Position numbers and translations under genes: made by a program
The notes under the pieces: generated by a model
Told to the model about the DNA's origin: nothing
The model's database searches: none
The model's input: only the letters and a program-made list of their open reading frames with translations
From: a virus
DNA length: 64,000 nucleotides
Reading direction: 5' to 3' (one strand)
IMG/VR virus record: IMGVR_UViG_3300021963_000094
Coordinates: 1 to 64,000 of that record
Shown: positions 1 through 64,000 of the stretch, piece by piece
How positions within the stretch are numbered: the stretch's first letter is position 1
Layout of the letters: each line of letters begins with the position of its first letter

Positions 1-1
1 C

Positions 2-301
2 GACACCGAATTAACCTGTGTTGCTTACATTGAGGAAAAAGTTATAGATGCATCTGATTTGGAATTCGCACATCTTCATTACACTCAGGGACATTCTGAA
101 AAGGACTATGTCGACGTAAAAAATCAAGATACTTTTTACGATGGGTTTAATATATTCAGAAAAAGAATCTCTAAGAATTTTCATCTTCCAGATAAACTGA
201 CAAAGGATAAAATACCTTCTTCTATACTAGAATGGATAGAGGAGAATCAGCAAAGCATTCCAGAGGAAGATCCGGGGGAAGAAGAACTGTTTATGGAATA
301 A
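2..301 (+). CDS. C-terminal part of a probable glycosyltransferase (GT2-like), truncated by the window start
   Basis: The frame is open from base 2 (DTELTCVAYIEEKVIDASDLEFAHLHY...). The DxELT...HLH pattern resembles the GT-A C-terminus, and the gene sits in a sugar-modification cluster. Confidence 0.45.
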   Translation, partial: DTELTCVAYIEEKVIDASDLEFAHLHYTQGHSEKDYVDVKNQDTFYDGFNIFRKRISKNFHLPDKLTKDKIPSSILEWIEENQQSIPEEDPGEEELFME

Positions 302-325
302 TAATATAATTAAAAAAAAAGATTA

Positions 326-1129
326 ATGGATTCCATAAAAATAAATTGGCACTGTAGTATTAATTTCGGAGATCAGTTAAACCCCTATCTTATTGAAAAA
401 CTATGGGGCATAAAATCTGTAAAGGTAAACGAGGGTGACGAATCTCCCCATATAATGATGCTAGGTTCCATATTAAACGAAGCTAATGATGGAACAATTG
501 TAATGGGTGCAGGCTTAGTTGCAAGTGATAGAATATTTACAGGAAATCCTAAATTAATTGGTCTTAGAGGAAAATTAACCAAAGATACATTAAAAGAAAG
601 GGGGTTTAATGTGGATGATGTTTTTCTTGGCGATCCCTCGATATTACTCCCCAAATTTTACAATCCCACTATTGAAAAAAAGTATGATCTAGGAATTATT
701 CCACATTTGGTTGATTACGAGAATGCTTTAAATATTTTTAGCGACACTGAAAGATTCCTAGTGATTGACCTAAGACTTGATGAAAATAATACAATAGAGA
801 AAGTAATAGATAAAATAAAATCATGCAAATGTACTATATCAAGTAGTCTTCATGGATTTATTGTGTCTCACGCGTATGGAATACCAGGAACTTGGTGTAA
901 ATTTTCTGATAATGTCATAGGGGACGGTTTTAAATTTATTGACTATCTTTCAGCTTATACTGATTTATATAATGAAATACCATTTTTTGATCTGAGGAAT
1001 TTAATAAAAGAGGAAATTGATATTAATAAAATAATAGAGCTATCATCTACCACTATAATAAATAATCAGATAGAAATAGAAAGGGTAAAAGCTGGATTAG
1101 AGTTAGGAAAACTACAATTAACAATATAA
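326..1129 (+). CDS. Polysaccharide pyruvyltransferase (ExoV/PS_pyruv_trans-like)
   Basis: Motifs NFGDQLNP, GSIL, RGKLT, GDP, GIIPH, SSSLHG and FKFxDY are typical of ExoV-type ketal pyruvyltransferases. Confidence 0.85.
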   Translation: MDSIKINWHCSINFGDQLNPYLIEKLWGIKSVKVNEGDESPHIMMLGSILNEANDGTIVMGAGLVASDRIFTGNPKLIGLRGKLTKDTLKERGFNVDDVFLGDPSILLPKFYNPTIEKKYDLGIIPHLVDYENALNIFSDTERFLVIDLRLDENNTIEKVIDKIKSCKCTISSSLHGFIVSHAYGIPGTWCKFSDNVIGDGFKFIDYLSAYTDLYNEIPFFDLRNLIKEEIDINKIIELSSTTIINNQIEIERVKAGLELGKLQLTI

Positions 1130-1142
1130 AAAAATTAAAAAA

Positions 1143-1715
1143 ATGGAAGAATTAGCATTCAATCAAGATATTTATTTGAGCGAAAAATTTTTGGAGATTA
1201 AAAATAAATACAATCTTGATACTGTTATAGAAACAGGAACATATCACGGTACAACTACTTCTTGGTTTTCTAAGCACTTTAAAGCTGTGTATACGATCGA
1301 ATCACAGCCTGCACACTTTGAAGAGGCAGCAAAAATAATTGGACGTATAGATAACATCAAAATGTCTTTAGGTGATAGCCCAGAATTCTTAAAAAAAATA
1401 CTTGCATCAATAGATGACAATAAGACTATTATATTCTTAGATGCGCATTGGTACACTAATCCTGTATTAGCAGAGCTAGATGCAATTAAAGAGTCCGGCA
1501 AATTACCTATTCTTGCTATTCATGATTTTATGGTACCAGGACATCCAGAATTTGGATATGACGAATATCCTGATCAGGGGATAGTTTATAACTGGGAATG
1601 GATAGAAGATCATATTAATTCAATCTATGGCGAAGATGGATACTCAAAAGATTATAACACAGAGGCAACCGGATCTATGAGAGGATGCCTATTTATATTT
1701 CCAAATAAAAAATAA
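1143..1715 (+). CDS. Class I SAM-dependent methyltransferase
   Basis: IETGTYHG (SAM motif I), GDS and FLDAHW motifs. Confidence 0.75.
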   Translation: MEELAFNQDIYLSEKFLEIKNKYNLDTVIETGTYHGTTTSWFSKHFKAVYTIESQPAHFEEAAKIIGRIDNIKMSLGDSPEFLKKILASIDDNKTIIFLDAHWYTNPVLAELDAIKESGKLPILAIHDFMVPGHPEFGYDEYPDQGIVYNWEWIEDHINSIYGEDGYSKDYNTEATGSMRGCLFIFPNKK

Positions 1716-1718
1716 CAA

Positions 1719-2405
1719 ATGATCGACGTAAACAATTATCAAAGGCAGGTACACAGCCAATCCGGTGAAGATGGTATATTAGAAAAAATATTTGAAACCC
1801 TAGGAATAAAAAATGGATGGTATTGTGAATTTGGTGCTGGAGATGGTAACTGGATTTGCAATACAAGAAAACTTAGAGAAGAAGGATGGAAAGGTGTTTT
1901 AATAGAAGGAGATAATGCATCATTCATAAATTTAAAAAACAACTATGGGACACATCCGGATGTTTCTATTATAGAATCATACATCAGTTGCGAGCCTGGT
2001 GAATCCCTTGATGATTTATTAGCTACTACACAAATTCCTAAAGACTTTGATTTTTTATCTATAGATGTGGACGGAAATGATCTATGGATATGGAAATCTT
2101 TAGAAACATATGAACCTAAAGTTATTGCGGTCGAGTATAATCCACACTACAATCCTGTTGACAGCCTAACTATAGAATACGATGCTAATCATAGATTCAA
2201 TAGTGATAATTATTATGGAGCTACCGCAGGTGCTTTTAATAAATTAGCAGAAGAGAAGGGGTATAAACTAATAGGATCGACAGGTGGTTTAAATCTGTTT
2301 TATTGTAAAAAAGAATTATCTGATCAATTTAAAGAACTTGACATCAATGAAGTATACCAAGGAAGCGGATGGCCACAGAGTGACAGGAAAATGGTTCAAT
2401 ATTAA
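1719..2405 (+). CDS. FkbM-like SAM-dependent methyltransferase
   Basis: SQSGEDGI, EFGAGDG, SIDVDGNDxW and EYN motifs, typical of glycan-locus FkbM/Methyltransf_21-like proteins. Confidence 0.8.
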   Translation: MIDVNNYQRQVHSQSGEDGILEKIFETLGIKNGWYCEFGAGDGNWICNTRKLREEGWKGVLIEGDNASFINLKNNYGTHPDVSIIESYISCEPGESLDDLLATTQIPKDFDFLSIDVDGNDLWIWKSLETYEPKVIAVEYNPHYNPVDSLTIEYDANHRFNSDNYYGATAGAFNKLAEEKGYKLIGSTGGLNLFYCKKELSDQFKELDINEVYQGSGWPQSDRKMVQY

Positions 2406-2418
2406 TTCCATAAAGGGA

Positions 2419-3162
2419 ATGGCAATAATTGGATTATCATATCTAGGAATTAACGAAATAGAAGTTCCCTACATGGGAGTTAAAAAGATAGACGGCAGAA
2501 CGAGAAAGCTTTATCTGACCTTTATTAATTATGATGTTAAGAAATGTGAGAGCCTCCTAAAAAAATATAGGATGGACATCAATACACTTCCTGACGATCT
2601 TAGGGTTTTTAATTACATGTGCTTTCTTACCGATTATAAAAGGTACAAATCTTTCTTTCCTGAATTATTTAGGATCAAAAAATCAGTACACACCTCGGGG
2701 TTTTTACAGCTGTGTGCACATAGAATCTACCAAAAAGAGGGGTACACCAAAGAGCTTTCCGAAATCTTAAGAAAAAGCATAGAATATTCCGAGACTAATA
2801 AGATACACAAATGGAGACTCAGTGGTAAATTTTTCACTGGTGTTTATTCAGGTAACAAGTCTTCTATTTTTAAAAATTTTATAGAATGCCTAAACATCAA
2901 CAGATTAGAAATTGATATGGATTGTTGGAGAGATAAAATAGTTTATATAGTCAACTGGTTAAAATTCTATTATCCCTTGGAATCTAAATCACACATAGAC
3001 AAGGTTAGGAATTATTTAATAGAAATGAATAATGAATCATACGAGAATCTTGTCCTTCCATATTTGACTATAAACGAGCCTGGAATATTAAACGAAGATA
3101 TATTTAAATCCTTAAGTTCTATAAAGATACTTCAAAGGATTGATTCTATAATTATAAAATGA
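2419..3162 (+). CDS. Hypothetical protein in glycan cluster
   Basis: Long ORF. The in-frame ATG at 2419 avoids the 68-nt overlap of the track start at 2338. ATGA coupling to fcl. Confidence 0.6.
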   Translation: MAIIGLSYLGINEIEVPYMGVKKIDGRTRKLYLTFINYDVKKCESLLKKYRMDINTLPDDLRVFNYMCFLTDYKRYKSFFPELFRIKKSVHTSGFLQLCAHRIYQKEGYTKELSEILRKSIEYSETNKIHKWRLSGKFFTGVYSGNKSSIFKNFIECLNINRLEIDMDCWRDKIVYIVNWLKFYYPLESKSHIDKVRNYLIEMNNESYENLVLPYLTINEPGILNEDIFKSLSSIKILQRIDSIIIK

Positions 3163-4100
3163 GTATGAAGAAAAAAATAGCAATATTTGGATCAACTGGT
3201 TTAGTTGGATCTAATATCGTTAAAAAAATAGACCTGGAGAAATATCAGGTATATTCTCCAACCAGGAAAGAACTTGACCTATTTGACCAAGAAAAAGTTT
3301 TAGATTGGTTTTTTAAAAACAGGGTAGAATATGTTATACTAGCAGCTGCCAGAGTAGGAGGTATAATTGCTAATTCAACATATCCAACTGAATTTCTGTA
3401 CGAGAATTTAACCATGCAGAACAATATCATGATGTCTGCATTAAAGAGCGATGTTGAAAATCTCATATTTCTTGGATCATCTTGCATCTATCCAAGAGAA
3501 TGCCCTCAGCCAATCAAAGAAGAATATCTTCTAACCGGTCCATTAGAGAAAACAAACAAATCTTATGCCTTAGCAAAAATAGCTGGTATTCAACTGTGTG
3601 ATTCCATAAGAGAACAGTATGGTAAAAACTACTATTCACTAATGCCCTGTAATCTTTATGGCCCTGGTGATAATTTTGATTTAGAGGCTTCCCATGTTAT
3701 CCCAGGGATGATTCGAAAGATTGAAAATGCTAGAGATAACAATCATCTTACTCTTAAGCTTTTAGGAACCGGAAGACCACTTAGAGAATTTCTTTATGTT
3801 GAAGATTTGGCAGAAGCTGTGATATTCATGCTGGAAAATTACAAAGGGAATGATGGATTAATTAACGTGGGAAGTGGATCCGAGATTTCAATCAAAGAAC
3901 TCGCAAATATAGTTGCTCGTGTCATAGACTACAAAGGTGATATACTTTTTGATACTGAGGGATTAGACGGAACCCCTAGAAAAGTAATGGATAATTCCAA
4001 GATAGAATCTATCGGATGGAAACCTAAAATGGATCTAGAGACAGGCATAACAGAAACAATTAGGTGGTATTGGGATAATAAAGATAACATTAGAAAATAA
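3159..4100 (+). CDS. fcl: GDP-L-fucose synthase
   Basis: GSTGLVGS, LAAARVGGI.AN, FLGSSCIYP, YALAK, MPCNLYGPGDNF and REFLYVED motifs. Confidence 0.95.
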   Translation: MSMKKKIAIFGSTGLVGSNIVKKIDLEKYQVYSPTRKELDLFDQEKVLDWFFKNRVEYVILAAARVGGIIANSTYPTEFLYENLTMQNNIMMSALKSDVENLIFLGSSCIYPRECPQPIKEEYLLTGPLEKTNKSYALAKIAGIQLCDSIREQYGKNYYSLMPCNLYGPGDNFDLEASHVIPGMIRKIENARDNNHLTLKLLGTGRPLREFLYVEDLAEAVIFMLENYKGNDGLINVGSGSEISIKELANIVARVIDYKGDILFDTEGLDGTPRKVMDNSKIESIGWKPKMDLETGITETIRWYWDNKDNIRK

Positions 4101-5105
4101 ATGAAGACAGCACTAATAACAGGAGTAAACGGCCAAGATGGATCTTATCTTGCAGAACTTCTTTTAGAGAAAGGATATCAGGTATATGGAACGATCAGAA
4201 GATCTTCTACCTTTAACTCTGGAAGAATAGAACACTTTAGGGAACATCCAAACTTTAAAAGATTTTATATAGATCTGACCGATCCCGGAAGTGTGTCCCA
4301 TATTATATCCGAATTAAAACCCGATGAGATTTATAATCTTGCTGCACAAAGCCACGTTAAGATATCATTTGAAATACCCAATTATACTGGACAAGTGGAT
4401 GCTATGGGAACTTTAAATGTGTTAGAAGCGATCAGAGCGCACTCCCCGGCATCTAAGTTATACCAAGCTTCAACATCTGAGTTATACGGTAAAGTCCAAG
4501 AAACCCCGCAAAAGGAAACAACCCCATTTTATCCCAGATCCCCTTATGGGGTAGCTAAATTATATGGATTTTGGATAGTGAAGAACTACCGGGAGTCTTA
4601 CAATTTATTCGCATGTAATGGTATTCTTTTCAATCACACATCGCCTAGAAGGGGTGAAAACTTTGTTGAGAAAAAAATAGTAGATGGATTATGCCAGATC
4701 AAAAAAGGTAGAGGTGGATTATTAACGCTTGGCAATTTATCAGCAAGAAGAGATATAGGTCATGCTAAAGAGTACGTTGAAGGTATGTGGAGAATGCTTC
4801 AGCAGGATTCACCGGAGGATTTTATCCTTGCCACTGGGGTAACATACTCAATTAAAGAGATGGTTGAAATGGTGTGTAAAAAACTAGAAATAGAAATCGA
4901 GTGGAGAAAAGATATTCAGGGAGATCTTGGTGTGGAGAAGGGAACCGGAAGAATTCTGATAGGAACAGATCCTAAATATTACAGACCAGCTGAAGTTGAA
5001 CTATTACAAGGAGATGCTTCTAAAGCTAAAGAAATACTTGGCTGGGAATCTAAATTAACTCTTTCCGATATACTTGACGAGATGATAGAAGAAGCTATGA
5101 AGTAG
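4101..5105 (+). CDS. gmd: GDP-mannose 4,6-dehydratase
   Basis: ALITGVNGQDGSYLAE, NLAAQSHV, YQASTSELYG, FYPRSPYGVAK and GILFNH motifs. Confidence 0.96.
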   Translation: MKTALITGVNGQDGSYLAELLLEKGYQVYGTIRRSSTFNSGRIEHFREHPNFKRFYIDLTDPGSVSHIISELKPDEIYNLAAQSHVKISFEIPNYTGQVDAMGTLNVLEAIRAHSPASKLYQASTSELYGKVQETPQKETTPFYPRSPYGVAKLYGFWIVKNYRESYNLFACNGILFNHTSPRRGENFVEKKIVDGLCQIKKGRGGLLTLGNLSARRDIGHAKEYVEGMWRMLQQDSPEDFILATGVTYSIKEMVEMVCKKLEIEIEWRKDIQGDLGVEKGTGRILIGTDPKYYRPAEVELLQGDASKAKEILGWESKLTLSDILDEMIEEAMK

Positions 5106-5328
5106 TTGTTGATACCTTATCTCCAGCTCCTAAAAGATCATCTACAGTTTTAACACTATATGTGGTTTGGCCTGGTACACCCCAATCTTTTTGTTCACCC
5201 CAATTGATGAATCCTTGATGTGTTATATGATTACCTGAATTATAAGAAAAATCGTGTTTTCCGTCTTTAGACGAAGACTGTTCAAATTCATCCATTGAAG
5301 AAATGTTTTTATATCCGTATTTTTCCAT
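5095..5328 (-). CDS. Small hypothetical protein
   Basis: 77-aa ORF coupled (TAATG) to the upstream minus-strand gene and convergent with gmd. Confidence 0.55.
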   Translation of the reverse strand: MEKYGYKNISSMDEFEQSSSKDGKHDFSYNSGNHITHQGFINWGEQKDWGVPGQTTYSVKTVDDLLGAGDKVSTTTS

Positions 5329-5891
5329 TATTTCTTTTTCTTTTTCTTGTTAGCTTTTCCCCTCTGATATAACGCCTTATCTCCCATTTTAGTAGTCTTA
5401 CCCCCAGTAACAAATGAGTTAACTCTAGCCATTGCCCATTGCTGTGGGGTTGTTCCTGGAATATGCCCTTTTTTCCAAGCAGCATATCCTCTTTTCCAAA
5501 CCTGCTTAAGTATACCCAACGGGAATCTTGTTTTGTCTGATTTGTTTTTAAGAGCTTTATTCACTGGGCTAGATGGCGAATCTACACCCTCATTGATATC
5601 CTCTGATTCTTTTAAATCGTTGTAAACCTCCCAAGCTGCTATTTCAACTGCTTCTAGAAATGCATCAAATCCCAGTAGTTCTAAACCCTCCCCATACATT
5701 TTCTGATATTTTTTTGTGTATTGGCTCTTTTTAGTCTCAACTGGTTTACCCTTCCCTGCTTTTTTTGATTTATAATCAGCATCCCATGGTCCATATGCAG
5801 ATGAATCATTATCTGCTTTATCCCCGTGTTTTTTGATTTCTCTTTTCATCACACCTGGATTTTTGGTGAGGTATTTCTTAGGTAGTTTCAT
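5328..5891 (-). CDS. Lys-rich hypothetical protein (DUF5824-like W..G..PG..QQWA.ARV.SF motif)
   Basis: GILKQVWKRGYAAWKKGHIPGTTPQQWAMARVNSF motif, highly basic termini, preceded by the late-promoter motif. Confidence 0.65.
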   Translation of the reverse strand: MKLPKKYLTKNPGVMKREIKKHGDKADNDSSAYGPWDADYKSKKAGKGKPVETKKSQYTKKYQKMYGEGLELLGFDAFLEAVEIAAWEVYNDLKESEDINEGVDSPSSPVNKALKNKSDKTRFPLGILKQVWKRGYAAWKKGHIPGTTPQQWAMARVNSFVTGGKTTKMGDKALYQRGKANKKKKKK

Positions 5892-5897
5892 ATTTCT

Positions 5898-5907
5898 CTA
5901 TATATTC
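5898..5907 (-). promoter_or_regulatory. Putative late promoter (GAATATATAG)
   Basis: Copy of the recurrent RATATATA motif, 6 nt before the ATG at 5891. Confidence 0.55.
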
Positions 5908-5908
5908 C

Positions 5909-5935
5909 GAAATAAATTCTTTTAATTCTCTATAA
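5909..5935 (+). promoter_or_regulatory. Putative non-late promoter GAAA-N18-TATAA
   Basis: Same two boxes and spacing as the site upstream of gp32 (55127-55153). Confidence 0.35.
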
Positions 5936-5972
5936 TAAATTGGAATAAAGAAAATAAAGCCTTCATGGCCAC

Positions 5973-6602
5973 ATGTTTAAAAAGCTCAAGAAAATAATAC
6001 AAATTATGACAGATAAAGATCTTTCTGAAATCAAGGAAGAGTATTCCAATTTTTCGTATCAATGGATTAAAGGCGATAACCTCTCACAAACGCAACATTT
6101 TGAGGATTTAATTGAGGAGGGTGGCAGAAAATACATTCTTTTCACTGATAAAACCAGGATATCTTTAGATCTGCTAGACGAGTATATGATTAAGGTAGAA
6201 AAAGGATTTGAGGAGATAATTCCAAAATCCGATCCTAACGTCTTAAATCAATCACAGACCGAACAACCATCTGGCAGAGGGGTTAAGACAAGAGAGGTTC
6301 AAGAAATCAGACCACAGTCTAGAGACGAAAATCCAATATTTGCTCTACTCTCTAAACAGAAGGAAAACTGGGTAGATGTCGATTTAAAACTTAGCATCAA
6401 TCTTCCTCCTAGAAGCCTATGGGACGTTTTAATGGGATCTTTTGAAGATGCGGAGAAAGATATCTTAGAATACGTTACGAAAGACCTTGATATAGAGGTA
6501 GTTAGACAATCCCTGAGGGAATCCATAAAGGATATATATAAAAAGCAGAAAACAATTACATCCACAAAAAATGTCAGATCCCAAGATTCTATTCCAGAAT
6601 AA
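5973..6602 (+). CDS. Hypothetical protein
   Basis: 209-aa ORF with phage-like codon usage; no recognisable motif. Confidence 0.7.
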   Translation: MFKKLKKIIQIMTDKDLSEIKEEYSNFSYQWIKGDNLSQTQHFEDLIEEGGRKYILFTDKTRISLDLLDEYMIKVEKGFEEIIPKSDPNVLNQSQTEQPSGRGVKTREVQEIRPQSRDENPIFALLSKQKENWVDVDLKLSINLPPRSLWDVLMGSFEDAEKDILEYVTKDLDIEVVRQSLRESIKDIYKKQKTITSTKNVRSQDSIPE

Positions 6603-7089
6603 TTACATCCAGGTGATAGAAAACAAAGACAGGGTTGGTATCAAGCAGATAAACCCGTCCGTGATGATTCTTCCATATACAGTGGATGAAAACGGAAATC
6701 CTAAATCTATTGGTCTGATCTCAGAACCCTCTAATATCAAAGAGGAAAGAATGAGCCAAACCATAATAACAGGATCTCCTGAAAAATCCGATGTTGATAT
6801 CTTAGCAACCGCCAAGAGAGAATTAAAGGAGGAATCGGGATACGACGTGGAAGACACAGAAAGATGGGAATTTCTTGGAAATATCCAATCCTCTAAATTA
6901 GTAGTAAACGGAAACCCAGCATTTGGTGTGGACGTTACTGGAATAAAAAGGGGAGAAAAATCAGGTGACGGATCGGAAAGCGAAAAGAATAGCAAATTTT
7001 CTCTAGTGTCTCTTAATGATGCATTAAATGTAGATGATGCTTTAATAGCATGTTTATTTTTAAAAATATTTCAAAACAAATTAATTTAA
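6571..7089 (+). CDS. NUDIX hydrolase
   Basis: Nudix box G.....D........RELKEESGY. Confidence 0.85.
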   Translation: MSDPKILFQNNYIQVIENKDRVGIKQINPSVMILPYTVDENGNPKSIGLISEPSNIKEERMSQTIITGSPEKSDVDILATAKRELKEESGYDVEDTERWEFLGNIQSSKLVVNGNPAFGVDVTGIKRGEKSGDGSESEKNSKFSLVSLNDALNVDDALIACLFLKIFQNKLI

Positions 7090-7095
7090 ATTTAT

Positions 7096-7377
7096 ATGAA
7101 TTTTCCTTCGAGAAGAGAAAGAAGAGCAATGGCAAAAGCAATGGGGCTAACAGGAAAGAAAGAATCCCTAGCTAAAATGTCAGAGCGATTTAAACGTTCC
7201 AATGAGTTTGGAAAAATGATCCATTTACAGCATTTACAAAATTTAGAAAATACTAGAATTAATTCAGAAAAAATTGAGGAAACAGAAGAAAACACGCCAC
7301 AGGCACCAACTGATTCGCCAGATTGGGGATTAGAAGACTTCAAACAACAAATCATAAGTGGAGAAAATCCAGAATAA
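7096..7377 (+). CDS. Hypothetical protein (SRRERR N-terminal motif)
   Basis: 93-aa ORF in the operon with a basic N-terminus. Confidence 0.6.
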   Translation: MNFPSRRERRAMAKAMGLTGKKESLAKMSERFKRSNEFGKMIHLQHLQNLENTRINSEKIEETEENTPQAPTDSPDWGLEDFKQQIISGENPE

Positions 7378-7696
7378 GAAAGCCTCAATAAAAATACATC
7401 TTACTTCTCTTAGTTATCGTGAAATTAAAAAATCACTGCCAGATAACGAGAAGGTGTCCTATATAGATGTAACCAAGATTATTTCCGAAAGCTTTGGGGA
7501 TAAAGATCTTAGTGATATCCAATATTGGATCCTAAATCAAATGATAGTTAAGAAAATAGAGTCTTTTAAGACCACTAATCCTGCAAAAATCTTTATAACT
7601 ATCAAGGAACCCTCCAGAAATTCAATTAAATCTTTTAAAGACCTCCTCCAAGAGTTTAAAATCGGACCCGCTCAAATAGAGATATACAGCATTTAA
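7358..7696 (+). CDS. Hypothetical protein
   Basis: 112-aa ORF with a GTG start overlapping the previous gene. Confidence 0.55.
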   Translation: MEKIQNKKASIKIHLTSLSYREIKKSLPDNEKVSYIDVTKIISESFGDKDLSDIQYWILNQMIVKKIESFKTTNPAKIFITIKEPSRNSIKSFKDLLQEFKIGPAQIEIYSI

Positions 7697-7718
7697 TTTA
7701 AGAGGTATCCCGTTTCGG

Positions 7719-7728
7719 GAATATATAA
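7719..7728 (+). promoter_or_regulatory. Putative late promoter (GAATATATAA)
   Basis: Recurrent motif at the head of the baseplate operon. Confidence 0.55.
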
Positions 7729-7749
7729 CTTAAATAATAATTGTAAGCT

Positions 7750-9615
7750 GTGGGATTATTTGATTTTGTAACGAATGTCAGAAACGAGGCACTCATAAGA
7801 TCTACAACAATAACCAATGTTGTTTCCAATACAGGTGGATTCAAAGACGATCTTGTGGATCGATCTGAAGCTGTTAAGAAGAACATTTACAGCTTTAACT
7901 CCGATAAGGAATACGGAGTTTTTGAAAACCAAAGTGATGCTGTTACTAGGTTGCCTTCTTCATTATTTTACGAAGCTCAGTCTTCTGAGGACGGAAGGCT
8001 TGGTCTATTTAACTATCATGTTATAGGGGATATAAAGGCTGGTTTAGGGGGAGGTGGAAAGTTTAACTATATTAAATCCGAAACCTATGCTAACAATCAG
8101 AAGGTAACCCCGGAGATAAGTAGAAACCCTACAGCCCAAGCAATAATTAAGACCACAACATCTAACGGGGCATATCTAAATCCTAGTAGCCCTTATGTTT
8201 CCCAGCCTTATAACGTTAAAGACTTTATATTTTGTAAGCACTACGGCGTTATTCCAAATAACAGGATGATAACATTAAGAAGATTTCCTACACCGGTTAT
8301 GGACAACTTAAGAGTGCCTACGAGCGCTCCTAGAATAGAGCCTAGCCAACAAGGTGATGATATAAAAGGAAACTTTGTTAACAATGACGGGCTTAGTCGA
8401 AATCAAATGATTAAAGACGGAGCAGCCCTACCAATTGCACAGGCAATTACATATTTTGGAGGAGACACAGGAAACACCTTGGATTCAATATTGAATGTTG
8501 AAACCGGATTAAAATGGGAATCAAAGGGGCAAAAAACAAAAATGTCAGCCGAGGGAAATGATAAAGGATTTCTATCTAGTACATATGGGAAATACCTAGA
8601 AGCTGTTGTGGGTGCTTCCACTTTTGATGGCCTTAACAAAATAAGTAACGGAATAGGGGTGGTCACAGATCCTGATAATAGAGAATTACAAATAAGAAGA
8701 ACTCTCTTAGAAAAATTAACAACCGGGGACGGGCCTCTAAGTCAGAGAATCTTCGTTGATGTTAACACTGTTAATAGCATGTATGTAAGAGGTGTAGGAT
8801 TTACGGGGGGTGAGCAAACTTTCTCTTTGAAATTCACGTATAGTCTAACTAGCGTTGGCGAGGTAAACAGTAGAATGATGTTTATTGACTTGTTTGCAAA
8901 TCTTTTAGCAATAGGAAGTGATTATGGTAAATTTTTAGCCCCACAGCTTCTTGTGAATTCTAATAGGCAGGGAATAGGATTTCCTGGAGGATCCAAAGGG
9001 TATGTTAAGCACCTGACAAATCCCGTTGAATTTCTAAATGACATGATGAAGCTTAAATTCGGGGAAGAGGTTAAAAAGAAGATAAAAGGATTAGAGGGAA
9101 CACTTGCAAAAGCACAAACTGAGCTTTCGGGATTAAGTAATGGCAAACCACTTTCTAAGAATGGTCAGTTATATAAAACACTCACTGTTATGCTAACCAG
9201 CCAAATGCTTAATGACTTATACTATGAGCCTATTATGCTTTCTGGTTATCCAACAGGGGAATGGCACGTTGTAGTTGGAAATCCATTAAATCCGATAGCA
9301 ATGATGGGTAACCTAATTTGTGAAAAGGTTAAAATTAATTTCAACAACACCCTAGGACCAGATGACTTTCCAACAGAGATGACTGCAGTTTTCTCGATGA
9401 AAGCAGCGAGAACAAAACATAGAGGAGACTTTGAAAGCATGTTTAACAGAGGTAACGGTAGACTTTATCTTGGTAAATTCCCGATCTCTGATGCATCCAG
9501 AAATGCTCAGGTTGGAGCAACAACTGGAATTGACACTCAGGGAACTATTGGTAAGAATGTGAGAGACGGTGCTTTTGGATTAGCAGCGAACTTTGGCCAA
9601 CAACTAGGATTATAA
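7750..9615 (+). CDS. Probable tail-tube cap/initiator-type baseplate protein (T4 gp48-like position)
   Basis: First gene of the gp53/hub/gp5 block. The C-terminal GEWHVVVGNPLNP...GPDDFPTE segment is compatible with a tube fold. Assignment is mainly from synteny. Confidence 0.4.
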   Translation: MGLFDFVTNVRNEALIRSTTITNVVSNTGGFKDDLVDRSEAVKKNIYSFNSDKEYGVFENQSDAVTRLPSSLFYEAQSSEDGRLGLFNYHVIGDIKAGLGGGGKFNYIKSETYANNQKVTPEISRNPTAQAIIKTTTSNGAYLNPSSPYVSQPYNVKDFIFCKHYGVIPNNRMITLRRFPTPVMDNLRVPTSAPRIEPSQQGDDIKGNFVNNDGLSRNQMIKDGAALPIAQAITYFGGDTGNTLDSILNVETGLKWESKGQKTKMSAEGNDKGFLSSTYGKYLEAVVGASTFDGLNKISNGIGVVTDPDNRELQIRRTLLEKLTTGDGPLSQRIFVDVNTVNSMYVRGVGFTGGEQTFSLKFTYSLTSVGEVNSRMMFIDLFANLLAIGSDYGKFLAPQLLVNSNRQGIGFPGGSKGYVKHLTNPVEFLNDMMKLKFGEEVKKKIKGLEGTLAKAQTELSGLSNGKPLSKNGQLYKTLTVMLTSQMLNDLYYEPIMLSGYPTGEWHVVVGNPLNPIAMMGNLICEKVKINFNNTLGPDDFPTEMTAVFSMKAARTKHRGDFESMFNRGNGRLYLGKFPISDASRNAQVGATTGIDTQGTIGKNVRDGAFGLAANFGQQLGL

Positions 9616-9625
9616 TATTTAGTAT

Positions 9626-10243
9626 ATGATTGATATAGACGTTTTAGCAAACAAACCGGAGATAATAGTTAACGGAGAGACTATTATAGATCTAGTTGCT
9701 AGATCCGTGGATCCTGATGTTGTTCCTGGATTTTCTAAATTTATTTTTACTAACGAAGAGATGGTAATGAGAGCAGATCTTGCAGCTCATATGCTTTGCG
9801 GAAGTCATAACAGAATGGGAACACTATTAAAAGTTAATTCCATAGGTAATCCTTTTTCTCTAAACGTGAATGAATTTTTATTTGTTCCTGACACAGAAAC
9901 AATTAATAAATTAAGCAGAAGACCCCAGGGAGAAGAGCCTGATGATATTAGAAAATCCTTTAGAAAACAATTACAAGATAGAATATCTAAGGTATCAGAA
10001 ACAAGAAAAGAGTATTTAAATGCTGTTAATATTAGTGAAGCTGCAGGTTCTGCAGGATCTGGAGAATTCCAAAATCCTCTTCCTCCTAATGTAACACAGG
10101 AGGGATCTGAACAATTCAAAGTACAAGACGGAAAATTAATATTTGGTTCTGATATTGGAGTATGTAGAACTAGAATACAGCAGAACAAATCACTAGCAAC
10201 AATTAAATCAAGATTTGCCCAAAGACAAATTTTTGAATCATGA
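9626..10243 (+). CDS. Baseplate wedge protein, gp53/LysM-like
   Basis: RADL.A..LCG....GTLLKVN.I.NPF.L...L.VP is the LysM-like signature of T4 gp53/P2 gpX proteins. Confidence 0.65.
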   Translation: MIDIDVLANKPEIIVNGETIIDLVARSVDPDVVPGFSKFIFTNEEMVMRADLAAHMLCGSHNRMGTLLKVNSIGNPFSLNVNEFLFVPDTETINKLSRRPQGEEPDDIRKSFRKQLQDRISKVSETRKEYLNAVNISEAAGSAGSGEFQNPLPPNVTQEGSEQFKVQDGKLIFGSDIGVCRTRIQQNKSLATIKSRFAQRQIFES

Positions 10244-11763
10244 TAGACAGCAAAAAAACAATTCTTCAGTTAGACAAAGAAACAATAGTTCTGGACGAGC
10301 TCTCTATTGTTGATGAGATAAATCACAAAGATAAAGAAAAAGTAGAAAGAATAGGAAGTAAAACCGAAACTGAAACTGGATTCGGAATGCCTATGATTAT
10401 GATTAATAACTTTCTTGTTAGAGATCTTAGTTTTTTCAGATTAGATCTATCGGATAAAATACCTCAATTAATATTTAGATTTACTCCACAGGATGAATCA
10501 TTTTTATATACATCGTATCCTAAAGATGGTGATCTAGTTTCGCTATACATTAGATCCACATCTGAGCTGTACAAGCCAGTTAGAATGGATCTATTAGTTA
10601 CCGAGGTGCTAAGTCAATTTGCCATGTTAGAAGAAAAATACATGGGTGAAGAAAATAGAGCTAATGGAAATAATGCATCATTTACTATAAAATGTCAAAT
10701 GAGAATTCCTGGTATATTTCAGCACACCTCTAAATCATTCAAAGATAAAACATCATTTGATGTTATAAGACAGGTAGCTAAAGATCTTGGACTTGGGTTT
10801 GCATCTAATGAGAAAAACACAGAGGACAAAATGAACTGGCTATGTCCTTCTAAAACCTTATACAAATTTATAGATGATGTCTGTGGATCTGCTTGGAAAG
10901 GGGAAGAAGACTTCTTTGATTGGTGGATTGATCAGTATTACGTTTTAAACTTTGTCAATCTTAAAAAACAGTTATTAGAAAAAAGTAAAGATGAAACAAG
11001 AGTACTTCAGGCTATAGGAACAGAAAATGGATTATCCGGAGGTTTAGACGGAAATGTTAAACCTGCTGAAGTTAAACTGCCTTTATTTTTTACCAATGAT
11101 TATTATTATAAAAAATATCCATTTTTTATCAACGCATATTCTGTTAAAAATGCATCCGGCTATATAGCAAATAATTTTGGTTATTCAAGGGATCTTCAAT
11201 TTTACGATACCAAGTTAGTAAGTGATAGACCTATTAATAAATTTGTGAAATATAAAGTGGAATATGTCACACAAAAAAATCTAGATTATAGCAGTATTCT
11301 CTTCAAAGGAAGAGCTAACGAGGATGTTTACAAAAAAGAAACTAAAAAAACCTGGGTTGGTACACAATATGGCGAAAATCAACACAAGAATATTCAACAG
11401 GCATTAGTTCAAAACAAATTAAACAAATACGAAAATTTTAAAGTCTATCTTGAAACACAGATGCATTCTTACGTTCCCTGGGTTTATCGAGGCCAAACAG
11501 TTCCGACCAGAATAGTACATGCTGAGGCAAAGCAGGCAAGGGTAAATTCACAGGAGGCTAATAAAAATCCTCCTATAGATAATGAACAACATGAGATCGG
11601 TAAAAAAGTAGACAATAAATTTCTGAGCGGGGTTTATATGATCATGGGATCCTATATTGAGTATATAGATGGTGCAATCAAGCAATCATTCCTGCTTGGA
11701 AAAAGAGAATGGTTAATTAATGATGGTAGAGGGTCAGATCCCGAGCCAGAAGTAAGTAAATAG
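10240..11763 (+). CDS. Baseplate hub protein (T4 gp27 / phage late control D-like)
   Basis: About 500 aa, located between the gp53-like and gp5-like genes; FLSGVYMI C-terminal strand and TSFDVI..VAK.LGL pattern. Confidence 0.55.
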   Translation: MIDSKKTILQLDKETIVLDELSIVDEINHKDKEKVERIGSKTETETGFGMPMIMINNFLVRDLSFFRLDLSDKIPQLIFRFTPQDESFLYTSYPKDGDLVSLYIRSTSELYKPVRMDLLVTEVLSQFAMLEEKYMGEENRANGNNASFTIKCQMRIPGIFQHTSKSFKDKTSFDVIRQVAKDLGLGFASNEKNTEDKMNWLCPSKTLYKFIDDVCGSAWKGEEDFFDWWIDQYYVLNFVNLKKQLLEKSKDETRVLQAIGTENGLSGGLDGNVKPAEVKLPLFFTNDYYYKKYPFFINAYSVKNASGYIANNFGYSRDLQFYDTKLVSDRPINKFVKYKVEYVTQKNLDYSSILFKGRANEDVYKKETKKTWVGTQYGENQHKNIQQALVQNKLNKYENFKVYLETQMHSYVPWVYRGQTVPTRIVHAEAKQARVNSQEANKNPPIDNEQHEIGKKVDNKFLSGVYMIMGSYIEYIDGAIKQSFLLGKREWLINDGRGSDPEPEVSK

Positions 11764-11765
11764 AG

Positions 11766-13949
11766 ATGGCAAATTTTTTAAATGAGATTAAAGACAACTT
11801 TAGAAGCGTAACTGACCCAAATCAGATACTGAATAAAGGTGTAGATAAGCAAAGAACTGCCTTTCTAAAGGGATTAAAATCAACTTCTTCCGGACAAAAA
11901 GAAGATCCAACCTATACTGGATTTAGAATCATGTTTGATTTTGGGTATGGTGGATTAGTTGATCCTTCAACATTTCTACCAGTTAGTCCTTTACTTTCAA
12001 AGGGAAAATTCAACGACGGAAAAACGATGAAGGATGACGGAGCTACTGATTTTTTCCATCTCTCCAGACAAAACATGAATATAGGGGAATTTCCAAATTA
12101 CACCGAGAATATTCATTATATGACCGCTGAAGGATTTCTAAGAGAAAGAAGAAGCGCTATGGAAAACGGGGAGTACGGTGGTAGCACTGATAACACTGGT
12201 AGAAAAATAGTTGGCGGAGATTCTGATAGATTCCAATCTGGGGTTTCTCATAGAGCTGCTGCGTTATCATCATTTAGAAATCTTCTTTCCAGTATAAACG
12301 AAAAGAGCCCTTGGTTTATTCAATCCATTGGAGGATTAGATAAAGTTTTAGGGGTAGATCAGCAAAGACAAATAGAGAGTTCTAAAGGAAGAGAACAAAG
12401 ATCTGGAGTTTTAACTTTTGAATGTATGGATTCTATAGATCTTAGAATCAATGCAATGGCGGAGCTTTACAGAAAGGCGACATATGATTATCAATATCAT
12501 AGACAGCTATTACCTGACAACCTTCGTAAGTTCAGAATGTATATCATTGTTACTGAGATTAGACAAATAGATCTTCAGAAAAATCTTGCTGATGTATTAA
12601 ATCCATTTAATCTTCCTGGTGTTAGAAACGCTGTTGATTCTATTAGGGATATAGCTCAATCTGCTGGTATATTGAGAACAGCTTCTCCTGAGTCCACTAA
12701 TGCAAAAGCGGATTTGGAATCGTTTGTTAAATCGTTCGAAAGAATGGAACCTTATATTCTAATTTATCAATTAGATTTATGTGAATTTAATTTTGACCAA
12801 TCATATCCCTTTACAACTTTAAATAACTCTGTTGGACCAGGAGCTCCTCCAGTAAAAAACACATTTAAGGTTCACGTTGGTTCAGTTAAAGAGTACAAAC
12901 TACAATACAATATCCTTTCTGATTTAATTAGAAATGAGTCCACTTTTTCTCCTATATTGATACAGGATAGCTGGAACTTAGCTGGATCCCATATGTTACA
13001 ACCAGGCTCGGGAATCAATAACAATCTGAATGTATTTAAAAAATTAGCAAGTAATTTCATAACAAATTCGGTTGCTTCTGTTGTTCAACAACAGGTATCC
13101 CCTATTGTTACCAAACAGCTCCTTGGCAACGCTTATGGATTTAGATTGAGCGATGCTGTTAGATCTCTGAATTCTGTTCAGGATTTAGTTACTGGTATTA
13201 AAGAGATGAAGGATCCTTTCGGTGACTATAAACCACAATCCAGAGGATTGGGCGGACCTGCTGAAAGACAATATCCTATAGTCAGTCAAGATGTTTATCC
13301 GGATAATAATCCAAACAATGCAATAGGATCTGGACAGGGAAACGTTTTTCCCAGACCCGGAGTACCTGGATCTTTAGGCCCTGATGACATCTATGCGGAT
13401 AGCCCAGGAAAAGATCTAGGATTACCTGATAGAATCTATGGTAAAATAAAAGATGACGAGTACAGAAGAGTAGGTGGGGATATTGATAGCACGGATCTTG
13501 GTGTACCTAATAGAGTATATCCAACAATAAAGGACGATATCTATAAAGGTGTACCCGGGGAAGATCTTGGATTACCTAAAAGAATTTATACCACTTTGAA
13601 GGATGACGAGTACTCTCAGATCCCAGGAAAAGATCTTGGTGTTCCTGATAGAAAATATGCATCTATGAAAGAAGATGTTTATAAGAACGAAGAAATCAAA
13701 TACGGATCAATAAAAGAAAGATCTTATAGCGAGGATTCTAGTATTCCCGAAGAATTAAAATCTGATGTTTATCCAAATTCTGAGATAGAATACTCACCTA
13801 TTAAAGAGACCTTATATACTAGCGATCAAACCGATCCAAAGAATACCTCAGGAGAAGATGTGTATGCTAATAGTCCAGGAAAAGATTTAGGCCTACCTAA
13901 AAGATCATATCCTACGATCAAAGATAACGCTTATAAACAGGGATCTTAA
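11766..13949 (+). CDS. Probable tail-tube-related baseplate protein (gp54-like) with C-terminal ~23-aa repeats
   Basis: PWFIQSIGGL, LTFECMDSIDLR and LPDNLRKF.MYI.V.E.R suggest a tube-like core; repeated PGKDLGLPxRxY units; synteny. Confidence 0.4.
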   Translation: MANFLNEIKDNFRSVTDPNQILNKGVDKQRTAFLKGLKSTSSGQKEDPTYTGFRIMFDFGYGGLVDPSTFLPVSPLLSKGKFNDGKTMKDDGATDFFHLSRQNMNIGEFPNYTENIHYMTAEGFLRERRSAMENGEYGGSTDNTGRKIVGGDSDRFQSGVSHRAAALSSFRNLLSSINEKSPWFIQSIGGLDKVLGVDQQRQIESSKGREQRSGVLTFECMDSIDLRINAMAELYRKATYDYQYHRQLLPDNLRKFRMYIIVTEIRQIDLQKNLADVLNPFNLPGVRNAVDSIRDIAQSAGILRTASPESTNAKADLESFVKSFERMEPYILIYQLDLCEFNFDQSYPFTTLNNSVGPGAPPVKNTFKVHVGSVKEYKLQYNILSDLIRNESTFSPILIQDSWNLAGSHMLQPGSGINNNLNVFKKLASNFITNSVASVVQQQVSPIVTKQLLGNAYGFRLSDAVRSLNSVQDLVTGIKEMKDPFGDYKPQSRGLGGPAERQYPIVSQDVYPDNNPNNAIGSGQGNVFPRPGVPGSLGPDDIYADSPGKDLGLPDRIYGKIKDDEYRRVGGDIDSTDLGVPNRVYPTIKDDIYKGVPGEDLGLPKRIYTTLKDDEYSQIPGKDLGVPDRKYASMKEDVYKNEEIKYGSIKERSYSEDSSIPEELKSDVYPNSEIEYSPIKETLYTSDQTDPKNTSGEDVYANSPGKDLGLPKRSYPTIKDNAYKQGS
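13384..13935 (+). repeat. Intragenic peptide repeats DxYxxxPGKDLG(L/V)PxRxYxxxK
   Basis: At least five clear copies plus degenerate ones are visible in the translation. Confidence 0.8.
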
Positions 13950-13982
13950 AAACAAGGATAGATAAGAGAAAATCCTGTTTGT

Positions 13983-14762
13983 ATGTCTTTACAAAATTTA
14001 CAAGAATCTAATATAGAAAGGACGCAACACTTCTTAGGTGTTGTTGTTGACAACAAGGACCCAGAGTTCAGAGCTAGATGCAGGGTTAGGGTTTTTGGTG
14101 TTTTTGATGATGTTAAAGACGAGGATCTTCCTTGGGCATTTCAAAGGTTCGATATATCTTTTGGTGATAACGGCGGATCCGGTAGGGTTAGTATACCTAA
14201 GCTAGGTTGTATAGTTCATGTTCAATTCAATAACGGAAATTATTACACTCCAGAATACAAAGCAGTACAGGAACTTTCAAAGGATCTAATAACAGAATTA
14301 AGCGCTTCTTACGAAGGTGCTCATTCACTAATATACGATGGTATAGAGAAACTTAAAATATATTACACCGTTGCTAAAGGATTGGTTATAGATTTAAAAG
14401 AATCTACTGTTGTAATATCCAATGATAATTCCATAACAATAACACACGCAGGTCAAACATCAACCCTAGAATTCAGGGGTGGAAAGATAACAGAATTTGC
14501 TAATTCTGAAATTGAAAGCACAGCAACAACTAGAATTAAACAAAGCAGTAACGAAGTTTGGGTAGACGGTAAAACCACTAAGCTTGGACATGCTCCTGTA
14601 TACTCAGCTATTCTTGCTGAACCATTATGGATGTTTCTGAAACAACTTGCAGCAGCAGTTGATGCTAAACTTCCATCTACACCAGGAGCAATGACAAGTT
14701 TAGCTGAAAGCTATGAACAACTATCAACCTCAGATGTAGTTAAAGTAACAAAGTCTAATTAA
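13983..14762 (+). CDS. Baseplate central spike, T4 gp5/VgrG-like (OB fold + beta-helix, no lysozyme domain)
   Basis: GVVVDNKDP..RCRVRVFG...LPWA...P..G..V.V.F OB-fold signature. Confidence 0.85.
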   Translation: MSLQNLQESNIERTQHFLGVVVDNKDPEFRARCRVRVFGVFDDVKDEDLPWAFQRFDISFGDNGGSGRVSIPKLGCIVHVQFNNGNYYTPEYKAVQELSKDLITELSASYEGAHSLIYDGIEKLKIYYTVAKGLVIDLKESTVVISNDNSITITHAGQTSTLEFRGGKITEFANSEIESTATTRIKQSSNEVWVDGKTTKLGHAPVYSAILAEPLWMFLKQLAAAVDAKLPSTPGAMTSLAESYEQLSTSDVVKVTKSN

Positions 14763-14767
14763 GATAA

Positions 14768-17700
14768 ATGGATTTTAATTTCAATAAACTTCAGGACATA
14801 AGTGATAGAATATCCAGCGGTGAATTAAAACCAGAGGATGTTCTTAACGAGTTTAGTGGATTTACTGACGATCTTCCTAGTGACGAAGAGATAATCAATA
14901 ATGCCCAGGAGTTAGAAAAATCAATAGAGCCGGTTCCTTTAATTTTAACCGACGATGAAATTAACGACCTTATCTGTTCTTATGATGGAGAGGAACTAGC
15001 TAATAGAACTTTTTGGGAGATATTAAGAAAACAAAATTATTTAGACAGAATATCAGAATTGCCGGACTTTTCTAGGAATAGAAATTTCGATAAATTCATG
15101 GATGATAATAATCTTTCCAACGAACTTAACGGTGCTAAAGAAATGATTTCTGACAATTTAGATTTAGATCTTCTTGGAATAAAATTTTCAGGATCTAACA
15201 GAAAAATCAGAAGATTTAAAATAGGTCCATTTGGATTTGACATTCATATTATAACACATAAAGGAGTTCCTCTATTTTTTCACGTTGCACCCAAAAAGAT
15301 GTCTTTAAGTTTTATAAGGGATCAGCTGAAGAAAAAAAGTAAAAAAGGAAAAGCTAAGAAATGCTCCGATGATATCTACAATAAATTTGGATCTGGTTCA
15401 GGACCATCAACTTCTGACAACAATGACTTTGGTGATGGTACCGGATCAGAAGCTGGATCTGATTCGGGTTTTGGATCGAACAATATAGATCCGGAAAAAT
15501 TATCATCCCTCCTAGATAATATTTTAGACAGAGAAGCTTCGGAAAAAGATTCTAATAATGCATTTGATGTTTCGGATATAGTAGATCAGGTTTTTTGTGA
15601 ACCAGATTTTCCCATTAACCCCGAAACGGGAGAACCGCTTTTCACAAAAGAGGATCTTAAATCTTTCATAGAGGAGATTTGCTTACCGGAGGAAGAATCT
15701 GCAATACCCGAGGTTTTACCTGAGGGTGATATAGATGATGTAACAGAAAAGGTAAATAAATGTCTAAGTCAAGCAAAGGAAATATTTAAAGATGTAAGGG
15801 AAAATAACGAACTTAGATCTAGATATGAAAAAGCAGAAAAAGATTTAGAAGAAATCCTATATCATTATAAGATAGTTAAAAACTACTACAATGGGCTTTC
15901 TAAATCATTTGAGGCCAAAGCAAAATCTGGAAAGAAAGGAAATCCTTTAACTCTACTTTTAACTTTAGTCTTAGCTTCATCCGATGCAAATAAATTTTTA
16001 GATGCTGTAAAGAATTTTTCTGCTAGGTTTAAAGAAACCAAAAAACAAACATCACCCGGTAAAAAAGGATATGTTGGTATTAAATTTGATATAGCATTTC
16101 CTCATGGCCTTGGTGGGGATCTCCCTTACGAAACTGTTAAACCAGAAGCAACCTCCGATTTACTTTCATCAGACTATGAGAGAGTAGATTTAACTAAGCT
16201 TCAACTTGGGATGGAATTCTCAAGTAAAGGAATTCTTGGATCGGGCAATTCTGATTTTCTTAAATCTTATGAAGATTTTATAATATTCAGAGACGAGAAT
16301 CCAAAACTTGATGTGCCTTTCTACAATTTCATTCAGGACATAGAAGGATCCAACAAACCAAAGGAAGCTATTATAAAAGATATAGAGAAAAATCATGGAT
16401 TTCTTTATTCTAATCTTTTAGAGATTTCTGCAAACCCGTGGCTATTCTTTACTGCAGACGAAAGAGGGGATAATGATGCTAGAAAATCAGCGGACATAAA
16501 ACCACAGAGCACAAATAGTGACGGAGAACCAAATCAATCATTTAGCGACTTCTGGGGTAATTTTAAAAAATCTTTTGATACTAAATACAATGCAAGAAAG
16601 AAGATAGTAGAGGATAAAATAAATTCGATCAAAGTTCTTTCTGATAAATTCGTAGACACCCTTGCTGATTACTATTTCACTGTTAATCTAAGTTCTACCT
16701 CTAATAATAGTAAGCTACTAAAGGATGCATCGGACAAAGCGGATAAGAACGTTAGCTATATCGAGGATCTTTTACTTTCAATAGCTCAGAAGATACAGGA
16801 ACTAGATCAGAAAAACTCCCCGGAGGTTTTACAATCTAGAGCCGAGTCTATAGATTGTTTTGGCTCTGCCAATGATGGTAGCGAAAACAGTGGAGGATCT
16901 TCTTCTACTGGTATTGGGGTTTCTATTGGACTTGATGCAAACGGAAACCCGAACAATTCTACTCCTGACACACTAAAGGCTGCTTGCCCTCCGGATTGTT
17001 GCGGTGCTTCTGGTCAGGCATTTTCGGGTGGGGGTATAATAGACGGATTAAACTCTCCAGACTGTCCTAATTTATTCACAACATGTTATTGGAAAGAATT
17101 TGCTAAAAAAGCCACGACAGTTGGAATCCTCCCAATTCCTAATGGATTACCACCAATTGAAAATCCTGCTGGATTTCTACCGAACATCGGTTTAAAATAT
17201 TGGCCGGTCGGATATCTTCCGCCATCTTTTATTCCTTTACCCCCGCCATTGGTTAATCCCCTTGACGGAACTCCTTTCATAAGAATTCCTATGCCTATGA
17301 TATGGACTATTATACCTCCAATAGTTATACCATTGCCTATAGGGGTTATAGTTATATTCATACCGTTCATAGGTGGATTTATGCCTAGTCCGTTAGTTTT
17401 CTTCCATGATTTTTTAACCGGAAATTCAATATTTCTTTTGGGTATTAGAGGATTTAGATTTATACCTAGAAAATCAGATCCTGTTATACCAGATCCATTA
17501 GTTAGATTAAAGCAATTTTTATCCCTAGGAGTACCTAACTATCTTTTTCCTTTCCCAAATCTTGGTAAGGACAACGTCGACGATCCTAAGAGAATAAAAA
17601 AAGACATTTTAGCAAATCTTAAAAAAAGATTATCAAATGCTAAAGTTAATATCGATTTTTCCAAGATTCAAAAAGTACAGGATGATTTGGCTAAAAAGAA

Positions 17701-19309
17701 AGCAGATCTAGAAAATCAGGTGCTTGATTTGAAAAGAAAGTCTCCACTTGATGGTTCAGATCCTAAACAAAAGATGAAAGAATTAAAGGAGCTTTCTGCA
17801 TCTTTTGATGCTCAGAAGATAGAAGCTGTTAGATCCGTGATGAAAGATTATTTAAAAAACTCTATCACGGTTCCTGATATACAATTCCCTAAGCAGTCTA
17901 AAAATCTGATTGCTGAAATACCATCTCCTATAAAGATTATAAGAGACACTAACGCCAAGATAAAAATAGGTGCAATTCCACAAATTCCGTCTGCTGGTAA
18001 AAAAGTTAATTTAAAATCCAGAATATTAGACTCTGTAAAAAATATAGAATTCAAGGCAGCATCTAAATATGCAGATCTTAACAAAGATTTACCTAAAGGC
18101 TCAAGAATAGTTGCGGTATTTAATTCACCAATAAATGAGTTAGGTAAAAGCCAGGAGGATGTTGAATCTTTAAAGGGATTGATATCTGATGGGATAGGAC
18201 AGATATTCAGTGGAGATAAATCTCCTCTAAGTAACAAATCTCTTCTAACCTTCAAACCTAAACTAAAAAAGATTCCAAGAATTCCGGGAGCAGGTCTTCC
18301 CGCACCAGGAGCTATAATAGCAACGCCTAATCCTATAGTTAATTCTGTTAAAGGATTTATTAATAAAAATCTGAATGTCAATGTTCAGGATTTAGTAAAG
18401 CTTGCAGATCGAACTTCTATCGGAGGTAACAAAGTTTTAAGGGAAAAAGATTTGCAATTAATGATTAGGAATTCTCTAGATAAAACTTTAAGCAAATTCC
18501 CAGTTGATCTAAAGAATGTTAATTTCCAAAATATTGCTAGTGCAGGTGATGTTGCTCAAGAATATTCTAAGTTTTGTTCTTCTTTAGAACTTCCTCCATT
18601 TCCTCCAAAGAAGAGTGGCAATCCTGCTGTTCCCCTGGGACCTGGCGGAATACCACCGATAATAATTCCAGGCTCTGTTGTTTCAAACTTTATAGTGAAG
18701 GGAGCTTCATCAGCGATAGATTCCGTGGATGTTTCTAAAATTATTCCTGGCGGATTATCTGCATTTGATAATTTAGCTGCAGATGACATCAAAGTTATGA
18801 CAAACAATATTGCGGTTTCTTTTTTTAACAAAGCAAGCATACCAGCTATTGATAATTTGCCATCAATTCCTTTAGAAGCAAGACCCCAAGATTACATAGA
18901 GCTTGTTATGAGCTTTTTACCGGTTCATCCTTATGCTGATATAGCATTCACGTTATTGTGGACCAAATTTAAAAACCCGCCGAGGATTCCGATCCCTCCT
19001 GAAATAATAGAACCTCTGTTAGCACTACAAAAAGCTATAGTGTATAAACTACCTTGGCCTATCGTAGTATTACTTGGAAGAAATGTTATTAACATTTTAA
19101 ATCCCCTTTATACAAGAGAAGATATTCCTAGATGGGATAGAATGTCTTTGAAAAATCCATTTTTTGTTGTTTTTCTGGACGAATTTATCAGATCAGCTGC
19201 GGATATATCTGGAGGATTCAAATTCTTTATAGGCGCGGGAAAATTATTTTATCCCCTCCCAACTCTTGAAATTAATTTGGGATTTGGTACTAAAATCAAC
19301 ATAAACTAA
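14768..19309 (+). CDS. Large (1513 aa) probable virion protein with coiled coils, Cys cluster and Pro-rich hydrophobic segments
   Basis: Directly after gp5-like; CPPDCCG...CP...C cluster and IPLPPP...IPPIVIPLPIGVIVIFIP stretch. Confidence 0.55.
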   Translation: MDFNFNKLQDISDRISSGELKPEDVLNEFSGFTDDLPSDEEIINNAQELEKSIEPVPLILTDDEINDLICSYDGEELANRTFWEILRKQNYLDRISELPDFSRNRNFDKFMDDNNLSNELNGAKEMISDNLDLDLLGIKFSGSNRKIRRFKIGPFGFDIHIITHKGVPLFFHVAPKKMSLSFIRDQLKKKSKKGKAKKCSDDIYNKFGSGSGPSTSDNNDFGDGTGSEAGSDSGFGSNNIDPEKLSSLLDNILDREASEKDSNNAFDVSDIVDQVFCEPDFPINPETGEPLFTKEDLKSFIEEICLPEEESAIPEVLPEGDIDDVTEKVNKCLSQAKEIFKDVRENNELRSRYEKAEKDLEEILYHYKIVKNYYNGLSKSFEAKAKSGKKGNPLTLLLTLVLASSDANKFLDAVKNFSARFKETKKQTSPGKKGYVGIKFDIAFPHGLGGDLPYETVKPEATSDLLSSDYERVDLTKLQLGMEFSSKGILGSGNSDFLKSYEDFIIFRDENPKLDVPFYNFIQDIEGSNKPKEAIIKDIEKNHGFLYSNLLEISANPWLFFTADERGDNDARKSADIKPQSTNSDGEPNQSFSDFWGNFKKSFDTKYNARKKIVEDKINSIKVLSDKFVDTLADYYFTVNLSSTSNNSKLLKDASDKADKNVSYIEDLLLSIAQKIQELDQKNSPEVLQSRAESIDCFGSANDGSENSGGSSSTGIGVSIGLDANGNPNNSTPDTLKAACPPDCCGASGQAFSGGGIIDGLNSPDCPNLFTTCYWKEFAKKATTVGILPIPNGLPPIENPAGFLPNIGLKYWPVGYLPPSFIPLPPPLVNPLDGTPFIRIPMPMIWTIIPPIVIPLPIGVIVIFIPFIGGFMPSPLVFFHDFLTGNSIFLLGIRGFRFIPRKSDPVIPDPLVRLKQFLSLGVPNYLFPFPNLGKDNVDDPKRIKKDILANLKKRLSNAKVNIDFSKIQKVQDDLAKKKADLENQVLDLKRKSPLDGSDPKQKMKELKELSASFDAQKIEAVRSVMKDYLKNSITVPDIQFPKQSKNLIAEIPSPIKIIRDTNAKIKIGAIPQIPSAGKKVNLKSRILDSVKNIEFKAASKYADLNKDLPKGSRIVAVFNSPINELGKSQEDVESLKGLISDGIGQIFSGDKSPLSNKSLLTFKPKLKKIPRIPGAGLPAPGAIIATPNPIVNSVKGFINKNLNVNVQDLVKLADRTSIGGNKVLREKDLQLMIRNSLDKTLSKFPVDLKNVNFQNIASAGDVAQEYSKFCSSLELPPFPPKKSGNPAVPLGPGGIPPIIIPGSVVSNFIVKGASSAIDSVDVSKIIPGGLSAFDNLAADDIKVMTNNIAVSFFNKASIPAIDNLPSIPLEARPQDYIELVMSFLPVHPYADIAFTLLWTKFKNPPRIPIPPEIIEPLLALQKAIVYKLPWPIVVLLGRNVINILNPLYTREDIPRWDRMSLKNPFFVVFLDEFIRSAADISGGFKFFIGAGKLFYPLPTLEINLGFGTKININ

Positions 19310-19331
19310 AATCATTTAAAAACAAACAAAA

Positions 19332-20456
19332 ATGGCTAAGAAAAGACAATACACAAGAGACGAGTATTCTCCGGAAGAAAGGGCTATTATGGACGAACTT
19401 TACGAAGGTCACTTTAGAGTAAATTTCGCAGATAACCCTGCCCAATCATATTCTAAGGAGCTAGAAGAAAATCAAGTTCTAAGTGTAAAAATCACACAGA
19501 TCAGAGGAACCAGTGCAATAGGTGAAACGTCTGTTGGACAATCTGTTGCGATAGATTTAATGAAAGAAGAAAAAGCAATCAAGAGATTAGGATTCCCTGC
19601 ACTTAATGTACAGGAAGGATCTCAGCTTGATGTTGTAATATTCAAAGATAAATCTGGAATGTATAATGGATCTTTAGCAGCAGGCTATGAGAATTCATTA
19701 AAGACCGAATTATTAAATTCGATCAAGGAAGAGAAAACAGCATACACGGTGAGAATCGATTCAACATGTCCTGGAGGATTTATGGTGAACCTTTCTGGTA
19801 TCAAGTGTTTCTTACCTGGTTCATTAGCAGCAGCTAATAGAATTATAGATTTCCAATCATTTGTTGGAAAAACAATCAATATAATGATTGAGACTTACGA
19901 TGAAAGAAGAGACATTTTTGTTGTTTCCTTCAAAAAGTATCTTAAGCATGTTATTGATGCTAAAGTGGAAGAATTATCTCTCACACAAAAATACACAGGT
20001 ACAGTTACAGGTATGTCAACTGCAGGTGTATTCGTTGAATGGGATGAGTATTACACTGGTTTAATCCCAGCAGAGGAATTTGATAATGCCGGAATTAAAA
20101 TGGATCTAAACGCAGGAGGAAGCGTGTCATTCTATGTTTCTGACTTCAGAAATCCAAACAGAATAGTATTAAGATTAAACCCACCTGAAGGAAAAGATAG
20201 GGACTTACAGGAACTTAAAGACATTTCTTTATTGGAAGATAAAGAAAATAAAATATATAGAGGGACAGTGTCAAAGGTGAAAAACTTCGGGGTTTTTGTA
20301 AAACTTGAAAATAACATCGTTGGCCTTGTTGAAAAGGACTATTTGGCTGGAAATCCAAAAGATTATGAAGTAGGATCTGAAATATCCTGCACTATCATGG
20401 ACGTAGAGCTACAGAGTTCAAAACTCTATTTAAAGGAAAAAATTGAAAATACTTGA
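19332..20456 (+). CDS. rpsA: Ribosomal protein S1 (bS1) homologue with four S1/OB domains
   Basis: GGFMVNLSGIKCFLPGS, GTVTG...GVFVE..GLI and GTV..VKNFGVFVKL...GLV S1 repeats; N-terminal YSPEER..M.ELY helix. Confidence 0.8.
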   Translation: MAKKRQYTRDEYSPEERAIMDELYEGHFRVNFADNPAQSYSKELEENQVLSVKITQIRGTSAIGETSVGQSVAIDLMKEEKAIKRLGFPALNVQEGSQLDVVIFKDKSGMYNGSLAAGYENSLKTELLNSIKEEKTAYTVRIDSTCPGGFMVNLSGIKCFLPGSLAAANRIIDFQSFVGKTINIMIETYDERRDIFVVSFKKYLKHVIDAKVEELSLTQKYTGTVTGMSTAGVFVEWDEYYTGLIPAEEFDNAGIKMDLNAGGSVSFYVSDFRNPNRIVLRLNPPEGKDRDLQELKDISLLEDKENKIYRGTVSKVKNFGVFVKLENNIVGLVEKDYLAGNPKDYEVGSEISCTIMDVELQSSKLYLKEKIENT

Positions 20457-21903
20457 TCAAAATTTTTATTACGCAGCTAAAATCGGATTCGAATTCGAAT
20501 TCATGTCTTCTTTCTCTAGGAAGGAGATAGCCGAGAAAATTGGGGAAGATTTAGGGAAACAGGTAAAAGTCTTTAGAAAATACCACTCTAAATTTTCCCC
20601 AACTCGTGATATTTTTAAGCTGGAGCCTGATTTTTCTGGGGGTCTTAAGATGGTTGAGCTGATAACCGGACCCATGGATTACTTCGAGGCAATCCCCGTT
20701 TTAATTAGAATTTTAAAATGGATAGACGAAAACGGATATACTAACGAAAGATGTGCACTCCAATTTGGTCTAAGCTTTGATAGAGTAAAATATCCTTCGT
20801 TAATAGATTTTAGCCAACTAAATCCCCTGAAATTTGTTTTGGGATTTGATGAAGAATTCATCTGGAAGAAATTTCCGGAGAGAAGAGGATCTTTATATGC
20901 GAAGTCAATCAAAAGAATATCCCCTTCTAATAGATTTGTAAGAGGACATAAAGACATTCTAGGAGACAGAAACTCATATACTGTTTACACAGAAAAAAAT
21001 ATGGGTGTTAATCTAACCAAGTTACAGGACGGGTATATGGAGGTTAGGTATATGGGTGGAACGGATTATCAGAAAAAGTACACAGACATCAAAGAAATTA
21101 TAGATTATCTGATATCTCATACTTTTAATTGTCTTTTGCATAACGATACTCTTACACAAAAAGAAACATCGACCCTTAGTGAATTGATATCTAAGGTTTA
21201 TAAAGAAACTGAAAGTTTTATAGATCCTGAGTCTTTCATGAGAAACTATCCAGATCTACACGTTACTGTCGATTTAAGAGAGGATTTACAGATAATTAAA
21301 ACTTATTTTAATGAGGTTAAAAATTTCCTATACAGTTTAATTGTAGATAATGGAATCACAGAAGGATTCTTAAACTACGACACGCAAATTGCTAAGTACC
21401 AATTAAAGGATGGTAAAACAAAAACAGCTAACATGCTAAAAGATCTAGATCTGATAGAATGTGAAATTGAAGGAAACGTAGCAAGATGTAGAATATTTGG
21501 CTGTAAGTTAGAAAACTGCCAGATAGAAGATTCCCAGTTAGTCATGAACAATGACGTAACGGATTCTAAAATCCTTGACTGCGATCTTAGTTTTAGCAAC
21601 AACATTTCAAATTCGTATATAGATTCAAAGGATAGAGAAATCAGCTGCGAGGTTACTGGCGGTGTTATTAGGTCTGGTTATATAACAAAACTGGCTGAGA
21701 TATCATCTTCAACTGAAATTATCAGTAATGGTGCAGATCCTAAAGGTAAAGACAAAGGAAAAGGAAAGGGTGGAAAAATGATTAAATCCACAATTTTCCC
21801 AGATAGAAACTACGAGGATATCGTAAAACCAGAGCCTTTCGAGGATCTAAATAATCGAAGACCATCTTTTTCCGTAAACCAGCTGTATAAAAATAATAAT
21901 TAA
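20443..21903 (+). CDS. Putative amidoligase (COOH-NH2 ligase fold) with C-terminal beta-helix
   Basis: IGFEFEF, ELIT and EVRY motifs; C-terminal repetitive (I/L)xxC/S beta-solenoid; TTG start. Confidence 0.6.
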   Translation: MKILDQNFYYAAKIGFEFEFMSSFSRKEIAEKIGEDLGKQVKVFRKYHSKFSPTRDIFKLEPDFSGGLKMVELITGPMDYFEAIPVLIRILKWIDENGYTNERCALQFGLSFDRVKYPSLIDFSQLNPLKFVLGFDEEFIWKKFPERRGSLYAKSIKRISPSNRFVRGHKDILGDRNSYTVYTEKNMGVNLTKLQDGYMEVRYMGGTDYQKKYTDIKEIIDYLISHTFNCLLHNDTLTQKETSTLSELISKVYKETESFIDPESFMRNYPDLHVTVDLREDLQIIKTYFNEVKNFLYSLIVDNGITEGFLNYDTQIAKYQLKDGKTKTANMLKDLDLIECEIEGNVARCRIFGCKLENCQIEDSQLVMNNDVTDSKILDCDLSFSNNISNSYIDSKDREISCEVTGGVIRSGYITKLAEISSSTEIISNGADPKGKDKGKGKGGKMIKSTIFPDRNYEDIVKPEPFEDLNNRRPSFSVNQLYKNNN

Positions 21904-21905
21904 GA

Positions 21906-22676
21906 ATGACTACATCAGAAGAGGCACTAATACAAGAGGTAAAGGACGACATATCTCATTCTTGCGCATTACCATATGCACTGAACGATCAGGAGATAAA
22001 AAGGATCATAAAAAGAGCGAAGGCATATTTTTATGATAACTATCAATATGCGGTAGAGGATAAAATAATGGTGTTACCTTCACAATTATTCAGTACCCAA
22101 CAATTCAGAGCGACCAGACAAATCCAATTACCAGACTGCGTTATAGGTGTTTGGGACGTGAGAGAAGTAGGAGGAGCTGGTATAGTTGGAACCCCGGATA
22201 AGGATTTTGGAGATGCTAAGCTATTAGGTTCGGAGCTTATGCTTAGCCCTTTTATAGGTGATAACCTTGTTTATAGAACAGTTTTATACTCATTTTTCGA
22301 TCTTGCAAAAGCTTTTTTATTGGAGACTTTTGCATTCAATTACAACAAAAACACTAAAAGATTAACTATAAATGGTAGAGATCCTAGTAGAGCAACTTCT
22401 TCTGGAATGACCATGGGAGGTAAAGATGTCGGGGTTAGAGCTTTTATTGCAATACCTGACGAGAATCTTTATTCCGACGAGCTTTTTGTTAGATATGTGC
22501 TTGCTGAAGCAAAAATTAACATAGGCAGACTTTTAGGCACATTTGGCTATCAATTGCCAGGAGGCGTAACCATAAATGCTGCAGCTATTCAAGGAATTGG
22601 ACAAGCAGAGAAAACCGAGGTTATGGAGATGATTAAAAGTGAAAATACGCCAAGTTACTTCCTACAGTGGAATTAA
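21906..22676 (+). CDS. Neck protein, T4 gp13-like
   Basis: C-terminal LG.F..QLPGGVTIN...I...G..E signature of gp13-type head-tail adaptors. Confidence 0.7.
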   Translation: MTTSEEALIQEVKDDISHSCALPYALNDQEIKRIIKRAKAYFYDNYQYAVEDKIMVLPSQLFSTQQFRATRQIQLPDCVIGVWDVREVGGAGIVGTPDKDFGDAKLLGSELMLSPFIGDNLVYRTVLYSFFDLAKAFLLETFAFNYNKNTKRLTINGRDPSRATSSGMTMGGKDVGVRAFIAIPDENLYSDELFVRYVLAEAKINIGRLLGTFGYQLPGGVTINAAAIQGIGQAEKTEVMEMIKSENTPSYFLQWN

Positions 22677-22708
22677 TCCCAATAATTATCTTCTGCTTAT
22701 ATTTTCTA

Positions 22709-22717
22709 AATATATAA
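22709..22717 (+). promoter_or_regulatory. Putative late promoter (AATATATAA)
   Basis: Recurrent motif, 7 nt before the ATG of the gp25-like gene. Confidence 0.5.
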
Positions 22718-22724
22718 GGGAGAT

Positions 22725-23096
22725 ATGATCAAAATTTCGGACATATACCCAAGAAATCCAGACGACCCGCTTTACGAGGCGGATAAGCTTGAGACTGATG
22801 ATGTTGTTGAATCTACCGTAGGTATGATAAAACAGATCATGCTAACCAAGCCGGGGACTGTTTTGGGCGATCCGTATTTTGGCATCGATCTGGAATCAAT
22901 GATATTTGATTTTGAGGTGTCCCAAAGTGAATTGGAAGAAGCTATATCGTTACAGCTTTATACGTATTGTACTTTTGCTAGGGGCATTCTTAATATCGAT
23001 TTTCAATTGGGATTCTTTGAAGGCGAAACAAGAGATACGTGTGTGATAGAGTTCGCAATCAAAGGTAATCCAGTTCTAGGAATAAAGGTAATTTAA
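22725..23096 (+). CDS. Baseplate wedge/sheath initiator, T4 gp25-like
   Basis: LTKPG...DPYFG..L...IF signature. Confidence 0.8.
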   Translation: MIKISDIYPRNPDDPLYEADKLETDDVVESTVGMIKQIMLTKPGTVLGDPYFGIDLESMIFDFEVSQSELEEAISLQLYTYCTFARGILNIDFQLGFFEGETRDTCVIEFAIKGNPVLGIKVI

Positions 23097-23098
23097 AA

Positions 23099-24823
23099 AT
23101 GGATTTATTTAAAAAAAATCGTGCCAAGATACAAGACCTGCTCCAGGACACTCTTGAGCTAATACAAAAAAGATATAATCAAGCAAATCAGCTATTTACT
23201 GTTGCTTCTGCCTGGGGACAGATATTGTTCGTTCTACAGAACCTATCTCAACTTATTTTATTCTTTATCGAAGACTCCATAACGGAGCTTGATATCAATA
23301 AGGCGAGCAGAGAAAGCTCTGTTTATGGATTAGCAGCTCTAACTGGACACAACGCTTCCAGAAGTAGCTGTGCAAGAGGGCAGGTAGATATCACATGGAA
23401 TGGACAGGATTCTACCAGTGTAGGTGGAAGTGCAATATTAATTCCTAAATATTCTTCAATTAAATTTCAAAACGGAGGTATAAACTATCTTTTAAACCTA
23501 CCACAGGACTATGCAAGATTAAACCTAACGCCTTCTACCAAAATCTCTTGTGAAATAATCGAGGGAAGTATTAGAGCTTCAACTTTTACCGGGAGTGGAA
23601 CAATATTACAAAGCTACAATGTTTCCGATAGGGTAACATCCACCGTAGACAACTTCGAGGTTAAGGTCTTCGTCGACAGCGAAGAATGGAAAATATACGA
23701 TTCACTTTACGATATACCTTTTAATTATAACGGATGCCTGGTTAAAACCGGTATCAATAATGGTATTGATGTTATTTTCGGGAACACCAACTTTGGAAAA
23801 ATACCACCCCTTGGGTCTACCATCCAGGTTCAATATGTTGAAACTATAGGGGTTTCTGGAAATATCAATTCGATAGATCCAGGTAAGATATCATTTGAAT
23901 TTGATGATGATGGAACAGATGCTTTTGGTAATCCTGTTTCTTTAAGTGATTATTTAAAAATAACCTGTGTTACTGCTCCACAACTTGGAACAGACAAAGA
24001 ATCTATTCAGCTTACAAGAATATTAGCACCTAAAACATCAAGATCTTTTGTTTTAGCAAATGCTGAAACGTATACCACATATTTTGAAAAATTTGGTACA
24101 TTCTCTATTATAGAGGCATTCTCAACATTTGATGATCAATATCTCGATGATGATAATATTATTTATGTTTTACTAGTTCCTGATATCAGACAAAAATTAA
24201 AAACGAATGAAACGTATTTCGATATAAAGGAAACTGAGTTTACCTTAACCGATTATCAAAAACAAAGACTTTTAAAAGTAATAGACGAGAGCGGGCAAAA
24301 GATTGTAACAACTGAGGTAAAAATATTAGATCCTAAAATATCTAGATATGTTATAAACGTTCTGATTAGCATATTCGAAGGATATGACCCAAGTACAGTT
24401 AAGGGACAAATAGTCGATTCCATAAGCTCTTATTTTATAGGAATAAGAAGAAGAGACAAGATACCAAGATCTGATCTAATCGCTATTCTAGAATCTATCC
24501 CAGGGGTAGATTCTGTTACATTATTCTTCGTAAGTGAGAAAAATGAAAAATATGCTAGAAGCGTAGAAAATCTTGCAGACACAGATCCTAAGAAAAATCT
24601 AGTTCTTGGATTAGACGAGTTTGGTGATATCGTTTTTGGTAAAGATGAAATAGCAATTATAACAGGTGGATGGGGAGACAGAACTGGACTTTACTACGAC
24701 CAAGGTGCTGATTATAACAAACTTTCATCTATCAACATAGATATTAGAGCAACTGTTCCGGTAACATATAACACCGAGATTAATATGAAGAACAAGACGT
24801 TCCTAAAAAATAACAATCAATAA
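23099..24823 (+). CDS. Baseplate wedge protein, T4 gp6 / baseplate J-like
   Basis: A.RESSV..LA...G, FGN..FGKIPP.G..I.V.Y...G..GN and ES...R..AP motifs; follows gp25. Confidence 0.8.
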   Translation: MDLFKKNRAKIQDLLQDTLELIQKRYNQANQLFTVASAWGQILFVLQNLSQLILFFIEDSITELDINKASRESSVYGLAALTGHNASRSSCARGQVDITWNGQDSTSVGGSAILIPKYSSIKFQNGGINYLLNLPQDYARLNLTPSTKISCEIIEGSIRASTFTGSGTILQSYNVSDRVTSTVDNFEVKVFVDSEEWKIYDSLYDIPFNYNGCLVKTGINNGIDVIFGNTNFGKIPPLGSTIQVQYVETIGVSGNINSIDPGKISFEFDDDGTDAFGNPVSLSDYLKITCVTAPQLGTDKESIQLTRILAPKTSRSFVLANAETYTTYFEKFGTFSIIEAFSTFDDQYLDDDNIIYVLLVPDIRQKLKTNETYFDIKETEFTLTDYQKQRLLKVIDESGQKIVTTEVKILDPKISRYVINVLISIFEGYDPSTVKGQIVDSISSYFIGIRRRDKIPRSDLIAILESIPGVDSVTLFFVSEKNEKYARSVENLADTDPKKNLVLGLDEFGDIVFGKDEIAIITGGWGDRTGLYYDQGADYNKLSSINIDIRATVPVTYNTEINMKNKTFLKNNNQ

Positions 24824-25077
24824 TGTTTAACACAGAAAGAAAGAGTTATTACGAGTATATTGAATCAACAGAGGATAAAAGAACCAACGTTGGTTTTGAA
24901 TATGAAGGAAGAATATTCGAAAAGACCCTTTCTTCTATAACTTTGGGTGGAGATAACAACAGAAAAAGTATATTAAGCTCAATAGAAAGAGTTGTTTTTA
25001 GGTTAATTGAGACAACAAAAAACATTAGAAATTTTGTTAACTACAGAGTTCCTAAAAATAATAAGTATGTTCGATAA
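24823..25077 (+). CDS. Small baseplate-associated protein
   Basis: 84 aa, TAATG-coupled on both sides between gp6-like and the giant baseplate gene. Confidence 0.6.
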   Translation: MFNTERKSYYEYIESTEDKRTNVGFEYEGRIFEKTLSSITLGGDNNRKSILSSIERVVFRLIETTKNIRNFVNYRVPKNNKYVR

Positions 25078-28000
25078 TGAGTTATAAGAATCTTTTATTT
25101 TTTAATAAATCCGGTCATCAGACAAACTTAATCTGGAATGGGGATTTCTGGGAAGCAAGATTGCTTCTCCCTAGGGTTTCTGTAGATCTTTTTGAGATTG
25201 AGCATTTTTTTATTGTGGAAAAATTTCTTGACACTAATGGAAATATTGTTTATGGATATCCACACATAACCCCCGATATAAATTCTTTAACCTCTGCCTC
25301 TGGAATATATGGAAATTTTAAATCGGGATCTACTGTTGTAAATACTGATATTAAACCTCTTGCTGATTATGTGGGTGCTAAAATATTTACTGAGCAATTC
25401 CCTAACGGAAACGAGGTGGTTTCTGTGGATACCACTTTAAACAGAATAACCTTAAAAGATCCAGCAACTGCAACGGAGGGTGGGATACCCTTGTTTTTCA
25501 ATCTTTGGAAATCTTCTTTCGAAACCAGCAGAAACGTTTTAGATTTTGATTCTTTTGATTCGTTTAAAGGAAATATAATCAAAGGTGCTGATTACATCAC
25601 AACTTCGTCTGATATTTCAAAAATTAAACTTAGCGGAGATTATTTAAGTATCTTAGGTAACGGTGTTCCTAAGAATGCTAGAATAACAAGTATAGTTGGT
25701 GATAAGATCTATTTAAACAAAATATGTAACGTTGATCTTTCAAACAGTACTATATTTGTTTATCCAGTCGAGGAAAAAAACGATGTTTCCAATTACATAT
25801 TTCAATATGAACTTTTAGAAGATCAAACACTAGATGCGCCGGTATTAAACAAATTGCAGGATTCGTATATTAAAATAGGATATGACGGAAACGAGTCTTT
25901 CCAAAATGACATAAGAACCAGTAACGATATTGATTCTGCTAGTGTTACTATTAATATAGCTTTAAGTTCTGATGAAGAAGGAATTTTCGGAAGAACACTT
26001 GTTATAGAGGATTACTCGCTTGGATATCCTAAAATCATAGCAAGAATTGAGATCCACGGAGAGACTATAGGCGAAGACGAAAGATATAAAACATTATTAA
26101 GCAACTTCGGTAGAAAGTTAAATTCCGAAGATGCTTACATATTAAGACCTAGCGATCCAAAAGAACCTTACACCGATTACGAAATTGTAAACGCAAAGAG
26201 AAAAGAACTTCTATTAGAGGGTCACGAAATATTCTCTTATTTAGGGTCTTATAAGGGCTTAATAAACGCAATTAGATTTTTCGGATATCAAGATTTAAGG
26301 GTGAAAGAATACTGGCTGAATGTTAAAAAATCAGACACAGCAACATCTGCACTCAAAGAGAATTCCGATTTCATGGACAAGATAAAGGGCAAGCCTTATA
26401 GTCAAAGTACCTTGATAGGAAATCTTTTAGATGACGAAAACTCTGGGAAGTATAAACAAGTAGAAATATACGGTAAAAAGAAAGACGGAACATACGGATT
26501 AAAATCCCCGATAGAACAATTATTTCCTTCTTCAAGTTATAAAAAGACTGCACTATTTGGATTATTTTATGACATCAATGTTGTAGTGGATGATGAATAT
26601 GATGAGTTTGGTTATCCAATCACAGAAAATGCTGATGTGTTTTCACCTGATGAGGTATTAATTAAATTGTTTGGTTTAAAAGAAAAGCTTAAAAAAGACT
26701 ACCTACCTTTAAATGCTAGAATTATAGACATCACAGGTGAGGGGGTTTATTTTGGTATCTATAAAAACAGAACATGGATCGATAACTTAAAGATCGACGA
26801 ACTTCAGCAAGGTATAGATATAGATCTTGCATTTACTCCAGAATATGGGTACATTGAGGATCTAAGACCTTTCTATCTTAGACCTAATAAGTACATTCCG
26901 TTTGTTCCTTTTGTCGGCGAAAATCTAGCCACATATAAATACACAACATACGGAAACCAAGTAGAACCAAAGGCTACCAATCCCAAACTAAATGGAAGAG
27001 AATCTAAAAGATTGGCTGACGCAATTAAACTTTTTTACGAAAGAAGAAATAGTGGAGAACCTAAATATAGACTCGGTGATGGAGATAGCAAGAACAATGG
27101 CTACCTTAAATTATTCGACGGACAAAGATATGAAGTGCCTGCTGGATTCCCAACAGTACTAGAAGTTACCACCTTTAATATAACATGGGATGAAGTTGGA
27201 AATACATGGGGTTCTTTAGAAAACAACATTGCAACTTATTCTACGTCTTTATCTTCTTGGGACGATACTGGTTATACTGGAAACGGATTAATAGATTCAT
27301 CTTTTGATTTCAGCTTTGATACTGCCACTGGATTCGGTACTCTTTTCGATATTACCCTACCAACTGGATTAGATTTTCTTCGTCCAGAAGCAGGATCTGT
27401 TCAGCTTAAGTTTACTTCAAATGATGATGATTCTTTTCAGCTTCTTTGCGAAGTACAAAACGGATCTATCCCTGGAACCTATTACGATTCTGCGACGGGA
27501 GAAACCTCATTAAAACTTTTATGGTCTAAAGGAGATGGAATAATTGATAACTGGAAGATTGAACTTGTGAATAGCTTCCAAAGCACATTACCTCTTGAGT
27601 ATTACGATTACTCATTTAATCCTGGGGGTTTTTATTCGTGGGACAATCTAAGATTCGCAGGATTCTATGAAATAGAATGGACCGTAATCAAAAGAGGAGA
27701 AACCCCCTTCTATTACGAATTTAGAGGCGCTATAAGCGACTATTATAAATTACCAATTATACTACCGTACGACGGAATATACACTGTTAAATGCAGAGTA
27801 TGGGATGGCTTCAATGATATTTGTAGTGTTAACTATGAAAATTGTATAGAGGTTAAGAAAAGAGACATAGAATTAACCAATATTGCCAGATTTAGGGAGA
27901 CTGAGGTTTACACCTGGGATAACACTAAACAAAACTGGGATGATTATGTTTCAATGTGGTTATTTCCAGTAGAGAAAGGAAAGGATCCAGGAATTATCTC

Positions 28001-31000
28001 AAATCAGATTTTAAACCCTGCTGAATATGGCAATCAATTTGGAGAAGGCCAAGAGTGTAAGGTTTTAAAAACATACGAAGAAACAATAGGATCGGGTATC
28101 TGTGAATTTGGACTTCAAACTGTTCAAGTTGCTGGTATAACTAGTGATTATCCAGGTGGGGGTAAAGGACCAGCTATCATCACTATCGATCCTGCATATC
28201 TTCCGCATGAATTTGCTGTTGGCGATGATGTTTTATTATTAGACAATTTCAATCAGCAAATACAAACATCCTCCACTGATACATTCACCCTTGGAGAAGG
28301 AGGAACCCTAACAGTTGGAACCGGATTGGAATTCATTGTAGGCAAAAAGGTTAGGATCTCCCATAATTATGGAAAATATCAAATAAGTGAGATTATATCA
28401 TACGATCCATTAACAGGAATTCTTGTTTTCGATGATCCATCAAAGGTTTCGGGAAGAGGAACTAAAACGTTTACTGCAGTTTCTGGTTTTAATTTCTTTA
28501 TCTTCCCTTATAGAGTTGGATATGTCGAGGTATTAATTAATAATGTTGTAACATCTCCTTCTAATTATAGCGCAACAGATGGTGTGGTTGTATTCTTAAA
28601 TTCCGGATACACTGCGGGAGATTCAGTAAAGATAAGAGAAATTATAGGACCATACGCACAGTGGGAGGTATCATCACAGAACTATTCCGGAAACTATAAA
28701 ATATCATCGGTAACTTCCGACGGATTTTACATTCCATTAATAATGGACGGGAACGTAGATCCTGCTGACTTTAGCTTGATAGAAAAAGGATCAATCACTA
28801 TTAACTATGAAGGTAAAAGATTTGCAAGAGTCGATTTTAACGGAAGGCTAGATACCACTCTCGGAAATTTAATGAGCAAGCTCAACAATTCCAAAAAAGA
28901 TCCTGCTTTTGCTATTGATACCATATTCAACGATTCGGAGATAGTAAATGCATTAGTGCAAGAATGGAAAGAAGTTGAATTTAAAGCACCGATAGGTTCT
29001 GGAAATTTATTTAACGGAAAGAAACTTGATATAACCACAACAGGGGGTTTATATCTGTACGATGGTCAAAACCCAGTAAAATCTTTAAGTGTTGAAATAA
29101 GCGGAGGAGTAAATCCTTATAGTGAATATATTGATTACTCTTTCGACGGTAATCTTCCGGTAGAAAATATAAGATATTACGGAACTAAGAAATTAGACTG
29201 GGATGCTTTTGATATCTTACAGTGGGATAATTTATATGCACAAACGTGGCAATTTTATGACTATCATAACGATTGGCTAGGAGGATTTTCTTTGTACAAT
29301 CTTCAAGCCGGTGACAAAATTAGAATCGGTGCTAACACTAAAGGTATTGTGCTAGGAAACGATACTAATGACAGTAGCCCAGACTATTTGGATCTTAGAG
29401 AAGCGTGTAGACAATTAAATGCTTCAAAAGACAAAGGTGTATCCAAATTCTCTTACGAAGTTAGAGGATTTTCTAAACTTCCTAGTAAGTTTGATATAGA
29501 CGGAGACACCGTAAATTCACCTTTGACCTGTTTGGCAATACCGTATAACGAAGAAACTGAATCATACGATCTTCAAGAAAATCCAAGCGTAACAGACGGA
29601 CCAACATCTATAGTTCAAGACAAGCACGGCGATATCATAATGGGCGGTGAGTATGATGTTAAATTATTCAGATCGCCAGAAAAAATAGACGTTTTTAATA
29701 TCTCGACTAGATTTCCAGGATCAAAACCAAGAAAGGTTATGACCGATGAGTACAATAACTGGTGGTGCTATGGAGACTATGCAGATATTCCTTTATTGGT
29801 ATTCGATAGAGAAAACCCAGAAAACACAAAGATCTTTACATCAAGAATTATCGAAGGATTTGCTAGACCTGATTTAAATTTTGTAGTTCCCATTCCTGAC
29901 GATCAATTCCAAGTGATCTCACTTGCTATTGACGATCTAACAGGAAACTTTGTAATGTATGTTAAGTATTTCCAAAGCTATACGTCTTCTTTACCCGATT
30001 CTGTGTTTAGATTAATAGAGTATGATGCAGGATCCCAAGAGTTCAATACTATATCAACAGTAGGACCAGTTTGGAATGTTAATAAAATATATGACCAAGG
30101 AAGTGTAGTAAGCTACCTTGGGAATTCATATGTTTCTTTATTAGGTTCTAACAATCAAAGAAATCCCACTGCCTATCCTAATTATTGGGAAAAAATATAT
30201 CAGCCTAATCCTGGGGTTGTTGATTTAACTCTTTATTATATTAGACAGATGAAGTACAACTATGTTGGAAAAAAATCTGAGCTTTGGATAGCGACTAACG
30301 ATGGAATTAAGATTTATGATGGAATTAAAATTAAAACTGTCAATACTGACAATTCAGGATTACACTCGAAAGACATCTATTCCATAACATTCGACGAGAC
30401 TGGCGGTAAATGGATAGGAACAAGTAACGGTATAGCATATTACGATAACGGTAGATGGGGATGCTGGACACCTTCATCTAATCCGGAATTACCTATCGGT
30501 AGATCAAGAAATATAGTTAATCTAGGAAACGGAAGAATATTCTTCATGCTTCAATACGGGTCTGGACTTTATAAGCTAATTTATTTTAACGGTATTAACT
30601 TTATCATTTATGATAATAATCCAGGAACTTCCGAAGGATTCTCTCCTGGATCTGGAGCAGATAATGATTATGAGGATCTATATTTAGTATTGAACAAAAC
30701 TAAATTTATAGATGGTGGATTCACCAGATATGTTAGCGATCTATTCTATCTTGGAGATTCCCTTAGAGGTGGTGATCCTTATGTAGATCCTTCTTATTGG
30801 GATATAACTTATGTTGGGTATTTCTCTGAAGGCAGAAACGTTTTCTTAAAGAAAATCAATTATCTTGTTCCTTATGTTCATGCCTCTGCAAAATCTCCAG
30901 GAATGCTAGGGTGGGAATTCATTTATCATCTTTCGTATAGACCTTTTGCAGATCCTATTTATGTGAAAAATAAAGGACTTGGTGATGTTGAGATCAACTT

Positions 31001-33053
31001 TAACTTGATAGTTGGACCTTTATATACATCATCTATTAATATAGGTAAAGATCCACAGCTTCCTTATGTAGACAGAACTAGCTGGAGATTGCCTGAATGG
31101 ATTAAATACGATTTCGATGATATCATAGAATCTCATCCAGGAATTGATAAGAATGATTTATTCTTGGATGCTCCTTTGAGAGATATTATTTCCGGAAAAG
31201 CTAAAACAGAAACCTACTGGAGAAATTCAAATGTGATAAGAAGTGCAGCTAGAGATACCGGAAATCTAATTGATAGCTTTGAATGGGTTATTAAAATAGG
31301 GGATTCTTCTGATGATAGAGGAACCAAGATTTTCATAGACAGCGAAGGATATGTTTATGCAACCGGGTATTTTAACGGCAATGCATACTTCGGTGCTAAG
31401 AACAATTTACCAAGTGGTGCTAACACGACACTTCCTTCTCCAAACACCCAGTCAATATTTGTTGTTAAGTACAATCAGTTTGGTGTAGTTCAATGGGCAA
31501 GAAAATACGGTGGAACGGATTCATTAGGGACATCTTCAGATACTACTAACGATTATTCATATACCCCAACAGGTATAAAAGTTGATAACTTAGGAAATGT
31601 AATAGTTATTGGATACAAATCAAAGGTTAGGAATAATACCACAAACGAAAAACCTACAAACATATTTTTAAAGTGGGATTTTAATGCGCATCTTTCAACC
31701 TCTACGAATTTGTTTGCACCATCCAGCGCTACTGCAGATGACACTATTAGAGATCTTGCAATTGATAAAGTTGGTAACACCTATATTACTGGTGTTTATA
31801 AAGGAACATTAACAGCAGGAACCAATTCAATAACTTCCTCCGGTAATAACTACGAGGTGTTTGTTGCAAGAGTAGAAAATGACGGATACATTAAATGGCT
31901 TTATAAAGCTGGAACCGGTGGAAATGAAACCAACCCTTCAATTCAGATAGGGAATGCATTTGAAGATCTTTATCTAGCGTTCAATACCAATGATGGCGTA
32001 TCTCAAAAAATAGTTTTAAATAGACATTCTAGCTATGACTTCCATCTTGATTGGGAAAAACAAATAGAAAATATCAATCACGGCGGAACCCCTGTATCTC
32101 CTAGAATTAAAATTTCAGGAAACGGAGAAATAGCAATGGGAGCAACGTTTGCAGGTACAATCTCAGTTGATGGAATTGGCATCACCTCAAATGGAATTTC
32201 TGATATAGCTATTATCAAGTTTAATGGATACAGAACCTTATGGGCTAAGAACGTAGGATCATCTGCCGCTGATTACTGTCAAGATGTTGATATAGATTCA
32301 GAGGGAAGTATATTTGTACTAGGATCTTATGGAGCTAAATTGATAGCATCCCCAGAAATATCTTCTCCGACTTATTATCCTTCGCCTCAAGGAGATCTTG
32401 ACCTAATCATGTTTAAATATTCAGGAATTGGAACACTTCTTGATGTCGTTGATGCCGGAGGTATAGCTAAGGATGAAGGTATATCTCTTTCGATAGACAG
32501 CAGTGATAACATTTACTTAACTGGATATATTTCCGGGCAAGCTCAATTCTCTAACTGGATCACCTCCCCTAGTGGTGGTGAAGATGCCTTTGTTGGAAAA
32601 ATCTCAAATTTAAGATACCAGAAAGGTAATAAGAACGGAAACGCGTTTTCGTGGTTTGGATCCGGAGCTTGGCAAACTGGCGAAGCCAAAATATTCAAAG
32701 AGGAATTTGAAATCCCTATCGGAACAACCGTAGTGTTTAACCCGATAGATTCATTGATCCCTGGTAAGAAAAATCACATTTGGAAATTAATCTATGATGG
32801 GGATGGAGCTGAGATAATCAACGTAAAGGATGCACAATCTTTTATCTGGACCTTTAATCAGCCAGGATTCTATACCCTGTATTCATCCATAGAGGATAGC
32901 AACGGAAATATATCGGTGCATGATAAGAATGGATACATCAGAGTGATCGATCACAAAAATGCTCCTCCAGGCGAATCTGTAACATCAGTAACCAGTGACA
33001 CCTTCAGAAGAAGGTCAATCTACGAGTTAAAATCTAAGCCTCAGCTGATTTAA
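25077..33053 (+). CDS. Giant (2658 aa) baseplate wedge gp7-like / receptor-binding protein with beta-propeller, CBM-like and PKD-like modules
   Basis: Y.GSYKGL.NAI.FFGY motif (gp7/P2 gpI-like); TWD repeats; LWIAT.DG/WIGT.NG propeller; SBBP-like repeats (D..GN.Y.TG...G); C-terminal PKD-like F.QPG.Y. Confidence 0.65.
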   Translation: MSYKNLLFFNKSGHQTNLIWNGDFWEARLLLPRVSVDLFEIEHFFIVEKFLDTNGNIVYGYPHITPDINSLTSASGIYGNFKSGSTVVNTDIKPLADYVGAKIFTEQFPNGNEVVSVDTTLNRITLKDPATATEGGIPLFFNLWKSSFETSRNVLDFDSFDSFKGNIIKGADYITTSSDISKIKLSGDYLSILGNGVPKNARITSIVGDKIYLNKICNVDLSNSTIFVYPVEEKNDVSNYIFQYELLEDQTLDAPVLNKLQDSYIKIGYDGNESFQNDIRTSNDIDSASVTINIALSSDEEGIFGRTLVIEDYSLGYPKIIARIEIHGETIGEDERYKTLLSNFGRKLNSEDAYILRPSDPKEPYTDYEIVNAKRKELLLEGHEIFSYLGSYKGLINAIRFFGYQDLRVKEYWLNVKKSDTATSALKENSDFMDKIKGKPYSQSTLIGNLLDDENSGKYKQVEIYGKKKDGTYGLKSPIEQLFPSSSYKKTALFGLFYDINVVVDDEYDEFGYPITENADVFSPDEVLIKLFGLKEKLKKDYLPLNARIIDITGEGVYFGIYKNRTWIDNLKIDELQQGIDIDLAFTPEYGYIEDLRPFYLRPNKYIPFVPFVGENLATYKYTTYGNQVEPKATNPKLNGRESKRLADAIKLFYERRNSGEPKYRLGDGDSKNNGYLKLFDGQRYEVPAGFPTVLEVTTFNITWDEVGNTWGSLENNIATYSTSLSSWDDTGYTGNGLIDSSFDFSFDTATGFGTLFDITLPTGLDFLRPEAGSVQLKFTSNDDDSFQLLCEVQNGSIPGTYYDSATGETSLKLLWSKGDGIIDNWKIELVNSFQSTLPLEYYDYSFNPGGFYSWDNLRFAGFYEIEWTVIKRGETPFYYEFRGAISDYYKLPIILPYDGIYTVKCRVWDGFNDICSVNYENCIEVKKRDIELTNIARFRETEVYTWDNTKQNWDDYVSMWLFPVEKGKDPGIISNQILNPAEYGNQFGEGQECKVLKTYEETIGSGICEFGLQTVQVAGITSDYPGGGKGPAIITIDPAYLPHEFAVGDDVLLLDNFNQQIQTSSTDTFTLGEGGTLTVGTGLEFIVGKKVRISHNYGKYQISEIISYDPLTGILVFDDPSKVSGRGTKTFTAVSGFNFFIFPYRVGYVEVLINNVVTSPSNYSATDGVVVFLNSGYTAGDSVKIREIIGPYAQWEVSSQNYSGNYKISSVTSDGFYIPLIMDGNVDPADFSLIEKGSITINYEGKRFARVDFNGRLDTTLGNLMSKLNNSKKDPAFAIDTIFNDSEIVNALVQEWKEVEFKAPIGSGNLFNGKKLDITTTGGLYLYDGQNPVKSLSVEISGGVNPYSEYIDYSFDGNLPVENIRYYGTKKLDWDAFDILQWDNLYAQTWQFYDYHNDWLGGFSLYNLQAGDKIRIGANTKGIVLGNDTNDSSPDYLDLREACRQLNASKDKGVSKFSYEVRGFSKLPSKFDIDGDTVNSPLTCLAIPYNEETESYDLQENPSVTDGPTSIVQDKHGDIIMGGEYDVKLFRSPEKIDVFNISTRFPGSKPRKVMTDEYNNWWCYGDYADIPLLVFDRENPENTKIFTSRIIEGFARPDLNFVVPIPDDQFQVISLAIDDLTGNFVMYVKYFQSYTSSLPDSVFRLIEYDAGSQEFNTISTVGPVWNVNKIYDQGSVVSYLGNSYVSLLGSNNQRNPTAYPNYWEKIYQPNPGVVDLTLYYIRQMKYNYVGKKSELWIATNDGIKIYDGIKIKTVNTDNSGLHSKDIYSITFDETGGKWIGTSNGIAYYDNGRWGCWTPSSNPELPIGRSRNIVNLGNGRIFFMLQYGSGLYKLIYFNGINFIIYDNNPGTSEGFSPGSGADNDYEDLYLVLNKTKFIDGGFTRYVSDLFYLGDSLRGGDPYVDPSYWDITYVGYFSEGRNVFLKKINYLVPYVHASAKSPGMLGWEFIYHLSYRPFADPIYVKNKGLGDVEINFNLIVGPLYTSSINIGKDPQLPYVDRTSWRLPEWIKYDFDDIIESHPGIDKNDLFLDAPLRDIISGKAKTETYWRNSNVIRSAARDTGNLIDSFEWVIKIGDSSDDRGTKIFIDSEGYVYATGYFNGNAYFGAKNNLPSGANTTLPSPNTQSIFVVKYNQFGVVQWARKYGGTDSLGTSSDTTNDYSYTPTGIKVDNLGNVIVIGYKSKVRNNTTNEKPTNIFLKWDFNAHLSTSTNLFAPSSATADDTIRDLAIDKVGNTYITGVYKGTLTAGTNSITSSGNNYEVFVARVENDGYIKWLYKAGTGGNETNPSIQIGNAFEDLYLAFNTNDGVSQKIVLNRHSSYDFHLDWEKQIENINHGGTPVSPRIKISGNGEIAMGATFAGTISVDGIGITSNGISDIAIIKFNGYRTLWAKNVGSSAADYCQDVDIDSEGSIFVLGSYGAKLIASPEISSPTYYPSPQGDLDLIMFKYSGIGTLLDVVDAGGIAKDEGISLSIDSSDNIYLTGYISGQAQFSNWITSPSGGEDAFVGKISNLRYQKGNKNGNAFSWFGSGAWQTGEAKIFKEEFEIPIGTTVVFNPIDSLIPGKKNHIWKLIYDGDGAEIINVKDAQSFIWTFNQPGFYTLYSSIEDSNGNISVHDKNGYIRVIDHKNAPPGESVTSVTSDTFRRRSIYELKSKPQLI

Positions 33054-33734
33054 TTATCTGTCGTTGTATTCTGTGTAAACTCCAAGAATTTCTGGAACAA
33101 TAGGATGTCTGTGATTTTTCTTAAGTGAAATAACCTGAACCCCTGGTACTCTTGCAGCAACGGTATTAAGAAAATCCAATCCTGAATCCTTCTTAACCTT
33201 AAGATCTATCTGAGAAATATCTCCGCAGATCATAATTTTTGATGCTACACCAAGTCTTCCTAAAACCATTTCCATTTGATTATTAGTTACGTTTTGTGCT
33301 TCGTCAACTATAACACAAGAGTTTAAAAAAGTTCTACCCCTCATAAAAGGGAAAGGAAGAATTTCAATAACATTATTTTCTACTAATTTGTCTATTTTTT
33401 CTTTGTCATAAAGCATATAAAGATTTGAATAGATTGGTGCTAACCAAGGATCCATTTTTTCTTTTAAATCACCTGGCAAAAATCCAATATCTTCTTTTGC
33501 TACTGTTGGCCTTGTAATGATAATTTTTTCAGCTTCTCTGTTAAAAAGAAGGTCTAAAGCAATCTGACATGCCAAAAGGGTCTTTCCAGATCCCGCCATT
33601 CCTCTAATAACTGTGACTGGATTCTCCAGAATTAACGACTTTGCTTCTTTTTGCTCTTCGTTTAATTGTAACTTGAACTTAATAGGTCCCTTAACCTTCC
33701 CTTTAGAGGGCTGTTCTTTAACTTCTCTTTCCAT
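33054..33734 (-). CDS. phoH: PhoH-family ATPase/RNA helicase
   Basis: GMAGSGKT, IGFLPGDL.EK, FMRGRTF, DEAQN, GD.SQ.D and RHP motifs. ATG 33734 is preferred over TTG 33815. Confidence 0.92.
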   Translation of the reverse strand: MEREVKEQPSKGKVKGPIKFKLQLNEEQKEAKSLILENPVTVIRGMAGSGKTLLACQIALDLLFNREAEKIIITRPTVAKEDIGFLPGDLKEKMDPWLAPIYSNLYMLYDKEKIDKLVENNVIEILPFPFMRGRTFLNSCVIVDEAQNVTNNQMEMVLGRLGVASKIMICGDISQIDLKVKKDSGLDFLNTVAARVPGVQVISLKKNHRHPIVPEILGVYTEYNDR

Positions 33735-33823
33735 AAGTGTTTTGGTTTTTTTGACAGAAACTAATGTATGTTTTAGTGTATGATCTATGCATGAAGGATT
33801 TATTTCTTCGTTCAAGCTTATTT

Positions 33824-33836
33824 GATATATATATTC
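33824..33836. promoter_or_regulatory. Putative bidirectional late promoter GATATATATATTC
   Basis: Reads GATATATA on + and GAATATATA on -, and lies between the divergent phoH and 33854 genes. Confidence 0.5.
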
Positions 33837-33853
33837 AGAATAAAAAATAGCAA

Positions 33854-34819
33854 ATGATTACTATACAGGAGATCCTAGGGACAGATTCGATTGCAGCTTC
33901 GAGACTGACCATTAATTCAAATTTTCTACTAGTTGAGAATGAAATCAACGATTTAGAGAACGTTTTTAATCTTAACGTGGTTACAGGGGCGATGGACATC
34001 TCCCAGGCAACTAGCGGACAGTTAAAAGCCAAAACAATTTATTCCAATCAGGCAGCCTTTCCAGCTTCCGGAACACCTACCGTGAACATCTACGGAACAG
34101 GCGCAAGTGCAGGTAATGCTTCCTTCTCTGGAATAGTTTCTGCAAACCAAATGACCCTGTCTGCAACAGGAACATTTAACCAAATAAATGCATCTGGTCC
34201 TGCTGTTTTTGGATCTACAGCTAGATATGACGGAGCAGTGACATTTAATTCTTCAGTTACCAACGGGCCAACTGGATCTTATATCGAGAAAAACGCAACA
34301 GGTGCATCCGGATCAACCAATGCCTTTATATCCCCACTTAGCGGTGGCGGAGGGGGTATTACTGGTACATTTAGTAATCCGTATGCTTTATCACTAAATG
34401 AGAGCGTGGTTTATGTTGATGCTGGATATGTTAGCACTGCTACAGGAGATTCTGGGTTTAATACTGGATTTTTCTTCTATGTTGCTACAGGAACAGCTCC
34501 TTCGGGAACTCCTCCTGCTATCCCACAGGGTTTTAGATTAACTTTGATTAATACTAACGGATCTAATGGAAGAATAGCTACTGGAATAACAGGTCCTACT
34601 GGAGGCACATATTACACTGGATTTAACACTCTAGCAAACGGTGGTGCATGGGCTTCTAAAGCAATTTCGGTTCCATCATCACTTCCTTACAAAACGTCTG
34701 TTACCTTACAATGGGAAAACAGAGTAGGAAAAGGTGGTACAACACAAAACGGATCTTGGGTGGTTATATCATCCTCTGGATACACAGGAAGCGATTTTAA
34801 CGCAGGAACTGGAGCATAA
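33854..34819 (+). CDS. Gly/Thr/Ser-rich fibre/baseplate protein with gp9/gp10-like N-terminal helix
   Basis: I..I.G.DS....R..IN.NF..E N-terminus and a G/T/S-rich beta-structured body. Confidence 0.55.
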   Translation: MITIQEILGTDSIAASRLTINSNFLLVENEINDLENVFNLNVVTGAMDISQATSGQLKAKTIYSNQAAFPASGTPTVNIYGTGASAGNASFSGIVSANQMTLSATGTFNQINASGPAVFGSTARYDGAVTFNSSVTNGPTGSYIEKNATGASGSTNAFISPLSGGGGGITGTFSNPYALSLNESVVYVDAGYVSTATGDSGFNTGFFFYVATGTAPSGTPPAIPQGFRLTLINTNGSNGRIATGITGPTGGTYYTGFNTLANGGAWASKAISVPSSLPYKTSVTLQWENRVGKGGTTQNGSWVVISSSGYTGSDFNAGTGA

Positions 34820-34840
34820 TATTTAATAAAATAAAATCGA

Positions 34841-37024
34841 ATGGCTAAAACCCCATTTATTAGGCCCTTACAAGTACAAGGCGGAACTTTTTACACATTT
34901 AGTTCTGCTGCGGAGGATCTTGCGTTAACTTTTAACAACACTGTAAACAAATTTAGATTTTCAAAATATGTTCTTTTGAATCTTCCTGAGTTTAGAGAAC
35001 CTTTGTATGGCGAGAATACAATTTTATTCAACACCACGGACACTGCTTTTTTGGATGTTGCTGAAGAAGCATTTACTGTGGTCGATCCTAATAATTTAAG
35101 TCCAAACCTAGAAATAGCATTTCAAAACTATTGTTTGAATCTAGAAGCATCTTTAGTTTCCAGCGAGAATTACAATCCAACATTAAAAAGAAACGTTTCT
35201 GAAAGAGTTTTTTGGAAATGGCTAAAAGAAATGGGCGGGATTAGATTTAGACCTGCTAATTCAAATGAGGTTGTACCAACACTAGATCAAAACTATACTG
35301 GTCTTTCCGGGGGATTTCCATATTCAGATAAGAGATGGACAGAGGAAGATGATCTTTCAACAGGTAACGGAAGTGGAACACCTAGATATTCTAGAGTAGT
35401 AAAATACATTGGTGAATGTGATATTATCAACTCTGTACAGCACAAAAATAATTCTTACTCTGAGGTATACATTCACGTTCCAACAAGCGATGGACATACT
35501 CCATTAGTTATGTTTAAAACAAAAGCTGATGAAAATTATTATCCGGGACAAATATTAACACATACACCTAATGATCCATTAGATACCGAATACCTTCAGG
35601 GAAGAAGTTATAGTGATGGATTATTCGGCCCTAATGGATTTCCAACACTTGCGATTTTTGATCAGGACGTTATAGGACAGCCTGGTATCACAGGAACAGA
35701 CGCAGCGGGAAATCAATTTGTGAATCAATGGTATTATCCTAGAAACGTAGCTAATTCTTATTATACCGATTCTTCTTTCTTTAGTTCTGATACCGATACT
35801 ATTACTAAGTATTTAAAAAATGGAACTTATGAGGTTTCTTATAAAAGAAATAAACTTGACGGGATTCAATTAGATTTTAACCCCGACAATTATAAGCCTA
35901 TATTAGACAATCCTTCTATTAGCACGATGGATGAGTTTAACGGAACTATAGATTCAGCTTCTTTTGAGTTTAACACTGTTCTTCTTTATTATGATGTATA
36001 TGATCCTAATAACCCAGAAGATGCAGAGACTAACCTGTATGGTATTTTATTCCTTGAAGACATTGAGCCAATTTCAAACTCTGCTGGAAGAATACCTACA
36101 TTCAAGAAATACAAGCCAGATCCGATTACTAAACTTAACGGTAACTCGTATGGATTAAAGGTTAATCTTAAGTTTGATACTGACGTAGATAGCACCGGTG
36201 TTGAATTAGCGGTCAATGATTATTCATCATTCTCTCTTTCGATGTTTATGGATGCTGCTAACGTTCTTCAGGAAGCTTCTAGAACACTTAACGATCAATC
36301 TCTTGAAATGATCGACGTAGCTAAAAGAGTAACAGTTTTGGAGGATCTAGTTGTGACTATGGACGATAATACTTCCATTGGCGCAAGGCTAACTGCTTTA
36401 GAAAATGCAATGGTTGCTAATCAAGCACTATTTAGAAACACACAAGATATTTTAGGTCTGATAGAAAGAAACTACTCTTTAACGAATGATCTTTTAAATG
36501 GTAGGACTAACATTAAACTTTCGTATGATCTTGATTTAATTAAGAGCGGAGATGGTATTAATGTTGACAGATCTGTACAGAACAGATTAATACTTAATAA
36601 CACAGTACAGCACTATAATATTTCAGAGGATGTAAATTACAACTTTACTATCAATGAAACTAGTGGTAACACGTTAGTTTTAAATCCTTTTAACAATTAT
36701 TATAAACACAGCAATTTTGGATTGACTATCACATTAACTAATGACGTAATCATTAGAATAGATGATACTAACAGCCAATGGAAAAAAGGACAGACAATCA
36801 GATTAGTTTTTGATGACAAAATAGTTCTTGCTGGTAATAATATTCTTATCTACACAGATACAAAAGGAGTATACCCGTTGAGCTCACCATCAGGAGTTGC
36901 ATATAGCAAATTAGTTGGGGGTTTCACACAAAGCATATTTGATTCTGCAGGCAACAAACCTATCTTTGATATTGTTTGTGTTGACGAAAAGAATTTAGCT
37001 TTCGAAATAGATCAAATAAGATAA
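34841..37024 (+). CDS. Probable virion structural protein
   Basis: 727 aa in the late operon; coiled coil followed by a beta-rich C-terminus. Confidence 0.55.
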   Translation: MAKTPFIRPLQVQGGTFYTFSSAAEDLALTFNNTVNKFRFSKYVLLNLPEFREPLYGENTILFNTTDTAFLDVAEEAFTVVDPNNLSPNLEIAFQNYCLNLEASLVSSENYNPTLKRNVSERVFWKWLKEMGGIRFRPANSNEVVPTLDQNYTGLSGGFPYSDKRWTEEDDLSTGNGSGTPRYSRVVKYIGECDIINSVQHKNNSYSEVYIHVPTSDGHTPLVMFKTKADENYYPGQILTHTPNDPLDTEYLQGRSYSDGLFGPNGFPTLAIFDQDVIGQPGITGTDAAGNQFVNQWYYPRNVANSYYTDSSFFSSDTDTITKYLKNGTYEVSYKRNKLDGIQLDFNPDNYKPILDNPSISTMDEFNGTIDSASFEFNTVLLYYDVYDPNNPEDAETNLYGILFLEDIEPISNSAGRIPTFKKYKPDPITKLNGNSYGLKVNLKFDTDVDSTGVELAVNDYSSFSLSMFMDAANVLQEASRTLNDQSLEMIDVAKRVTVLEDLVVTMDDNTSIGARLTALENAMVANQALFRNTQDILGLIERNYSLTNDLLNGRTNIKLSYDLDLIKSGDGINVDRSVQNRLILNNTVQHYNISEDVNYNFTINETSGNTLVLNPFNNYYKHSNFGLTITLTNDVIIRIDDTNSQWKKGQTIRLVFDDKIVLAGNNILIYTDTKGVYPLSSPSGVAYSKLVGGFTQSIFDSAGNKPIFDIVCVDEKNLAFEIDQIR

Positions 37025-37025
37025 A

Positions 37026-40000
37026 ATGGCAGGTACCAAAAATTCAATAAGTTCTCTATTAGCTCAGTTTTTGAGACTTCAGAAAAATTCTCTGGAGATC
37101 ATTAACAAGTTAAGTAATGCTACTACATCCAAGCAAGACACTGTCAATGTGGAATTTCTTGATGATAATAACGTTACTAGTATCATTCCGATACCTTCTT
37201 GGGGATACATTATAAATGAGATTAAAAGATTAGACTCTAACATTAAAACCCTAAGTGGTTTAGATGATGGAAATGCCAATGTTAGAAATGCTGACGGAAC
37301 AGTTTCTAGAATTTATCAGACCAAACCTTTACTAGATCCAGTTGCTCCAAGCAATCTTCAAGTTCCTTCCAATTTTAAATTTAGAAGTAATCACTTTTTT
37401 GAAAGTTTTTTAAACCCTCTTTTGTTTGTTTCCTTTAGTTTAGACGGACAAGTAGATCCAGGAACTAAAAGAGTTTTTGTTAAAAGAATTATTGCTAATA
37501 CCATATCAGATTCACAGAGAAATTATTTCGATACCAATTTAAAGGGCAGAAATGATATTTCTGATTCAGATTTTATGAATTCCCTTTATGGCCAGGGTAT
37601 CACATATACAGTTGATGAAAATCCAGAGGATCTTCCTTTACAAGTTATAAGATACAGCGGAACATTCTCTGTCCTTAGAGTTTTTGATACAACAATTCCA
37701 GTAACTGTCGGGGGACAAATAATTAACCAGACTGTTAGAAAATACAAACTTGACTTAATCACATACAAGGATCTAATATCTAGCTCTTTGAATGCAGATC
37801 GTCAGCTTAAAACTGGCGACGTTTTAATGACTAGTGGTGGAAGCAAATTTGAAATAACAAATGTAGATCTTTCTGAATCCACTGTGGTTCTGAAAAGACT
37901 TAATGGATATGAACCAGTTCCTATAGGAACTAATGCTCTTGTATTAGCTTCTGAAATACTTTCACCTTTGCAAGTGAATGTTAACATTGGACACGACGAA
38001 AGACAAGCGGTTTTTATCAAATCAATTAACGATGAAAAACACGTTACTGGTTCAGCATATAGCAGAGGTGTAGTTTTCCATTCTAATGAAATGCTGATCA
38101 ACACATCGGAGGGAACAATGACCCTTGATGAATTTTACAAGAATCAAGTAGCAGATTTTGGAGCACAATTCCTAGCTAACACTAAGGAAAAAGCAATACC
38201 TTCTGTTTATGGATTGACCCCAAACTCTCCAACGGTTGATTCTGCTAATTTTAAGGTTGTTCAAATCAACAAACAAATAACGCAAACCAATACGTCTGAT
38301 AAATTCTCAAACACTGTACAAACAAAGGTTAAATTACAGAATGAGATAGATGCTCTTAATAAATCTATAGATCAAGCTAGAAGCGAGGTTGCACAATTAG
38401 TTACAACATCAGTGACTTCTGCAAACACATCCAGCAGAGAAAGCTTAATAACTAAGATAGACAGTTTAACTAGAGAGAAGTCCACTAAGACTGCTTTGTT
38501 GCAAACTGTTATTCAAGACCTAAATAATATCACATCTACGTCTCCTGAAATTTCGGAAACACCGAAATATAGAGTTAGAGGATTCTGGCCTATTCCTGCT
38601 CCTATCACAGACGGGAAAACAGGAAACCAAGATGTTATTCAATTTAGAGTTAGATATAGATATTTAACAAAACAAGGAAATGCAACAGCTTCCGACGAGA
38701 TTAAATTTAAGGATAACGACGGAACTGAAAGAAGAGCAACCTATAGTAACTGGGTAGAGTTTAAAACTGATATCAGAAAGAAGGGGTACAACACAACAAC
38801 TAAAAAATACTACTGGTTAGATGAAGATGTTCAGAATGCTGATGTCCCAAACATTAACCAATTAGATATTCCTATAACAGCAGGTGAGAAAGTTGAAATT
38901 AAAGTTGCTTCGGTCTCTGAAGCTGGATGGCCAACCAATCCGCTAGAATCAGATTTTTCGTCTCCAATCACTATTGGATTTCCTGAAGAATTAACCACTG
39001 CAAGCGGAAACGAGCAGTACGTGAAGCAAAATTCTAATGATCAGATTTTGGTTTCTTTGCAGCAGGATTTATCCGCTAGGGGTTTAGATTCACATTTATC
39101 TACTGCTTTTAATAGTGGTGACAAATATTATGCACACGTTGCAGATACTATATCGTCGGGATTCTTTGACGGAACAACCGGTAAATCTCTAGACCTTTAT
39201 CAGAAGCTACTTTCAATGGACCAAGAGATAGCATCTCTTAAAGCTCTTATTGCTGTTGCTAAAGGTGTGCTCTCTGTTTATGTTACATATGGAGCAGGAG
39301 CGAATGCCACATCAATATCTGTTAAGAGAGGATCTTTAGTAGAATTATTTGCTGGATATTACAGTGAATTGTTAGATCTTACAACAGATAACACTAAATG
39401 GGGAAAAATCATTTCAACATTATACACAATAGAATTAAGAAATGAAACAGCTTCTCCTTTAGAATTATCATCAACCATACCAGGAGGGCAGAATATTATA
39501 GCTCTATCTAGCGGTGCCACAGGAGACGGAAGTGCAGACTATAAGAACTTTAGAAAATACGATCTAACGCCTATCTCTTTAACCGGAGTTAAATCGTCTG
39601 ATATAACAGTTGGACTAAGAGACGTTTCTTCTTTTGTTCATGCTGCTCCTTTTCAATCGGCTAATTCAAATTCACAGTTTGTTTACACCAGATATAAATC
39701 AGTTGGATATGACGAAGATTTATTCTTCCAACCTATAACATCTACATCATGGAATGAAAATACAGGAGTTGCTGGACAGCCAGTAGATTATGGCACTTTA
39801 ATTCCATTTAATCCAACTGGGACAAACACCCCAGGATCTACAAACGCAAGCGTTTGGTCTGGTACATATTCAGCAGGAGCTCCGGTAGGAAGTGGAAGAT
39901 TAAATGAATTTTGCGTTCATATAAGTCACCCTACTGTGGTTTACGAAGCAACTCAGGGTACACCTAAAACTTTCAAACAGTTGGTTAAGCCAGCTCAGCC

Positions 40001-40586
40001 TTCACCAGGATCAAAGGGATTTGTTTATCCTGAATTTAGACATGCTGCGGGATTTGAAGCTGCAATAACTGATGTTACACCACAGTATCCTTCAAATCAG
40101 ACTAAGCCTTATCAACAGCTAGGATACAATTTGATTGCAAGTAACATTTATGGTGTAGGGGGAGATAACCACTCTTATCCAGAAAAATTAGGATTTTCAA
40201 CTAACGACGAATATCTAATAGGAAAATATTCATGTGGATCTTATTTATTTATGGCTCCTTCAAGCCACGCTCCTATACAGGTTGAGGGATCAACTTCGCT
40301 AGCAACAAAGGTTCTTTCCCCAGGAGCACAAAATGCAATAGTTATACCAGTTTTATTCCAAATGAGATGTCAGGATAAGCTAGGATATATTGGAGGATTT
40401 AGAACCAGCGGAACGATCAGAAACATTACCTATACCAAAAAGATAGGGATAGATATAAAGGTAAGTAATGAAGAGATATTCTCTTTTGACTTATCAGTTT
40501 CAGGAAGCTATACTAAATCTGCTTTAGCTTCTCCTACTTATTCAAGTTTCAAGGATACGTTAGGAGTTAAGAGATTTAACAACTAA
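37026..40586 (+). CDS. Probable virion structural protein (coiled coil + Fn3-like segment)
   Basis: 1186 aa; central coiled coil; Y.VRGFW.IP...F.V.YRY...W Fn3-like pattern. Confidence 0.55.
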   Translation: MAGTKNSISSLLAQFLRLQKNSLEIINKLSNATTSKQDTVNVEFLDDNNVTSIIPIPSWGYIINEIKRLDSNIKTLSGLDDGNANVRNADGTVSRIYQTKPLLDPVAPSNLQVPSNFKFRSNHFFESFLNPLLFVSFSLDGQVDPGTKRVFVKRIIANTISDSQRNYFDTNLKGRNDISDSDFMNSLYGQGITYTVDENPEDLPLQVIRYSGTFSVLRVFDTTIPVTVGGQIINQTVRKYKLDLITYKDLISSSLNADRQLKTGDVLMTSGGSKFEITNVDLSESTVVLKRLNGYEPVPIGTNALVLASEILSPLQVNVNIGHDERQAVFIKSINDEKHVTGSAYSRGVVFHSNEMLINTSEGTMTLDEFYKNQVADFGAQFLANTKEKAIPSVYGLTPNSPTVDSANFKVVQINKQITQTNTSDKFSNTVQTKVKLQNEIDALNKSIDQARSEVAQLVTTSVTSANTSSRESLITKIDSLTREKSTKTALLQTVIQDLNNITSTSPEISETPKYRVRGFWPIPAPITDGKTGNQDVIQFRVRYRYLTKQGNATASDEIKFKDNDGTERRATYSNWVEFKTDIRKKGYNTTTKKYYWLDEDVQNADVPNINQLDIPITAGEKVEIKVASVSEAGWPTNPLESDFSSPITIGFPEELTTASGNEQYVKQNSNDQILVSLQQDLSARGLDSHLSTAFNSGDKYYAHVADTISSGFFDGTTGKSLDLYQKLLSMDQEIASLKALIAVAKGVLSVYVTYGAGANATSISVKRGSLVELFAGYYSELLDLTTDNTKWGKIISTLYTIELRNETASPLELSSTIPGGQNIIALSSGATGDGSADYKNFRKYDLTPISLTGVKSSDITVGLRDVSSFVHAAPFQSANSNSQFVYTRYKSVGYDEDLFFQPITSTSWNENTGVAGQPVDYGTLIPFNPTGTNTPGSTNASVWSGTYSAGAPVGSGRLNEFCVHISHPTVVYEATQGTPKTFKQLVKPAQPSPGSKGFVYPEFRHAAGFEAAITDVTPQYPSNQTKPYQQLGYNLIASNIYGVGGDNHSYPEKLGFSTNDEYLIGKYSCGSYLFMAPSSHAPIQVEGSTSLATKVLSPGAQNAIVIPVLFQMRCQDKLGYIGGFRTSGTIRNITYTKKIGIDIKVSNEEIFSFDLSVSGSYTKSALASPTYSSFKDTLGVKRFNN

Positions 40587-40601
40587 AAAGTATAACTAAG
40601 A

Positions 40602-43600
40602 ATGGCAGAGAAAAAAGACAAGTATAAATCTTCCTTCGGTATTATAAGAGCTAATCCCAGAATTTCTGGTAACCTTAAGATCAGCGTAGATTCAACCGAA
40701 AACATCTGGTTAAATTCCATTGATTCCAATGATGAGATGTCTAGGAATCAATACAAGGGATATAGAATATCCCCAGACGGAGATTTTGCAAATGATGTAT
40801 ATTCTTTTTTCAATGGCGGGAAAACCCCTACCAATTTTATCTTTGGGATTAAGGGTGAAGAGACTATCAAAGAAAATTTTGTTTCTGCCCTGGGGGATCA
40901 GTACGATGGATTTTATCATGCTGGTGTATCCCCCCTGGTTTCAACCGTTCATGATGAAAGCTTTTCCTACCTAGCACCGATTTGGTTGGGTAAGGATATA
41001 CCGAAATATTTTATTATATTTAGAATAGATGATCCGATAGATTTTTCTTATGTTGTGAAGGTTACCCAACTTGAGATTGGGAAAACCTATAAAGTTTTAG
41101 AAGATTATGGTCTTGATACAACGGCTTTAACCTATCAACAGTATAAGATTAAAACAGACGGTGTTGAGTATTCTGCAGGAAGCATATTTAGTGCAACAAC
41201 AACGTCATTTACCGCTGTTGCTGGATCGGGTAGTGTAGTTCTTTTGGATGCTAATTATAATGTACAAAACGTTGGAGATATCCAAAAACATTTCATTGAA
41301 AACATTCTTCCTAAATCATCGATAGTTTCTACATTTTCACTTCAGAAAGAAAGTAAAATTGGAAGATACATTAGAAATATTCAAAATAATTCTGGGTATT
41401 CTAAATCACTGATAGATGTTAGATTCGAAAAAAATTCTCTCAGCACCTATAACGGTGTTTCAGTTTCTGATGGGGTTTATTGCAAAAAGGGTGAATACCT
41501 GGATTCTCTTTTTACTACCGATTCTACTATGATAGAATTCGATCAGATAATCACTGATGGATTCAAGAGAAATGGAGTTGTTTCGTATAATCTTTTAAAT
41601 CTTGAATTTTTATTTGACGATAAGGATGCTGATCTTTATACCATCAACAGGTATTATGGATTATATGTTGATGATATACCTACTGGTAAATTTCAATTGT
41701 CTGGAGATTTATTTTATAACAAATCAACTGAGAAAGGAAATTTTCCAGAACCTAAATCGTCATTACAGATTTCCAAACAAATGCTCAATCCATTCAATCA
41801 AAATAATGATAATGGATTAAGACTTTTTGTAGATAGTGATTCTAAATGGGGTTATATACCTTCATCAGAAAATATACATATAGATGATAGACTTAAATAT
41901 TTTTACGTAAAAGACAAATACAATAAGTTCCATTCATATAAGCAGGTTAAGAATTACAGTACTGGTGTTTTAAGCTCTGATACATGGGGAGATGATACAG
42001 ATCAGAATGATCTAATAATTTTAAAAGATAGAAAATTAGATCTTTCGATATTCGGAGGAATAGACAAGACTAAAACAAAAGAGTATAAAGGGATTCTTGC
42101 AAAGACTGGGGGAAGATCCTACGGCGTTATAAAAATAACAGGAGAATTACTTCCAAACGATGCTATAGTTTTATATCACCCGTTTGGTGAGAATAAGATA
42201 GGTAATAAAAGATATGATTATTTTGTTGCATCCGAATTAACCTACGTTATAAGCGGGTGGGGTCCAGGAAGTCATATAGACGATAGCGGTGCTTATTATT
42301 TCCATCCATTTGGTACAAACGAAGAAATAGCTAAAGCAATTGCTGCAGCTATTAATAGTGTTAATTACAAATCTTACAAGGCATTTAATATAGGTGATGA
42401 AGTGGTTATTAGATCAGAAGGAAGCGATCATAGAAATAACGATATATTTTCTCTTTTTGTTTATAAGGATTTTTACAACAAAGAAAAATTCAGCACCAGA
42501 GAAAAAATCTATTTCAATGGAATAGACGGGGCAGATTTGACCAACTACTTAAATTTCATTGGTGGATCTGAACATAAAAATACCAGAGTTAAAATCAAGG
42601 CCGAGGATGCTAATAAATTATCGCCTGAAAAAAGTTATATCCGAACAAATTTTGGATTATCAAAAGTTAGATTTGTTGGTAAATTCATAGACGAGACCGA
42701 AGATGAATTATCTTATTACACAATCAAGGATTATACGAGTCATGCAATAGTTGAAATAGAAGACAATACCCATACGATATTATTAGGAACTAGTAATACC
42801 ATTATTGTTGAAGAACTTGTTGAAATAGAAACCGGGATTTTTTCAATGTACGGAGTAAGAGATCTAGATATTGATTTCTGGTCCAGTACTTACGGAAGGA
42901 CACCAACAGAAGAGTATTATCGATATATTGATGTACAACCTGACGGTGTATCAACAATTTATCCAGGAATAGATTATGCATTAGCAGCAGGATCTAGTAT
43001 AGAATACAACGGAGTAACTTACGGACCTAATTCAAACTTTATATTTAGAGGGGTAACTGGAGCGACTGAATATAAACTTTTGAATACTGCTAACGATGCA
43101 AGGGTCAATGTGGTTCCAACCATGTATGTGAATGTTCCCTTGAATATCTCCGGTGGTAATAATGATCCGCATTCGGATCTTGATAAATTTCCAGGATTTT
43201 TAGGATTGCAGGATATTAAATTTCTAGACGATGCTAATTCTATCTACACCAAGAAAGATCAAATGAATTTCGGAAAGGTTGAAAGTGAGTACGATGTACT
43301 AAAAGAAAACTATCTGAGAAATTTAGTTACTCTATCAAGAATAACTCCTTATGTTACTAAATGGGTTTATAATGGGGGAATTGATGTTAGAGGTAACGAG
43401 TATAGACTTAATTCAAGCCCAGCATTTACACCATTAAATTTTTCACCAAGCTTTTTTGGTCAAACAAGGGATCCTTTGTATTTCACTAACGAATGGTATC
43501 TTTTGGAAAACCCTCCAATTGATTCTCCCGCTAATCTTTTAAAGAACTCGTCTAGTTATTGTGTGGGCGGAACAGGGGGAATAAATTTAGACCTAATTAA

Positions 43601-46286
43601 AAATGCAGATCCTTCTTTGGAGGATTATTTCGTGAATCACTTCACTATAGATGGCGAAGATTTTTACAATCTCGATAATGTTAAATTTAGTGATGCAAGA
43701 AATAGAAATTCTGATCAGCTTTACACGTATTTCTCCTATGACGGTGCTTCTGGTTTTTCTGATACACTATTCAGGGGGGTAAAGGTTAGGATCAAAGAAA
43801 GAACCGATGCTTCTTTAGAAACGAAGGAAAGGAATCTTTTCAAATTGAACGATTCTAAATTTGATGGCTATAAGTTTTCTTGCGTGTTAAAATCAATAGA
43901 TGACCCGGATCCGTATAAGGTTACTTCACCTTTAACTTTTAGTGTTCACCAGAATGATCAATTTAAAACTGTAACCCTTGTAATTACAATTGTTAATAAT
44001 GATTTAAGATTTGTGGATCCTGTTAAATTTAGATCAAGCATATACAACGTAAATGGAGATGCTAATAGATTTTTCGAAACAGCTACAGGATCTTGGTTTT
44101 ATAACCCAACAGGAATATACGGGGGACTTGATTATTTTGGACTATATTCAGTTAGTAACAAATACAGACATAGTGTTTCATTAGGATCTGGAGGCACTGA
44201 ATATGCCAGATTAAATAATGGTGGTTATCTTTCCTCTGCCATAGGTAATGTTAAATTGAGCTCAGGTTTAAATGTAACAAGAAGAGCTACGATAGGATTC
44301 TCATCCATTGTTGACGAAACAACCACTGAAGGAACTGGAATAGTGGCGATAGCGGTTAATTCTGAATACGACACAGATCTTCGTGAAGAAGTTAAATTCT
44401 ATTCTCCAACAACCCCTGTTGGAGGAACCGGATCTAGACCAAGCACATTTAAATCGGCCTACACTATGTTCTCGCCTAGATCCGATGTTAATGGAGGATA
44501 TTGGTTTAGAACTCCATGGATCACTGGAGCAGGAAAAAATTATGTCAATTATAACGAGGTTAGTTATAATAACGGTGCTGGATATTTCTTCGACTTTACA
44601 AGTTTAGGATATCCTTTTACCAACGGATACACTAACGTTCCTATCAGTGCTTCATATAATGCTATTAAGAACAGAGCGGTTTATCAATTTGCTTCTGGAG
44701 AAAACTATTGGGATTCCTTATTAAATAAGATAACATTCCCTGAGATCTATAGGATTTTCACCGAGGATAGCAGTTACATCAATTATACAAAATCAACATG
44801 GGACGCTGCAACACAGACCACGGTGATAACAGAGAACACATTTGCTTTAGAATTTATTAAACCATCGTCTTTCGTTCAGAATTTTAGGAAAATTCCTATC
44901 GAAGAGGATTATAAGCCAGAATCATATTCAAATACAAATGTTGGATATAAACTTGTAGAAGAAGAGGCTGTAACGGAATTCTTCAGATATGGAGGTGGAT
45001 ATGTTCCTAAATTCAAAGATATTTTGTTATTCGATAACATAAAGAACGACAGATTATCAGCAGATAAAAATCCACCAACAGATCAAAATCCAAATGTTTT
45101 AGATGTTATTGTTAAGATACAATTAAAAACGTTGACCTCTAAATACTATGGAGTAGGATCGAACTATGAGATATTAATAAACGGGACTACTAGAAAAAAA
45201 CTAAGATTGGTTAAGGGTAATTCTTATAATTTTATATTTGATAATTTCTCCATTCTTTCTTCCAACAATTCTGGCCTTAAGAAAAACTTTGTTATGTCCT
45301 ATGTGGCTGATTCGGGAGAGCCAGCTAATCTTTATACCGATGGGTTTTCATACACTAGTAACACGACAGCTTTATTCGTTGTTCCACAGGATGCACCGGA
45401 TCAATTGTACTATGAGATACAAAGCGAAAATTTCTCTGGAGCCTCTGCTTTAATAACAGAATCTCTGGAATACAAGAACGTAACATTAGGTGTAAACAAG
45501 GATTCATTTGCAAAAGTTAAGAATCTTAGTCTTTACAAATATTCTAAATCCAATCCGTTTGGAATAGATCCACAATCAGGATTTAAACCCCAGTATCCTT
45601 TAATAGGTGAAACACCTATTGACAGAAGGGATATGTTTATATTCGAAAGCACATGGGATGCTGGAAGATATAGAGAATATTTTGCACCTACAACATATCA
45701 GTATGTTCCTGGAGTAAAAAATATGCTAGAGCAAAAATCGTTTTTCGGAAGCAAGGTGATGCAAACACCTAATCTAATAAAACAACCTATGCAATTAAAG
45801 TATCCGTCAGCCTTATCGGATGTTTTCAATGTTAATCAAGATCTTTATCCTAAATATGAAATTTTATGGGAAGAAACTGATACTGAGATAAAGGCATTAC
45901 TATTAGTGGACAGAACAGCGGTTAAACATTTCCAGAACGGAGGAATAGATAAGAAATTTTCAGAATTGCTTGTTTCTGAATTCGGTGTGGGAAATGAGAC
46001 GATTTTAACTGATGATGCCGATGAATATGTGAAAAACAACATTTTACCTCAATACGAGGCGAAAGAGATTTTAGTTTTTGTGAAAAAAATAAAAGTAACG
46101 CAGGGAGTGGATCTTCAACCGATAATAACAGATTTATCTGATTATCAAAAGATATCCACTGGATTTATCAAATCTGCTAATAATGACATTAAAAAAAGAG
46201 GTTCTCTTGCATATGAATATAAATTACAAAAGGATCCTTCCTTCGATTACTCGGTGGCATTCTCTTTTGTGATTGGAAAAATATAA
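40602..46286 (+). CDS. Giant (1894 aa) probable virion structural protein
   Basis: In the late operon; contains small accessory beta modules and a cupredoxin-like module (L.L.KG..Y.F...VP.DAP..LYY). Confidence 0.55.
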   Translation: MAEKKDKYKSSFGIIRANPRISGNLKISVDSTENIWLNSIDSNDEMSRNQYKGYRISPDGDFANDVYSFFNGGKTPTNFIFGIKGEETIKENFVSALGDQYDGFYHAGVSPLVSTVHDESFSYLAPIWLGKDIPKYFIIFRIDDPIDFSYVVKVTQLEIGKTYKVLEDYGLDTTALTYQQYKIKTDGVEYSAGSIFSATTTSFTAVAGSGSVVLLDANYNVQNVGDIQKHFIENILPKSSIVSTFSLQKESKIGRYIRNIQNNSGYSKSLIDVRFEKNSLSTYNGVSVSDGVYCKKGEYLDSLFTTDSTMIEFDQIITDGFKRNGVVSYNLLNLEFLFDDKDADLYTINRYYGLYVDDIPTGKFQLSGDLFYNKSTEKGNFPEPKSSLQISKQMLNPFNQNNDNGLRLFVDSDSKWGYIPSSENIHIDDRLKYFYVKDKYNKFHSYKQVKNYSTGVLSSDTWGDDTDQNDLIILKDRKLDLSIFGGIDKTKTKEYKGILAKTGGRSYGVIKITGELLPNDAIVLYHPFGENKIGNKRYDYFVASELTYVISGWGPGSHIDDSGAYYFHPFGTNEEIAKAIAAAINSVNYKSYKAFNIGDEVVIRSEGSDHRNNDIFSLFVYKDFYNKEKFSTREKIYFNGIDGADLTNYLNFIGGSEHKNTRVKIKAEDANKLSPEKSYIRTNFGLSKVRFVGKFIDETEDELSYYTIKDYTSHAIVEIEDNTHTILLGTSNTIIVEELVEIETGIFSMYGVRDLDIDFWSSTYGRTPTEEYYRYIDVQPDGVSTIYPGIDYALAAGSSIEYNGVTYGPNSNFIFRGVTGATEYKLLNTANDARVNVVPTMYVNVPLNISGGNNDPHSDLDKFPGFLGLQDIKFLDDANSIYTKKDQMNFGKVESEYDVLKENYLRNLVTLSRITPYVTKWVYNGGIDVRGNEYRLNSSPAFTPLNFSPSFFGQTRDPLYFTNEWYLLENPPIDSPANLLKNSSSYCVGGTGGINLDLIKNADPSLEDYFVNHFTIDGEDFYNLDNVKFSDARNRNSDQLYTYFSYDGASGFSDTLFRGVKVRIKERTDASLETKERNLFKLNDSKFDGYKFSCVLKSIDDPDPYKVTSPLTFSVHQNDQFKTVTLVITIVNNDLRFVDPVKFRSSIYNVNGDANRFFETATGSWFYNPTGIYGGLDYFGLYSVSNKYRHSVSLGSGGTEYARLNNGGYLSSAIGNVKLSSGLNVTRRATIGFSSIVDETTTEGTGIVAIAVNSEYDTDLREEVKFYSPTTPVGGTGSRPSTFKSAYTMFSPRSDVNGGYWFRTPWITGAGKNYVNYNEVSYNNGAGYFFDFTSLGYPFTNGYTNVPISASYNAIKNRAVYQFASGENYWDSLLNKITFPEIYRIFTEDSSYINYTKSTWDAATQTTVITENTFALEFIKPSSFVQNFRKIPIEEDYKPESYSNTNVGYKLVEEEAVTEFFRYGGGYVPKFKDILLFDNIKNDRLSADKNPPTDQNPNVLDVIVKIQLKTLTSKYYGVGSNYEILINGTTRKKLRLVKGNSYNFIFDNFSILSSNNSGLKKNFVMSYVADSGEPANLYTDGFSYTSNTTALFVVPQDAPDQLYYEIQSENFSGASALITESLEYKNVTLGVNKDSFAKVKNLSLYKYSKSNPFGIDPQSGFKPQYPLIGETPIDRRDMFIFESTWDAGRYREYFAPTTYQYVPGVKNMLEQKSFFGSKVMQTPNLIKQPMQLKYPSALSDVFNVNQDLYPKYEILWEETDTEIKALLLVDRTAVKHFQNGGIDKKFSELLVSEFGVGNETILTDDADEYVKNNILPQYEAKEILVFVKKIKVTQGVDLQPIITDLSDYQKISTGFIKSANNDIKKRGSLAYEYKLQKDPSFDYSVAFSFVIGKI

Positions 46287-46290
46287 GGGA

Positions 46291-46301
46291 GATATATATA
46301 A
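46291..46301 (+). promoter_or_regulatory. Putative late promoter (GATATATATAA)
   Basis: Recurrent motif, 16 nt before ATG 46318. Confidence 0.55.
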
Positions 46302-46317
46302 AAAGTAATACTTAGAG

Positions 46318-48585
46318 ATGCCGAAAATAAACATATTAAATATTCTTGCAGGGGATCAACAGGCAATACTTGTAGACAAGGTAAACTACAACTTTGATCA
46401 AATTTTAACTGCAGGTGGTGGACCACAAGGCCCTCAAGGCATCAGAGGTGCTACTGGACCTATAGGACCTCAAGGAATACAGGGACCAACCGGCCCACAG
46501 GGACTAAAAGGAGCTAGATGGTACGTTCAGGTAACAGCACCTGATTCCGAGAATATTTTTCACACCCCATGGGGAGAACCAGAATTAGGCGATTATTGGT
46601 TAGCTGGTGCTGACAATGATAATCCCTATGGAATTTATGTTTATAATGAAACTAGCCCAGGAACTTTAAGCTGGGAATATTCTGGTGTATTCTTTGCTAA
46701 TACCTCAGCATTTACTCCGGTTGACGACATAAACCAAACGGACGAGAGAGCATTAATACATGACACATTGTTCAGTAATAGATATTCTCTAGTTTTAAGT
46801 GATTATGGAGTTACTGGATCCGAAACAGATTTTAAATACAGAGAGACCAATAAATTTGGTATTAACGGTGAAAGGTCCAAGCTTAAGATAGCTACAGATT
46901 TCAATTCCCCATTCTTATCTCTATTATCATTTGGTAGAGCTAATTTGGATGATGGTAACAGATCCAATACATCCTATAGCTTAAATAGAAATCCTAGATT
47001 TAGATGGAAGAATCTAACAGGAAGCGATCATCATATAGAATTCTTTTCTCCGGTCGGTGATTACCATGTAACAACCCCTAAGTTTGTTATCGGGGGTGCA
47101 ACTGCTGCTTTTTCTATCACAGGTTATAATACAACTGGAGATATAGCTCAGCTTAGAACAAATGGAGGTACATATTTCTTTGGATTTGATAAAGATGGAT
47201 ATGCCACTAAAGGTATGCCTTATAATCCAACAATAAGTGCAGGTATCCTTTCTTCCAGTCCTAATAATTTGGATTATTATGAAGAGGGTGATATGAGATC
47301 ATTCCTCCAATTAAAAACATACTGTAATACATCAGAATGGAGTGGAGCACCAGATTCTACGTATAAAAACGTGAAAGCCAGATATACCAGAATAGGTAAT
47401 TTAGTTCATGTTGATTTTACAATTAAAATAGATGGACTTTCTGCTACTGTTCCTCAGTATAACGATTTCGGGGGTGTACTATTCATTAAAGGATTTCCTT
47501 ATGATCCGGACTTTACGTTAAGATCTGGTGAAAGTGCTAATGCAACATCATCTGATATACCTAGACCTTCGATGCCAGCGATACCACTCAAGGCATCTAT
47601 AGGAGATTCAACCCTGGTTGATCTCTCTGGTGCATTTTTTAACTATACAACAAGTACTAGTGAAACTGAAACAAGATTGGTTCTTTATAAAAATAATGGG
47701 TCTTTATTTAACGTTAGCAATCTAACAACTGCTACTTCATATTTATATGGTAGTTTTAGTTACAGCACACAAAGCCCAACTAGAATCAGTAGCATAGTTA
47801 CCCCAAGTGGATATTGTACAGGACTTTTACCAGTACCAACTCCAGCACCAACGCCAGCGCCAACACCGGCTCCGACACCGGCTCCAACGCCAGCGCCAAC
47901 ACCGGCGCCTGATTATAGTTTCGAATGGGAATATGCTAATTATGTTGCAGGACCAACACCAGCACCAACACCAGCACCGACGCCAGCACCAACGCCAGCA
48001 CCAACGCCAGCGCCTCCTGGCCCAACGCCAGCGCCTACACCGGCTCCGACGCCAGCACCAACGCCAGCACCAACGCCAGCGCCAACGCCAGCACCGACGC
48101 CAGCACCAACACCAGCACCGACGCCAGCACCAACACCTGCTCCTGCAGCATGTAACATAAGCGATCCAAGCTATGTGACTGTGAGTACACCTAGTACATA
48201 CGGATCAATTTACGTGTCAACTGGTAGAAATATAAGATTGAGTGTCTTTGGAGGAGCTACGTACGGAGGTAATAATAGAGGCTTCCTTACTGTAACAGGG
48301 GTAAGCGGAACACCTACACCTAGTCCAAATGCTATAAGTGTTTATGCAGCAAACTTTGCTAATGCATCGGATAATCTTGGATTACCTGCTGGTTATTACA
48401 GTTTCTATCTGTACATGACACCACAAGGATCTTCTGGACATAATGCTGGTATATCTTGCGGTGATGTTATAACATATACACCAACACCTAGCCCAACACC
48501 TAGCCCAACCCCTAGTCCAACACCTAGTCCTGGCGGAGGCGGCGGAGGCGGAGGCGGCGGAGGTAGCATCCCGCAGTTTGAGTAA
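46318..48585 (+). CDS. Tail fibre with collagen-like segment, DYYEEG/YTRIGN module, (PTPA)n arrays and poly-Gly tail
   Basis: D......K.N.NF N-terminus, 11 G-X-Y triplets, LDYYEEG...[12 protein letters not shown] fibre motif and Pro/Thr repeats. Confidence 0.75.
46420..46518 (+). repeat. Collagen-like (G-X-Y)11 repeat
   Basis: [33 protein letters not shown]. Confidence 0.9.
47836..48144 (+). repeat. 12-bp coding tandem repeat (CCAACGCCAGCA-type) encoding (PTPA)n, in two blocks
   Basis: Blocks at 47836-47910 and 47953-48144, separated by [14 protein letters not shown]. Confidence 0.95.
48481..48564 (+). repeat. (PTPS)n followed by poly-Gly
   Basis: CCAACACCTAGC units followed by a GGC/GGA run of about 11 Gly. 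Confidence 0.9.
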
Positions 48586-48592
48586 ATAATAA

Positions 48593-49237
48593 ATGGATCC
48601 AATTATGAATAGAGAGGTAAAACCGGGAGAAAATTTTCTATACCAAAGAGGGGTAGTTTCAACTACCTTTCCTTGGGATAGACCATCATACACATCGGTA
48701 AAGAATTATTTAGAATATCTAAAAACCGAATCTACTGTGTTTGACGAATTTGAAATTTATCTGGCAGGTGGAATATTATATGATTTCAATAATACATGGG
48801 ACGTAGACATATTTCTGGTTGGGGGATCTCAGACCGATGCAAGAATAGAGGAGCAACTTAATTTCATGACCGACGTTGCTTTAAATAAATTTTTCCTGCT
48901 TGTTGATGTTTCCTGGTATGAAAGAAAAACCTCAGATTATGAGTACAGCACAATGGAGGCTAATAACTTTCTTTCTGAGGATATCACCTATAAAAAGATA
49001 GGACATTTTAAAAAGGAAATGGGGGGTGAGGCAATCGAATATGATATGAGAATCATCCCGGATATAGAAACTATAGGTGATTATTTGGTAAAGGGGAGTT
49101 TTAATGGATTTAGGCACAAAGATAAAATGATAAATAAGGTTAAAGATCATCCAAATCAATCTGTAATAACAACATTTAGTGCAGAGGAATTTCTATTGAG
49201 TGACGAGGATCATTTTTTGAATAATACTAATAGATAA
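48593..49237 (+). CDS. Pol-beta-superfamily nucleotidyltransferase-like protein
   Basis: YLAGG......TWDVDIFL (hG[GS]...DxD motif) plus a later VDV strand supplying a third Asp. Confidence 0.6.
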
Positions 49238-49242
49238 ACAAA

Positions 49243-50319
49243 ATGCCGTTCAACGTAAATATAAAATTTTCATCTGCCGGGAACATCACGAGTCAATCGT
49301 ACGAGATATCCGCAAGCTCATCAGAGAATGGGAGTTATAGTACAACTGGGGTTCAACCTAGTACTATAGCAAGAGCAGATCTTCTTGGAGGAACTTATAT
49401 TCAGGTTCCTGATGGTTCTACATGGATCAAAGGTGATAATGTTACTCAGGGAGCACCAGCTGGTACAAAAAAAATAGCAATAGCAAATATTCCATCAGCA
49501 CCAACGCCAGCACCAACGCCAGCACCAACACCTGAGCCAACACCGGCTCCTCCTGGACCAACGCCAGAGCCAACGCCAGCGCCAACACCGGCTCCAACAC
49601 CAGCGCCTACACCGGCTCCGACACCAGCACCAACGCCAGAGCCAACGCCAGCGCCAACACCGGCTCCAACACCAGCGCCTACACCGGCTCCGACACCAGC
49701 ACCAACGCCAGCGCCTACACCAGCACCGACGCCAGCACCAACACCACTTGGTAGCATACTTCTTCTTGATGGTAGCCTTGGGTATTACACTGCAGACATA
49801 TTAGATAGCGGACAAGACTATTACAGCGGAGGAGGATTCTGCTACATTTCACAAGGTTCCTATTATAATGCAGGGGATGTTACCGGAAAAACACAAATAT
49901 TCGGAACTGCTTGTAATTCTTCTGGTGGACAATGTAATGACTGTACTGGGGTATCACCATCACCAACGCCAGCACCAACACCTGCTCCGACGCCAGCACC
50001 AACTCCAGCACCTCTTTCGATAATATTCAGATCTCTGGGATTAAGTGCATTTAATAGCCACTGTGGAGAAAACTATTTAATTAGTGCCGATTTATGGGTG
50101 ATTACAACATCGATACCTAGCTTATATTATACAACAGTTTATAGTGATGGAAGTTATACTCCTTTCAATGGATCTGATCTATGGTATGCAGTTTCGAATG
50201 GCGATCCAGCAAACACAGAGACCGCTCCTTACCAGGTTATTCAGATTGATTCGTCTGGTGTTGTTACGAGCGTTCAAACAGTTACATCATGCGGTGGCGG
50301 TGGAGGAGCTATAAATTAA
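49243..50319 (+). CDS. Second (PTPA)n mucin-like fibre/decoration protein
   Basis: Ig-like N-terminal domain, two Pro/Thr arrays, Cys-containing small domains and C-terminal GGGGG. Confidence 0.7.
49501..50013 (+). repeat. (PTPA/PTPE)n coding repeats including an exact 72-bp tandem duplication
   Basis: Blocks at 49501-49746 and 49957-50013; 49561-49632 is identical to 49633-49704. Confidence 0.95.
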
Positions 50320-50337
50320 TCCCAAATTTAAATATTT

Positions 50338-50622
50338 ATGAGATTATCAGAAATAGAAATAAACCAGATAGGATCGATAATGAATAATTATCGATCCATT
50401 CATGAAAGCCTAAACTTCTATGAAAAGAATCTAGGCCTAATGGAGAATGGTACAATAAAAAAATCTAAGGAAGAAATATCTTCACTTGGTTTAAAAATAA
50501 AAGAGAGTATATCAAAATTACAACAGGAGCGAGCTAAGGAAAAAGATTTCTTTGGTTTTCTTGAACAGAAATACGGTCCTGGACAATTTGATGTGGAAAC
50601 TTTTGAATATAAAACAAAGTAA
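50338..50622 (+). CDS. Small coiled-coil protein (possible fibre chaperone)
   Basis: 94 aa, helical, ending L..KYG.G..D. Confidence 0.6.
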   Translation: MRLSEIEINQIGSIMNNYRSIHESLNFYEKNLGLMENGTIKKSKEEISSLGLKIKESISKLQQERAKEKDFFGFLEQKYGPGQFDVETFEYKTK

Positions 50623-51365
50623 TGAAAAAAGTAGAAAAACATATTGAGGTTGTAAAGGAGTTTAAAAACAACAATAAGAAATTACTTATAGTTGCAGGAC
50701 TTTTTATATTGGCATTCTTATTATACGGTACATTTAACAATGAATACCATGCTAAGGAAATAAAAGCTCTAGAAACCGAAATAGGCGTTGTACAGAAAAA
50801 ATTTGATGCAGCAGTAGAAGAGAAAGAAAAATTCAGGGATTCTTCCTTGGTATATGAAAACCTAGCTGAGCAAGCAGGAGCAGAAGCTGATGCGTTTAGA
50901 GCAAAGGCAGAAAAAGAAAAAAGAGCAAAAGAAGCAGCGTTAGCATCTTTACAGAATTTACCAAAAGATGTGATTGACACATTTTTTGTTAAAAGATATG
51001 CAGAAGTTGTTAAAGCAGACATTGGTTTAGAGCTTGATAAAAACGTGGGAAATGCCATAGTTATAGAATTAGTTGAAAAAGATCATTTAGTAGGTCAATT
51101 GAAGACCTCGGAGAATCTAGCTAACACACTAACCACACAGGTTGGAACCTTACAAACATCTTTGGCTTTTTCAAAATCCGCATTGGTAAGCGCAGATTCT
51201 GCAATTGCAGCTAGATCCAAACAGTTTGAACTACAACAGCAAGTGAGCAATTTATTAAAAGAAGACCTAAAAGTTGCCAAGAAAAAGGCATTCTGGAATA
51301 AGATCAAGGGAACTGCCTTTGGTGTGGGAGTAGGCCTAGTTGTTGGTATCATCGCAGTAAAATAA
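50622..51365 (+). CDS. Membrane-anchored coiled-coil protein (spanin-like topology)
   Basis: N-terminal TM (LLIVAGLFILAFLLY), long coiled coil, C-terminal hydrophobic GxGxG segment. Confidence 0.55.
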   Translation: MKKVEKHIEVVKEFKNNNKKLLIVAGLFILAFLLYGTFNNEYHAKEIKALETEIGVVQKKFDAAVEEKEKFRDSSLVYENLAEQAGAEADAFRAKAEKEKRAKEAALASLQNLPKDVIDTFFVKRYAEVVKADIGLELDKNVGNAIVIELVEKDHLVGQLKTSENLANTLTTQVGTLQTSLAFSKSALVSADSAIAARSKQFELQQQVSNLLKEDLKVAKKKAFWNKIKGTAFGVGVGLVVGIIAVK

Positions 51366-51447
51366 TTGCTAAATAATGATTGTACGAGGAAAGATGAAGA
51401 AAACTGTGTGTGGATGGAGTACAATATTATTGCATGCTAATAAACTT

Positions 51448-51456
51448 GATATATAA
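51448..51456 (+). promoter_or_regulatory. Putative late promoter (GATATATAA)
   Basis: Recurrent motif, only 5 nt before ATG 51462. Confidence 0.55.
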
Positions 51457-51461
51457 GGGAT

Positions 51462-53915
51462 ATGTCAAGCTTCACTTATACCAGTAAATTTTTTAGTCTG
51501 GCTCCGTATTTACTTATGGAGTACAGATATGGTACACAGCCTAATCCAGAGAATCATCCGGTACTATACGGACTAGATGCAATAGGGTTCGAAAAGATCT
51601 CTAATGGATATTTTAATGGTGCTGTTCAAATAACAAACAGAAATCAAGACACACAGGCAACTGGTAACGTAAGAGACAGAAGCTCGGTTCAGATCTCGCA
51701 GAACACCTTTGTTAGACTTGATATAGACCGTTTGCAGGAATACCTTGATTATGACGATAAGCTAACTGATGTTAGCAACGTCCCTGTTGAATTTGAAAAC
51801 AACATTAATGTTTATTATGACACGGTAAGGTATCACTTTATAAGTGGATACAATTTTGGAACAAAGGATGGTGCTATCATGCAAATCCAATTCCAAGAAA
51901 GAAATGGTAAAAAAGCCACTATCTCACAGGTAACATACGAGAAGGGTGATATTGATATCACAACACCTAATCCAAATCCAATTTATTTTAATGCTGGGAT
52001 ATATGATCATTATATAGAGGTTAAGATACCTTCTTATGCTTCAATCACTTATGATTACGACACACAAGCAGTAAATGGATTAGCTGATCAAACGATTGCT
52101 TCTAAGATTAGTTCTGATGGCCAGGGGTTCATTAGAAATCAACCTTTCAATGTTTCTCTTTATGAAATAGAAACAACGAATGAAATCAACGAGTTCTTCT
52201 ATTATCAAACTGCTTTATTTACAATTGCAACAATCACTCCTTTCGATGAGTATGCAGATCTAGCAGCTAATATAGTGGAGAATGAAGACTTTGATTACTT
52301 TGAATACTATCCTTCTTGGCAAGGAAATTTCATCGAAGATTTTATCTATGCTGAAAGTTCTTTAGGTAACATATACTATATCATTCACGATATTGAATTA
52401 AAAGAGCAGATAGGACTTAGAAGAGTTTCCACACAGAAAATACAATTACTTCAAGACAAGGATTTTAACAGTCCTTACTTGTATCGTCCAGTTGTAATGA
52501 ATCCGAAAGCAACTAGCTTTTCCATTAACTACTCAATGAGATTAGTTAATAAATTTAGCAACGTTTCTATTCTGAGAACATCAACTGTTACTAGTACAGA
52601 AGTTGACAAATATGGCCCAGGGGTAAAGAGAATAAATCTATTACATCAACCATATCCACAAAAGGTTTACAATAAAGTTGTTGAACCTGCTGTTTCTAAA
52701 GCATACACACTAAACGTGAATCCAATTGAAAGAGTTATCACCAAATACGTTCCTGCTTTCTTCGAAAGAGAAAACGTGAACATCTCGGAGGAAGATTTAA
52801 CAATAGACAATCTTGGTGGATTAACACAATCTGCAACAGTCGATGCATCAATAGCATTTGGCCAGGGCAAATCTAAGATCGTGATCAATCCTTATGACAA
52901 CTACTACAAGTTTAGAGTTTTTGTTAAAAATGATGGGAAAGAAAATACGTTATTAGATCTTGGATCAAATTCTGATTTTTATCTTGTATTCGAAGGTGGA
53001 GACAGTAAAACTGTAAGGGTATCTAGTTTAATTAACAGCACTTTCCAAAATCCTAGCAAAGGTGAATTAGTATTTAGAGTTGTTGAATCTGATTCTAAAA
53101 AAATAGCAGCATTCACTGGAAGAGATTTTCATATAGTTGCAAAAACTAATAATGGAATAGAAACGTCAATTTATCACGGATATTGGATATTACCTAGTGA
53201 GAGAGATCAGAAGCCAGTTGCGGTAACACCCGCAACTCCTCCTCCTGTTCCAGCACCAGTAATAATTGCACCAGTTCAGGCAACATCTGCACCTGCGCCA
53301 GCACCTGCACCTGCTCCTGCACCTACTGCATCTCCAACACCGGCACCACCACCGCCACCTGTTCCATCACCGATTGAAGTTGCCACACCAGCACCTGCAG
53401 CACCAACTGTTGATATTATACCTCAACAGCCTAAAGAATACTTTGACGTGAAAACTGACCCTGTTATTCTGAACGTTGAACCTGCTGTGATAAGAACACC
53501 AATCATTGAAGAACCAGTAATAGTGAAAAAAGTTCCGATCAGAGCTGATATTGATACTTTGGCCAATCTAATTAAGATGGATGAAAATGCAGGAAAATTA
53601 GTTCCTGAAATTTGTGACTACTATACAGTTCCTGGAAATCCTGGAAATCTTCTTTATGAGGGTATAAATGTTAGATTCTTCTTAAACGCAGTTAGATTAG
53701 TTCATCCAGACATATTCGGAAGAAGAAGCGACGAGTTTGCAATGTATGCTAATTACCTAGGAGAAATCTATGATCCTTATGAGAATCAAAGATATCCATC
53801 AGGCGGTGGAGGTGGAGCAGGTGGTGGATACATCGGAGGCGGCGGAGTAGGATATAACATCTACGATAAAATACAAGACAAAAGCGAAACGATGGGTCAA
53901 ACCTTCTTTCTATAA
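51462..53915 (+). CDS. Probable virion structural protein with Pro/Ala/Thr-rich linker and Gly-rich C-terminus
   Basis: 817 aa; late motif upstream; PAPAP/PPPP region at about 53215-53410; GGGGGAGGG near the end. Confidence 0.55.
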   Translation: MSSFTYTSKFFSLAPYLLMEYRYGTQPNPENHPVLYGLDAIGFEKISNGYFNGAVQITNRNQDTQATGNVRDRSSVQISQNTFVRLDIDRLQEYLDYDDKLTDVSNVPVEFENNINVYYDTVRYHFISGYNFGTKDGAIMQIQFQERNGKKATISQVTYEKGDIDITTPNPNPIYFNAGIYDHYIEVKIPSYASITYDYDTQAVNGLADQTIASKISSDGQGFIRNQPFNVSLYEIETTNEINEFFYYQTALFTIATITPFDEYADLAANIVENEDFDYFEYYPSWQGNFIEDFIYAESSLGNIYYIIHDIELKEQIGLRRVSTQKIQLLQDKDFNSPYLYRPVVMNPKATSFSINYSMRLVNKFSNVSILRTSTVTSTEVDKYGPGVKRINLLHQPYPQKVYNKVVEPAVSKAYTLNVNPIERVITKYVPAFFERENVNISEEDLTIDNLGGLTQSATVDASIAFGQGKSKIVINPYDNYYKFRVFVKNDGKENTLLDLGSNSDFYLVFEGGDSKTVRVSSLINSTFQNPSKGELVFRVVESDSKKIAAFTGRDFHIVAKTNNGIETSIYHGYWILPSERDQKPVAVTPATPPPVPAPVIIAPVQATSAPAPAPAPAPAPTASPTPAPPPPPVPSPIEVATPAPAAPTVDIIPQQPKEYFDVKTDPVILNVEPAVIRTPIIEEPVIVKKVPIRADIDTLANLIKMDENAGKLVPEICDYYTVPGNPGNLLYEGINVRFFLNAVRLVHPDIFGRRSDEFAMYANYLGEIYDPYENQRYPSGGGGGAGGGYIGGGGVGYNIYDKIQDKSETMGQTFFL

Positions 53916-53925
53916 TTCATAGGAT

Positions 53926-54477
53926 ATGTTATTAAATTCAAGGCAGAATGGTTTTATATTTAATTTTCCAAAGGGATTTTTCTCTAAGGAGTTGGAAGAC
54001 AAGTATCATGCCTATGTGAGAAGAATGCCTATCCCTTATGACAATCTGAAGGATTTCATGAATTCCACAATTCAGCAGGTTTCTTTTCCGACGTTCCAAT
54101 CGATAGATCACGTTGAACAGACAAGACCTGGTGGATACAAACAGAATTACAAAAGTGCAACCAACATCCAGAATTTAATTAGAAGGGATTTCACAGTGTC
54201 TTTTAAGCTTGGTGAGGGTTTAATTAACTATTGGATCATGTATGAAAGCATGGTTAATTTTTTGGACTTCAACAACACAGAACAAGTTCTTCCTGACTTA
54301 ACCCTTAGATTATTAGACCATGAAGGTGTTATGATGTCAAGCATTGAATTTCAGCAACCGATATATACATCATTATCAGAGACCCAATTAAACTATTCCA
54401 GCACGACTCCTCAGTTTTCCACTTTCAGTGTGGGTTTTAGATGTAACTACGTAAACATAAAATTAGAAATTGGCTAA
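53926..54477 (+). CDS. Tail completion/tube terminator, T4 gp3-like
   Basis: Q.VSFP, F.VSF...E...NY..MY, D.TL..LD, P..SLS..L.Y and F.V.F.C.Y pattern of the gp3/gp19 fold. Confidence 0.6.
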   Translation: MLLNSRQNGFIFNFPKGFFSKELEDKYHAYVRRMPIPYDNLKDFMNSTIQQVSFPTFQSIDHVEQTRPGGYKQNYKSATNIQNLIRRDFTVSFKLGEGLINYWIMYESMVNFLDFNNTEQVLPDLTLRLLDHEGVMMSSIEFQQPIYTSLSETQLNYSSTTPQFSTFSVGFRCNYVNIKLEIG

Positions 54478-55138
54478 ACGAATCCTAGGAGTGGATTTCA
54501 GTTTAAATTCTCCAGCTTGGTGCTTATTAGCAGAGGGTGAATCTAAATGGGGATCCTTTCATCGAACAACAAAAAAGATAGAACCAATGATGGCCAAAGA
54601 GTCATCTCCGTTCAAGGTATTTTCTGAAATCCCAAATTTCTCGATTAAGGTTATAGAGAAAGAAAGAGCAGATGGTGAATACTGGGAAGTAGAGAGGAAA
54701 AAGATAGAAAATTTCCTCGTCATAGCTGATTCTTTCATCGAAATGATCAAACCCCACATTGACGAAGAGACCGTTGTTTTCATGGAGGGTATATCATTCG
54801 GAAGCTCTGGAAATTCCCTGATCGATATTTCTATGTGTACTGCTCTTATCAGAGAAAGACTAGTTGATATAGTGGGATTCGGGAGATTAAACATTTATTC
54901 CCCGACTGCTATTAAAAAATTTGCACACAAGGGAAATGCAAAAAAAGATGAACTTTATCAAGCACTTTTAGATAAATACAGTGAGGATAACCTTCTAAGT
55001 CCTCTTATCAGACCGCTGAAACAAAACCAGGATCTATGGATAAAGAAAAGTAAGGAAGTTGAAACCCCTTGCTCCGATATTATAGATGCTACTTGGATTA
55101 GCCTTTATGGTAAACAAATTTTAGGGGAAACTTTTTGA
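54470..55138 (+). CDS. RuvC-like Holliday junction resolvase
   Basis: ILGVD.S...P, .EG.SF.S, PT.IKK.A..GNA.K and D..DA catalytic motifs; TTG start. Confidence 0.8.
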   Translation: MAKRILGVDFSLNSPAWCLLAEGESKWGSFHRTTKKIEPMMAKESSPFKVFSEIPNFSIKVIEKERADGEYWEVERKKIENFLVIADSFIEMIKPHIDEETVVFMEGISFGSSGNSLIDISMCTALIRERLVDIVGFGRLNIYSPTAIKKFAHKGNAKKDELYQALLDKYSEDNLLSPLIRPLKQNQDLWIKKSKEVETPCSDIIDATWISLYGKQILGETF

Positions 55139-55153
55139 ACAACTTAGGTATAA
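55127..55153 (+). promoter_or_regulatory. Putative promoter GAAA-N18-TATAA of the replication operon
   Basis: GAAACTTTTTGAACAACTTAGGTATAA; spacing identical to the site at 5909. Confidence 0.35.
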
Positions 55154-55195
55154 CTTAGGAATCAATTTTAGTTAATTTAAAAAATTTAGAAAAAC

Positions 55196-56179
55196 ATGGA
55201 CAATTTAGACATTTTCAGTTTGGACAACGAGGACTTCTTAAAGCCCGAACCAGCAACCACAGGAAGCGGAGACGCTAACATTTACAAGCCTTATCCAGAA
55301 TTAGGCAAAGACGGTGTTTACAAAGCACTTATCAGATTTCTACCTAACGTAGCAAATCCAAAAAAATCAAAAATCCATAAGTATTACGTTTGGTTGAAAG
55401 ACCCAGTAGACAACAGCAACTTCGTTGCAGATTGTCCATCAACTGTTGGTAAGAAATCAATCTTGAAAGATATCTTCTGGAAATTAAAAAACTCCCCATC
55501 TGCAAAAGATCAAGAGTTAGCAAAATCATTTGCTAGAAAAGAAGACTACTATTCTTTAGTACAAATAGTAAAAGATCCTAACCACCCTGAATTAGAAGGT
55601 AAGGTTATGGTATTTAAATTTGGTAAAAAAGTTGCAGATCTAATCGAGCAACAAATTAAACCAGAATATGGTAATCCATGCAACCCTTATGATTTATTTG
55701 AAGGTAAAAACTTCGGTATTCATGTAAGAAAAGTTGGAGACTGGAACAACTACGATCTTTGCCAATTCGTTGGTGAGAAAGGACCAATCTCAATCGATGG
55801 TACACCAGTAGAAAAATCAGAAGACGATCAAAAAAGAATTGTTGAGTATTTAAAGAAAGGTCCACAAGACTTAGTAGAGAAATACGACTACAAAGAATGG
55901 ACTGATGAAGACCGTGAAAAAATCACATCTATCATTAGAAACATCGTACCAGACGGAAGAATGGTAGCAGAAATTCTTTCAGGATCCCCAGATTCTAGAC
56001 CTTCTACTAGCATCAACAATCCACTTAAAAACGAAGCTAAGAAAAGTCCAGCACCAGCTGATGATTTCTTCGGCGATTCATCATCTCCTGACGAGATCGA
56101 AGAACCAGCACCGAAGGCAGCTCCTAAAAAGGCAGCATCATCTTCAGGAAGTTTAGACGATTTGTATAACGATCTCTAA
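55196..56179 (+). CDS. gp32: Single-stranded DNA-binding protein, T4 gp32-like
   Basis: A.IRFLP, FKFGKK, NP.D..EG.NF and NYD motifs; acidic LDDLYNDL tail. Confidence 0.9.
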   Translation: MDNLDIFSLDNEDFLKPEPATTGSGDANIYKPYPELGKDGVYKALIRFLPNVANPKKSKIHKYYVWLKDPVDNSNFVADCPSTVGKKSILKDIFWKLKNSPSAKDQELAKSFARKEDYYSLVQIVKDPNHPELEGKVMVFKFGKKVADLIEQQIKPEYGNPCNPYDLFEGKNFGIHVRKVGDWNNYDLCQFVGEKGPISIDGTPVEKSEDDQKRIVEYLKKGPQDLVEKYDYKEWTDEDREKITSIIRNIVPDGRMVAEILSGSPDSRPSTSINNPLKNEAKKSPAPADDFFGDSSSPDEIEEPAPKAAPKKAASSSGSLDDLYNDL

Positions 56180-56199
56180 GATAATAAAGATGAGATTTT

Positions 56200-57252
56200 A
56201 TGCAAAAGTTAGGACTAGAAGAGGTAAAGAACCTTGTAAATAAGGTTCTACAAAAATCCTTTCCGGGTAATTCTGGAAAGCAACAGATCTATACCTCTCA
56301 GAACAGATTAAATTTTTCTTGTCCTTATTGCGGAGATTCAAATGATCCTAGAAAAAAGAGAGGCAATCTATATCTAGATAGCCTCTCTTTTAAGTGTTAC
56401 AACGGCGGTTGTGGACAGTTCAGGGATTTAATTGGGTTGCTGTTTGATCATGACTTAAATCGTGAATTAAGTATAGAACAATTAGAGGAAGCTAAGAACA
56501 CTATTTCTTTGAAGAAGACCTCTAGAAGAATCAGTGCAAATGTTGATGTTTTCATTCTTGAAAATTACAAAGACGTTTTAGTTTCCCGTGATGACTACAA
56601 GACAAAACTTAAATTGATAGAGGTTCCAAGACCGATTAAAGAGTATCTTTCTTCGAGGAATCAAACTGTGGATGAAAAGTACCTGTATTGCCCGTTTAAG
56701 AAGTCAATACACATTCTAAATCTCACCTCTGATGGTAAGTATATACTGGGTTTACAGCTTAGAAATATGAACAAAAACGCTGTTAACAAGTACTTTACTT
56801 ATAAGCTTAGTGGGATCCATAAAAATCTATTAAGAAACTTCAATCCTGATATCATTGCTAAAGCGGAAGAACTAGATCCGATTTCTTTGGTGTTTGGATT
56901 TTCAACAGTTAACCTAGATGAAACAGTTACAATTTTTGAAGGTCCTCTTGATTCTTTCCTCTTTCCTAATGCTGTTGCACTTTGTTCAATCAACAATCCG
57001 TTTCCGTTTGACATTCCAAACAAAAGATGGTTTTACGACGGAGATGATGCTGGACGTGATGCCCTTAGAAAAAAATTAGCTGTGGGTGACACTGTTTTTC
57101 TTTGGGATAAATTTATAAAGGAGAACGATTTACCGGAAAGAGATAAATGGGATCTAAATGATTTAGTAAACTATCTAAGAGAATCTGGAAAGAAGATCAA
57201 AAGATTAGAAAAATATTTTAGCAACGAACAATGGGATTTAATTGGGATTTAA
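56200..57252 (+). CDS. gp61: DNA primase, T4 gp61-like
   Basis: N.SCPYCGDS...KRG...FKCYNGGCG Zn ribbon; TOPRIM motifs EGPLDS, DGD and D.ND. Confidence 0.9.
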   Translation: MQKLGLEEVKNLVNKVLQKSFPGNSGKQQIYTSQNRLNFSCPYCGDSNDPRKKRGNLYLDSLSFKCYNGGCGQFRDLIGLLFDHDLNRELSIEQLEEAKNTISLKKTSRRISANVDVFILENYKDVLVSRDDYKTKLKLIEVPRPIKEYLSSRNQTVDEKYLYCPFKKSIHILNLTSDGKYILGLQLRNMNKNAVNKYFTYKLSGIHKNLLRNFNPDIIAKAEELDPISLVFGFSTVNLDETVTIFEGPLDSFLFPNAVALCSINNPFPFDIPNKRWFYDGDDAGRDALRKKLAVGDTVFLWDKFIKENDLPERDKWDLNDLVNYLRESGKKIKRLEKYFSNEQWDLIGI

Positions 57253-57458
57253 CAAAAGAAGAGCTAGCTGAAATAGAGCGTAAAAAATCTCTATTGAAAG
57301 CCCCTATAGTATATAGAGTAGATGATTCACTTGAGATCCCGGATCTGAGTGAAAACTTTACCCCTAAGGAGGAAAAAGCAGCTAAGAAAATTAAAACCGA
57401 AATAGTAGATATCAAAATTAAGAAGACAAAGAATAAAAGCAATAAGTTGTATGAGTGA
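57231..57458 (+). CDS. Small basic hypothetical protein
   Basis: 75 aa filling the gap between primase and uvsY, with short overlaps. Confidence 0.5.
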   Translation: MGFNWDLTKEELAEIERKKSLLKAPIVYRVDDSLEIPDLSENFTPKEEKAAKKIKTEIVDIKIKKTKNKSNKLYE

Positions 57459-57891
57459 TGAACTAAGCAATCTGGAAGAACAATTTACAAACGAGAGAAC
57501 TGAATGGACTGAGAGAATCCGAGAACTTTCTGTTCGAATGAGAAACATCAGAGAAATGGCGGAAGTTCAGGTCGAACTATATTCTGATAGACAAAGATTA
57601 CTTGAATATGCTTATAAATTAGGTCAGATTCTAACCAGGCTGAATGCAAGGTTTAGAGCAGACCGTAGAAATAAAATGGTTTATTATTCAGAAGAACATA
57701 ACACCAGATACGGAGCAAACGAAAAAACTGCTTTAATAGAGGGTGATTTGACAGAGCTAAAGAGAAAAATAGATGTTGTTGATAATCACTCTAGCTTTAT
57801 GAATGAGACCGTTAAAACCGTTGATCATTTTCTTTATGGGGTGAAGAGTAGAATCGCCCTTGAGGAATTTATGAGAGGCGGAACAAAATAA
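57451..57891 (+). CDS. uvsY: Recombination mediator, UvsY-like
   Basis: All-helical 146-aa protein immediately upstream of uvsW; I..D.........D....E..K.......K..I pattern. Confidence 0.65.
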   Translation: MSDELSNLEEQFTNERTEWTERIRELSVRMRNIREMAEVQVELYSDRQRLLEYAYKLGQILTRLNARFRADRRNKMVYYSEEHNTRYGANEKTALIEGDLTELKRKIDVVDNHSSFMNETVKTVDHFLYGVKSRIALEEFMRGGTK

Positions 57892-57902
57892 GAAAAATTT
57901 GA

Positions 57903-59444
57903 ATGCTAAAATTTATAGTATCTGAAGACCTTCAATGGTTACTTTTACAAGACTACGATGAAGAGGTTGACAGAAAGCAACTTGAAATATCTTTAACAAG
58001 AAAAATACACAATTATTTTTTTCATCCACTCGTGAAGAAAAAACATTGGGATGGAGCAATTTGCTTTGTTGACAAGCGTGGTCCATTGTGGAGAATCCCT
58101 AGTGGTCTTTGGAGTGAGGTTTTTGAAATCGGTGAAAAATATAAAATAGAGGTTGAGATAATAGGCCTTGATAAAATAGTAGATGGTAATTTAACCCTTG
58201 AAGAATTCACTGAATGGGCTAATGAATTTTTTGCAGATAAAGAATTAAAGCCTAGAGACTATCAGATAGAAGCTGCATGGAGAATTGTTAAATTTAGATT
58301 TTCCTGTTTGGAAATTGCAACATCATCGGGTAAGACCCTAATTGCATTTATTGTTCTTGCGTACTTAAAAAATGTAAGGGGAATCAATAAATTTCTGATG
58401 ATAGTTCCTAATACCACATTGATCTTGCAGGGATCTGAAGATTTCGAAGGATATGGATTGAAGGAATTAGATAACTGTGACATTCAATTGATCCATGGAG
58501 GAAATAAGAATAAAATCTCGGGAGGATTAATGATTGGTACGTATCAATCTCTTGTTAAGCAAGAAGATGATTTCTTTGATGGTGTTGAAGCTATCTTTGT
58601 TGATGAATCACATCAATCCCATTCCAAGTCAATTAAAGAGGTTATATCTAAGTGTAAGGATTCGAGATATAGATTCGGTCTTTCAGGAACATTGACAAAC
58701 AGAAACACCGCAGAACATTTAACTATCCAGCAGTACCTAGGTCCATTAACCATGGAGATTAGTCCTAAGTTTTTGTTTGATAACAAGTACGCCACACCTG
58801 TCGCTATTAAAATAGTTAAGATGGATTGGCTGGACGAAAACCTCAAACAAAAACTTTACGAACTGAGGACCAATAAAAATAACAAGGACACCGAAAAGTT
58901 GGAAGGGAGTGAAATATTCGGGGTGGAAAGAAAGCTTGTTATATCTTCAGACAAAAGATTAAAATATATCGTAGATTTTATTGCTAAGACAAGTAAAAAT
59001 TCACTTGTGCTTTTCCAGTCTGTTGGTGAGGGATACGGTAAAAGAATATACGAGAATCTAAGGGAGATCCAAGCAGACAAGGAAGTTTTTTATATAGACG
59101 GTGACACTGATCCCGAGAGAAGAGACTATTACAAGACCAAACTTGAAGAAGGAGCTAACAAAGTTATGGTAGCAAGCTTTGGTACACTTAGTACCGGGGT
59201 TTCTGTGAAGAATATTCACAATATATTTTTGGTCGAATCATATAAATCTGAGGTTTTGATCAAACAAAGCTTAGGAAGGGGTATGAGACTTTACGAGGGC
59301 AAGGAAAGGGTAAATATCATCGATTTTGTGGACGATTTCTCCTATGAGGGGTCTATGAATTATCTAATGAAGCATTCTCTGGAAAGGATAGAAATATACA
59401 AAAGGGAGAAGTTTGAATATAAGACCTACGATATTACTCTTTAG
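57903..59444 (+). CDS. uvsW: SF2 DNA helicase, T4 UvsW-like
   Basis: PRDYQ, ATSSGKT, DESH, GLSGT, STGVS and QSLGRGMR motifs; N-terminal WDG.I. Confidence 0.92.
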   Translation: MLKFIVSEDLQWLLLQDYDEEVDRKQLEISLTRKIHNYFFHPLVKKKHWDGAICFVDKRGPLWRIPSGLWSEVFEIGEKYKIEVEIIGLDKIVDGNLTLEEFTEWANEFFADKELKPRDYQIEAAWRIVKFRFSCLEIATSSGKTLIAFIVLAYLKNVRGINKFLMIVPNTTLILQGSEDFEGYGLKELDNCDIQLIHGGNKNKISGGLMIGTYQSLVKQEDDFFDGVEAIFVDESHQSHSKSIKEVISKCKDSRYRFGLSGTLTNRNTAEHLTIQQYLGPLTMEISPKFLFDNKYATPVAIKIVKMDWLDENLKQKLYELRTNKNNKDTEKLEGSEIFGVERKLVISSDKRLKYIVDFIAKTSKNSLVLFQSVGEGYGKRIYENLREIQADKEVFYIDGDTDPERRDYYKTKLEEGANKVMVASFGTLSTGVSVKNIHNIFLVESYKSEVLIKQSLGRGMRLYEGKERVNIIDFVDDFSYEGSMNYLMKHSLERIEIYKREKFEYKTYDITL

Positions 59445-59452
59445 TATCTTTG

Positions 59453-59461
59453 GATATATAA
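59453..59461 (+). promoter_or_regulatory. Putative late promoter (GATATATAA)
   Basis: Recurrent motif, 11 nt before ATG 59473. Confidence 0.55.
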
Positions 59462-59472
59462 AATAAAAAAAG

Positions 59473-60165
59473 ATGAGACATCTCCAATCATTCGAATTAC
59501 TAGAGAGCAGTAATAAATATGTTAAGTCGTATACCCCTGAAAAATACAAAAAAATCACGGGTAGTGATTCTGCCCCTGGATTTACTGGGTGGATTTATAA
59601 TATTTTCATGTCTCTGAAGAGTAATTTTGAGAATATGGATAATTTCTTTATGAGTAATATCTACATGAAAGATATCCACGGAAAACCAATCGATACCGGA
59701 ATGGGATGGCTAATTGGACAGGCTGGGTCACTTGCCACGTCTGTTGCAGCCAAAATTTTCGAGCCTAGTGAATTTATTAGCACAGATTGGAAATCTTCTG
59801 ACGGATCTACTATAACCCCTCCAACATCAGATAAAGATGTGAAACCGGAGCATCTTAGATTGTTCAACGATAATTTCGCAAAAAAAGATCTTCCTAATAT
59901 CAAGAACGACGGGGATATGAAAAACTGGATTACAGACTTCTATAAAAAATCAGGCACCCCTCCAGGAAAGATAAGATGGGTAGATGATGCAGCATCAACT
60001 GCTAGCAACACATACTACAATAGATCAATGGGATATGGCGGAACGGAGGTAGAATCTGGATCGGGAGGAGTAGGAACCGCAATGAATATAGCAAGCGCAG
60101 CATCATCTTTACTTCCGATTGGGAAGGCAGGTAAGATAGCAGCTACTGTATTAAAAAAATCATAA
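59473..60165 (+). CDS. Hypothetical protein, candidate internal head protein
   Basis: N-terminus MRHLQSFELLES resembles the T4 capsid-targeting sequence plus an LxE cleavage site. Confidence 0.55.
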   Translation: MRHLQSFELLESSNKYVKSYTPEKYKKITGSDSAPGFTGWIYNIFMSLKSNFENMDNFFMSNIYMKDIHGKPIDTGMGWLIGQAGSLATSVAAKIFEPSEFISTDWKSSDGSTITPPTSDKDVKPEHLRLFNDNFAKKDLPNIKNDGDMKNWITDFYKKSGTPPGKIRWVDDAASTASNTYYNRSMGYGGTEVESGSGGVGTAMNIASAASSLLPIGKAGKIAATVLKKS

Positions 60166-60178
60166 TATAAAAAAATAA

Positions 60179-60442
60179 ATGAAAAAAGTATCACAAATTC
60201 AGGAAAGCTTAAAGGTACAAAAAGCTACTGCAATCTCTAAATTGGAAGAGACGAATAAGTATCTGACTTTTGCTAAAGCGTACTATAAGAAGCATGGCGT
60301 TTCTGGTCCTTTCGATGAGAAATTCAAAGGCAATAAAAAAGCACAAGAAAAATTCATGGAAGAATTAGGAAAGGCCTGGTCTGATTACAAGAAAGAAAAA
60401 GGAATCGAAACTAAGTCTAGCAAACCTTGGGGTAAGAAGTAG
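60179..60442 (+). CDS. Small Lys-rich hypothetical protein
   Basis: 87 aa, basic; N-terminus MKKVSQIQES. Confidence 0.6.
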   Translation: MKKVSQIQESLKVQKATAISKLEETNKYLTFAKAYYKKHGVSGPFDEKFKGNKKAQEKFMEELGKAWSDYKKEKGIETKSSKPWGKK

Positions 60443-60459
60443 GAATAAAATCCAAAAAC

Positions 60460-60888
60460 ATGTACGATATATTTTTCCCTATTATTGAGCACTATACAGG
60501 AACTGTGGTATCGAAGGTAAGAAGAATAGATGAACTAATTCTATTCCGAACCATACAGGGTCAAGCAGGTAAGATAGAGAGAAATTTATACGGAGATTGG
60601 GATTTATTGGTTGATGAGGAAAAAGTAGCTGAAATAGAAGATGTGTTATTTTCTATCTTTTGTGAGTCCAAGGATCAACCCCCAATTGACAAGTATTATA
60701 AAGAATTATTAAGATTAAAAAATAAAGGCGTATTGAATTATAAATCCAATGTGCTAGTAGATCAACTAATAACTTCCATAGAATTTCTAATTCTACACAT
60801 GGAAGTTCAATTAGAAGATCCTATAGCAATGGGACCTTATTATACATTCAGCCACAATGGAACTAAACACGTTTTAGTATTAAATTAA
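60460..60888 (+). CDS. Hypothetical protein
   Basis: 142-aa ORF in the operon. Confidence 0.6.
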   Translation: MYDIFFPIIEHYTGTVVSKVRRIDELILFRTIQGQAGKIERNLYGDWDLLVDEEKVAEIEDVLFSIFCESKDQPPIDKYYKELLRLKNKGVLNYKSNVLVDQLITSIEFLILHMEVQLEDPIAMGPYYTFSHNGTKHVLVLN

Positions 60889-60892
60889 AAAT

Positions 60893-62869
60893 ATGGCAGG
60901 GATAAAACATTTAAGCGAGATTTACAAAAAACAAGGAGCGCAATTCCTTGATGATTTATTTGGAAAGGAATTAACAGTTTCTGAAAAATTAAATGGGATG
61001 AGCTTTTCTTTCGAGAAAAGTATCTTCGACGGATCTCTGTCTTTTTATAAAAGAGATCAGGTAAATCCCATCTCAAAAATTGATCGTGTACTAATGAAGT
61101 ACTACGAATCACCAATTTCACACATTCAGGAACTACCAGCATTAACTTTAGACGAAATCCCTAGCGGATGGAGATTTGGGATGGAATTTTTTATTAATCC
61201 TAGTCCAGTTTTAGTTTCCTATCAAAGAGTACCTAAAAATGGATTGGTTCTGACACATATTGTTGTTAAGAATCAATTCGGTGACGTTGAAAGAACTATC
61301 GTTGAAAAAGAAGAACTAGATTACTGGGCAGATCTTTTAGGCGTTGAAACACCACCTATCATATTTCAGGGTAAGCTATCTGACGAGCAAAAAGTATCAA
61401 TTAATGATTTTGTTAATTCACCGCATGATAATCTTAAGAAAGATCACGGAACAGAAAGCTTTGCTAAATATCTTGTTACCATTTTAAATCCAGGGTTAAA
61501 TAAAACATTCCTAAATGATTCTTTGGAAGAACCAATAGAGGGTGTGGTATTTAGATTTGGATCGATTGATGGGACAGGAGAATCTTTCACTGCAAAGATA
61601 TTAGATCCGGTTTTTGAAGATATCACAAGACAGAACAATGTAAAGAAGGTAAGTTATTTTCCAAGCGATATCTACGGAATTACTATACTAGAAGTGATGA
61701 ACTACATCCTCGATAAAGGAGTTGATTCATTCTCATTTACCGGGGAGGATCCACAAGACAAATATATTTCTTTTGTGTGTTCTGTGTTCAATTCATTCAC
61801 TGATGAATATGGAGAAAAATATTTAGGACTTGATTTTCAAGAGCCTCAATTTTTAAAGCAAGAAGGATTTGAATCAAATCACGATTTAATTCAAGATGAG
61901 AAAACAAGATCTTTAATTACTGATGATGAAAGCTATGAGTCTCTTTTCAAATTAATTCTTTCTGCTTTCAGAAAAATCAAGAAAAGACCTGGAGGGTTTT
62001 TCACACAGGGAGCTATTGAACAATTTAATTTATTGGTTAAAGAAATCTCCGAATACCTAAACAACAATTCAATCGTTGTTGAATCTATCATTCCAACATT
62101 CGATCAATTCAGAAAGGTTAAAAAACCTTTCATTCCTCAAGAGGAAGAGGATGAAGAGGATATCGAAGATGAGGTTGAGGAAATTCCAAGAGATGAAGTT
62201 GTAGAAGAACCTGTAGAGAACCCGATCGAAGAACCAGAGGTTGAAATCGAGGAAGACCCAATAGGAGATGAAGTAGTTTTAGATCCAGAAGTTATTGATC
62301 AAATCAAAACAGCACTTGGACAAAATGAACCGATTTCACAGAAATCTGTAGAAGATGACGTTAGAAGAGTAAACATAGTGATTGGTAAATTCCAACCTTT
62401 CAACAACGGTCACTTAAAGATGATTAAAAAAGCAAATCAGAATAACGGATTACCTGTTGCTGTGTTTGTAATTAAACCAGGTCCACATAGCTTCATAGAC
62501 GATCAAACGATGGACAAGATGATGGGAATAGTATCCAACGATCTTTCTGATGTGATAGACTCTGTTCATTATGTTGATGATGATCTTTTATCAACAGCTG
62601 TTCAAACCCTTGGAGATAAATATGAGCCCAAAACATTGACTGTTGGGAAGAAAAGATTGGATAATTATTTGCTTCAAACAAGATCATTAAAGAAGAGAAA
62701 AAAGCTAAACCCTGCTTTTCAAATTCAAACTTCACCTGAATGGATCAATTCAATGGATGTATCCAAGACTATCCAAGAGAAAAATTACATGGAATTCAAA
62801 AAGAACGTTCCTAAATCTCTCTCCGGCCTTTGGGAGGAACTCACAAGATGCTACGATTCGTCTAAATAA
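60893..62869 (+). CDS. Fusion of an ATP-dependent (Rnl2-like) ligase domain, an acidic linker and a HIGH-class nucleotidyltransferase-like domain
   Basis: EKLNG (motif I), GMEF (III), EGVVFR (IV), AKI (V); C-terminal GKFQPFNNGH. Confidence 0.7.
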   Translation: MAGIKHLSEIYKKQGAQFLDDLFGKELTVSEKLNGMSFSFEKSIFDGSLSFYKRDQVNPISKIDRVLMKYYESPISHIQELPALTLDEIPSGWRFGMEFFINPSPVLVSYQRVPKNGLVLTHIVVKNQFGDVERTIVEKEELDYWADLLGVETPPIIFQGKLSDEQKVSINDFVNSPHDNLKKDHGTESFAKYLVTILNPGLNKTFLNDSLEEPIEGVVFRFGSIDGTGESFTAKILDPVFEDITRQNNVKKVSYFPSDIYGITILEVMNYILDKGVDSFSFTGEDPQDKYISFVCSVFNSFTDEYGEKYLGLDFQEPQFLKQEGFESNHDLIQDEKTRSLITDDESYESLFKLILSAFRKIKKRPGGFFTQGAIEQFNLLVKEISEYLNNNSIVVESIIPTFDQFRKVKKPFIPQEEEDEEDIEDEVEEIPRDEVVEEPVENPIEEPEVEIEEDPIGDEVVLDPEVIDQIKTALGQNEPISQKSVEDDVRRVNIVIGKFQPFNNGHLKMIKKANQNNGLPVAVFVIKPGPHSFIDDQTMDKMMGIVSNDLSDVIDSVHYVDDDLLSTAVQTLGDKYEPKTLTVGKKRLDNYLLQTRSLKKRKKLNPAFQIQTSPEWINSMDVSKTIQEKNYMEFKKNVPKSLSGLWEELTRCYDSSK

Positions 62870-62874
62870 CTACT

Positions 62875-62900
62875 AAATCCTGCAATCGCAGGATTTTTTT
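62875..62900 (+). terminator. Rho-independent terminator
   Basis: AAATCCTGC-AATC-GCAGGATTT stem-loop running into a T tract, just after the 62869 stop. Confidence 0.85.
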
Positions 62901-62921
62901 ACGTGGATATGTGGTACATTT

Positions 62922-62931
62922 GAATATATAA
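62922..62931 (+). promoter_or_regulatory. Putative late promoter (GAATATATAA)
   Basis: Recurrent motif just downstream of the terminator, 16 nt before ATG 62948. Confidence 0.55.
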
Positions 62932-62947
62932 AGCAAAAAACATAGGA

Positions 62948-63757
62948 ATGTCTAAATTAGTAAAATGGAAAGACTATAGCAAAATCTACGAGGATGCTAA
63001 TTCCAATACAGGTATCGATGAGGTAGCTGCCAAAAAAATACAAAAATGCCAGATTATTTTAATAACCCAAGCGGCATTTTTTGGCCAGCTTTGCATGAAT
63101 CTAAAATTCATAGAGGATAGAAATTTAAGATTCAAAACCATGGCTACCGACGGAATGAATATTTATTATGATCCAGGTTTCGTTAATGATCACACGGATG
63201 CAGAAATTAGATGGGTAATATGTCATGAGATATTACACTGCTCTTTGCATCACTTTTTAAGAAAGCAGGCAAATCCTAGTATTTGGAATATGGCAGCTGA
63301 TTATGAAATCAATCAATTGATAGATCCTAAAAATTATACATCTAAGCCAACTTATCAAAATGCTTTGGGAACAATGCCTTCTGGTGCTTTAGGTGGTTCT
63401 GGTGATAAAGATAAAGGATTTTTAAATGGCGATTACAAAGGTAAAGCAGCAGAGCAAATCTATCAAATGCTCATAGAAAATAACACACAAGTACCTCCTG
63501 AAGAAGGGTGGAATTACGGAGGGGTTCAGCCTCCTGTCATGGTTTCTGCCCCTCCGGGATCTGGCGGTGGGAATGATGAAGATTATGGTGAAAAAGCAAA
63601 GGTTGGTGATTATGTTGCCTTACCTGGTGGAGGATACGGAAAGATCGAATCAATTGATCCTGCAACAGGTGATGCTGATATTACACAAGTAACAGAGCCA
63701 GATTTGAGGTCAATGATTGAATCAAAAACGGGTAAAACAGTTAAAAAAATAAGCTAA
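62948..63757 (+). CDS. DUF2201-like HEXXH metallopeptidase domain with C-terminal KOW/SH3-like element
   Basis: FFG.L, TMATDG..IYY.P.F, HEILH...H..R, WN.AADY.IN and AE.IY motifs; KVGDYV...GYGKI..ID. Confidence 0.8.
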   Translation: MSKLVKWKDYSKIYEDANSNTGIDEVAAKKIQKCQIILITQAAFFGQLCMNLKFIEDRNLRFKTMATDGMNIYYDPGFVNDHTDAEIRWVICHEILHCSLHHFLRKQANPSIWNMAADYEINQLIDPKNYTSKPTYQNALGTMPSGALGGSGDKDKGFLNGDYKGKAAEQIYQMLIENNTQVPPEEGWNYGGVQPPVMVSAPPGSGGGNDEDYGEKAKVGDYVALPGGGYGKIESIDPATGDADITQVTEPDLRSMIESKTGKTVKKIS

Positions 63758-63767
63758 TTATAATAAT

Positions 63768-64000
63768 ATGAAATTTAGTGTAAAGGATTTAAGGAAAATT
63801 GAGGTTGAGTATGAGCCAACACCGCCACCACCTACCCCACCACCGGGTGAAGATCCACCCCCTCCACTTCCCCCAATGCCACCGGGGGAAGAAAAACCAT
63901 GGAATGAAAAACCAGATCCGAACGAAAAAGGTGGAGATGGCCCAGGCAAAGAGGGTCAAGGGACTAAACCTAAATTAGTGTCTAAGAAAATAGAATCTGA
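63768..64000 (+). CDS. Pro-rich N-terminus of a gene running off the window (possibly the VWA-bearing partner)
   Basis: ATG at 63768 with an open frame to the window end: MKFSVKDLRKIEVEYEPTPPPPTPPPGEDPPPP... It is absent from the ORF track because there is no stop. Confidence 0.6.
   Translation, partial: MKFSVKDLRKIEVEYEPTPPPPTPPPGEDPPPPLPPMPPGEEKPWNEKPDPNEKGGDGPGKEGQGTKPKLVSKKIES

Follow-up and report, generated by a model that had tools for sequence, protein, structure and literature searches.

Sugar-gene islands of the large T4-like cyanomyoviruses P-SSM2 and S-SCSM1 have been interpreted as serving host LPS and cell-wall synthesis and modification, and the S-SCSM1 island contains gmd, fcl, fucosyltransferases and glycosyltransferases (PMC9602691, PMC7824862). 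The island described here, at positions 2-5105 of a 64,000-nucleotide stretch of viral DNA (the window), belongs to a family that resembles them in having gmd and fcl, a fucosyltransferase and several soluble glycosyltransferases, with no export genes; its Gmd and that of the cyanophages share 57-60% identity. The lineage is different, since the source genome is that of an uncultured freshwater (lake) jumbo myovirus related to PAU, PTm1 and the Lak huge phages, as a preliminary description of the window had held for its phage origin, and the host group is probably the Bacteroidota. Unlike the cyanomyovirus islands, the present one has pyruvyltransferase- and FkbM-type genes, is placed downstream of a late-type motif, with the head block on one side and the baseplate block on the other, and shows serotype-like cassette exchange among close relatives.

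Capsid glycosylation of the chlorovirus PBCV-1 involves GMD, GMER, A064R (GT-GT-MT) and A061L, and the fibril glycogene clusters of mimiviruses are clade-specific, with methyl-, pyruvyl- and glycosyltransferases (PMC9614988). Nucleotide-sugar synthesis, soluble glycosyltransferases, methyltransferases, a PF04230-type pyruvyltransferase and clusters varying by clade are common to these giant viruses and the window phage. However, chemical analysis has established what the giant-virus glycans and their acceptors are, while the glycan of the window phage is predicted from genes; the host here is bacterial, and the sequence relation is limited to common enzyme families. In mycobacteriophages Che8, Corndog and Myrna, virion O-glycosylation was reportedly shown by experiment by Freeman et al. 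in 2023, and it is echoed in PMC11256854. As in the window phage, glycosyltransferase genes lie in or beside the structural module and virion proteins are the proposed target, but the mycobacteriophage systems have one to few glycosyltransferases, no such nucleotide-sugar pathway and actinobacterial hosts.

O-antigen and capsule serotype loci are similar to the island in their conserved flanks, variable centre of glycosyltransferase and modifying-enzyme genes, and gmd-fcl sugar-supply module, whereas no initiating phosphoglycosyl transferase, Wzx or membrane protein was found in the island or its 79-86%-complete relatives. In the same wider phage group, LR756500.1, LR756501.1 and Lak-B7 have glycan islands of their own, carrying respectively a PF04230 gene 42% identical to 326-1129 inside a GT/MT island, a gmd 61% identical to the window's with Methyltransf_24 genes on its flanks, and a PF04230 domain fused to a GT92/GT2 domain. 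The sugar chemistry of such islands is wholly different (Kdo pathway and sulfotransferase in one, an N-formyl-perosamine-like set in another), each has just one gene in common with the window, and PTPx arrays were found in none of the three genomes.

Genes of the island in the window

The genes at 2-5105 (Table 1) form a single, closely packed + strand unit at the left end of the window, with intergenic gaps of 24, 13 and 3 nt and otherwise overlapping or abutting genes. The contig begins within the island, and these last seven genes are the right-hand portion of a glycan-assembly island of roughly 9-10 kb. A 77-aa ORF (5095-5328, -) separates its end from the convergent DUF5824 gene. TM-like segments were not found in any island protein of the four island variants checked. 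The evidence supports a single unit for glycan building that supplies its own GDP-L-fucose.

Table 1. Features of the island, the candidate promoter copy beside it and the fibre region (window positions).
Feature	Positions	Strand	Basis or remark
GT-A-like (GT2-like) glycosyltransferase, C-terminal 99 aa of 257 aa	2-301	+	full-length homologues
Polysaccharide pyruvyltransferase-family protein, short (267 aa)	326-1129	+	PF04230 PS_pyruv_trans
Class-I SAM methyltransferase, Methyltransf_24-like (probable)	1143-1715	+	PF13578 below cut-off, phrog_8156
FkbM-family methyltransferase-like protein	1719-2405	+	PF05050 Methyltransf_21
Orphan all-alpha (TPR/solenoid-like) protein	2347-3162 (start 2347 or 2419)	+	predicted model
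GDP-L-fucose synthase (Fcl, GMER)	3159-4100	+	NF047922, PDB alignment
GDP-mannose 4,6-dehydratase (Gmd)	4101-5105	+	TIGR01472, PDB alignment
ATATATA[AG] copy	5898-5905	-	6 nt before DUF5824 gene (5328-5891, -)
Fibre 1: collagen-like N-terminal segment, linkers of (PTPA)n type, small domains at the C-terminus	46318-48585	+	translation
214-aa ORF between both PTPA proteins, GG...WDVD motif	48593-49237	+	no Pfam match
Fibre 2: 358 aa, long (PTPA/PTPE)n arrays	49243-50319	+	translation
817-aa late protein, Pro/Ala-rich linker, not PTPA	51462-53915	+	translation

All genes named in the preliminary description are present on the + strand, and the complete GDP-fucose pair claimed there was confirmed by profile matches and full-length PDB matches. 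The best NCBIfam match of Fcl is the GDP-L-fucose synthase equivalog NF047922 (E 8e-124; 413 bits, under the cut-off of 500), and it aligns with PDB GDP-fucose synthases (E 2.5e-89) including the GSSCIYP, YAxAK and SHV motifs. Gmd scores 474 bits with TIGR01472 (cut-off 415) and aligns with PDB GMD (E 3.7e-121) including ASTSELYG and SPYGxAKLY. Both genes are syntenic in seven relatives, with gmd 81-85% identical. Judging from these matches, Gmd and Fcl can convert GDP-mannose to GDP-L-fucose.

The other assignments stood in part. The gene described as GT-like has GT-A-like homologues, but the window holds only its C-terminal end and the catalytic N-terminal part falls outside the contig. Full-length homologues (P0013-P0022, 72-97% identity) have a DDTD motif and sub-threshold PF00535 (GT2) matches, with E from 2e-4 to 4e-3; in a low-confidence model of the 257-aa transferase (pLDDT 51), the N-terminal ~95 residues superpose on GT-A transferases such as AvpGT, TarP, DPMS and GtrB. 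The protein called an ExoV-like pyruvyltransferase matches PF04230 above the cut-off (E 1e-14, 55.6 bits against 25.3); nearly all of its 173 homologues are PF04230 proteins too, and those from Flavobacteriaceae are 34-43% identical; it is 48-52% identical to a gene of the G010 island. Transfer of pyruvyl groups is predicted from family membership. Of the two SAM methyltransferases announced, 1719-2405 exceeds the PF05050 cut-off (E 7.6e-7, 29.8 bits against 22.7) and is below threshold for TIGR01444, while 1143-1715 is only a probable methyltransferase because its 24.7 bits with PF13578 are under the cut-off of 26.3. The latter also matches phrog_8156 'methyltransferase' (E 7.5e-5) and contains a motif-I-like VIETGTYHG, with only weak PDB methyltransferase matches.

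The orphan gene was missing from the earlier gene list. It has only close homologues (71-95% identity, without Pfam domains), its predicted model is entirely helical (pLDDT 65.5), and fold and sequence searches gave no significant match. It is absent from the compared island regions of G002, G003, G004 and G010 and, judged on these regions, is specific to the window's cassette variant.

The island in close relatives and a candidate late promoter

Whole islands were recovered from four IMG/VR relatives, G002 (245 kb), G003, G004 and G010. The left arm, which encodes a pair of GT-A-like paralogues along with a GT10 fucosyltransferase and a protein of the DUF5672 family, and the right arm, fcl-gmd, are conserved, and between these flanks the variable middle is occupied by four cassette types, differing among phages with 74-95% identical structural proteins. 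By sequence comparison, close relatives exchange parts of the island in the manner of a serotype locus. GT10 (PF00852) was found in 5/5 relatives whose contigs extend 5.4-6.5 kb upstream of gmd, just past where the window's contig ends. Relatives thereby contribute GT10 and at least four more transferase-like genes to the unit. Bac_transf, Glycos_transf_4 and Polysacc_synt genes, as well as WecA-type initiating transferase and Wzx flippase genes, were not found in G002 (86% complete) or G010 (79% complete), which at this completeness is not proof of absence. In G002, the major head protein gene is found ~11 kb upstream of the island, and the baseplate block follows the island directly.

The motif ATATATAA (ATATATA[AG]) precedes late and virion genes of the window at a distance of 5-29 nt. 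Eight of its nine window copies are at this distance upstream of a same-strand gene start (positional P ~1e-15) in DNA that is 96.7% coding, among them copies 16 nt upstream of fibre 1 and 5 nt upstream of the 817-aa late protein, and the window's SSB, primase and helicase genes are not preceded by it. No copy lies within 1-5105, and the start of the window's own island is off the contig; in G002, G003, G004 and G010, the second gene of the island has a copy 17-18 nt upstream. It is a candidate late promoter, 'late' being a label given solely by the genes it precedes, and the island looks late-expressed, among particle genes.

Possible destinations of the glycan

The membrane-free island, the missing initiating and flippase genes, the capsid-baseplate location and the motif favour a late, cytoplasmic glycan most likely placed on the particle, a tentative explanation with a little less than an even chance of being right. 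The same circumstances (motif, position, soluble proteins, no Bac_transf, WecA-type or Wzx genes) lend support to the virion glycan coat suggested in the preliminary description, but not to its link with the Pro/Thr fibres. The mimivirus fibril glycogene clusters and the capsid glycosylation of PBCV-1 (PMC9614988) are precedents for such a coat. Against placement on the particle, no protein-directed (initiating) glycosyltransferase was identified, and PF04230 and FkbM enzymes usually work in lipid-linked polysaccharide pathways. In addition, the missing export genes are not diagnostic of a virion target, since cyanomyovirus islands lack them as well.

Fibres 1 and 2 were proposed as acceptors. 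The span 46318-50319, previously listed for a PTPA array, consists of three ORFs, with both (PTPA)n proteins inside; the array claimed for 51462-53915 is a Pro/Ala-rich linker instead, in a protein for which family searches gave no match. The collagen segment reported earlier was found as a Gly-X-Y stretch in fibre 1 (residues ~33-66), matching tail-fibre PHROGs. Fibre 1 homologues occur in all clade members, while the 214-aa ORF and fibre 2 are restricted to the subclade of the window, G001 and G002.

An improbable version of the virion reading has the glycan O-linked to threonines of the (PTPA)n linkers at 46318-50319, giving mucin-like fibres. Pro/Thr linkers are known to be O-glycosylated in proteins secreted by bacteria and eukaryotes, the fibres are preceded by late motifs, and the island and the fibre 1 linker are found together in every clade member covering both regions. 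This co-occurrence is a single inherited state, because the structural proteins of this single genus-level clade are 69-95% identical, and it is explained by shared ancestry. PTPx arrays are absent from 12/12 complete, more distant relatives with glycan genes of their own (three with PF04230 genes and one with gmd in its own sugar island). Moreover, (PTPA)n linkers accompany two different cassettes (window, G002) and (PT)n two others (G004, G010), and therefore linker type tracks phylogeny and not cassette type; G007 carries only a short PSPT linker, PT linkers also act as mere flexible spacers between fibre domains, and no protein O-glycosyltransferase was identified. A specific connection between the island and the Pro/Thr-rich fibres is not supported, and these fibres are one acceptor candidate among several. 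Rather unlikely, but less so, is remodelling of the host envelope, an alternative already named in the preliminary description. The soluble enzymes would feed one of the host's undecaprenyl-linked pathways (O-antigen, CPS or protein O-glycan), with the host providing the initiation, flipping and polymerisation steps. Fucose, methyl and pyruvyl groups would thus reach the cell surface or the debris left by lysis, blocking superinfection or progeny adsorption to debris. Jumbo-phage and cyanophage sugar clusters are read in this way (PMC7824862, PMC9602691). PF04230, FkbM, GT2 and GT10 are typical families of surface-polysaccharide loci, among cellular proteins the pyruvyltransferase is closest to 'polysaccharide pyruvyl transferase' proteins of Flavobacteriaceae, the cassette exchange looks like that of O-antigen/CPS loci, and LR756500.1 carries KpsS/C-like and CMP-Kdo genes, normally acting on lipid acceptors. 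However, the candidate late promoter and virion-region position are ill-suited to a surface change needing export before lysis, and at least six transferase-like genes point to a whole glycan and not a modification, yet an initiating or export gene is absent.

Very unlikely, and the least probable of these readings, is DNA hypermodification, also named as an alternative in the preliminary description, in which the island would build an oligosaccharide on hydroxymethylated pyrimidine in the phage's own DNA as a defence against restriction. Oligosaccharide-type thymidine hypermodification exists in SP-15, YerA41 and Carin-5 (PMC12686479), PF04230-like homologues in Carin-5 and Tunturi_5 are located among DNA-metabolism genes, and G002 encodes a divergent member of the thymidylate-synthase superfamily that, among solved structures, matches CMP 5-hydroxymethylase best (E 4e-4). 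This hydroxymethylase-like gene is, however, ~80 kb away from the island, which stands among virion genes behind the late-type motif and not beside the motif-free SSB, primase and helicase genes, and fucose and pyruvate are not mentioned in part of the literature on DNA glycan hypermodification. A TET/JBP search made in this context had a silent control.

For the preferred late glycan on the particle, a ATATATAA-type promoter would drive transcription of the island together with the virion genes, and its soluble enzymes would build, in the cytoplasm, a glycan that contains fucose and is O-methylated and, in the window's variant, pyruvylated as well. No phage gene would take part in lipid-carrier initiation or in export. 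The finished glycan would then be attached to one or more virion proteins. Since cassettes swap in a serotype-like manner and the island looks late among particle genes, a strain-variable sugar coat of the virion is plausible in these phages.

Genes of the glycan island

Seven near-contiguous plus-strand ORFs occupy positions 2-5105, and family and PDB matches confirmed the glycan gene set listed there in the preliminary description, including the complete gmd and fcl pair. Gmd passed the TIGR01472 equivalog with 474 bits (cut-off of 415), scored 451 bits with PF16363 and aligned over its full length with solved GMDs, its GVNGQDGS, ASTSELYG and SPYGVAKLY motifs being matched in the human enzyme (6gpj). 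The residue roles in Gmd are the SDR catalytic Thr/Glu and YxxxK, with GxxGxxG as the NADP site. Fcl reached 413 bits with NF047922, under the equivalog cut-off of 500, and this was still its best family by more than 330 bits. Over residues 4-312, it matched solved GDP-fucose synthases with E values of 2.5e-89 (8du0) and 4.9e-88 (E. coli, 1bsv), with the motifs GSSCIYP, YALAKIAG (YxxxK) and SHVIP aligned. Judged from sequence, the GDP-fucose pathway is real.

The short PF04230 protein scored 55.6 bits compared with a gathering score of 25.3, and covered profile positions 83-275 of 280. Nearly all its homologues belong to PF04230, those from phages being annotated differently as pyruvyl or galactosyl transferases, and no sequence match was found among solved structures. 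By family membership, it is a predicted pyruvyltransferase, which would form a sugar ketal from PEP. Of the two methyltransferases described previously, the FkbM-like one was above the cut-off (PF05050, 29.8 bits versus 22.7, over the short stretch of residues 95-142; TIGR01444 sub-threshold), whereas the Methyltransf_24-like one was just under it (PF13578, 24.7 bits versus a gathering score of 26.3), although backed by a PHROG methyltransferase match (E 7.5e-5) and a motif-I-like sequence. The glycosyltransferase-like gene is represented in the window by just its C-terminal 99 residues, the protein being 257 aa long in near-identical phages; the GT-A resemblance comes from full-length homologues, which contain a DDTD motif and score 17.5-21.7 bits with PF00535 (cut-off 23.3). 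In the model of a full-length homologue, pLDDT was low, and the confident N-terminal third superposes on GT-A folds (E 5e-5).

The preliminary description did not mention the gene at 2347-3162, an orphan modelled as all-helical with close homologues only. It gave no Pfam, PDB-sequence or Foldseek match and is not recognisable as a glycosyltransferase. Its conserved N-terminus (MKYTKEADGHRV...) is encoded in a different frame across the last 59 nt of the FkbM-like gene (2347-2405), and 2347 and 2419 are the candidate translation starts. The downstream Nudix gene was also considered as a GDP-mannose hydrolase, but its best solved matches were weak ones to NudF-type proteins, and no link to the pathway was made.

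Coordinates and composition of the features in the window and in related phages (G-numbers, close IMG/VR relatives; L-numbers, fetched stretches of relatives)
Feature	Location	Content
GT-A-like gene, C-terminal part	2-301	
PF04230 gene	326-1129	
Methyltransf_24-like gene	1143-1715	
FkbM-like gene	1719-2405	
Orphan gene	2347-3162	
fcl	3159-4100	
gmd	4101-5105	
Nudix gene	6571-7089	
Candidate late-promoter motif	5898-5905 (-); 6534, 7721, 22710, 46294, 51449, 59454, 62924 (+)	ATATATA(A/G), ATATATAA site
Fibre 1	46318-48585	755 aa
214-aa ORF	48593-49237	GG...WDVD motif
Fibre 2	49243-50319	
817-aa late protein	51462-53915	
G002 record		245 kb, 86% complete
G010 record		219 kb, 79% complete
G002 and G003 island, first genes in order		195-aa and 376-aa paralogues (DxD-type motifs), GT10 fucosyltransferase (PF00852), 212-aa ORF, DUF5672
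G002 and G003 island, genes that follow		242-aa ORF, GT1-like, MT24-like, SDR, 209-aa ORF, fcl, gmd
G010 island		left arm as in G002/G003; inserted pyruvyltransferase (48-52% identical to that of the window), then ORFs of 192, 170 and 232 aa, read by eye as methyltransferase-like, hexapeptide-acetyltransferase-like and FkbM-like
G004 island (fourth variant)		255-aa and 203-aa ORFs, read by eye as GT17-like and GT2-like
RimK-like ATP-grasp gene, G002	L048:9175-10662 (-)	phrog_2599, 'ribosomal protein S6 glutaminyl transferase'; late-type motif
Palindromes before the island	L048:13720-13843; L050:13320-13443	GGAAACTTTCC; TTGTTATC-n-GATAACA
Thymidylate-synthase-superfamily gene, G002	L052:1090-1869 (C1:103166-103945)	
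Fibre-1 homologues	L034:19367-22501; L031:19289-22696	1044-1135 aa
LR756500.1 (462 kb), ten-gene island	L003:6498-16319	GT1, KpsS/C-like Capsule_synth, two methyltransferases, sulfotransferase, GT2, PF04230, KdsA, KdsB, SIS-domain KdsD-like
LR756501.1 (735 kb)	L022:7712-13901	gmd between two Methyltransf_24 genes; DegT aminotransferase, N-formyltransferase
Lak megaphage B7	L023:11404-13611	PF04230 domain fused to GT92/GT2 domain in one 735-aa ORF

Phage lineage and island variants

The IMG/VR record is 74.5 kb long, the window being its first 64 kb, and since CheckV estimates it as only 26% complete, the genome would be of jumbo size. At about 35% GC, the window contains genes for gp5-like and baseplate-wedge proteins, a head-tail adaptor, a gp32-type SSB, primase and helicase. 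According to a conserved structural protein (1186 aa), its relatives are the huge phage LR756500.1 (32% identity), Flavobacterium phage MaF61, Tenacibaculum phages PTm1, PTm5 and pT24, Chryseobacterium phages MA9V, Sphingomonas phage PAU and the Lak megaphages. The host phylum is probably Bacteroidota, consistent with the Flavobacteriaceae homologues of the pyruvyltransferase.

Since the contig begins inside the island, the rest of it was sought in relatives. Viral contigs searched with an alignment of the pyruvyltransferase or the orphan protein gave no locus, and the same kind of search in metagenome contigs had one 1.9-kb JGI contig as its sole match; the exact window cassette is also carried on ENA/Logan contigs of 52-63 kb. 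With the 1186-aa protein, 12 IMG/VR records were gathered at 69-95% identity. In seven of these relatives, the synteny with the window covers fcl (73-95% identity) and gmd (81-85%), as well as all the downstream genes within the fetched stretches, namely the DUF5824 gene, a gene of 209 aa, the Nudix gene and those of the baseplate block. Gene content upstream of fcl varies. In G004, two more ORFs show weak BLAST similarity to MT24-like and FkbM-like proteins. Further glycosyltransferases or glycosyltransferase-like genes, which the preliminary description had proposed to look for upstream, are present in the islands of the relatives as GT10 and as GT-A-like and GT1-like ORFs, where the GT-A-like label of the 195-, 212-, 242- and 209-aa ORFs was given solely from DxD-type motifs, by eye.

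GT10 was found in all five relatives whose contigs extend 5.4-6.5 kb upstream of gmd. Since the window extends only 4.1 kb, its own GT10 and left arm probably lie just off the contig end. The GT-A protein type of the window (full-length homologue P0013) had no match in any of the 12 records, and the orphan is absent from the compared island regions of G002, G003, G004 and G010; without counterparts in the searched relatives, these two genes mark the window cassette as a separate variant.

In the more distant huge phages LR756500.1, LR756501.1 and Lak-B7, the sugar neighbourhoods differ from one another. By its gene content, the LR756500.1 island is a Kdo-containing glycan pathway, and the set in LR756501.1 looks like a GDP-N-formylperosamine-type pathway. 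The Lak-B7 fusion ORF stays open only with TAG decoded as Gln, at 15 codons.

Late-type motif, island position and Pro/Thr fibres

In the window, whose DNA is 96.7% coding, eight out of nine ATATATA[AG] copies precede a gene start on the same strand by 5-29 nt (positional P ~1e-15). The genes behind the motif include fibre 1, the 817-aa protein and a 621-aa protein that opens the baseplate block, and no copy was found in front of the SSB, primase and helicase genes of the window. The motif is therefore a strong candidate for a late promoter with very short leaders. In G002, G003, G004 and G010, it appears 17-18 nt before the second island gene, with another copy about 124-132 nt before the first. 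Positions 1-5105 of the window contain no copy, and no terminators separate the closely packed genes in this stretch; in positions 1-8000, scans for sigma-70-type promoters and terminators were at or below shuffle expectation. Since motif and terminators are both missing from 1-5105, the visible genes would be the distal portion of one late transcript.

The glycosyltransferase genes of the same four relatives are placed within the late/structural module, in the order major head protein block, island and baseplate block. In G002, about 11 kb with motif-preceded genes separate the major head protein gene from the island downstream of it, and the baseplate block follows the island. Two palindromes kept in G002 and G010 in the intergenic stretch before the island may be operator sites. 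In addition, the G002 RimK-like gene sits between the capsid gene and the glycan island, and in Tunturi_5 a similar gene is found two genes (~1 kb) upstream of its PF04230 homologue.

The preliminary description proposed mucin-like Pro/Thr fibres as the acceptors of the glycan. Pro/Thr proteins do exist, but not with the boundaries reported: 46318-50319 comprises three ORFs, with (PTPA)n arrays in the first, which has a collagen-like N-terminus, and in the third, while the linker of the 817-aa protein is Pro/Ala-rich instead. The 214-aa ORF, which lies 7 and 5 nt from the flanking (PTPA)n genes, had no Pfam match; together with fibre 2, it was found only in the window, G001 and G002. Fibre 1 is syntenic across the whole clade, and in more distant members it contains a tail-collar-like insertion, a (PT)n linker and then a variable C-terminal domain. 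The fibre of the window does not contain the insertion. Different members have unrelated C-terminal domains past the PT linker, which is what exchangeable receptor-binding tips would look like.

Island and PT arrays occur together in every clade record covering both regions, and since these records are close kin, they count as a single observation. No PTPx array was found across 12 complete, more distant relatives with a pattern of three PTPx units and at most one mismatch, which shorter or Ser-rich linkers such as the short PSPT stretch of G007 fibre 1 escape. Sugar genes are nevertheless present among these array-free phages, with PF04230 in LR756500.1, Lak-B7 and Lak-A1 and a true gmd in LR756501.1, and within the clade two cassettes go with (PTPA)n and two others with (PT)n. 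Given the kinship, the array-free carriers and the mismatch between cassette and linker, co-occurrence does not support a specific link, and the proposed connection to the fibres is unsupported. A role as spacers between fibre domains would account for the PT linkers equally well.

Destination of the glycan

No TM-like segment was detected among about 40 island proteins of the four variants. PF02397 (Bac_transf), PF00953 (WecA-type) and PF01943 (Wzx-type) were absent from G002 and G010, with control genomes positive, an absence that applies to records 79-86% complete and to a window whose own upstream part is missing. Whereas Wzx/Wzy- or ABC-dependent polysaccharide loci contain an initiating transferase, a flippase or transporter and membrane proteins, the island, in these 79-86%-complete relatives, does not. 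The late-type motif, the position in the virion region and the exclusive presence of soluble enzymes together suggest a late, cytoplasmic assembly line, circumstantial evidence that would fit a glycan on the particle better than one that is exported. No transferase was found that could be recognised as specific for protein acceptors. It is proposed tentatively, a little short of an even chance, that jumbo phages of Bacteroidota synthesize a methylated and pyruvylated glycan with fucose and cover their particles with it, and that its structure switches between close relatives through exchange of the central part of an island that is expressed late and free of membrane proteins. Modification of the host LPS or capsule against superinfection is how comparable islands of jumbo phages and cyanophages are read in the literature, without experimental proof, examples being P-SSM2 and S-SCSM1, the latter with gmd, fcl and fucosyltransferases (PMC7824862, PMC9602691). 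The enzyme families and the serotype-like swapping are consistent with a role at the host envelope, but the late-type motif, the genomic location and the lack of an initiating or export gene speak against it, and it is considered rather unlikely.

Glycosylation of the phage DNA by the island product has a precedent in the oligosaccharide-type modification of thymidine (PMC12686479), and in Carin-5 and Tunturi_5, PF04230-like genes are found amid DNA-metabolism genes. G002 also has a gene for a divergent member of the thymidylate-synthase superfamily; the protein has a PC-type catalytic motif, and its best solved match, a weak one (E 4e-4), is a CMP 5-hydroxymethylase. A hydroxymethylated pyrimidine may be present in the phage DNA. 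However, this gene is about 80 kb from the island, the island itself is far from replication genes, and neither fucose nor pyruvate is mentioned in the two DNA-glycan papers searched; DNA is considered an unlikely target.

Phage gmd-fcl islands are already known, with 84 phage records at E <= 1e-40, mostly from cyanophages. Mimiviruses contain glycogene clusters, specific to each clade, in which methyl-, pyruvyl- and glycosyltransferases occur, and PBCV-1 encodes a capsid glycan machinery (PMC9614988). Particular to this island are a PAU/Lak-related jumbo lineage whose host is probably a member of Bacteroidota, conserved flanks around a variable centre with four variants among near-identical phages, and a candidate late-type promoter combined with a position in the structural region.

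It is established that giant eukaryotic viruses and a few actinobacteriophages make their own virion glycans. To our knowledge, the same is not established for any phage with a Gram-negative host; the sugar islands of such phages are routinely labelled host 'LPS genes' without a test. This clade is a compact, testable case: its island encodes only soluble enzymes, follows a candidate late-type promoter, lies between the head and baseplate genes and comes with four interchangeable cassettes. If the glycan were on the host envelope or on DNA, a lytic jumbo phage would be using a serotype-like locus for exclusion or anti-restriction. If it coats the particle instead, bacterial viruses would have an equivalent of the glycan coats of chloroviruses and mimiviruses, one that varies in a serotype-like manner; the annotation of such auxiliary genes would change, and there would be consequences for how phages adsorb, for their stability and their losses to grazing in lakes, and for their antigenic variation.

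Follow-up and report, generated by a model that had tools for sequence, protein, structure and literature searches.

Ribosomal proteins encoded by phages give some of the clearest signs that large phages reprogramme translation. S1 homologues are known in huge phages, as the original prediction for the DNA studied here had noted. These 'possible rpS1' genes were described in huge phages that rarely have SD sites, and a role in translation initiation was suggested; it could not be told whether the genes were true rpS1 (Al-Shayeb 2020, PMC7162821). A second ribosomal protein, bS21, is encoded within the structural block of Bacteroidetes lake phages and expressed late, and the proposal is that it joins host ribosomes to the benefit of phage messages (Chen 2022, PMC9723584). 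The ribosomes of Bacteroidota ignore SD sequences, and adenines at -12 and -13 promote initiation on them (PMC6847099, PMC9976891). Domain 4 of bS1 lies near mRNA positions -12 to -15, and adenines there promote initiation in F. johnsoniae (PMC6847099).

Here we consider an S1 gene in a 64,000-nt stretch of viral DNA (the window). S1 genes of phages were already known from work of 2020; what is added here is anatomy and comparative support, not a new mechanism. New are the resolution of the protein into a helix and domains D1-D4, a Bacteroidota-type anchor, a docking prediction with controls, synteny that extends down to 28% identity, and conserved short promoter-to-ATG gaps.

The S1 gene among virion genes

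The window is part of a single contig of 74,466 bp, which has no terminal repeat and is therefore a fragment. Searching a phage collection with the window gave no near match. The closest long relative (G002) is 244,850 bp long with an estimated completeness of 86%, and the window maps to its 184.5-244.8 kb region at ~80-86% nucleotide identity. The open reading frame at 19332-20456 on the plus strand is intact and encodes 374 amino acids. Its setting is as follows.

13958..13965, plus strand: late box with one mismatch, ATAGATAA, followed after 17 nt by the hub gene; no other promoter-like site upstream lies closer to S1
13983..14762, plus strand: baseplate hub with a gp5-like OB domain (phrog_430, phrog_37871)
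14768..19309, plus strand: 1513-aa protein without a family match, directly upstream of S1
19310..19331, plus strand: A-rich, SD-free spacer of 22 nt before the S1 ATG, with no late box inside
19332..20456, plus strand: phage bS1 homologue of 374 aa (P0001; Pfam, PDB and NCBIfam matches, AF2 model, homologues)
20443..21903, plus strand: 486-aa protein, its TTG start overlapping the S1 stop by 14 nt (sub-threshold Amidoligase_2 match)
21906..22676, plus strand: neck or head-tail adaptor protein (phrog_211; also matches the protein annotated as neck in phage PTm1)
22725..23096, plus strand: 123-aa virion-module protein, a near-leaderless candidate with a late box 7 nt before its ATG
23099..24823, plus strand: baseplate wedge subunit (phrog_219, E 4e-24)

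S1 had been predicted to sit among baseplate and neck genes, and the hub, neck and wedge genes that flank it, in an order kept in relatives, bear this out. The series of hub, large variable protein, S1, 486-aa protein, neck, 123-aa protein and wedge is found in 36 of 36 IMG/VR loci, the large protein having no match in three loci at 60% identity (L020, L021 and L023). The order hub, S1, 486-aa protein and neck is also present in L024, a contig binned with a Saprospirales MAG, where S1 is 36% identical, and in LR756500, a published huge phage of 462 kb, where S1 is 28% identical. S1 is conserved to about the same degree as the structural genes around it. Judged from these alignments, the placement of S1 among virion genes is an old trait of the lineage.

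A place between hub and neck that has been kept across the lineage, down to 28% identity, speaks for packaging of S1 in the virion; entering the cell along with the DNA, it would work on host ribosomes already in the first minutes of infection. However, the gene place fits late co-expression equally well, as for phage bS21 (PMC9723584), and the protein has neither structural-protein homology nor a packaging-type sequence feature, its bS1 fold being complete and without extra domains. We therefore regard packaging as highly improbable.

Transcription together with the baseplate and neck genes would let S1 accumulate late in infection. Scans of 5000-24900 for sigma-70 promoters and terminators returned fewer sites than shuffled sequences and set no operon boundary. 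In clades at 46-60% identity a conserved GGAAATTT-N16-TAnAAT element precedes S1, so expression of S1 may be not purely late. As a genome-wide promoter class, GGAAATTT-N16-TAnnnT was rejected, with 1-6 matches per genome and 0-4 for a control pattern. Also rejected was an internal ATATATAG within S1 (20253-20260) as the promoter of the next gene; it coincides with the codons for K-I-Y-R, and its nucleotides are absent in half of the diverse relatives.

Protein searches returned more than 334 homologues of the phage S1, mostly of 366-375 aa with some of 395-415 aa, at 46-95% identity and on contigs of up to 453 kb; the LR7565xx and Lak records are 25-38% identical to it. Among the structural relatives of the phage are Lak (Prevotella) and Tenacibaculum phages, one relative lies in a Saprospirales bin, and G002 encodes bS21 as well as S1, the two genes lying ~180 kb apart. 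From these relatives, the bS21 gene and the SD depletion described below, we infer that the host phylum is Bacteroidota. The source is an uncultured lake jumbo phage, probably with such a host.

Anatomy of the protein and predicted contact with uS2

The protein had been read as an S1 homologue with an N-terminal helix and four OB domains, a reading with which an AF2 model and its superposition by VIA-align agree. The model, made from an alignment of 48 family members, has a mean pLDDT of 81.9, and its parts are encoded as follows.

19371..19427, plus strand: N-terminal helix (residues 14-32), with the conserved aromatics Y12 and Y24 (alignment, AF2 model)
19473..19673, plus strand: OB1 (residues 48-114), D1-like (alignment, AF2 model, VIA-align)
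19743..19928, plus strand: OB2 (residues 138-199), D2-like, the most conserved part (alignments)
19989..20174, plus strand: OB3 (residues 220-281), canonical S1 domain of RNA-binding type (Pfam, alignment, AF2 model, VIA-align)
20256..20435, plus strand: OB4 (residues 309-368), canonical S1 domain (Pfam, AF2 model, VIA-align)

When the model was searched with Foldseek, ribosome-bound E. coli bS1 ranked first (8e-24). VIA-align placed model residues 27-374 onto residues 1-352 of E. coli bS1, that is, onto D1-D4, and residues 29-205 onto residues 3-174 of ribosome-bound bS1 (Z 13.6, rmsd 4.8, 169 aligned). As modelled, the phage S1 is collinear with D1-D4 of bS1 and is without D5-D6. It has four OB domains, whereas bS1 of Gram-negative bacteria and Bacteroidota has six S1 domains, as seen in the Saprospirales MAG, whose bS1 gives six S1 matches in one frame.

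The 374-aa protein matches Pfam S1 (E 7.5e-16), with the best Pfam stretch (303-363) in OB4, and among solved structures E. coli bS1 is the closest to it in sequence (E 6e-17). All of the top ten NCBIfam matches are rpsA models, scoring 39-87 bits where the cut-offs are 368-918 bits. The best of them, TIGR00717, gives 86.8 bits, below its equivalog cut-off of 577. NF004953, which represents the six-domain Bacteroidota RpsA type, gives 64.9 bits against a cut-off of 720; in the same search the Saprospirales MAG's own bS1 reached 780 bits. A search of PHROGs found no family for the phage S1, only a weak match to a nuclease S1 domain, and residues 1-136 by themselves had no sequence match in the PDB. 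Top matches that are all rpsA and yet lie far below the cut-offs mark the protein as derived from S1 but distinct from an orthodox RpsA. These matches support a true bS1 derivative as opposed to a generic S1-domain protein, and given the low rpsA scores and an identity of only ~25% to a Bacteroidota bS1, its function may have drifted.

Like bS1, the phage protein has an anchor helix, a degenerate D1 and a D2 with GGF...FLPGS, in collinear order. In the sequence alignment, the D2 hallmark GGFTVELNGIRAFLPGS of E. coli bS1 is paired with the phage string GGFMVNLSGIKCFLPGS. Across the 48 aligned family members, at 46-95% identity, the OB2 motif GGFMV..SGI.CFLPGS is invariant, with the hallmark GGF...FLPGS kept, and D2 with the helix after it is the most invariant part of the protein. 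The family-invariant F150 and F160 of OB2 were taken as the counterparts of E. coli F120 and F130 from motif correspondence by eye; the latter belong to the OB2 pocket of E. coli S1 (PMC10123108). Also by eye, both OB3 and OB4 seem to have another residue in place of the His that usually ends the S1 motif G-[LF]-[VIL]-H. At the N-terminus, the phage Y-S-P-E-E-R-x-x-M-D-E-L-Y resembles the pre-D1 Y-T-S-E-Q-R-x-x-M-D-E-E-Y of the six-domain bS1 of the Saprospirales MAG. A profile of the N-terminal segment found the pre-D1 helix of Saprospirales bS1 as its best match, a weak one at 5.3 bits, and the alignment of NF004953, the best-fitting model for the MAG's bS1, begins at residue 10 of the phage protein.

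The original prediction held that the phage S1 docks through its N-terminus and displaces host S1. A complex prediction of residues 1-135 with the Swiss-Prot uS2 of F. johnsoniae, a stand-in for the host protein, scored 0.69, compared with 0.00 for the best control. Among solved complexes, 58 of 80 attain the docking mark, and among mismatched pairs 2 of 110 do; because a solved S1-uS2 complex exists and the uS2 is a stand-in, the score may reflect memory of such structures and shows likeness rather than binding. No uS2 gene was detectable in the Saprospirales MAG. At least 90% of the contacts were common to three runs, and the pLDDT of the partner was at least 76. Predicted contacts on uS2 fall at 29-46 and 204-210, corresponding to the sites that E. 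coli uS2 offers to S1, namely Phe32, which stacks, and the zinc-pocket side with Asp205/Arg208 (PMC4288201). On the phage side, the predicted interface takes in residues 6-9 and 20-43, including Y24 and K42, and E65, G69 and Q70 of OB1; these five named residues are invariant in the family alignment. For the docking half of the claim there is thus a predicted contact like that of bS1, perhaps owing to likeness to the solved structure, which places the N-terminal part of the phage S1 on uS2. Displacement of host S1 is unsupported.

Phages also put host S1 to extraribosomal use, as with T4 RegB, Qbeta replicase and lambda beta (PMC13157829). By analogy, the phage protein might be an RNA-binding factor that works off the ribosome, as a chaperone or protector of late mRNAs or as a cofactor for an RNase, polymerase or recombinase of the phage. 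The high invariance of D2 and its following helix fits such a role, as D1-D2 is the part bound by Qbeta replicase, and Qbeta replicase chains (4q7j and 4r71) are among the fold matches of the model. Scores far below the rpsA cut-offs, and the overlap of the S1 stop with the start of the conserved 486-aa amidoligase-like gene, point the same way. However, the N-terminal anchor and the D1 residues of the predicted uS2 interface (Y24, K42, E65, G69 and Q70) are invariant, the model superposes on D1-D2 of ribosome-bound bS1, and no partner candidate was identified. An off-ribosome role is, in our view, unlikely, and we give the same low weight to its corollary that the conserved D1-D2 would bind a phage partner instead of uS2.

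Putative late promoter boxes and translation starts

Putative late promoters that end only a few nucleotides before start codons had been described along with S1. The box ATATATA(A/G) occurs 12 times on the plus strand and once on the minus strand of the 74-kb contig, and 11 of the 13 copies lie 5-29 nt before a same-strand start. The three shortest of the predicted gaps, 5 nt at ATG 51462, 6 nt at ATG 5891 on the minus strand and 7 nt at ATG 22725, were confirmed; the other gaps are 11-29 nt.

22710..22717, plus strand: late box ATATATAA, 7 nt before ATG 22725 (123-aa protein); gap of 5-9 nt in 35 related loci
51449..51456, plus strand: late box ATATATAA, 5 nt before ATG 51462 (817-aa protein)
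5898..5905, minus strand: late box ATATATAG, 6 nt before ATG 5891 (187-aa DUF5824 protein)
46294..46301, plus strand: late box, 16 nt before ATG 46318
59454..59461, plus strand: late box, 11 nt before ATG 59473
62924..62931, plus strand: late box, 16 nt before ATG 62948
7721..7728, plus strand: late box, 21 nt before GTG 7750
6534..6541, plus strand: late box, 29 nt before ATG 6571

Short gaps are kept among orthologues, at 3-9 nt overall. The 817-aa gene has a gap of 3-6 nt in five relatives with 39-91% protein identity, and the 187-aa gene has gaps of 5 and 8 nt in two relatives; the sequence of the spacer itself is not conserved. The box is not enriched in the window, with 9 copies seen and 14 expected by chance. 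Its placement is, since 16 of 22 ATATATA copies fall within the 40 nt upstream of starts, which make up 1.7% of the sequence. The late-box signal is therefore one of position and orientation only. In G002, 45 of 69 boxes lie no more than 40 nt before a start, compared with 6.6% for control AT-only 8-mers. Gaps in this relative peak at 3-5 nt (12 of the 45 promoter-proximal genes), with a hump at 13-22 nt and none at 0-2 nt, and ATG is the start codon of all 16 genes whose gap is at most 8 nt. By gap, near-leaderless candidates amount to 3 of 61 genes in the contig and ~16 of 278 in G002. Where a box lies no more than 40 nt from a start, the gap is 3-8 nt in 36% of cases, which is not in excess of the 32% for other AT-only 8-mers.

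Two relatives, G002 and G004, encode a late sigma factor of the gp55 family (phrog_234, E 4e-16 and 1e-17); the factor is known from these relatives, the window's contig being a 74-kb fragment. With sense-oriented AT boxes before late genes and this sigma factor in relatives, the most suitable reading of ATATATA(A/G) is a T4-type late promoter. In T4 late promoters the box lies at -13 to -6. By this geometry, an abutting box would start transcripts 0-5 nt before the AUG, which suggests a class of late genes with leaders of ~0-5 nt and a spacing that is kept in orthologues.

It had also been stated that most starts are without a properly spaced SD, and the counts agree. Any of AGGA, GGAG and GAGG occurs at -20..-4 before 3 of 61 starts in the contig (background 17%), GGAG or GAGG before none of the 61, and SD-like motifs before 12 of 278 starts in G002 (background 14%). 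At positions -15..-7 upstream of the 61 starts, A makes up 46-70% and G 0-8%, with an adenine peak at -11 to -13. More than 90% of the phage genes, S1 included, start on A-rich internal sites. As S1 has no box of its own, only the 22-nt A-rich spacer before it, S1 and most virion genes would rely on internal starts, a kind of initiation attributed to bS1 in Bacteroidota. Phage PTm1 gave no S1 match in the search that found the Lak records, and is equally SD-free (3 of 56 starts SD-like in the 50 kb examined), so S1 is not required for this style of initiation. As an S1-less control for a coupling between S1 and leader length, PTm1 was set aside, as the motifs upstream of its genes are different and the relationship is too remote.

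Such a coupling was the core of the original prediction, in which the phage S1 displaces host bS1 and steers ribosomes to leaderless or ultra-short-leader late mRNAs in one coupled takeover. The predicted docking on uS2 is in keeping with it, as are the late boxes 3-9 nt before the ATG of three genes and their orthologues. So are the 3-5 nt gaps of 12 of the 45 promoter-proximal genes in G002, the exclusive use of ATG at gaps of 8 nt or less, and a gp55-like late sigma in relatives, since T4 geometry would put the transcript start at or next to the ATG. Its premise that S1-depleted ribosomes favour leaderless mRNAs is true in E. coli, whose S1-free ribosomes do so (PMC4288201, PMC3858243). However, overproduction of S1 removes leaderless mRNAs from E. 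coli ribosomes, and D1-D3 of E. coli S1, which retain 30S binding, mRNA binding and RNA melting, are the minimal fully functional S1 (PMC3858243). The phage protein, with D1-D4, exceeds this minimum, and ribosomes carrying it would be unlike S1-depleted ones, so that an effect opposite to the proposed bias is to be expected. Near-leaderless candidates are few in both the contig and G002, S1 itself is internally initiated, and the 3-8 nt gaps are about as frequent after other AT-only 8-mers. Moreover, L024 and LR756500 keep S1 without a box abutting the 123-aa gene, the box gap there being 18 nt in L024, and no abutting box being present in the module examined in LR756500. SD-less starts are normal in Bacteroidota hosts. 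The proposed bias thus runs against the evidence, the coupled takeover is very unlikely, and a link between the phage S1 and short-leader late messages is unsupported. The abutting late promoters look like a separate property of T4-type late transcription.

Proposed role and comparison with known systems

We consider it probable that the gene encodes a phage bS1 that is made late and works on the host 30S subunit, where it serves SD-less, A-rich messages on Bacteroidota ribosomes. What the protein keeps of bS1 would be the anchor helix with D1 and D2, followed by two S1 domains of RNA-binding type. Once made alongside the baseplate and neck proteins, it would dock at uS2 on the host 30S, as cellular bS1 does, and help ribosomes to load A-rich, SD-free phage start regions, either adding to host bS1 or replacing it. 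The near-leaderless late genes would be a feature apart, produced by T4-type late promoters that abut starts, for which S1 would not be needed. Homology, domain architecture, conserved synteny, SD depletion and A-rich leaders are directly shown by the sequences and the model, whereas docking on the ribosome, the timing of expression and the effect on translation are what we infer.

On the E. coli 30S platform, bS1 and bS21 touch each other on the mRNA-exit side. The phage bS1 and the bS21 of its relative might together rebuild the corresponding side of the 30S platform in Bacteroidota at a late stage of infection, as a two-protein phage-specified ribosome that favours A-rich internal and ultra-short-leader phage starts over host mRNAs; we hold out little hope for this more elaborate scheme. 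The mRNA-favouring part in it would be the D1-D4 protein with its invariant OB2 pocket.

The simpler role, of a late bS1 for SD-less messages, is the best-supported reading, and since Al-Shayeb 2020 already linked SD rarity to phage rpS1, it is the published idea. The phage S1 family is large, conserved and syntenic, it keeps the docking and mRNA-binding parts of bS1, and late promoters in these phages often abut starts. These traits make it a good system in which to study how SD-blind Bacteroidota ribosomes choose messages, and whether a virus can shift that choice.

Several known systems are close to parts of this locus. The late box shares with T4 late promoters (TATAAATA, read by gp55) a short AT-only sequence without a -35 element before virion genes; it differs in its consensus, (R)ATATATA(R), and in abutting the start in about a third of cases, which implies leaders of ~0-5 nt. 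With bacterial bS1 (RpsA), the phage protein has in common the anchor helix, a degenerate D1, a D2 with GGF...FLPGS and then canonical S1 domains, but it has four domains instead of six, the low identity given above, and a phage gene in a virion operon. The bS21 of Chen 2022 resembles S1 in being an initiation protein that binds the 30S loosely and in having its gene within the virion genes of large freshwater phages. It is a different ribosomal protein, and was seen to be expressed late, a timing that is predicted for S1. Also close are the 'possible rpS1' proteins of Al-Shayeb 2020, which include those of LR756500 and the Lak Prevotella phages. In both cases the protein has multiple S1 domains, the phages are very large (here, the relatives of the window's phage) and SD sites are rare. 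Compared with them, the S1 of the window belongs to a distinct, tightly conserved subfamily of lake phages, and is resolved as a helix followed by D1-D4 with a predicted uS2 interface.

Flanks of the S1 gene

In more distant clades, in which the S1 protein is 46-60% identical to that of the window, a conserved element lies ~20-70 nt 5' of the S1 ATG (relatives' loci L020-L036; e.g. L030:9930-9975). It takes the form GGAAATTT-N16-TAnAAT in the 46-51% identity clade and GAAATTT-N16-TATAAY in the 60% identity clade. A pattern search of the genomes led us to reject this element as a genome-wide promoter class; possible roles are a promoter specific to S1 and a regulatory leader. The corresponding stretch in the window's own clade reads tGGGATTT-N16-TAAACT (~19279-19307), where conservation is not separable from that of coding sequence, because the end of the upstream ORF overlaps it.

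Immediately downstream of S1 lies the following gene:

20443-21903: gene for a 486-aa protein, with a TTG start and a 14-nt overlap with the S1 stop

All close relatives keep the TTG start. In the clades at 46-60% identity, S1 and this gene are instead set apart by ~17 nt to ~540 nt. The match of the 486-aa protein to Amidoligase_2 (residues 13-80, E 0.0018) is sub-threshold, at 18.7 bits vs a cut-off of 22.

Late boxes and adjoining sequence

A perfect copy of the late box (ATATATA(A/G), read as a T4-type late promoter), ATATATAG, is found within the S1 coding sequence at 20253-20260. This is probably a coding coincidence, as its nucleotides form the codons of K-I-Y-R, where OB4 begins, and half of the diverse relatives do not keep them at the nucleotide level. 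The late box before 22725 is followed on its 3' side by TATAAGGGAGAT, with a shorter version, TATAAGGGAT, before 51462; the stretch 46282-46301 has TATAAGGGAGAT again, here immediately 5' of a second late box, the one upstream of 46318. The purine-rich GGGAG after the late box is unlikely to be an SD, since its conservation does not extend to more distant orthologues.

One near-leaderless candidate, i.e. a gene whose late box is so close to the ATG that the inferred leader is ~0-5 nt, is on the minus strand:

5328-5891, minus strand: gene for a DUF5824 protein (Pfam, E 2e-16)

The protein has a further match, to a PHROG with the annotation cytidyltransferase. Its gene adjoins the genes for sugar modification at the window's left end.

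Contig end and the wider lineage

GC is raised to 0.455 at 48000-50000, and a run of GGC/GGA (Gly) codons lies immediately 5' of the gene start at 48593. Past the window, the contig terminates within a collagen-like Gly-X-Y repeat (71.8-74.5 kb).

Beyond what the window's 74-kb contig covers, the lineage carries a broader set of genes for translation and late transcription. G002, a close relative of 245 kb, also encodes a 64-aa bS21, a tmRNA, 13 tRNAs, all in a single cluster, and a gp55-like late sigma factor (loci L045:1486-1680, L062:42-15637 and L057).
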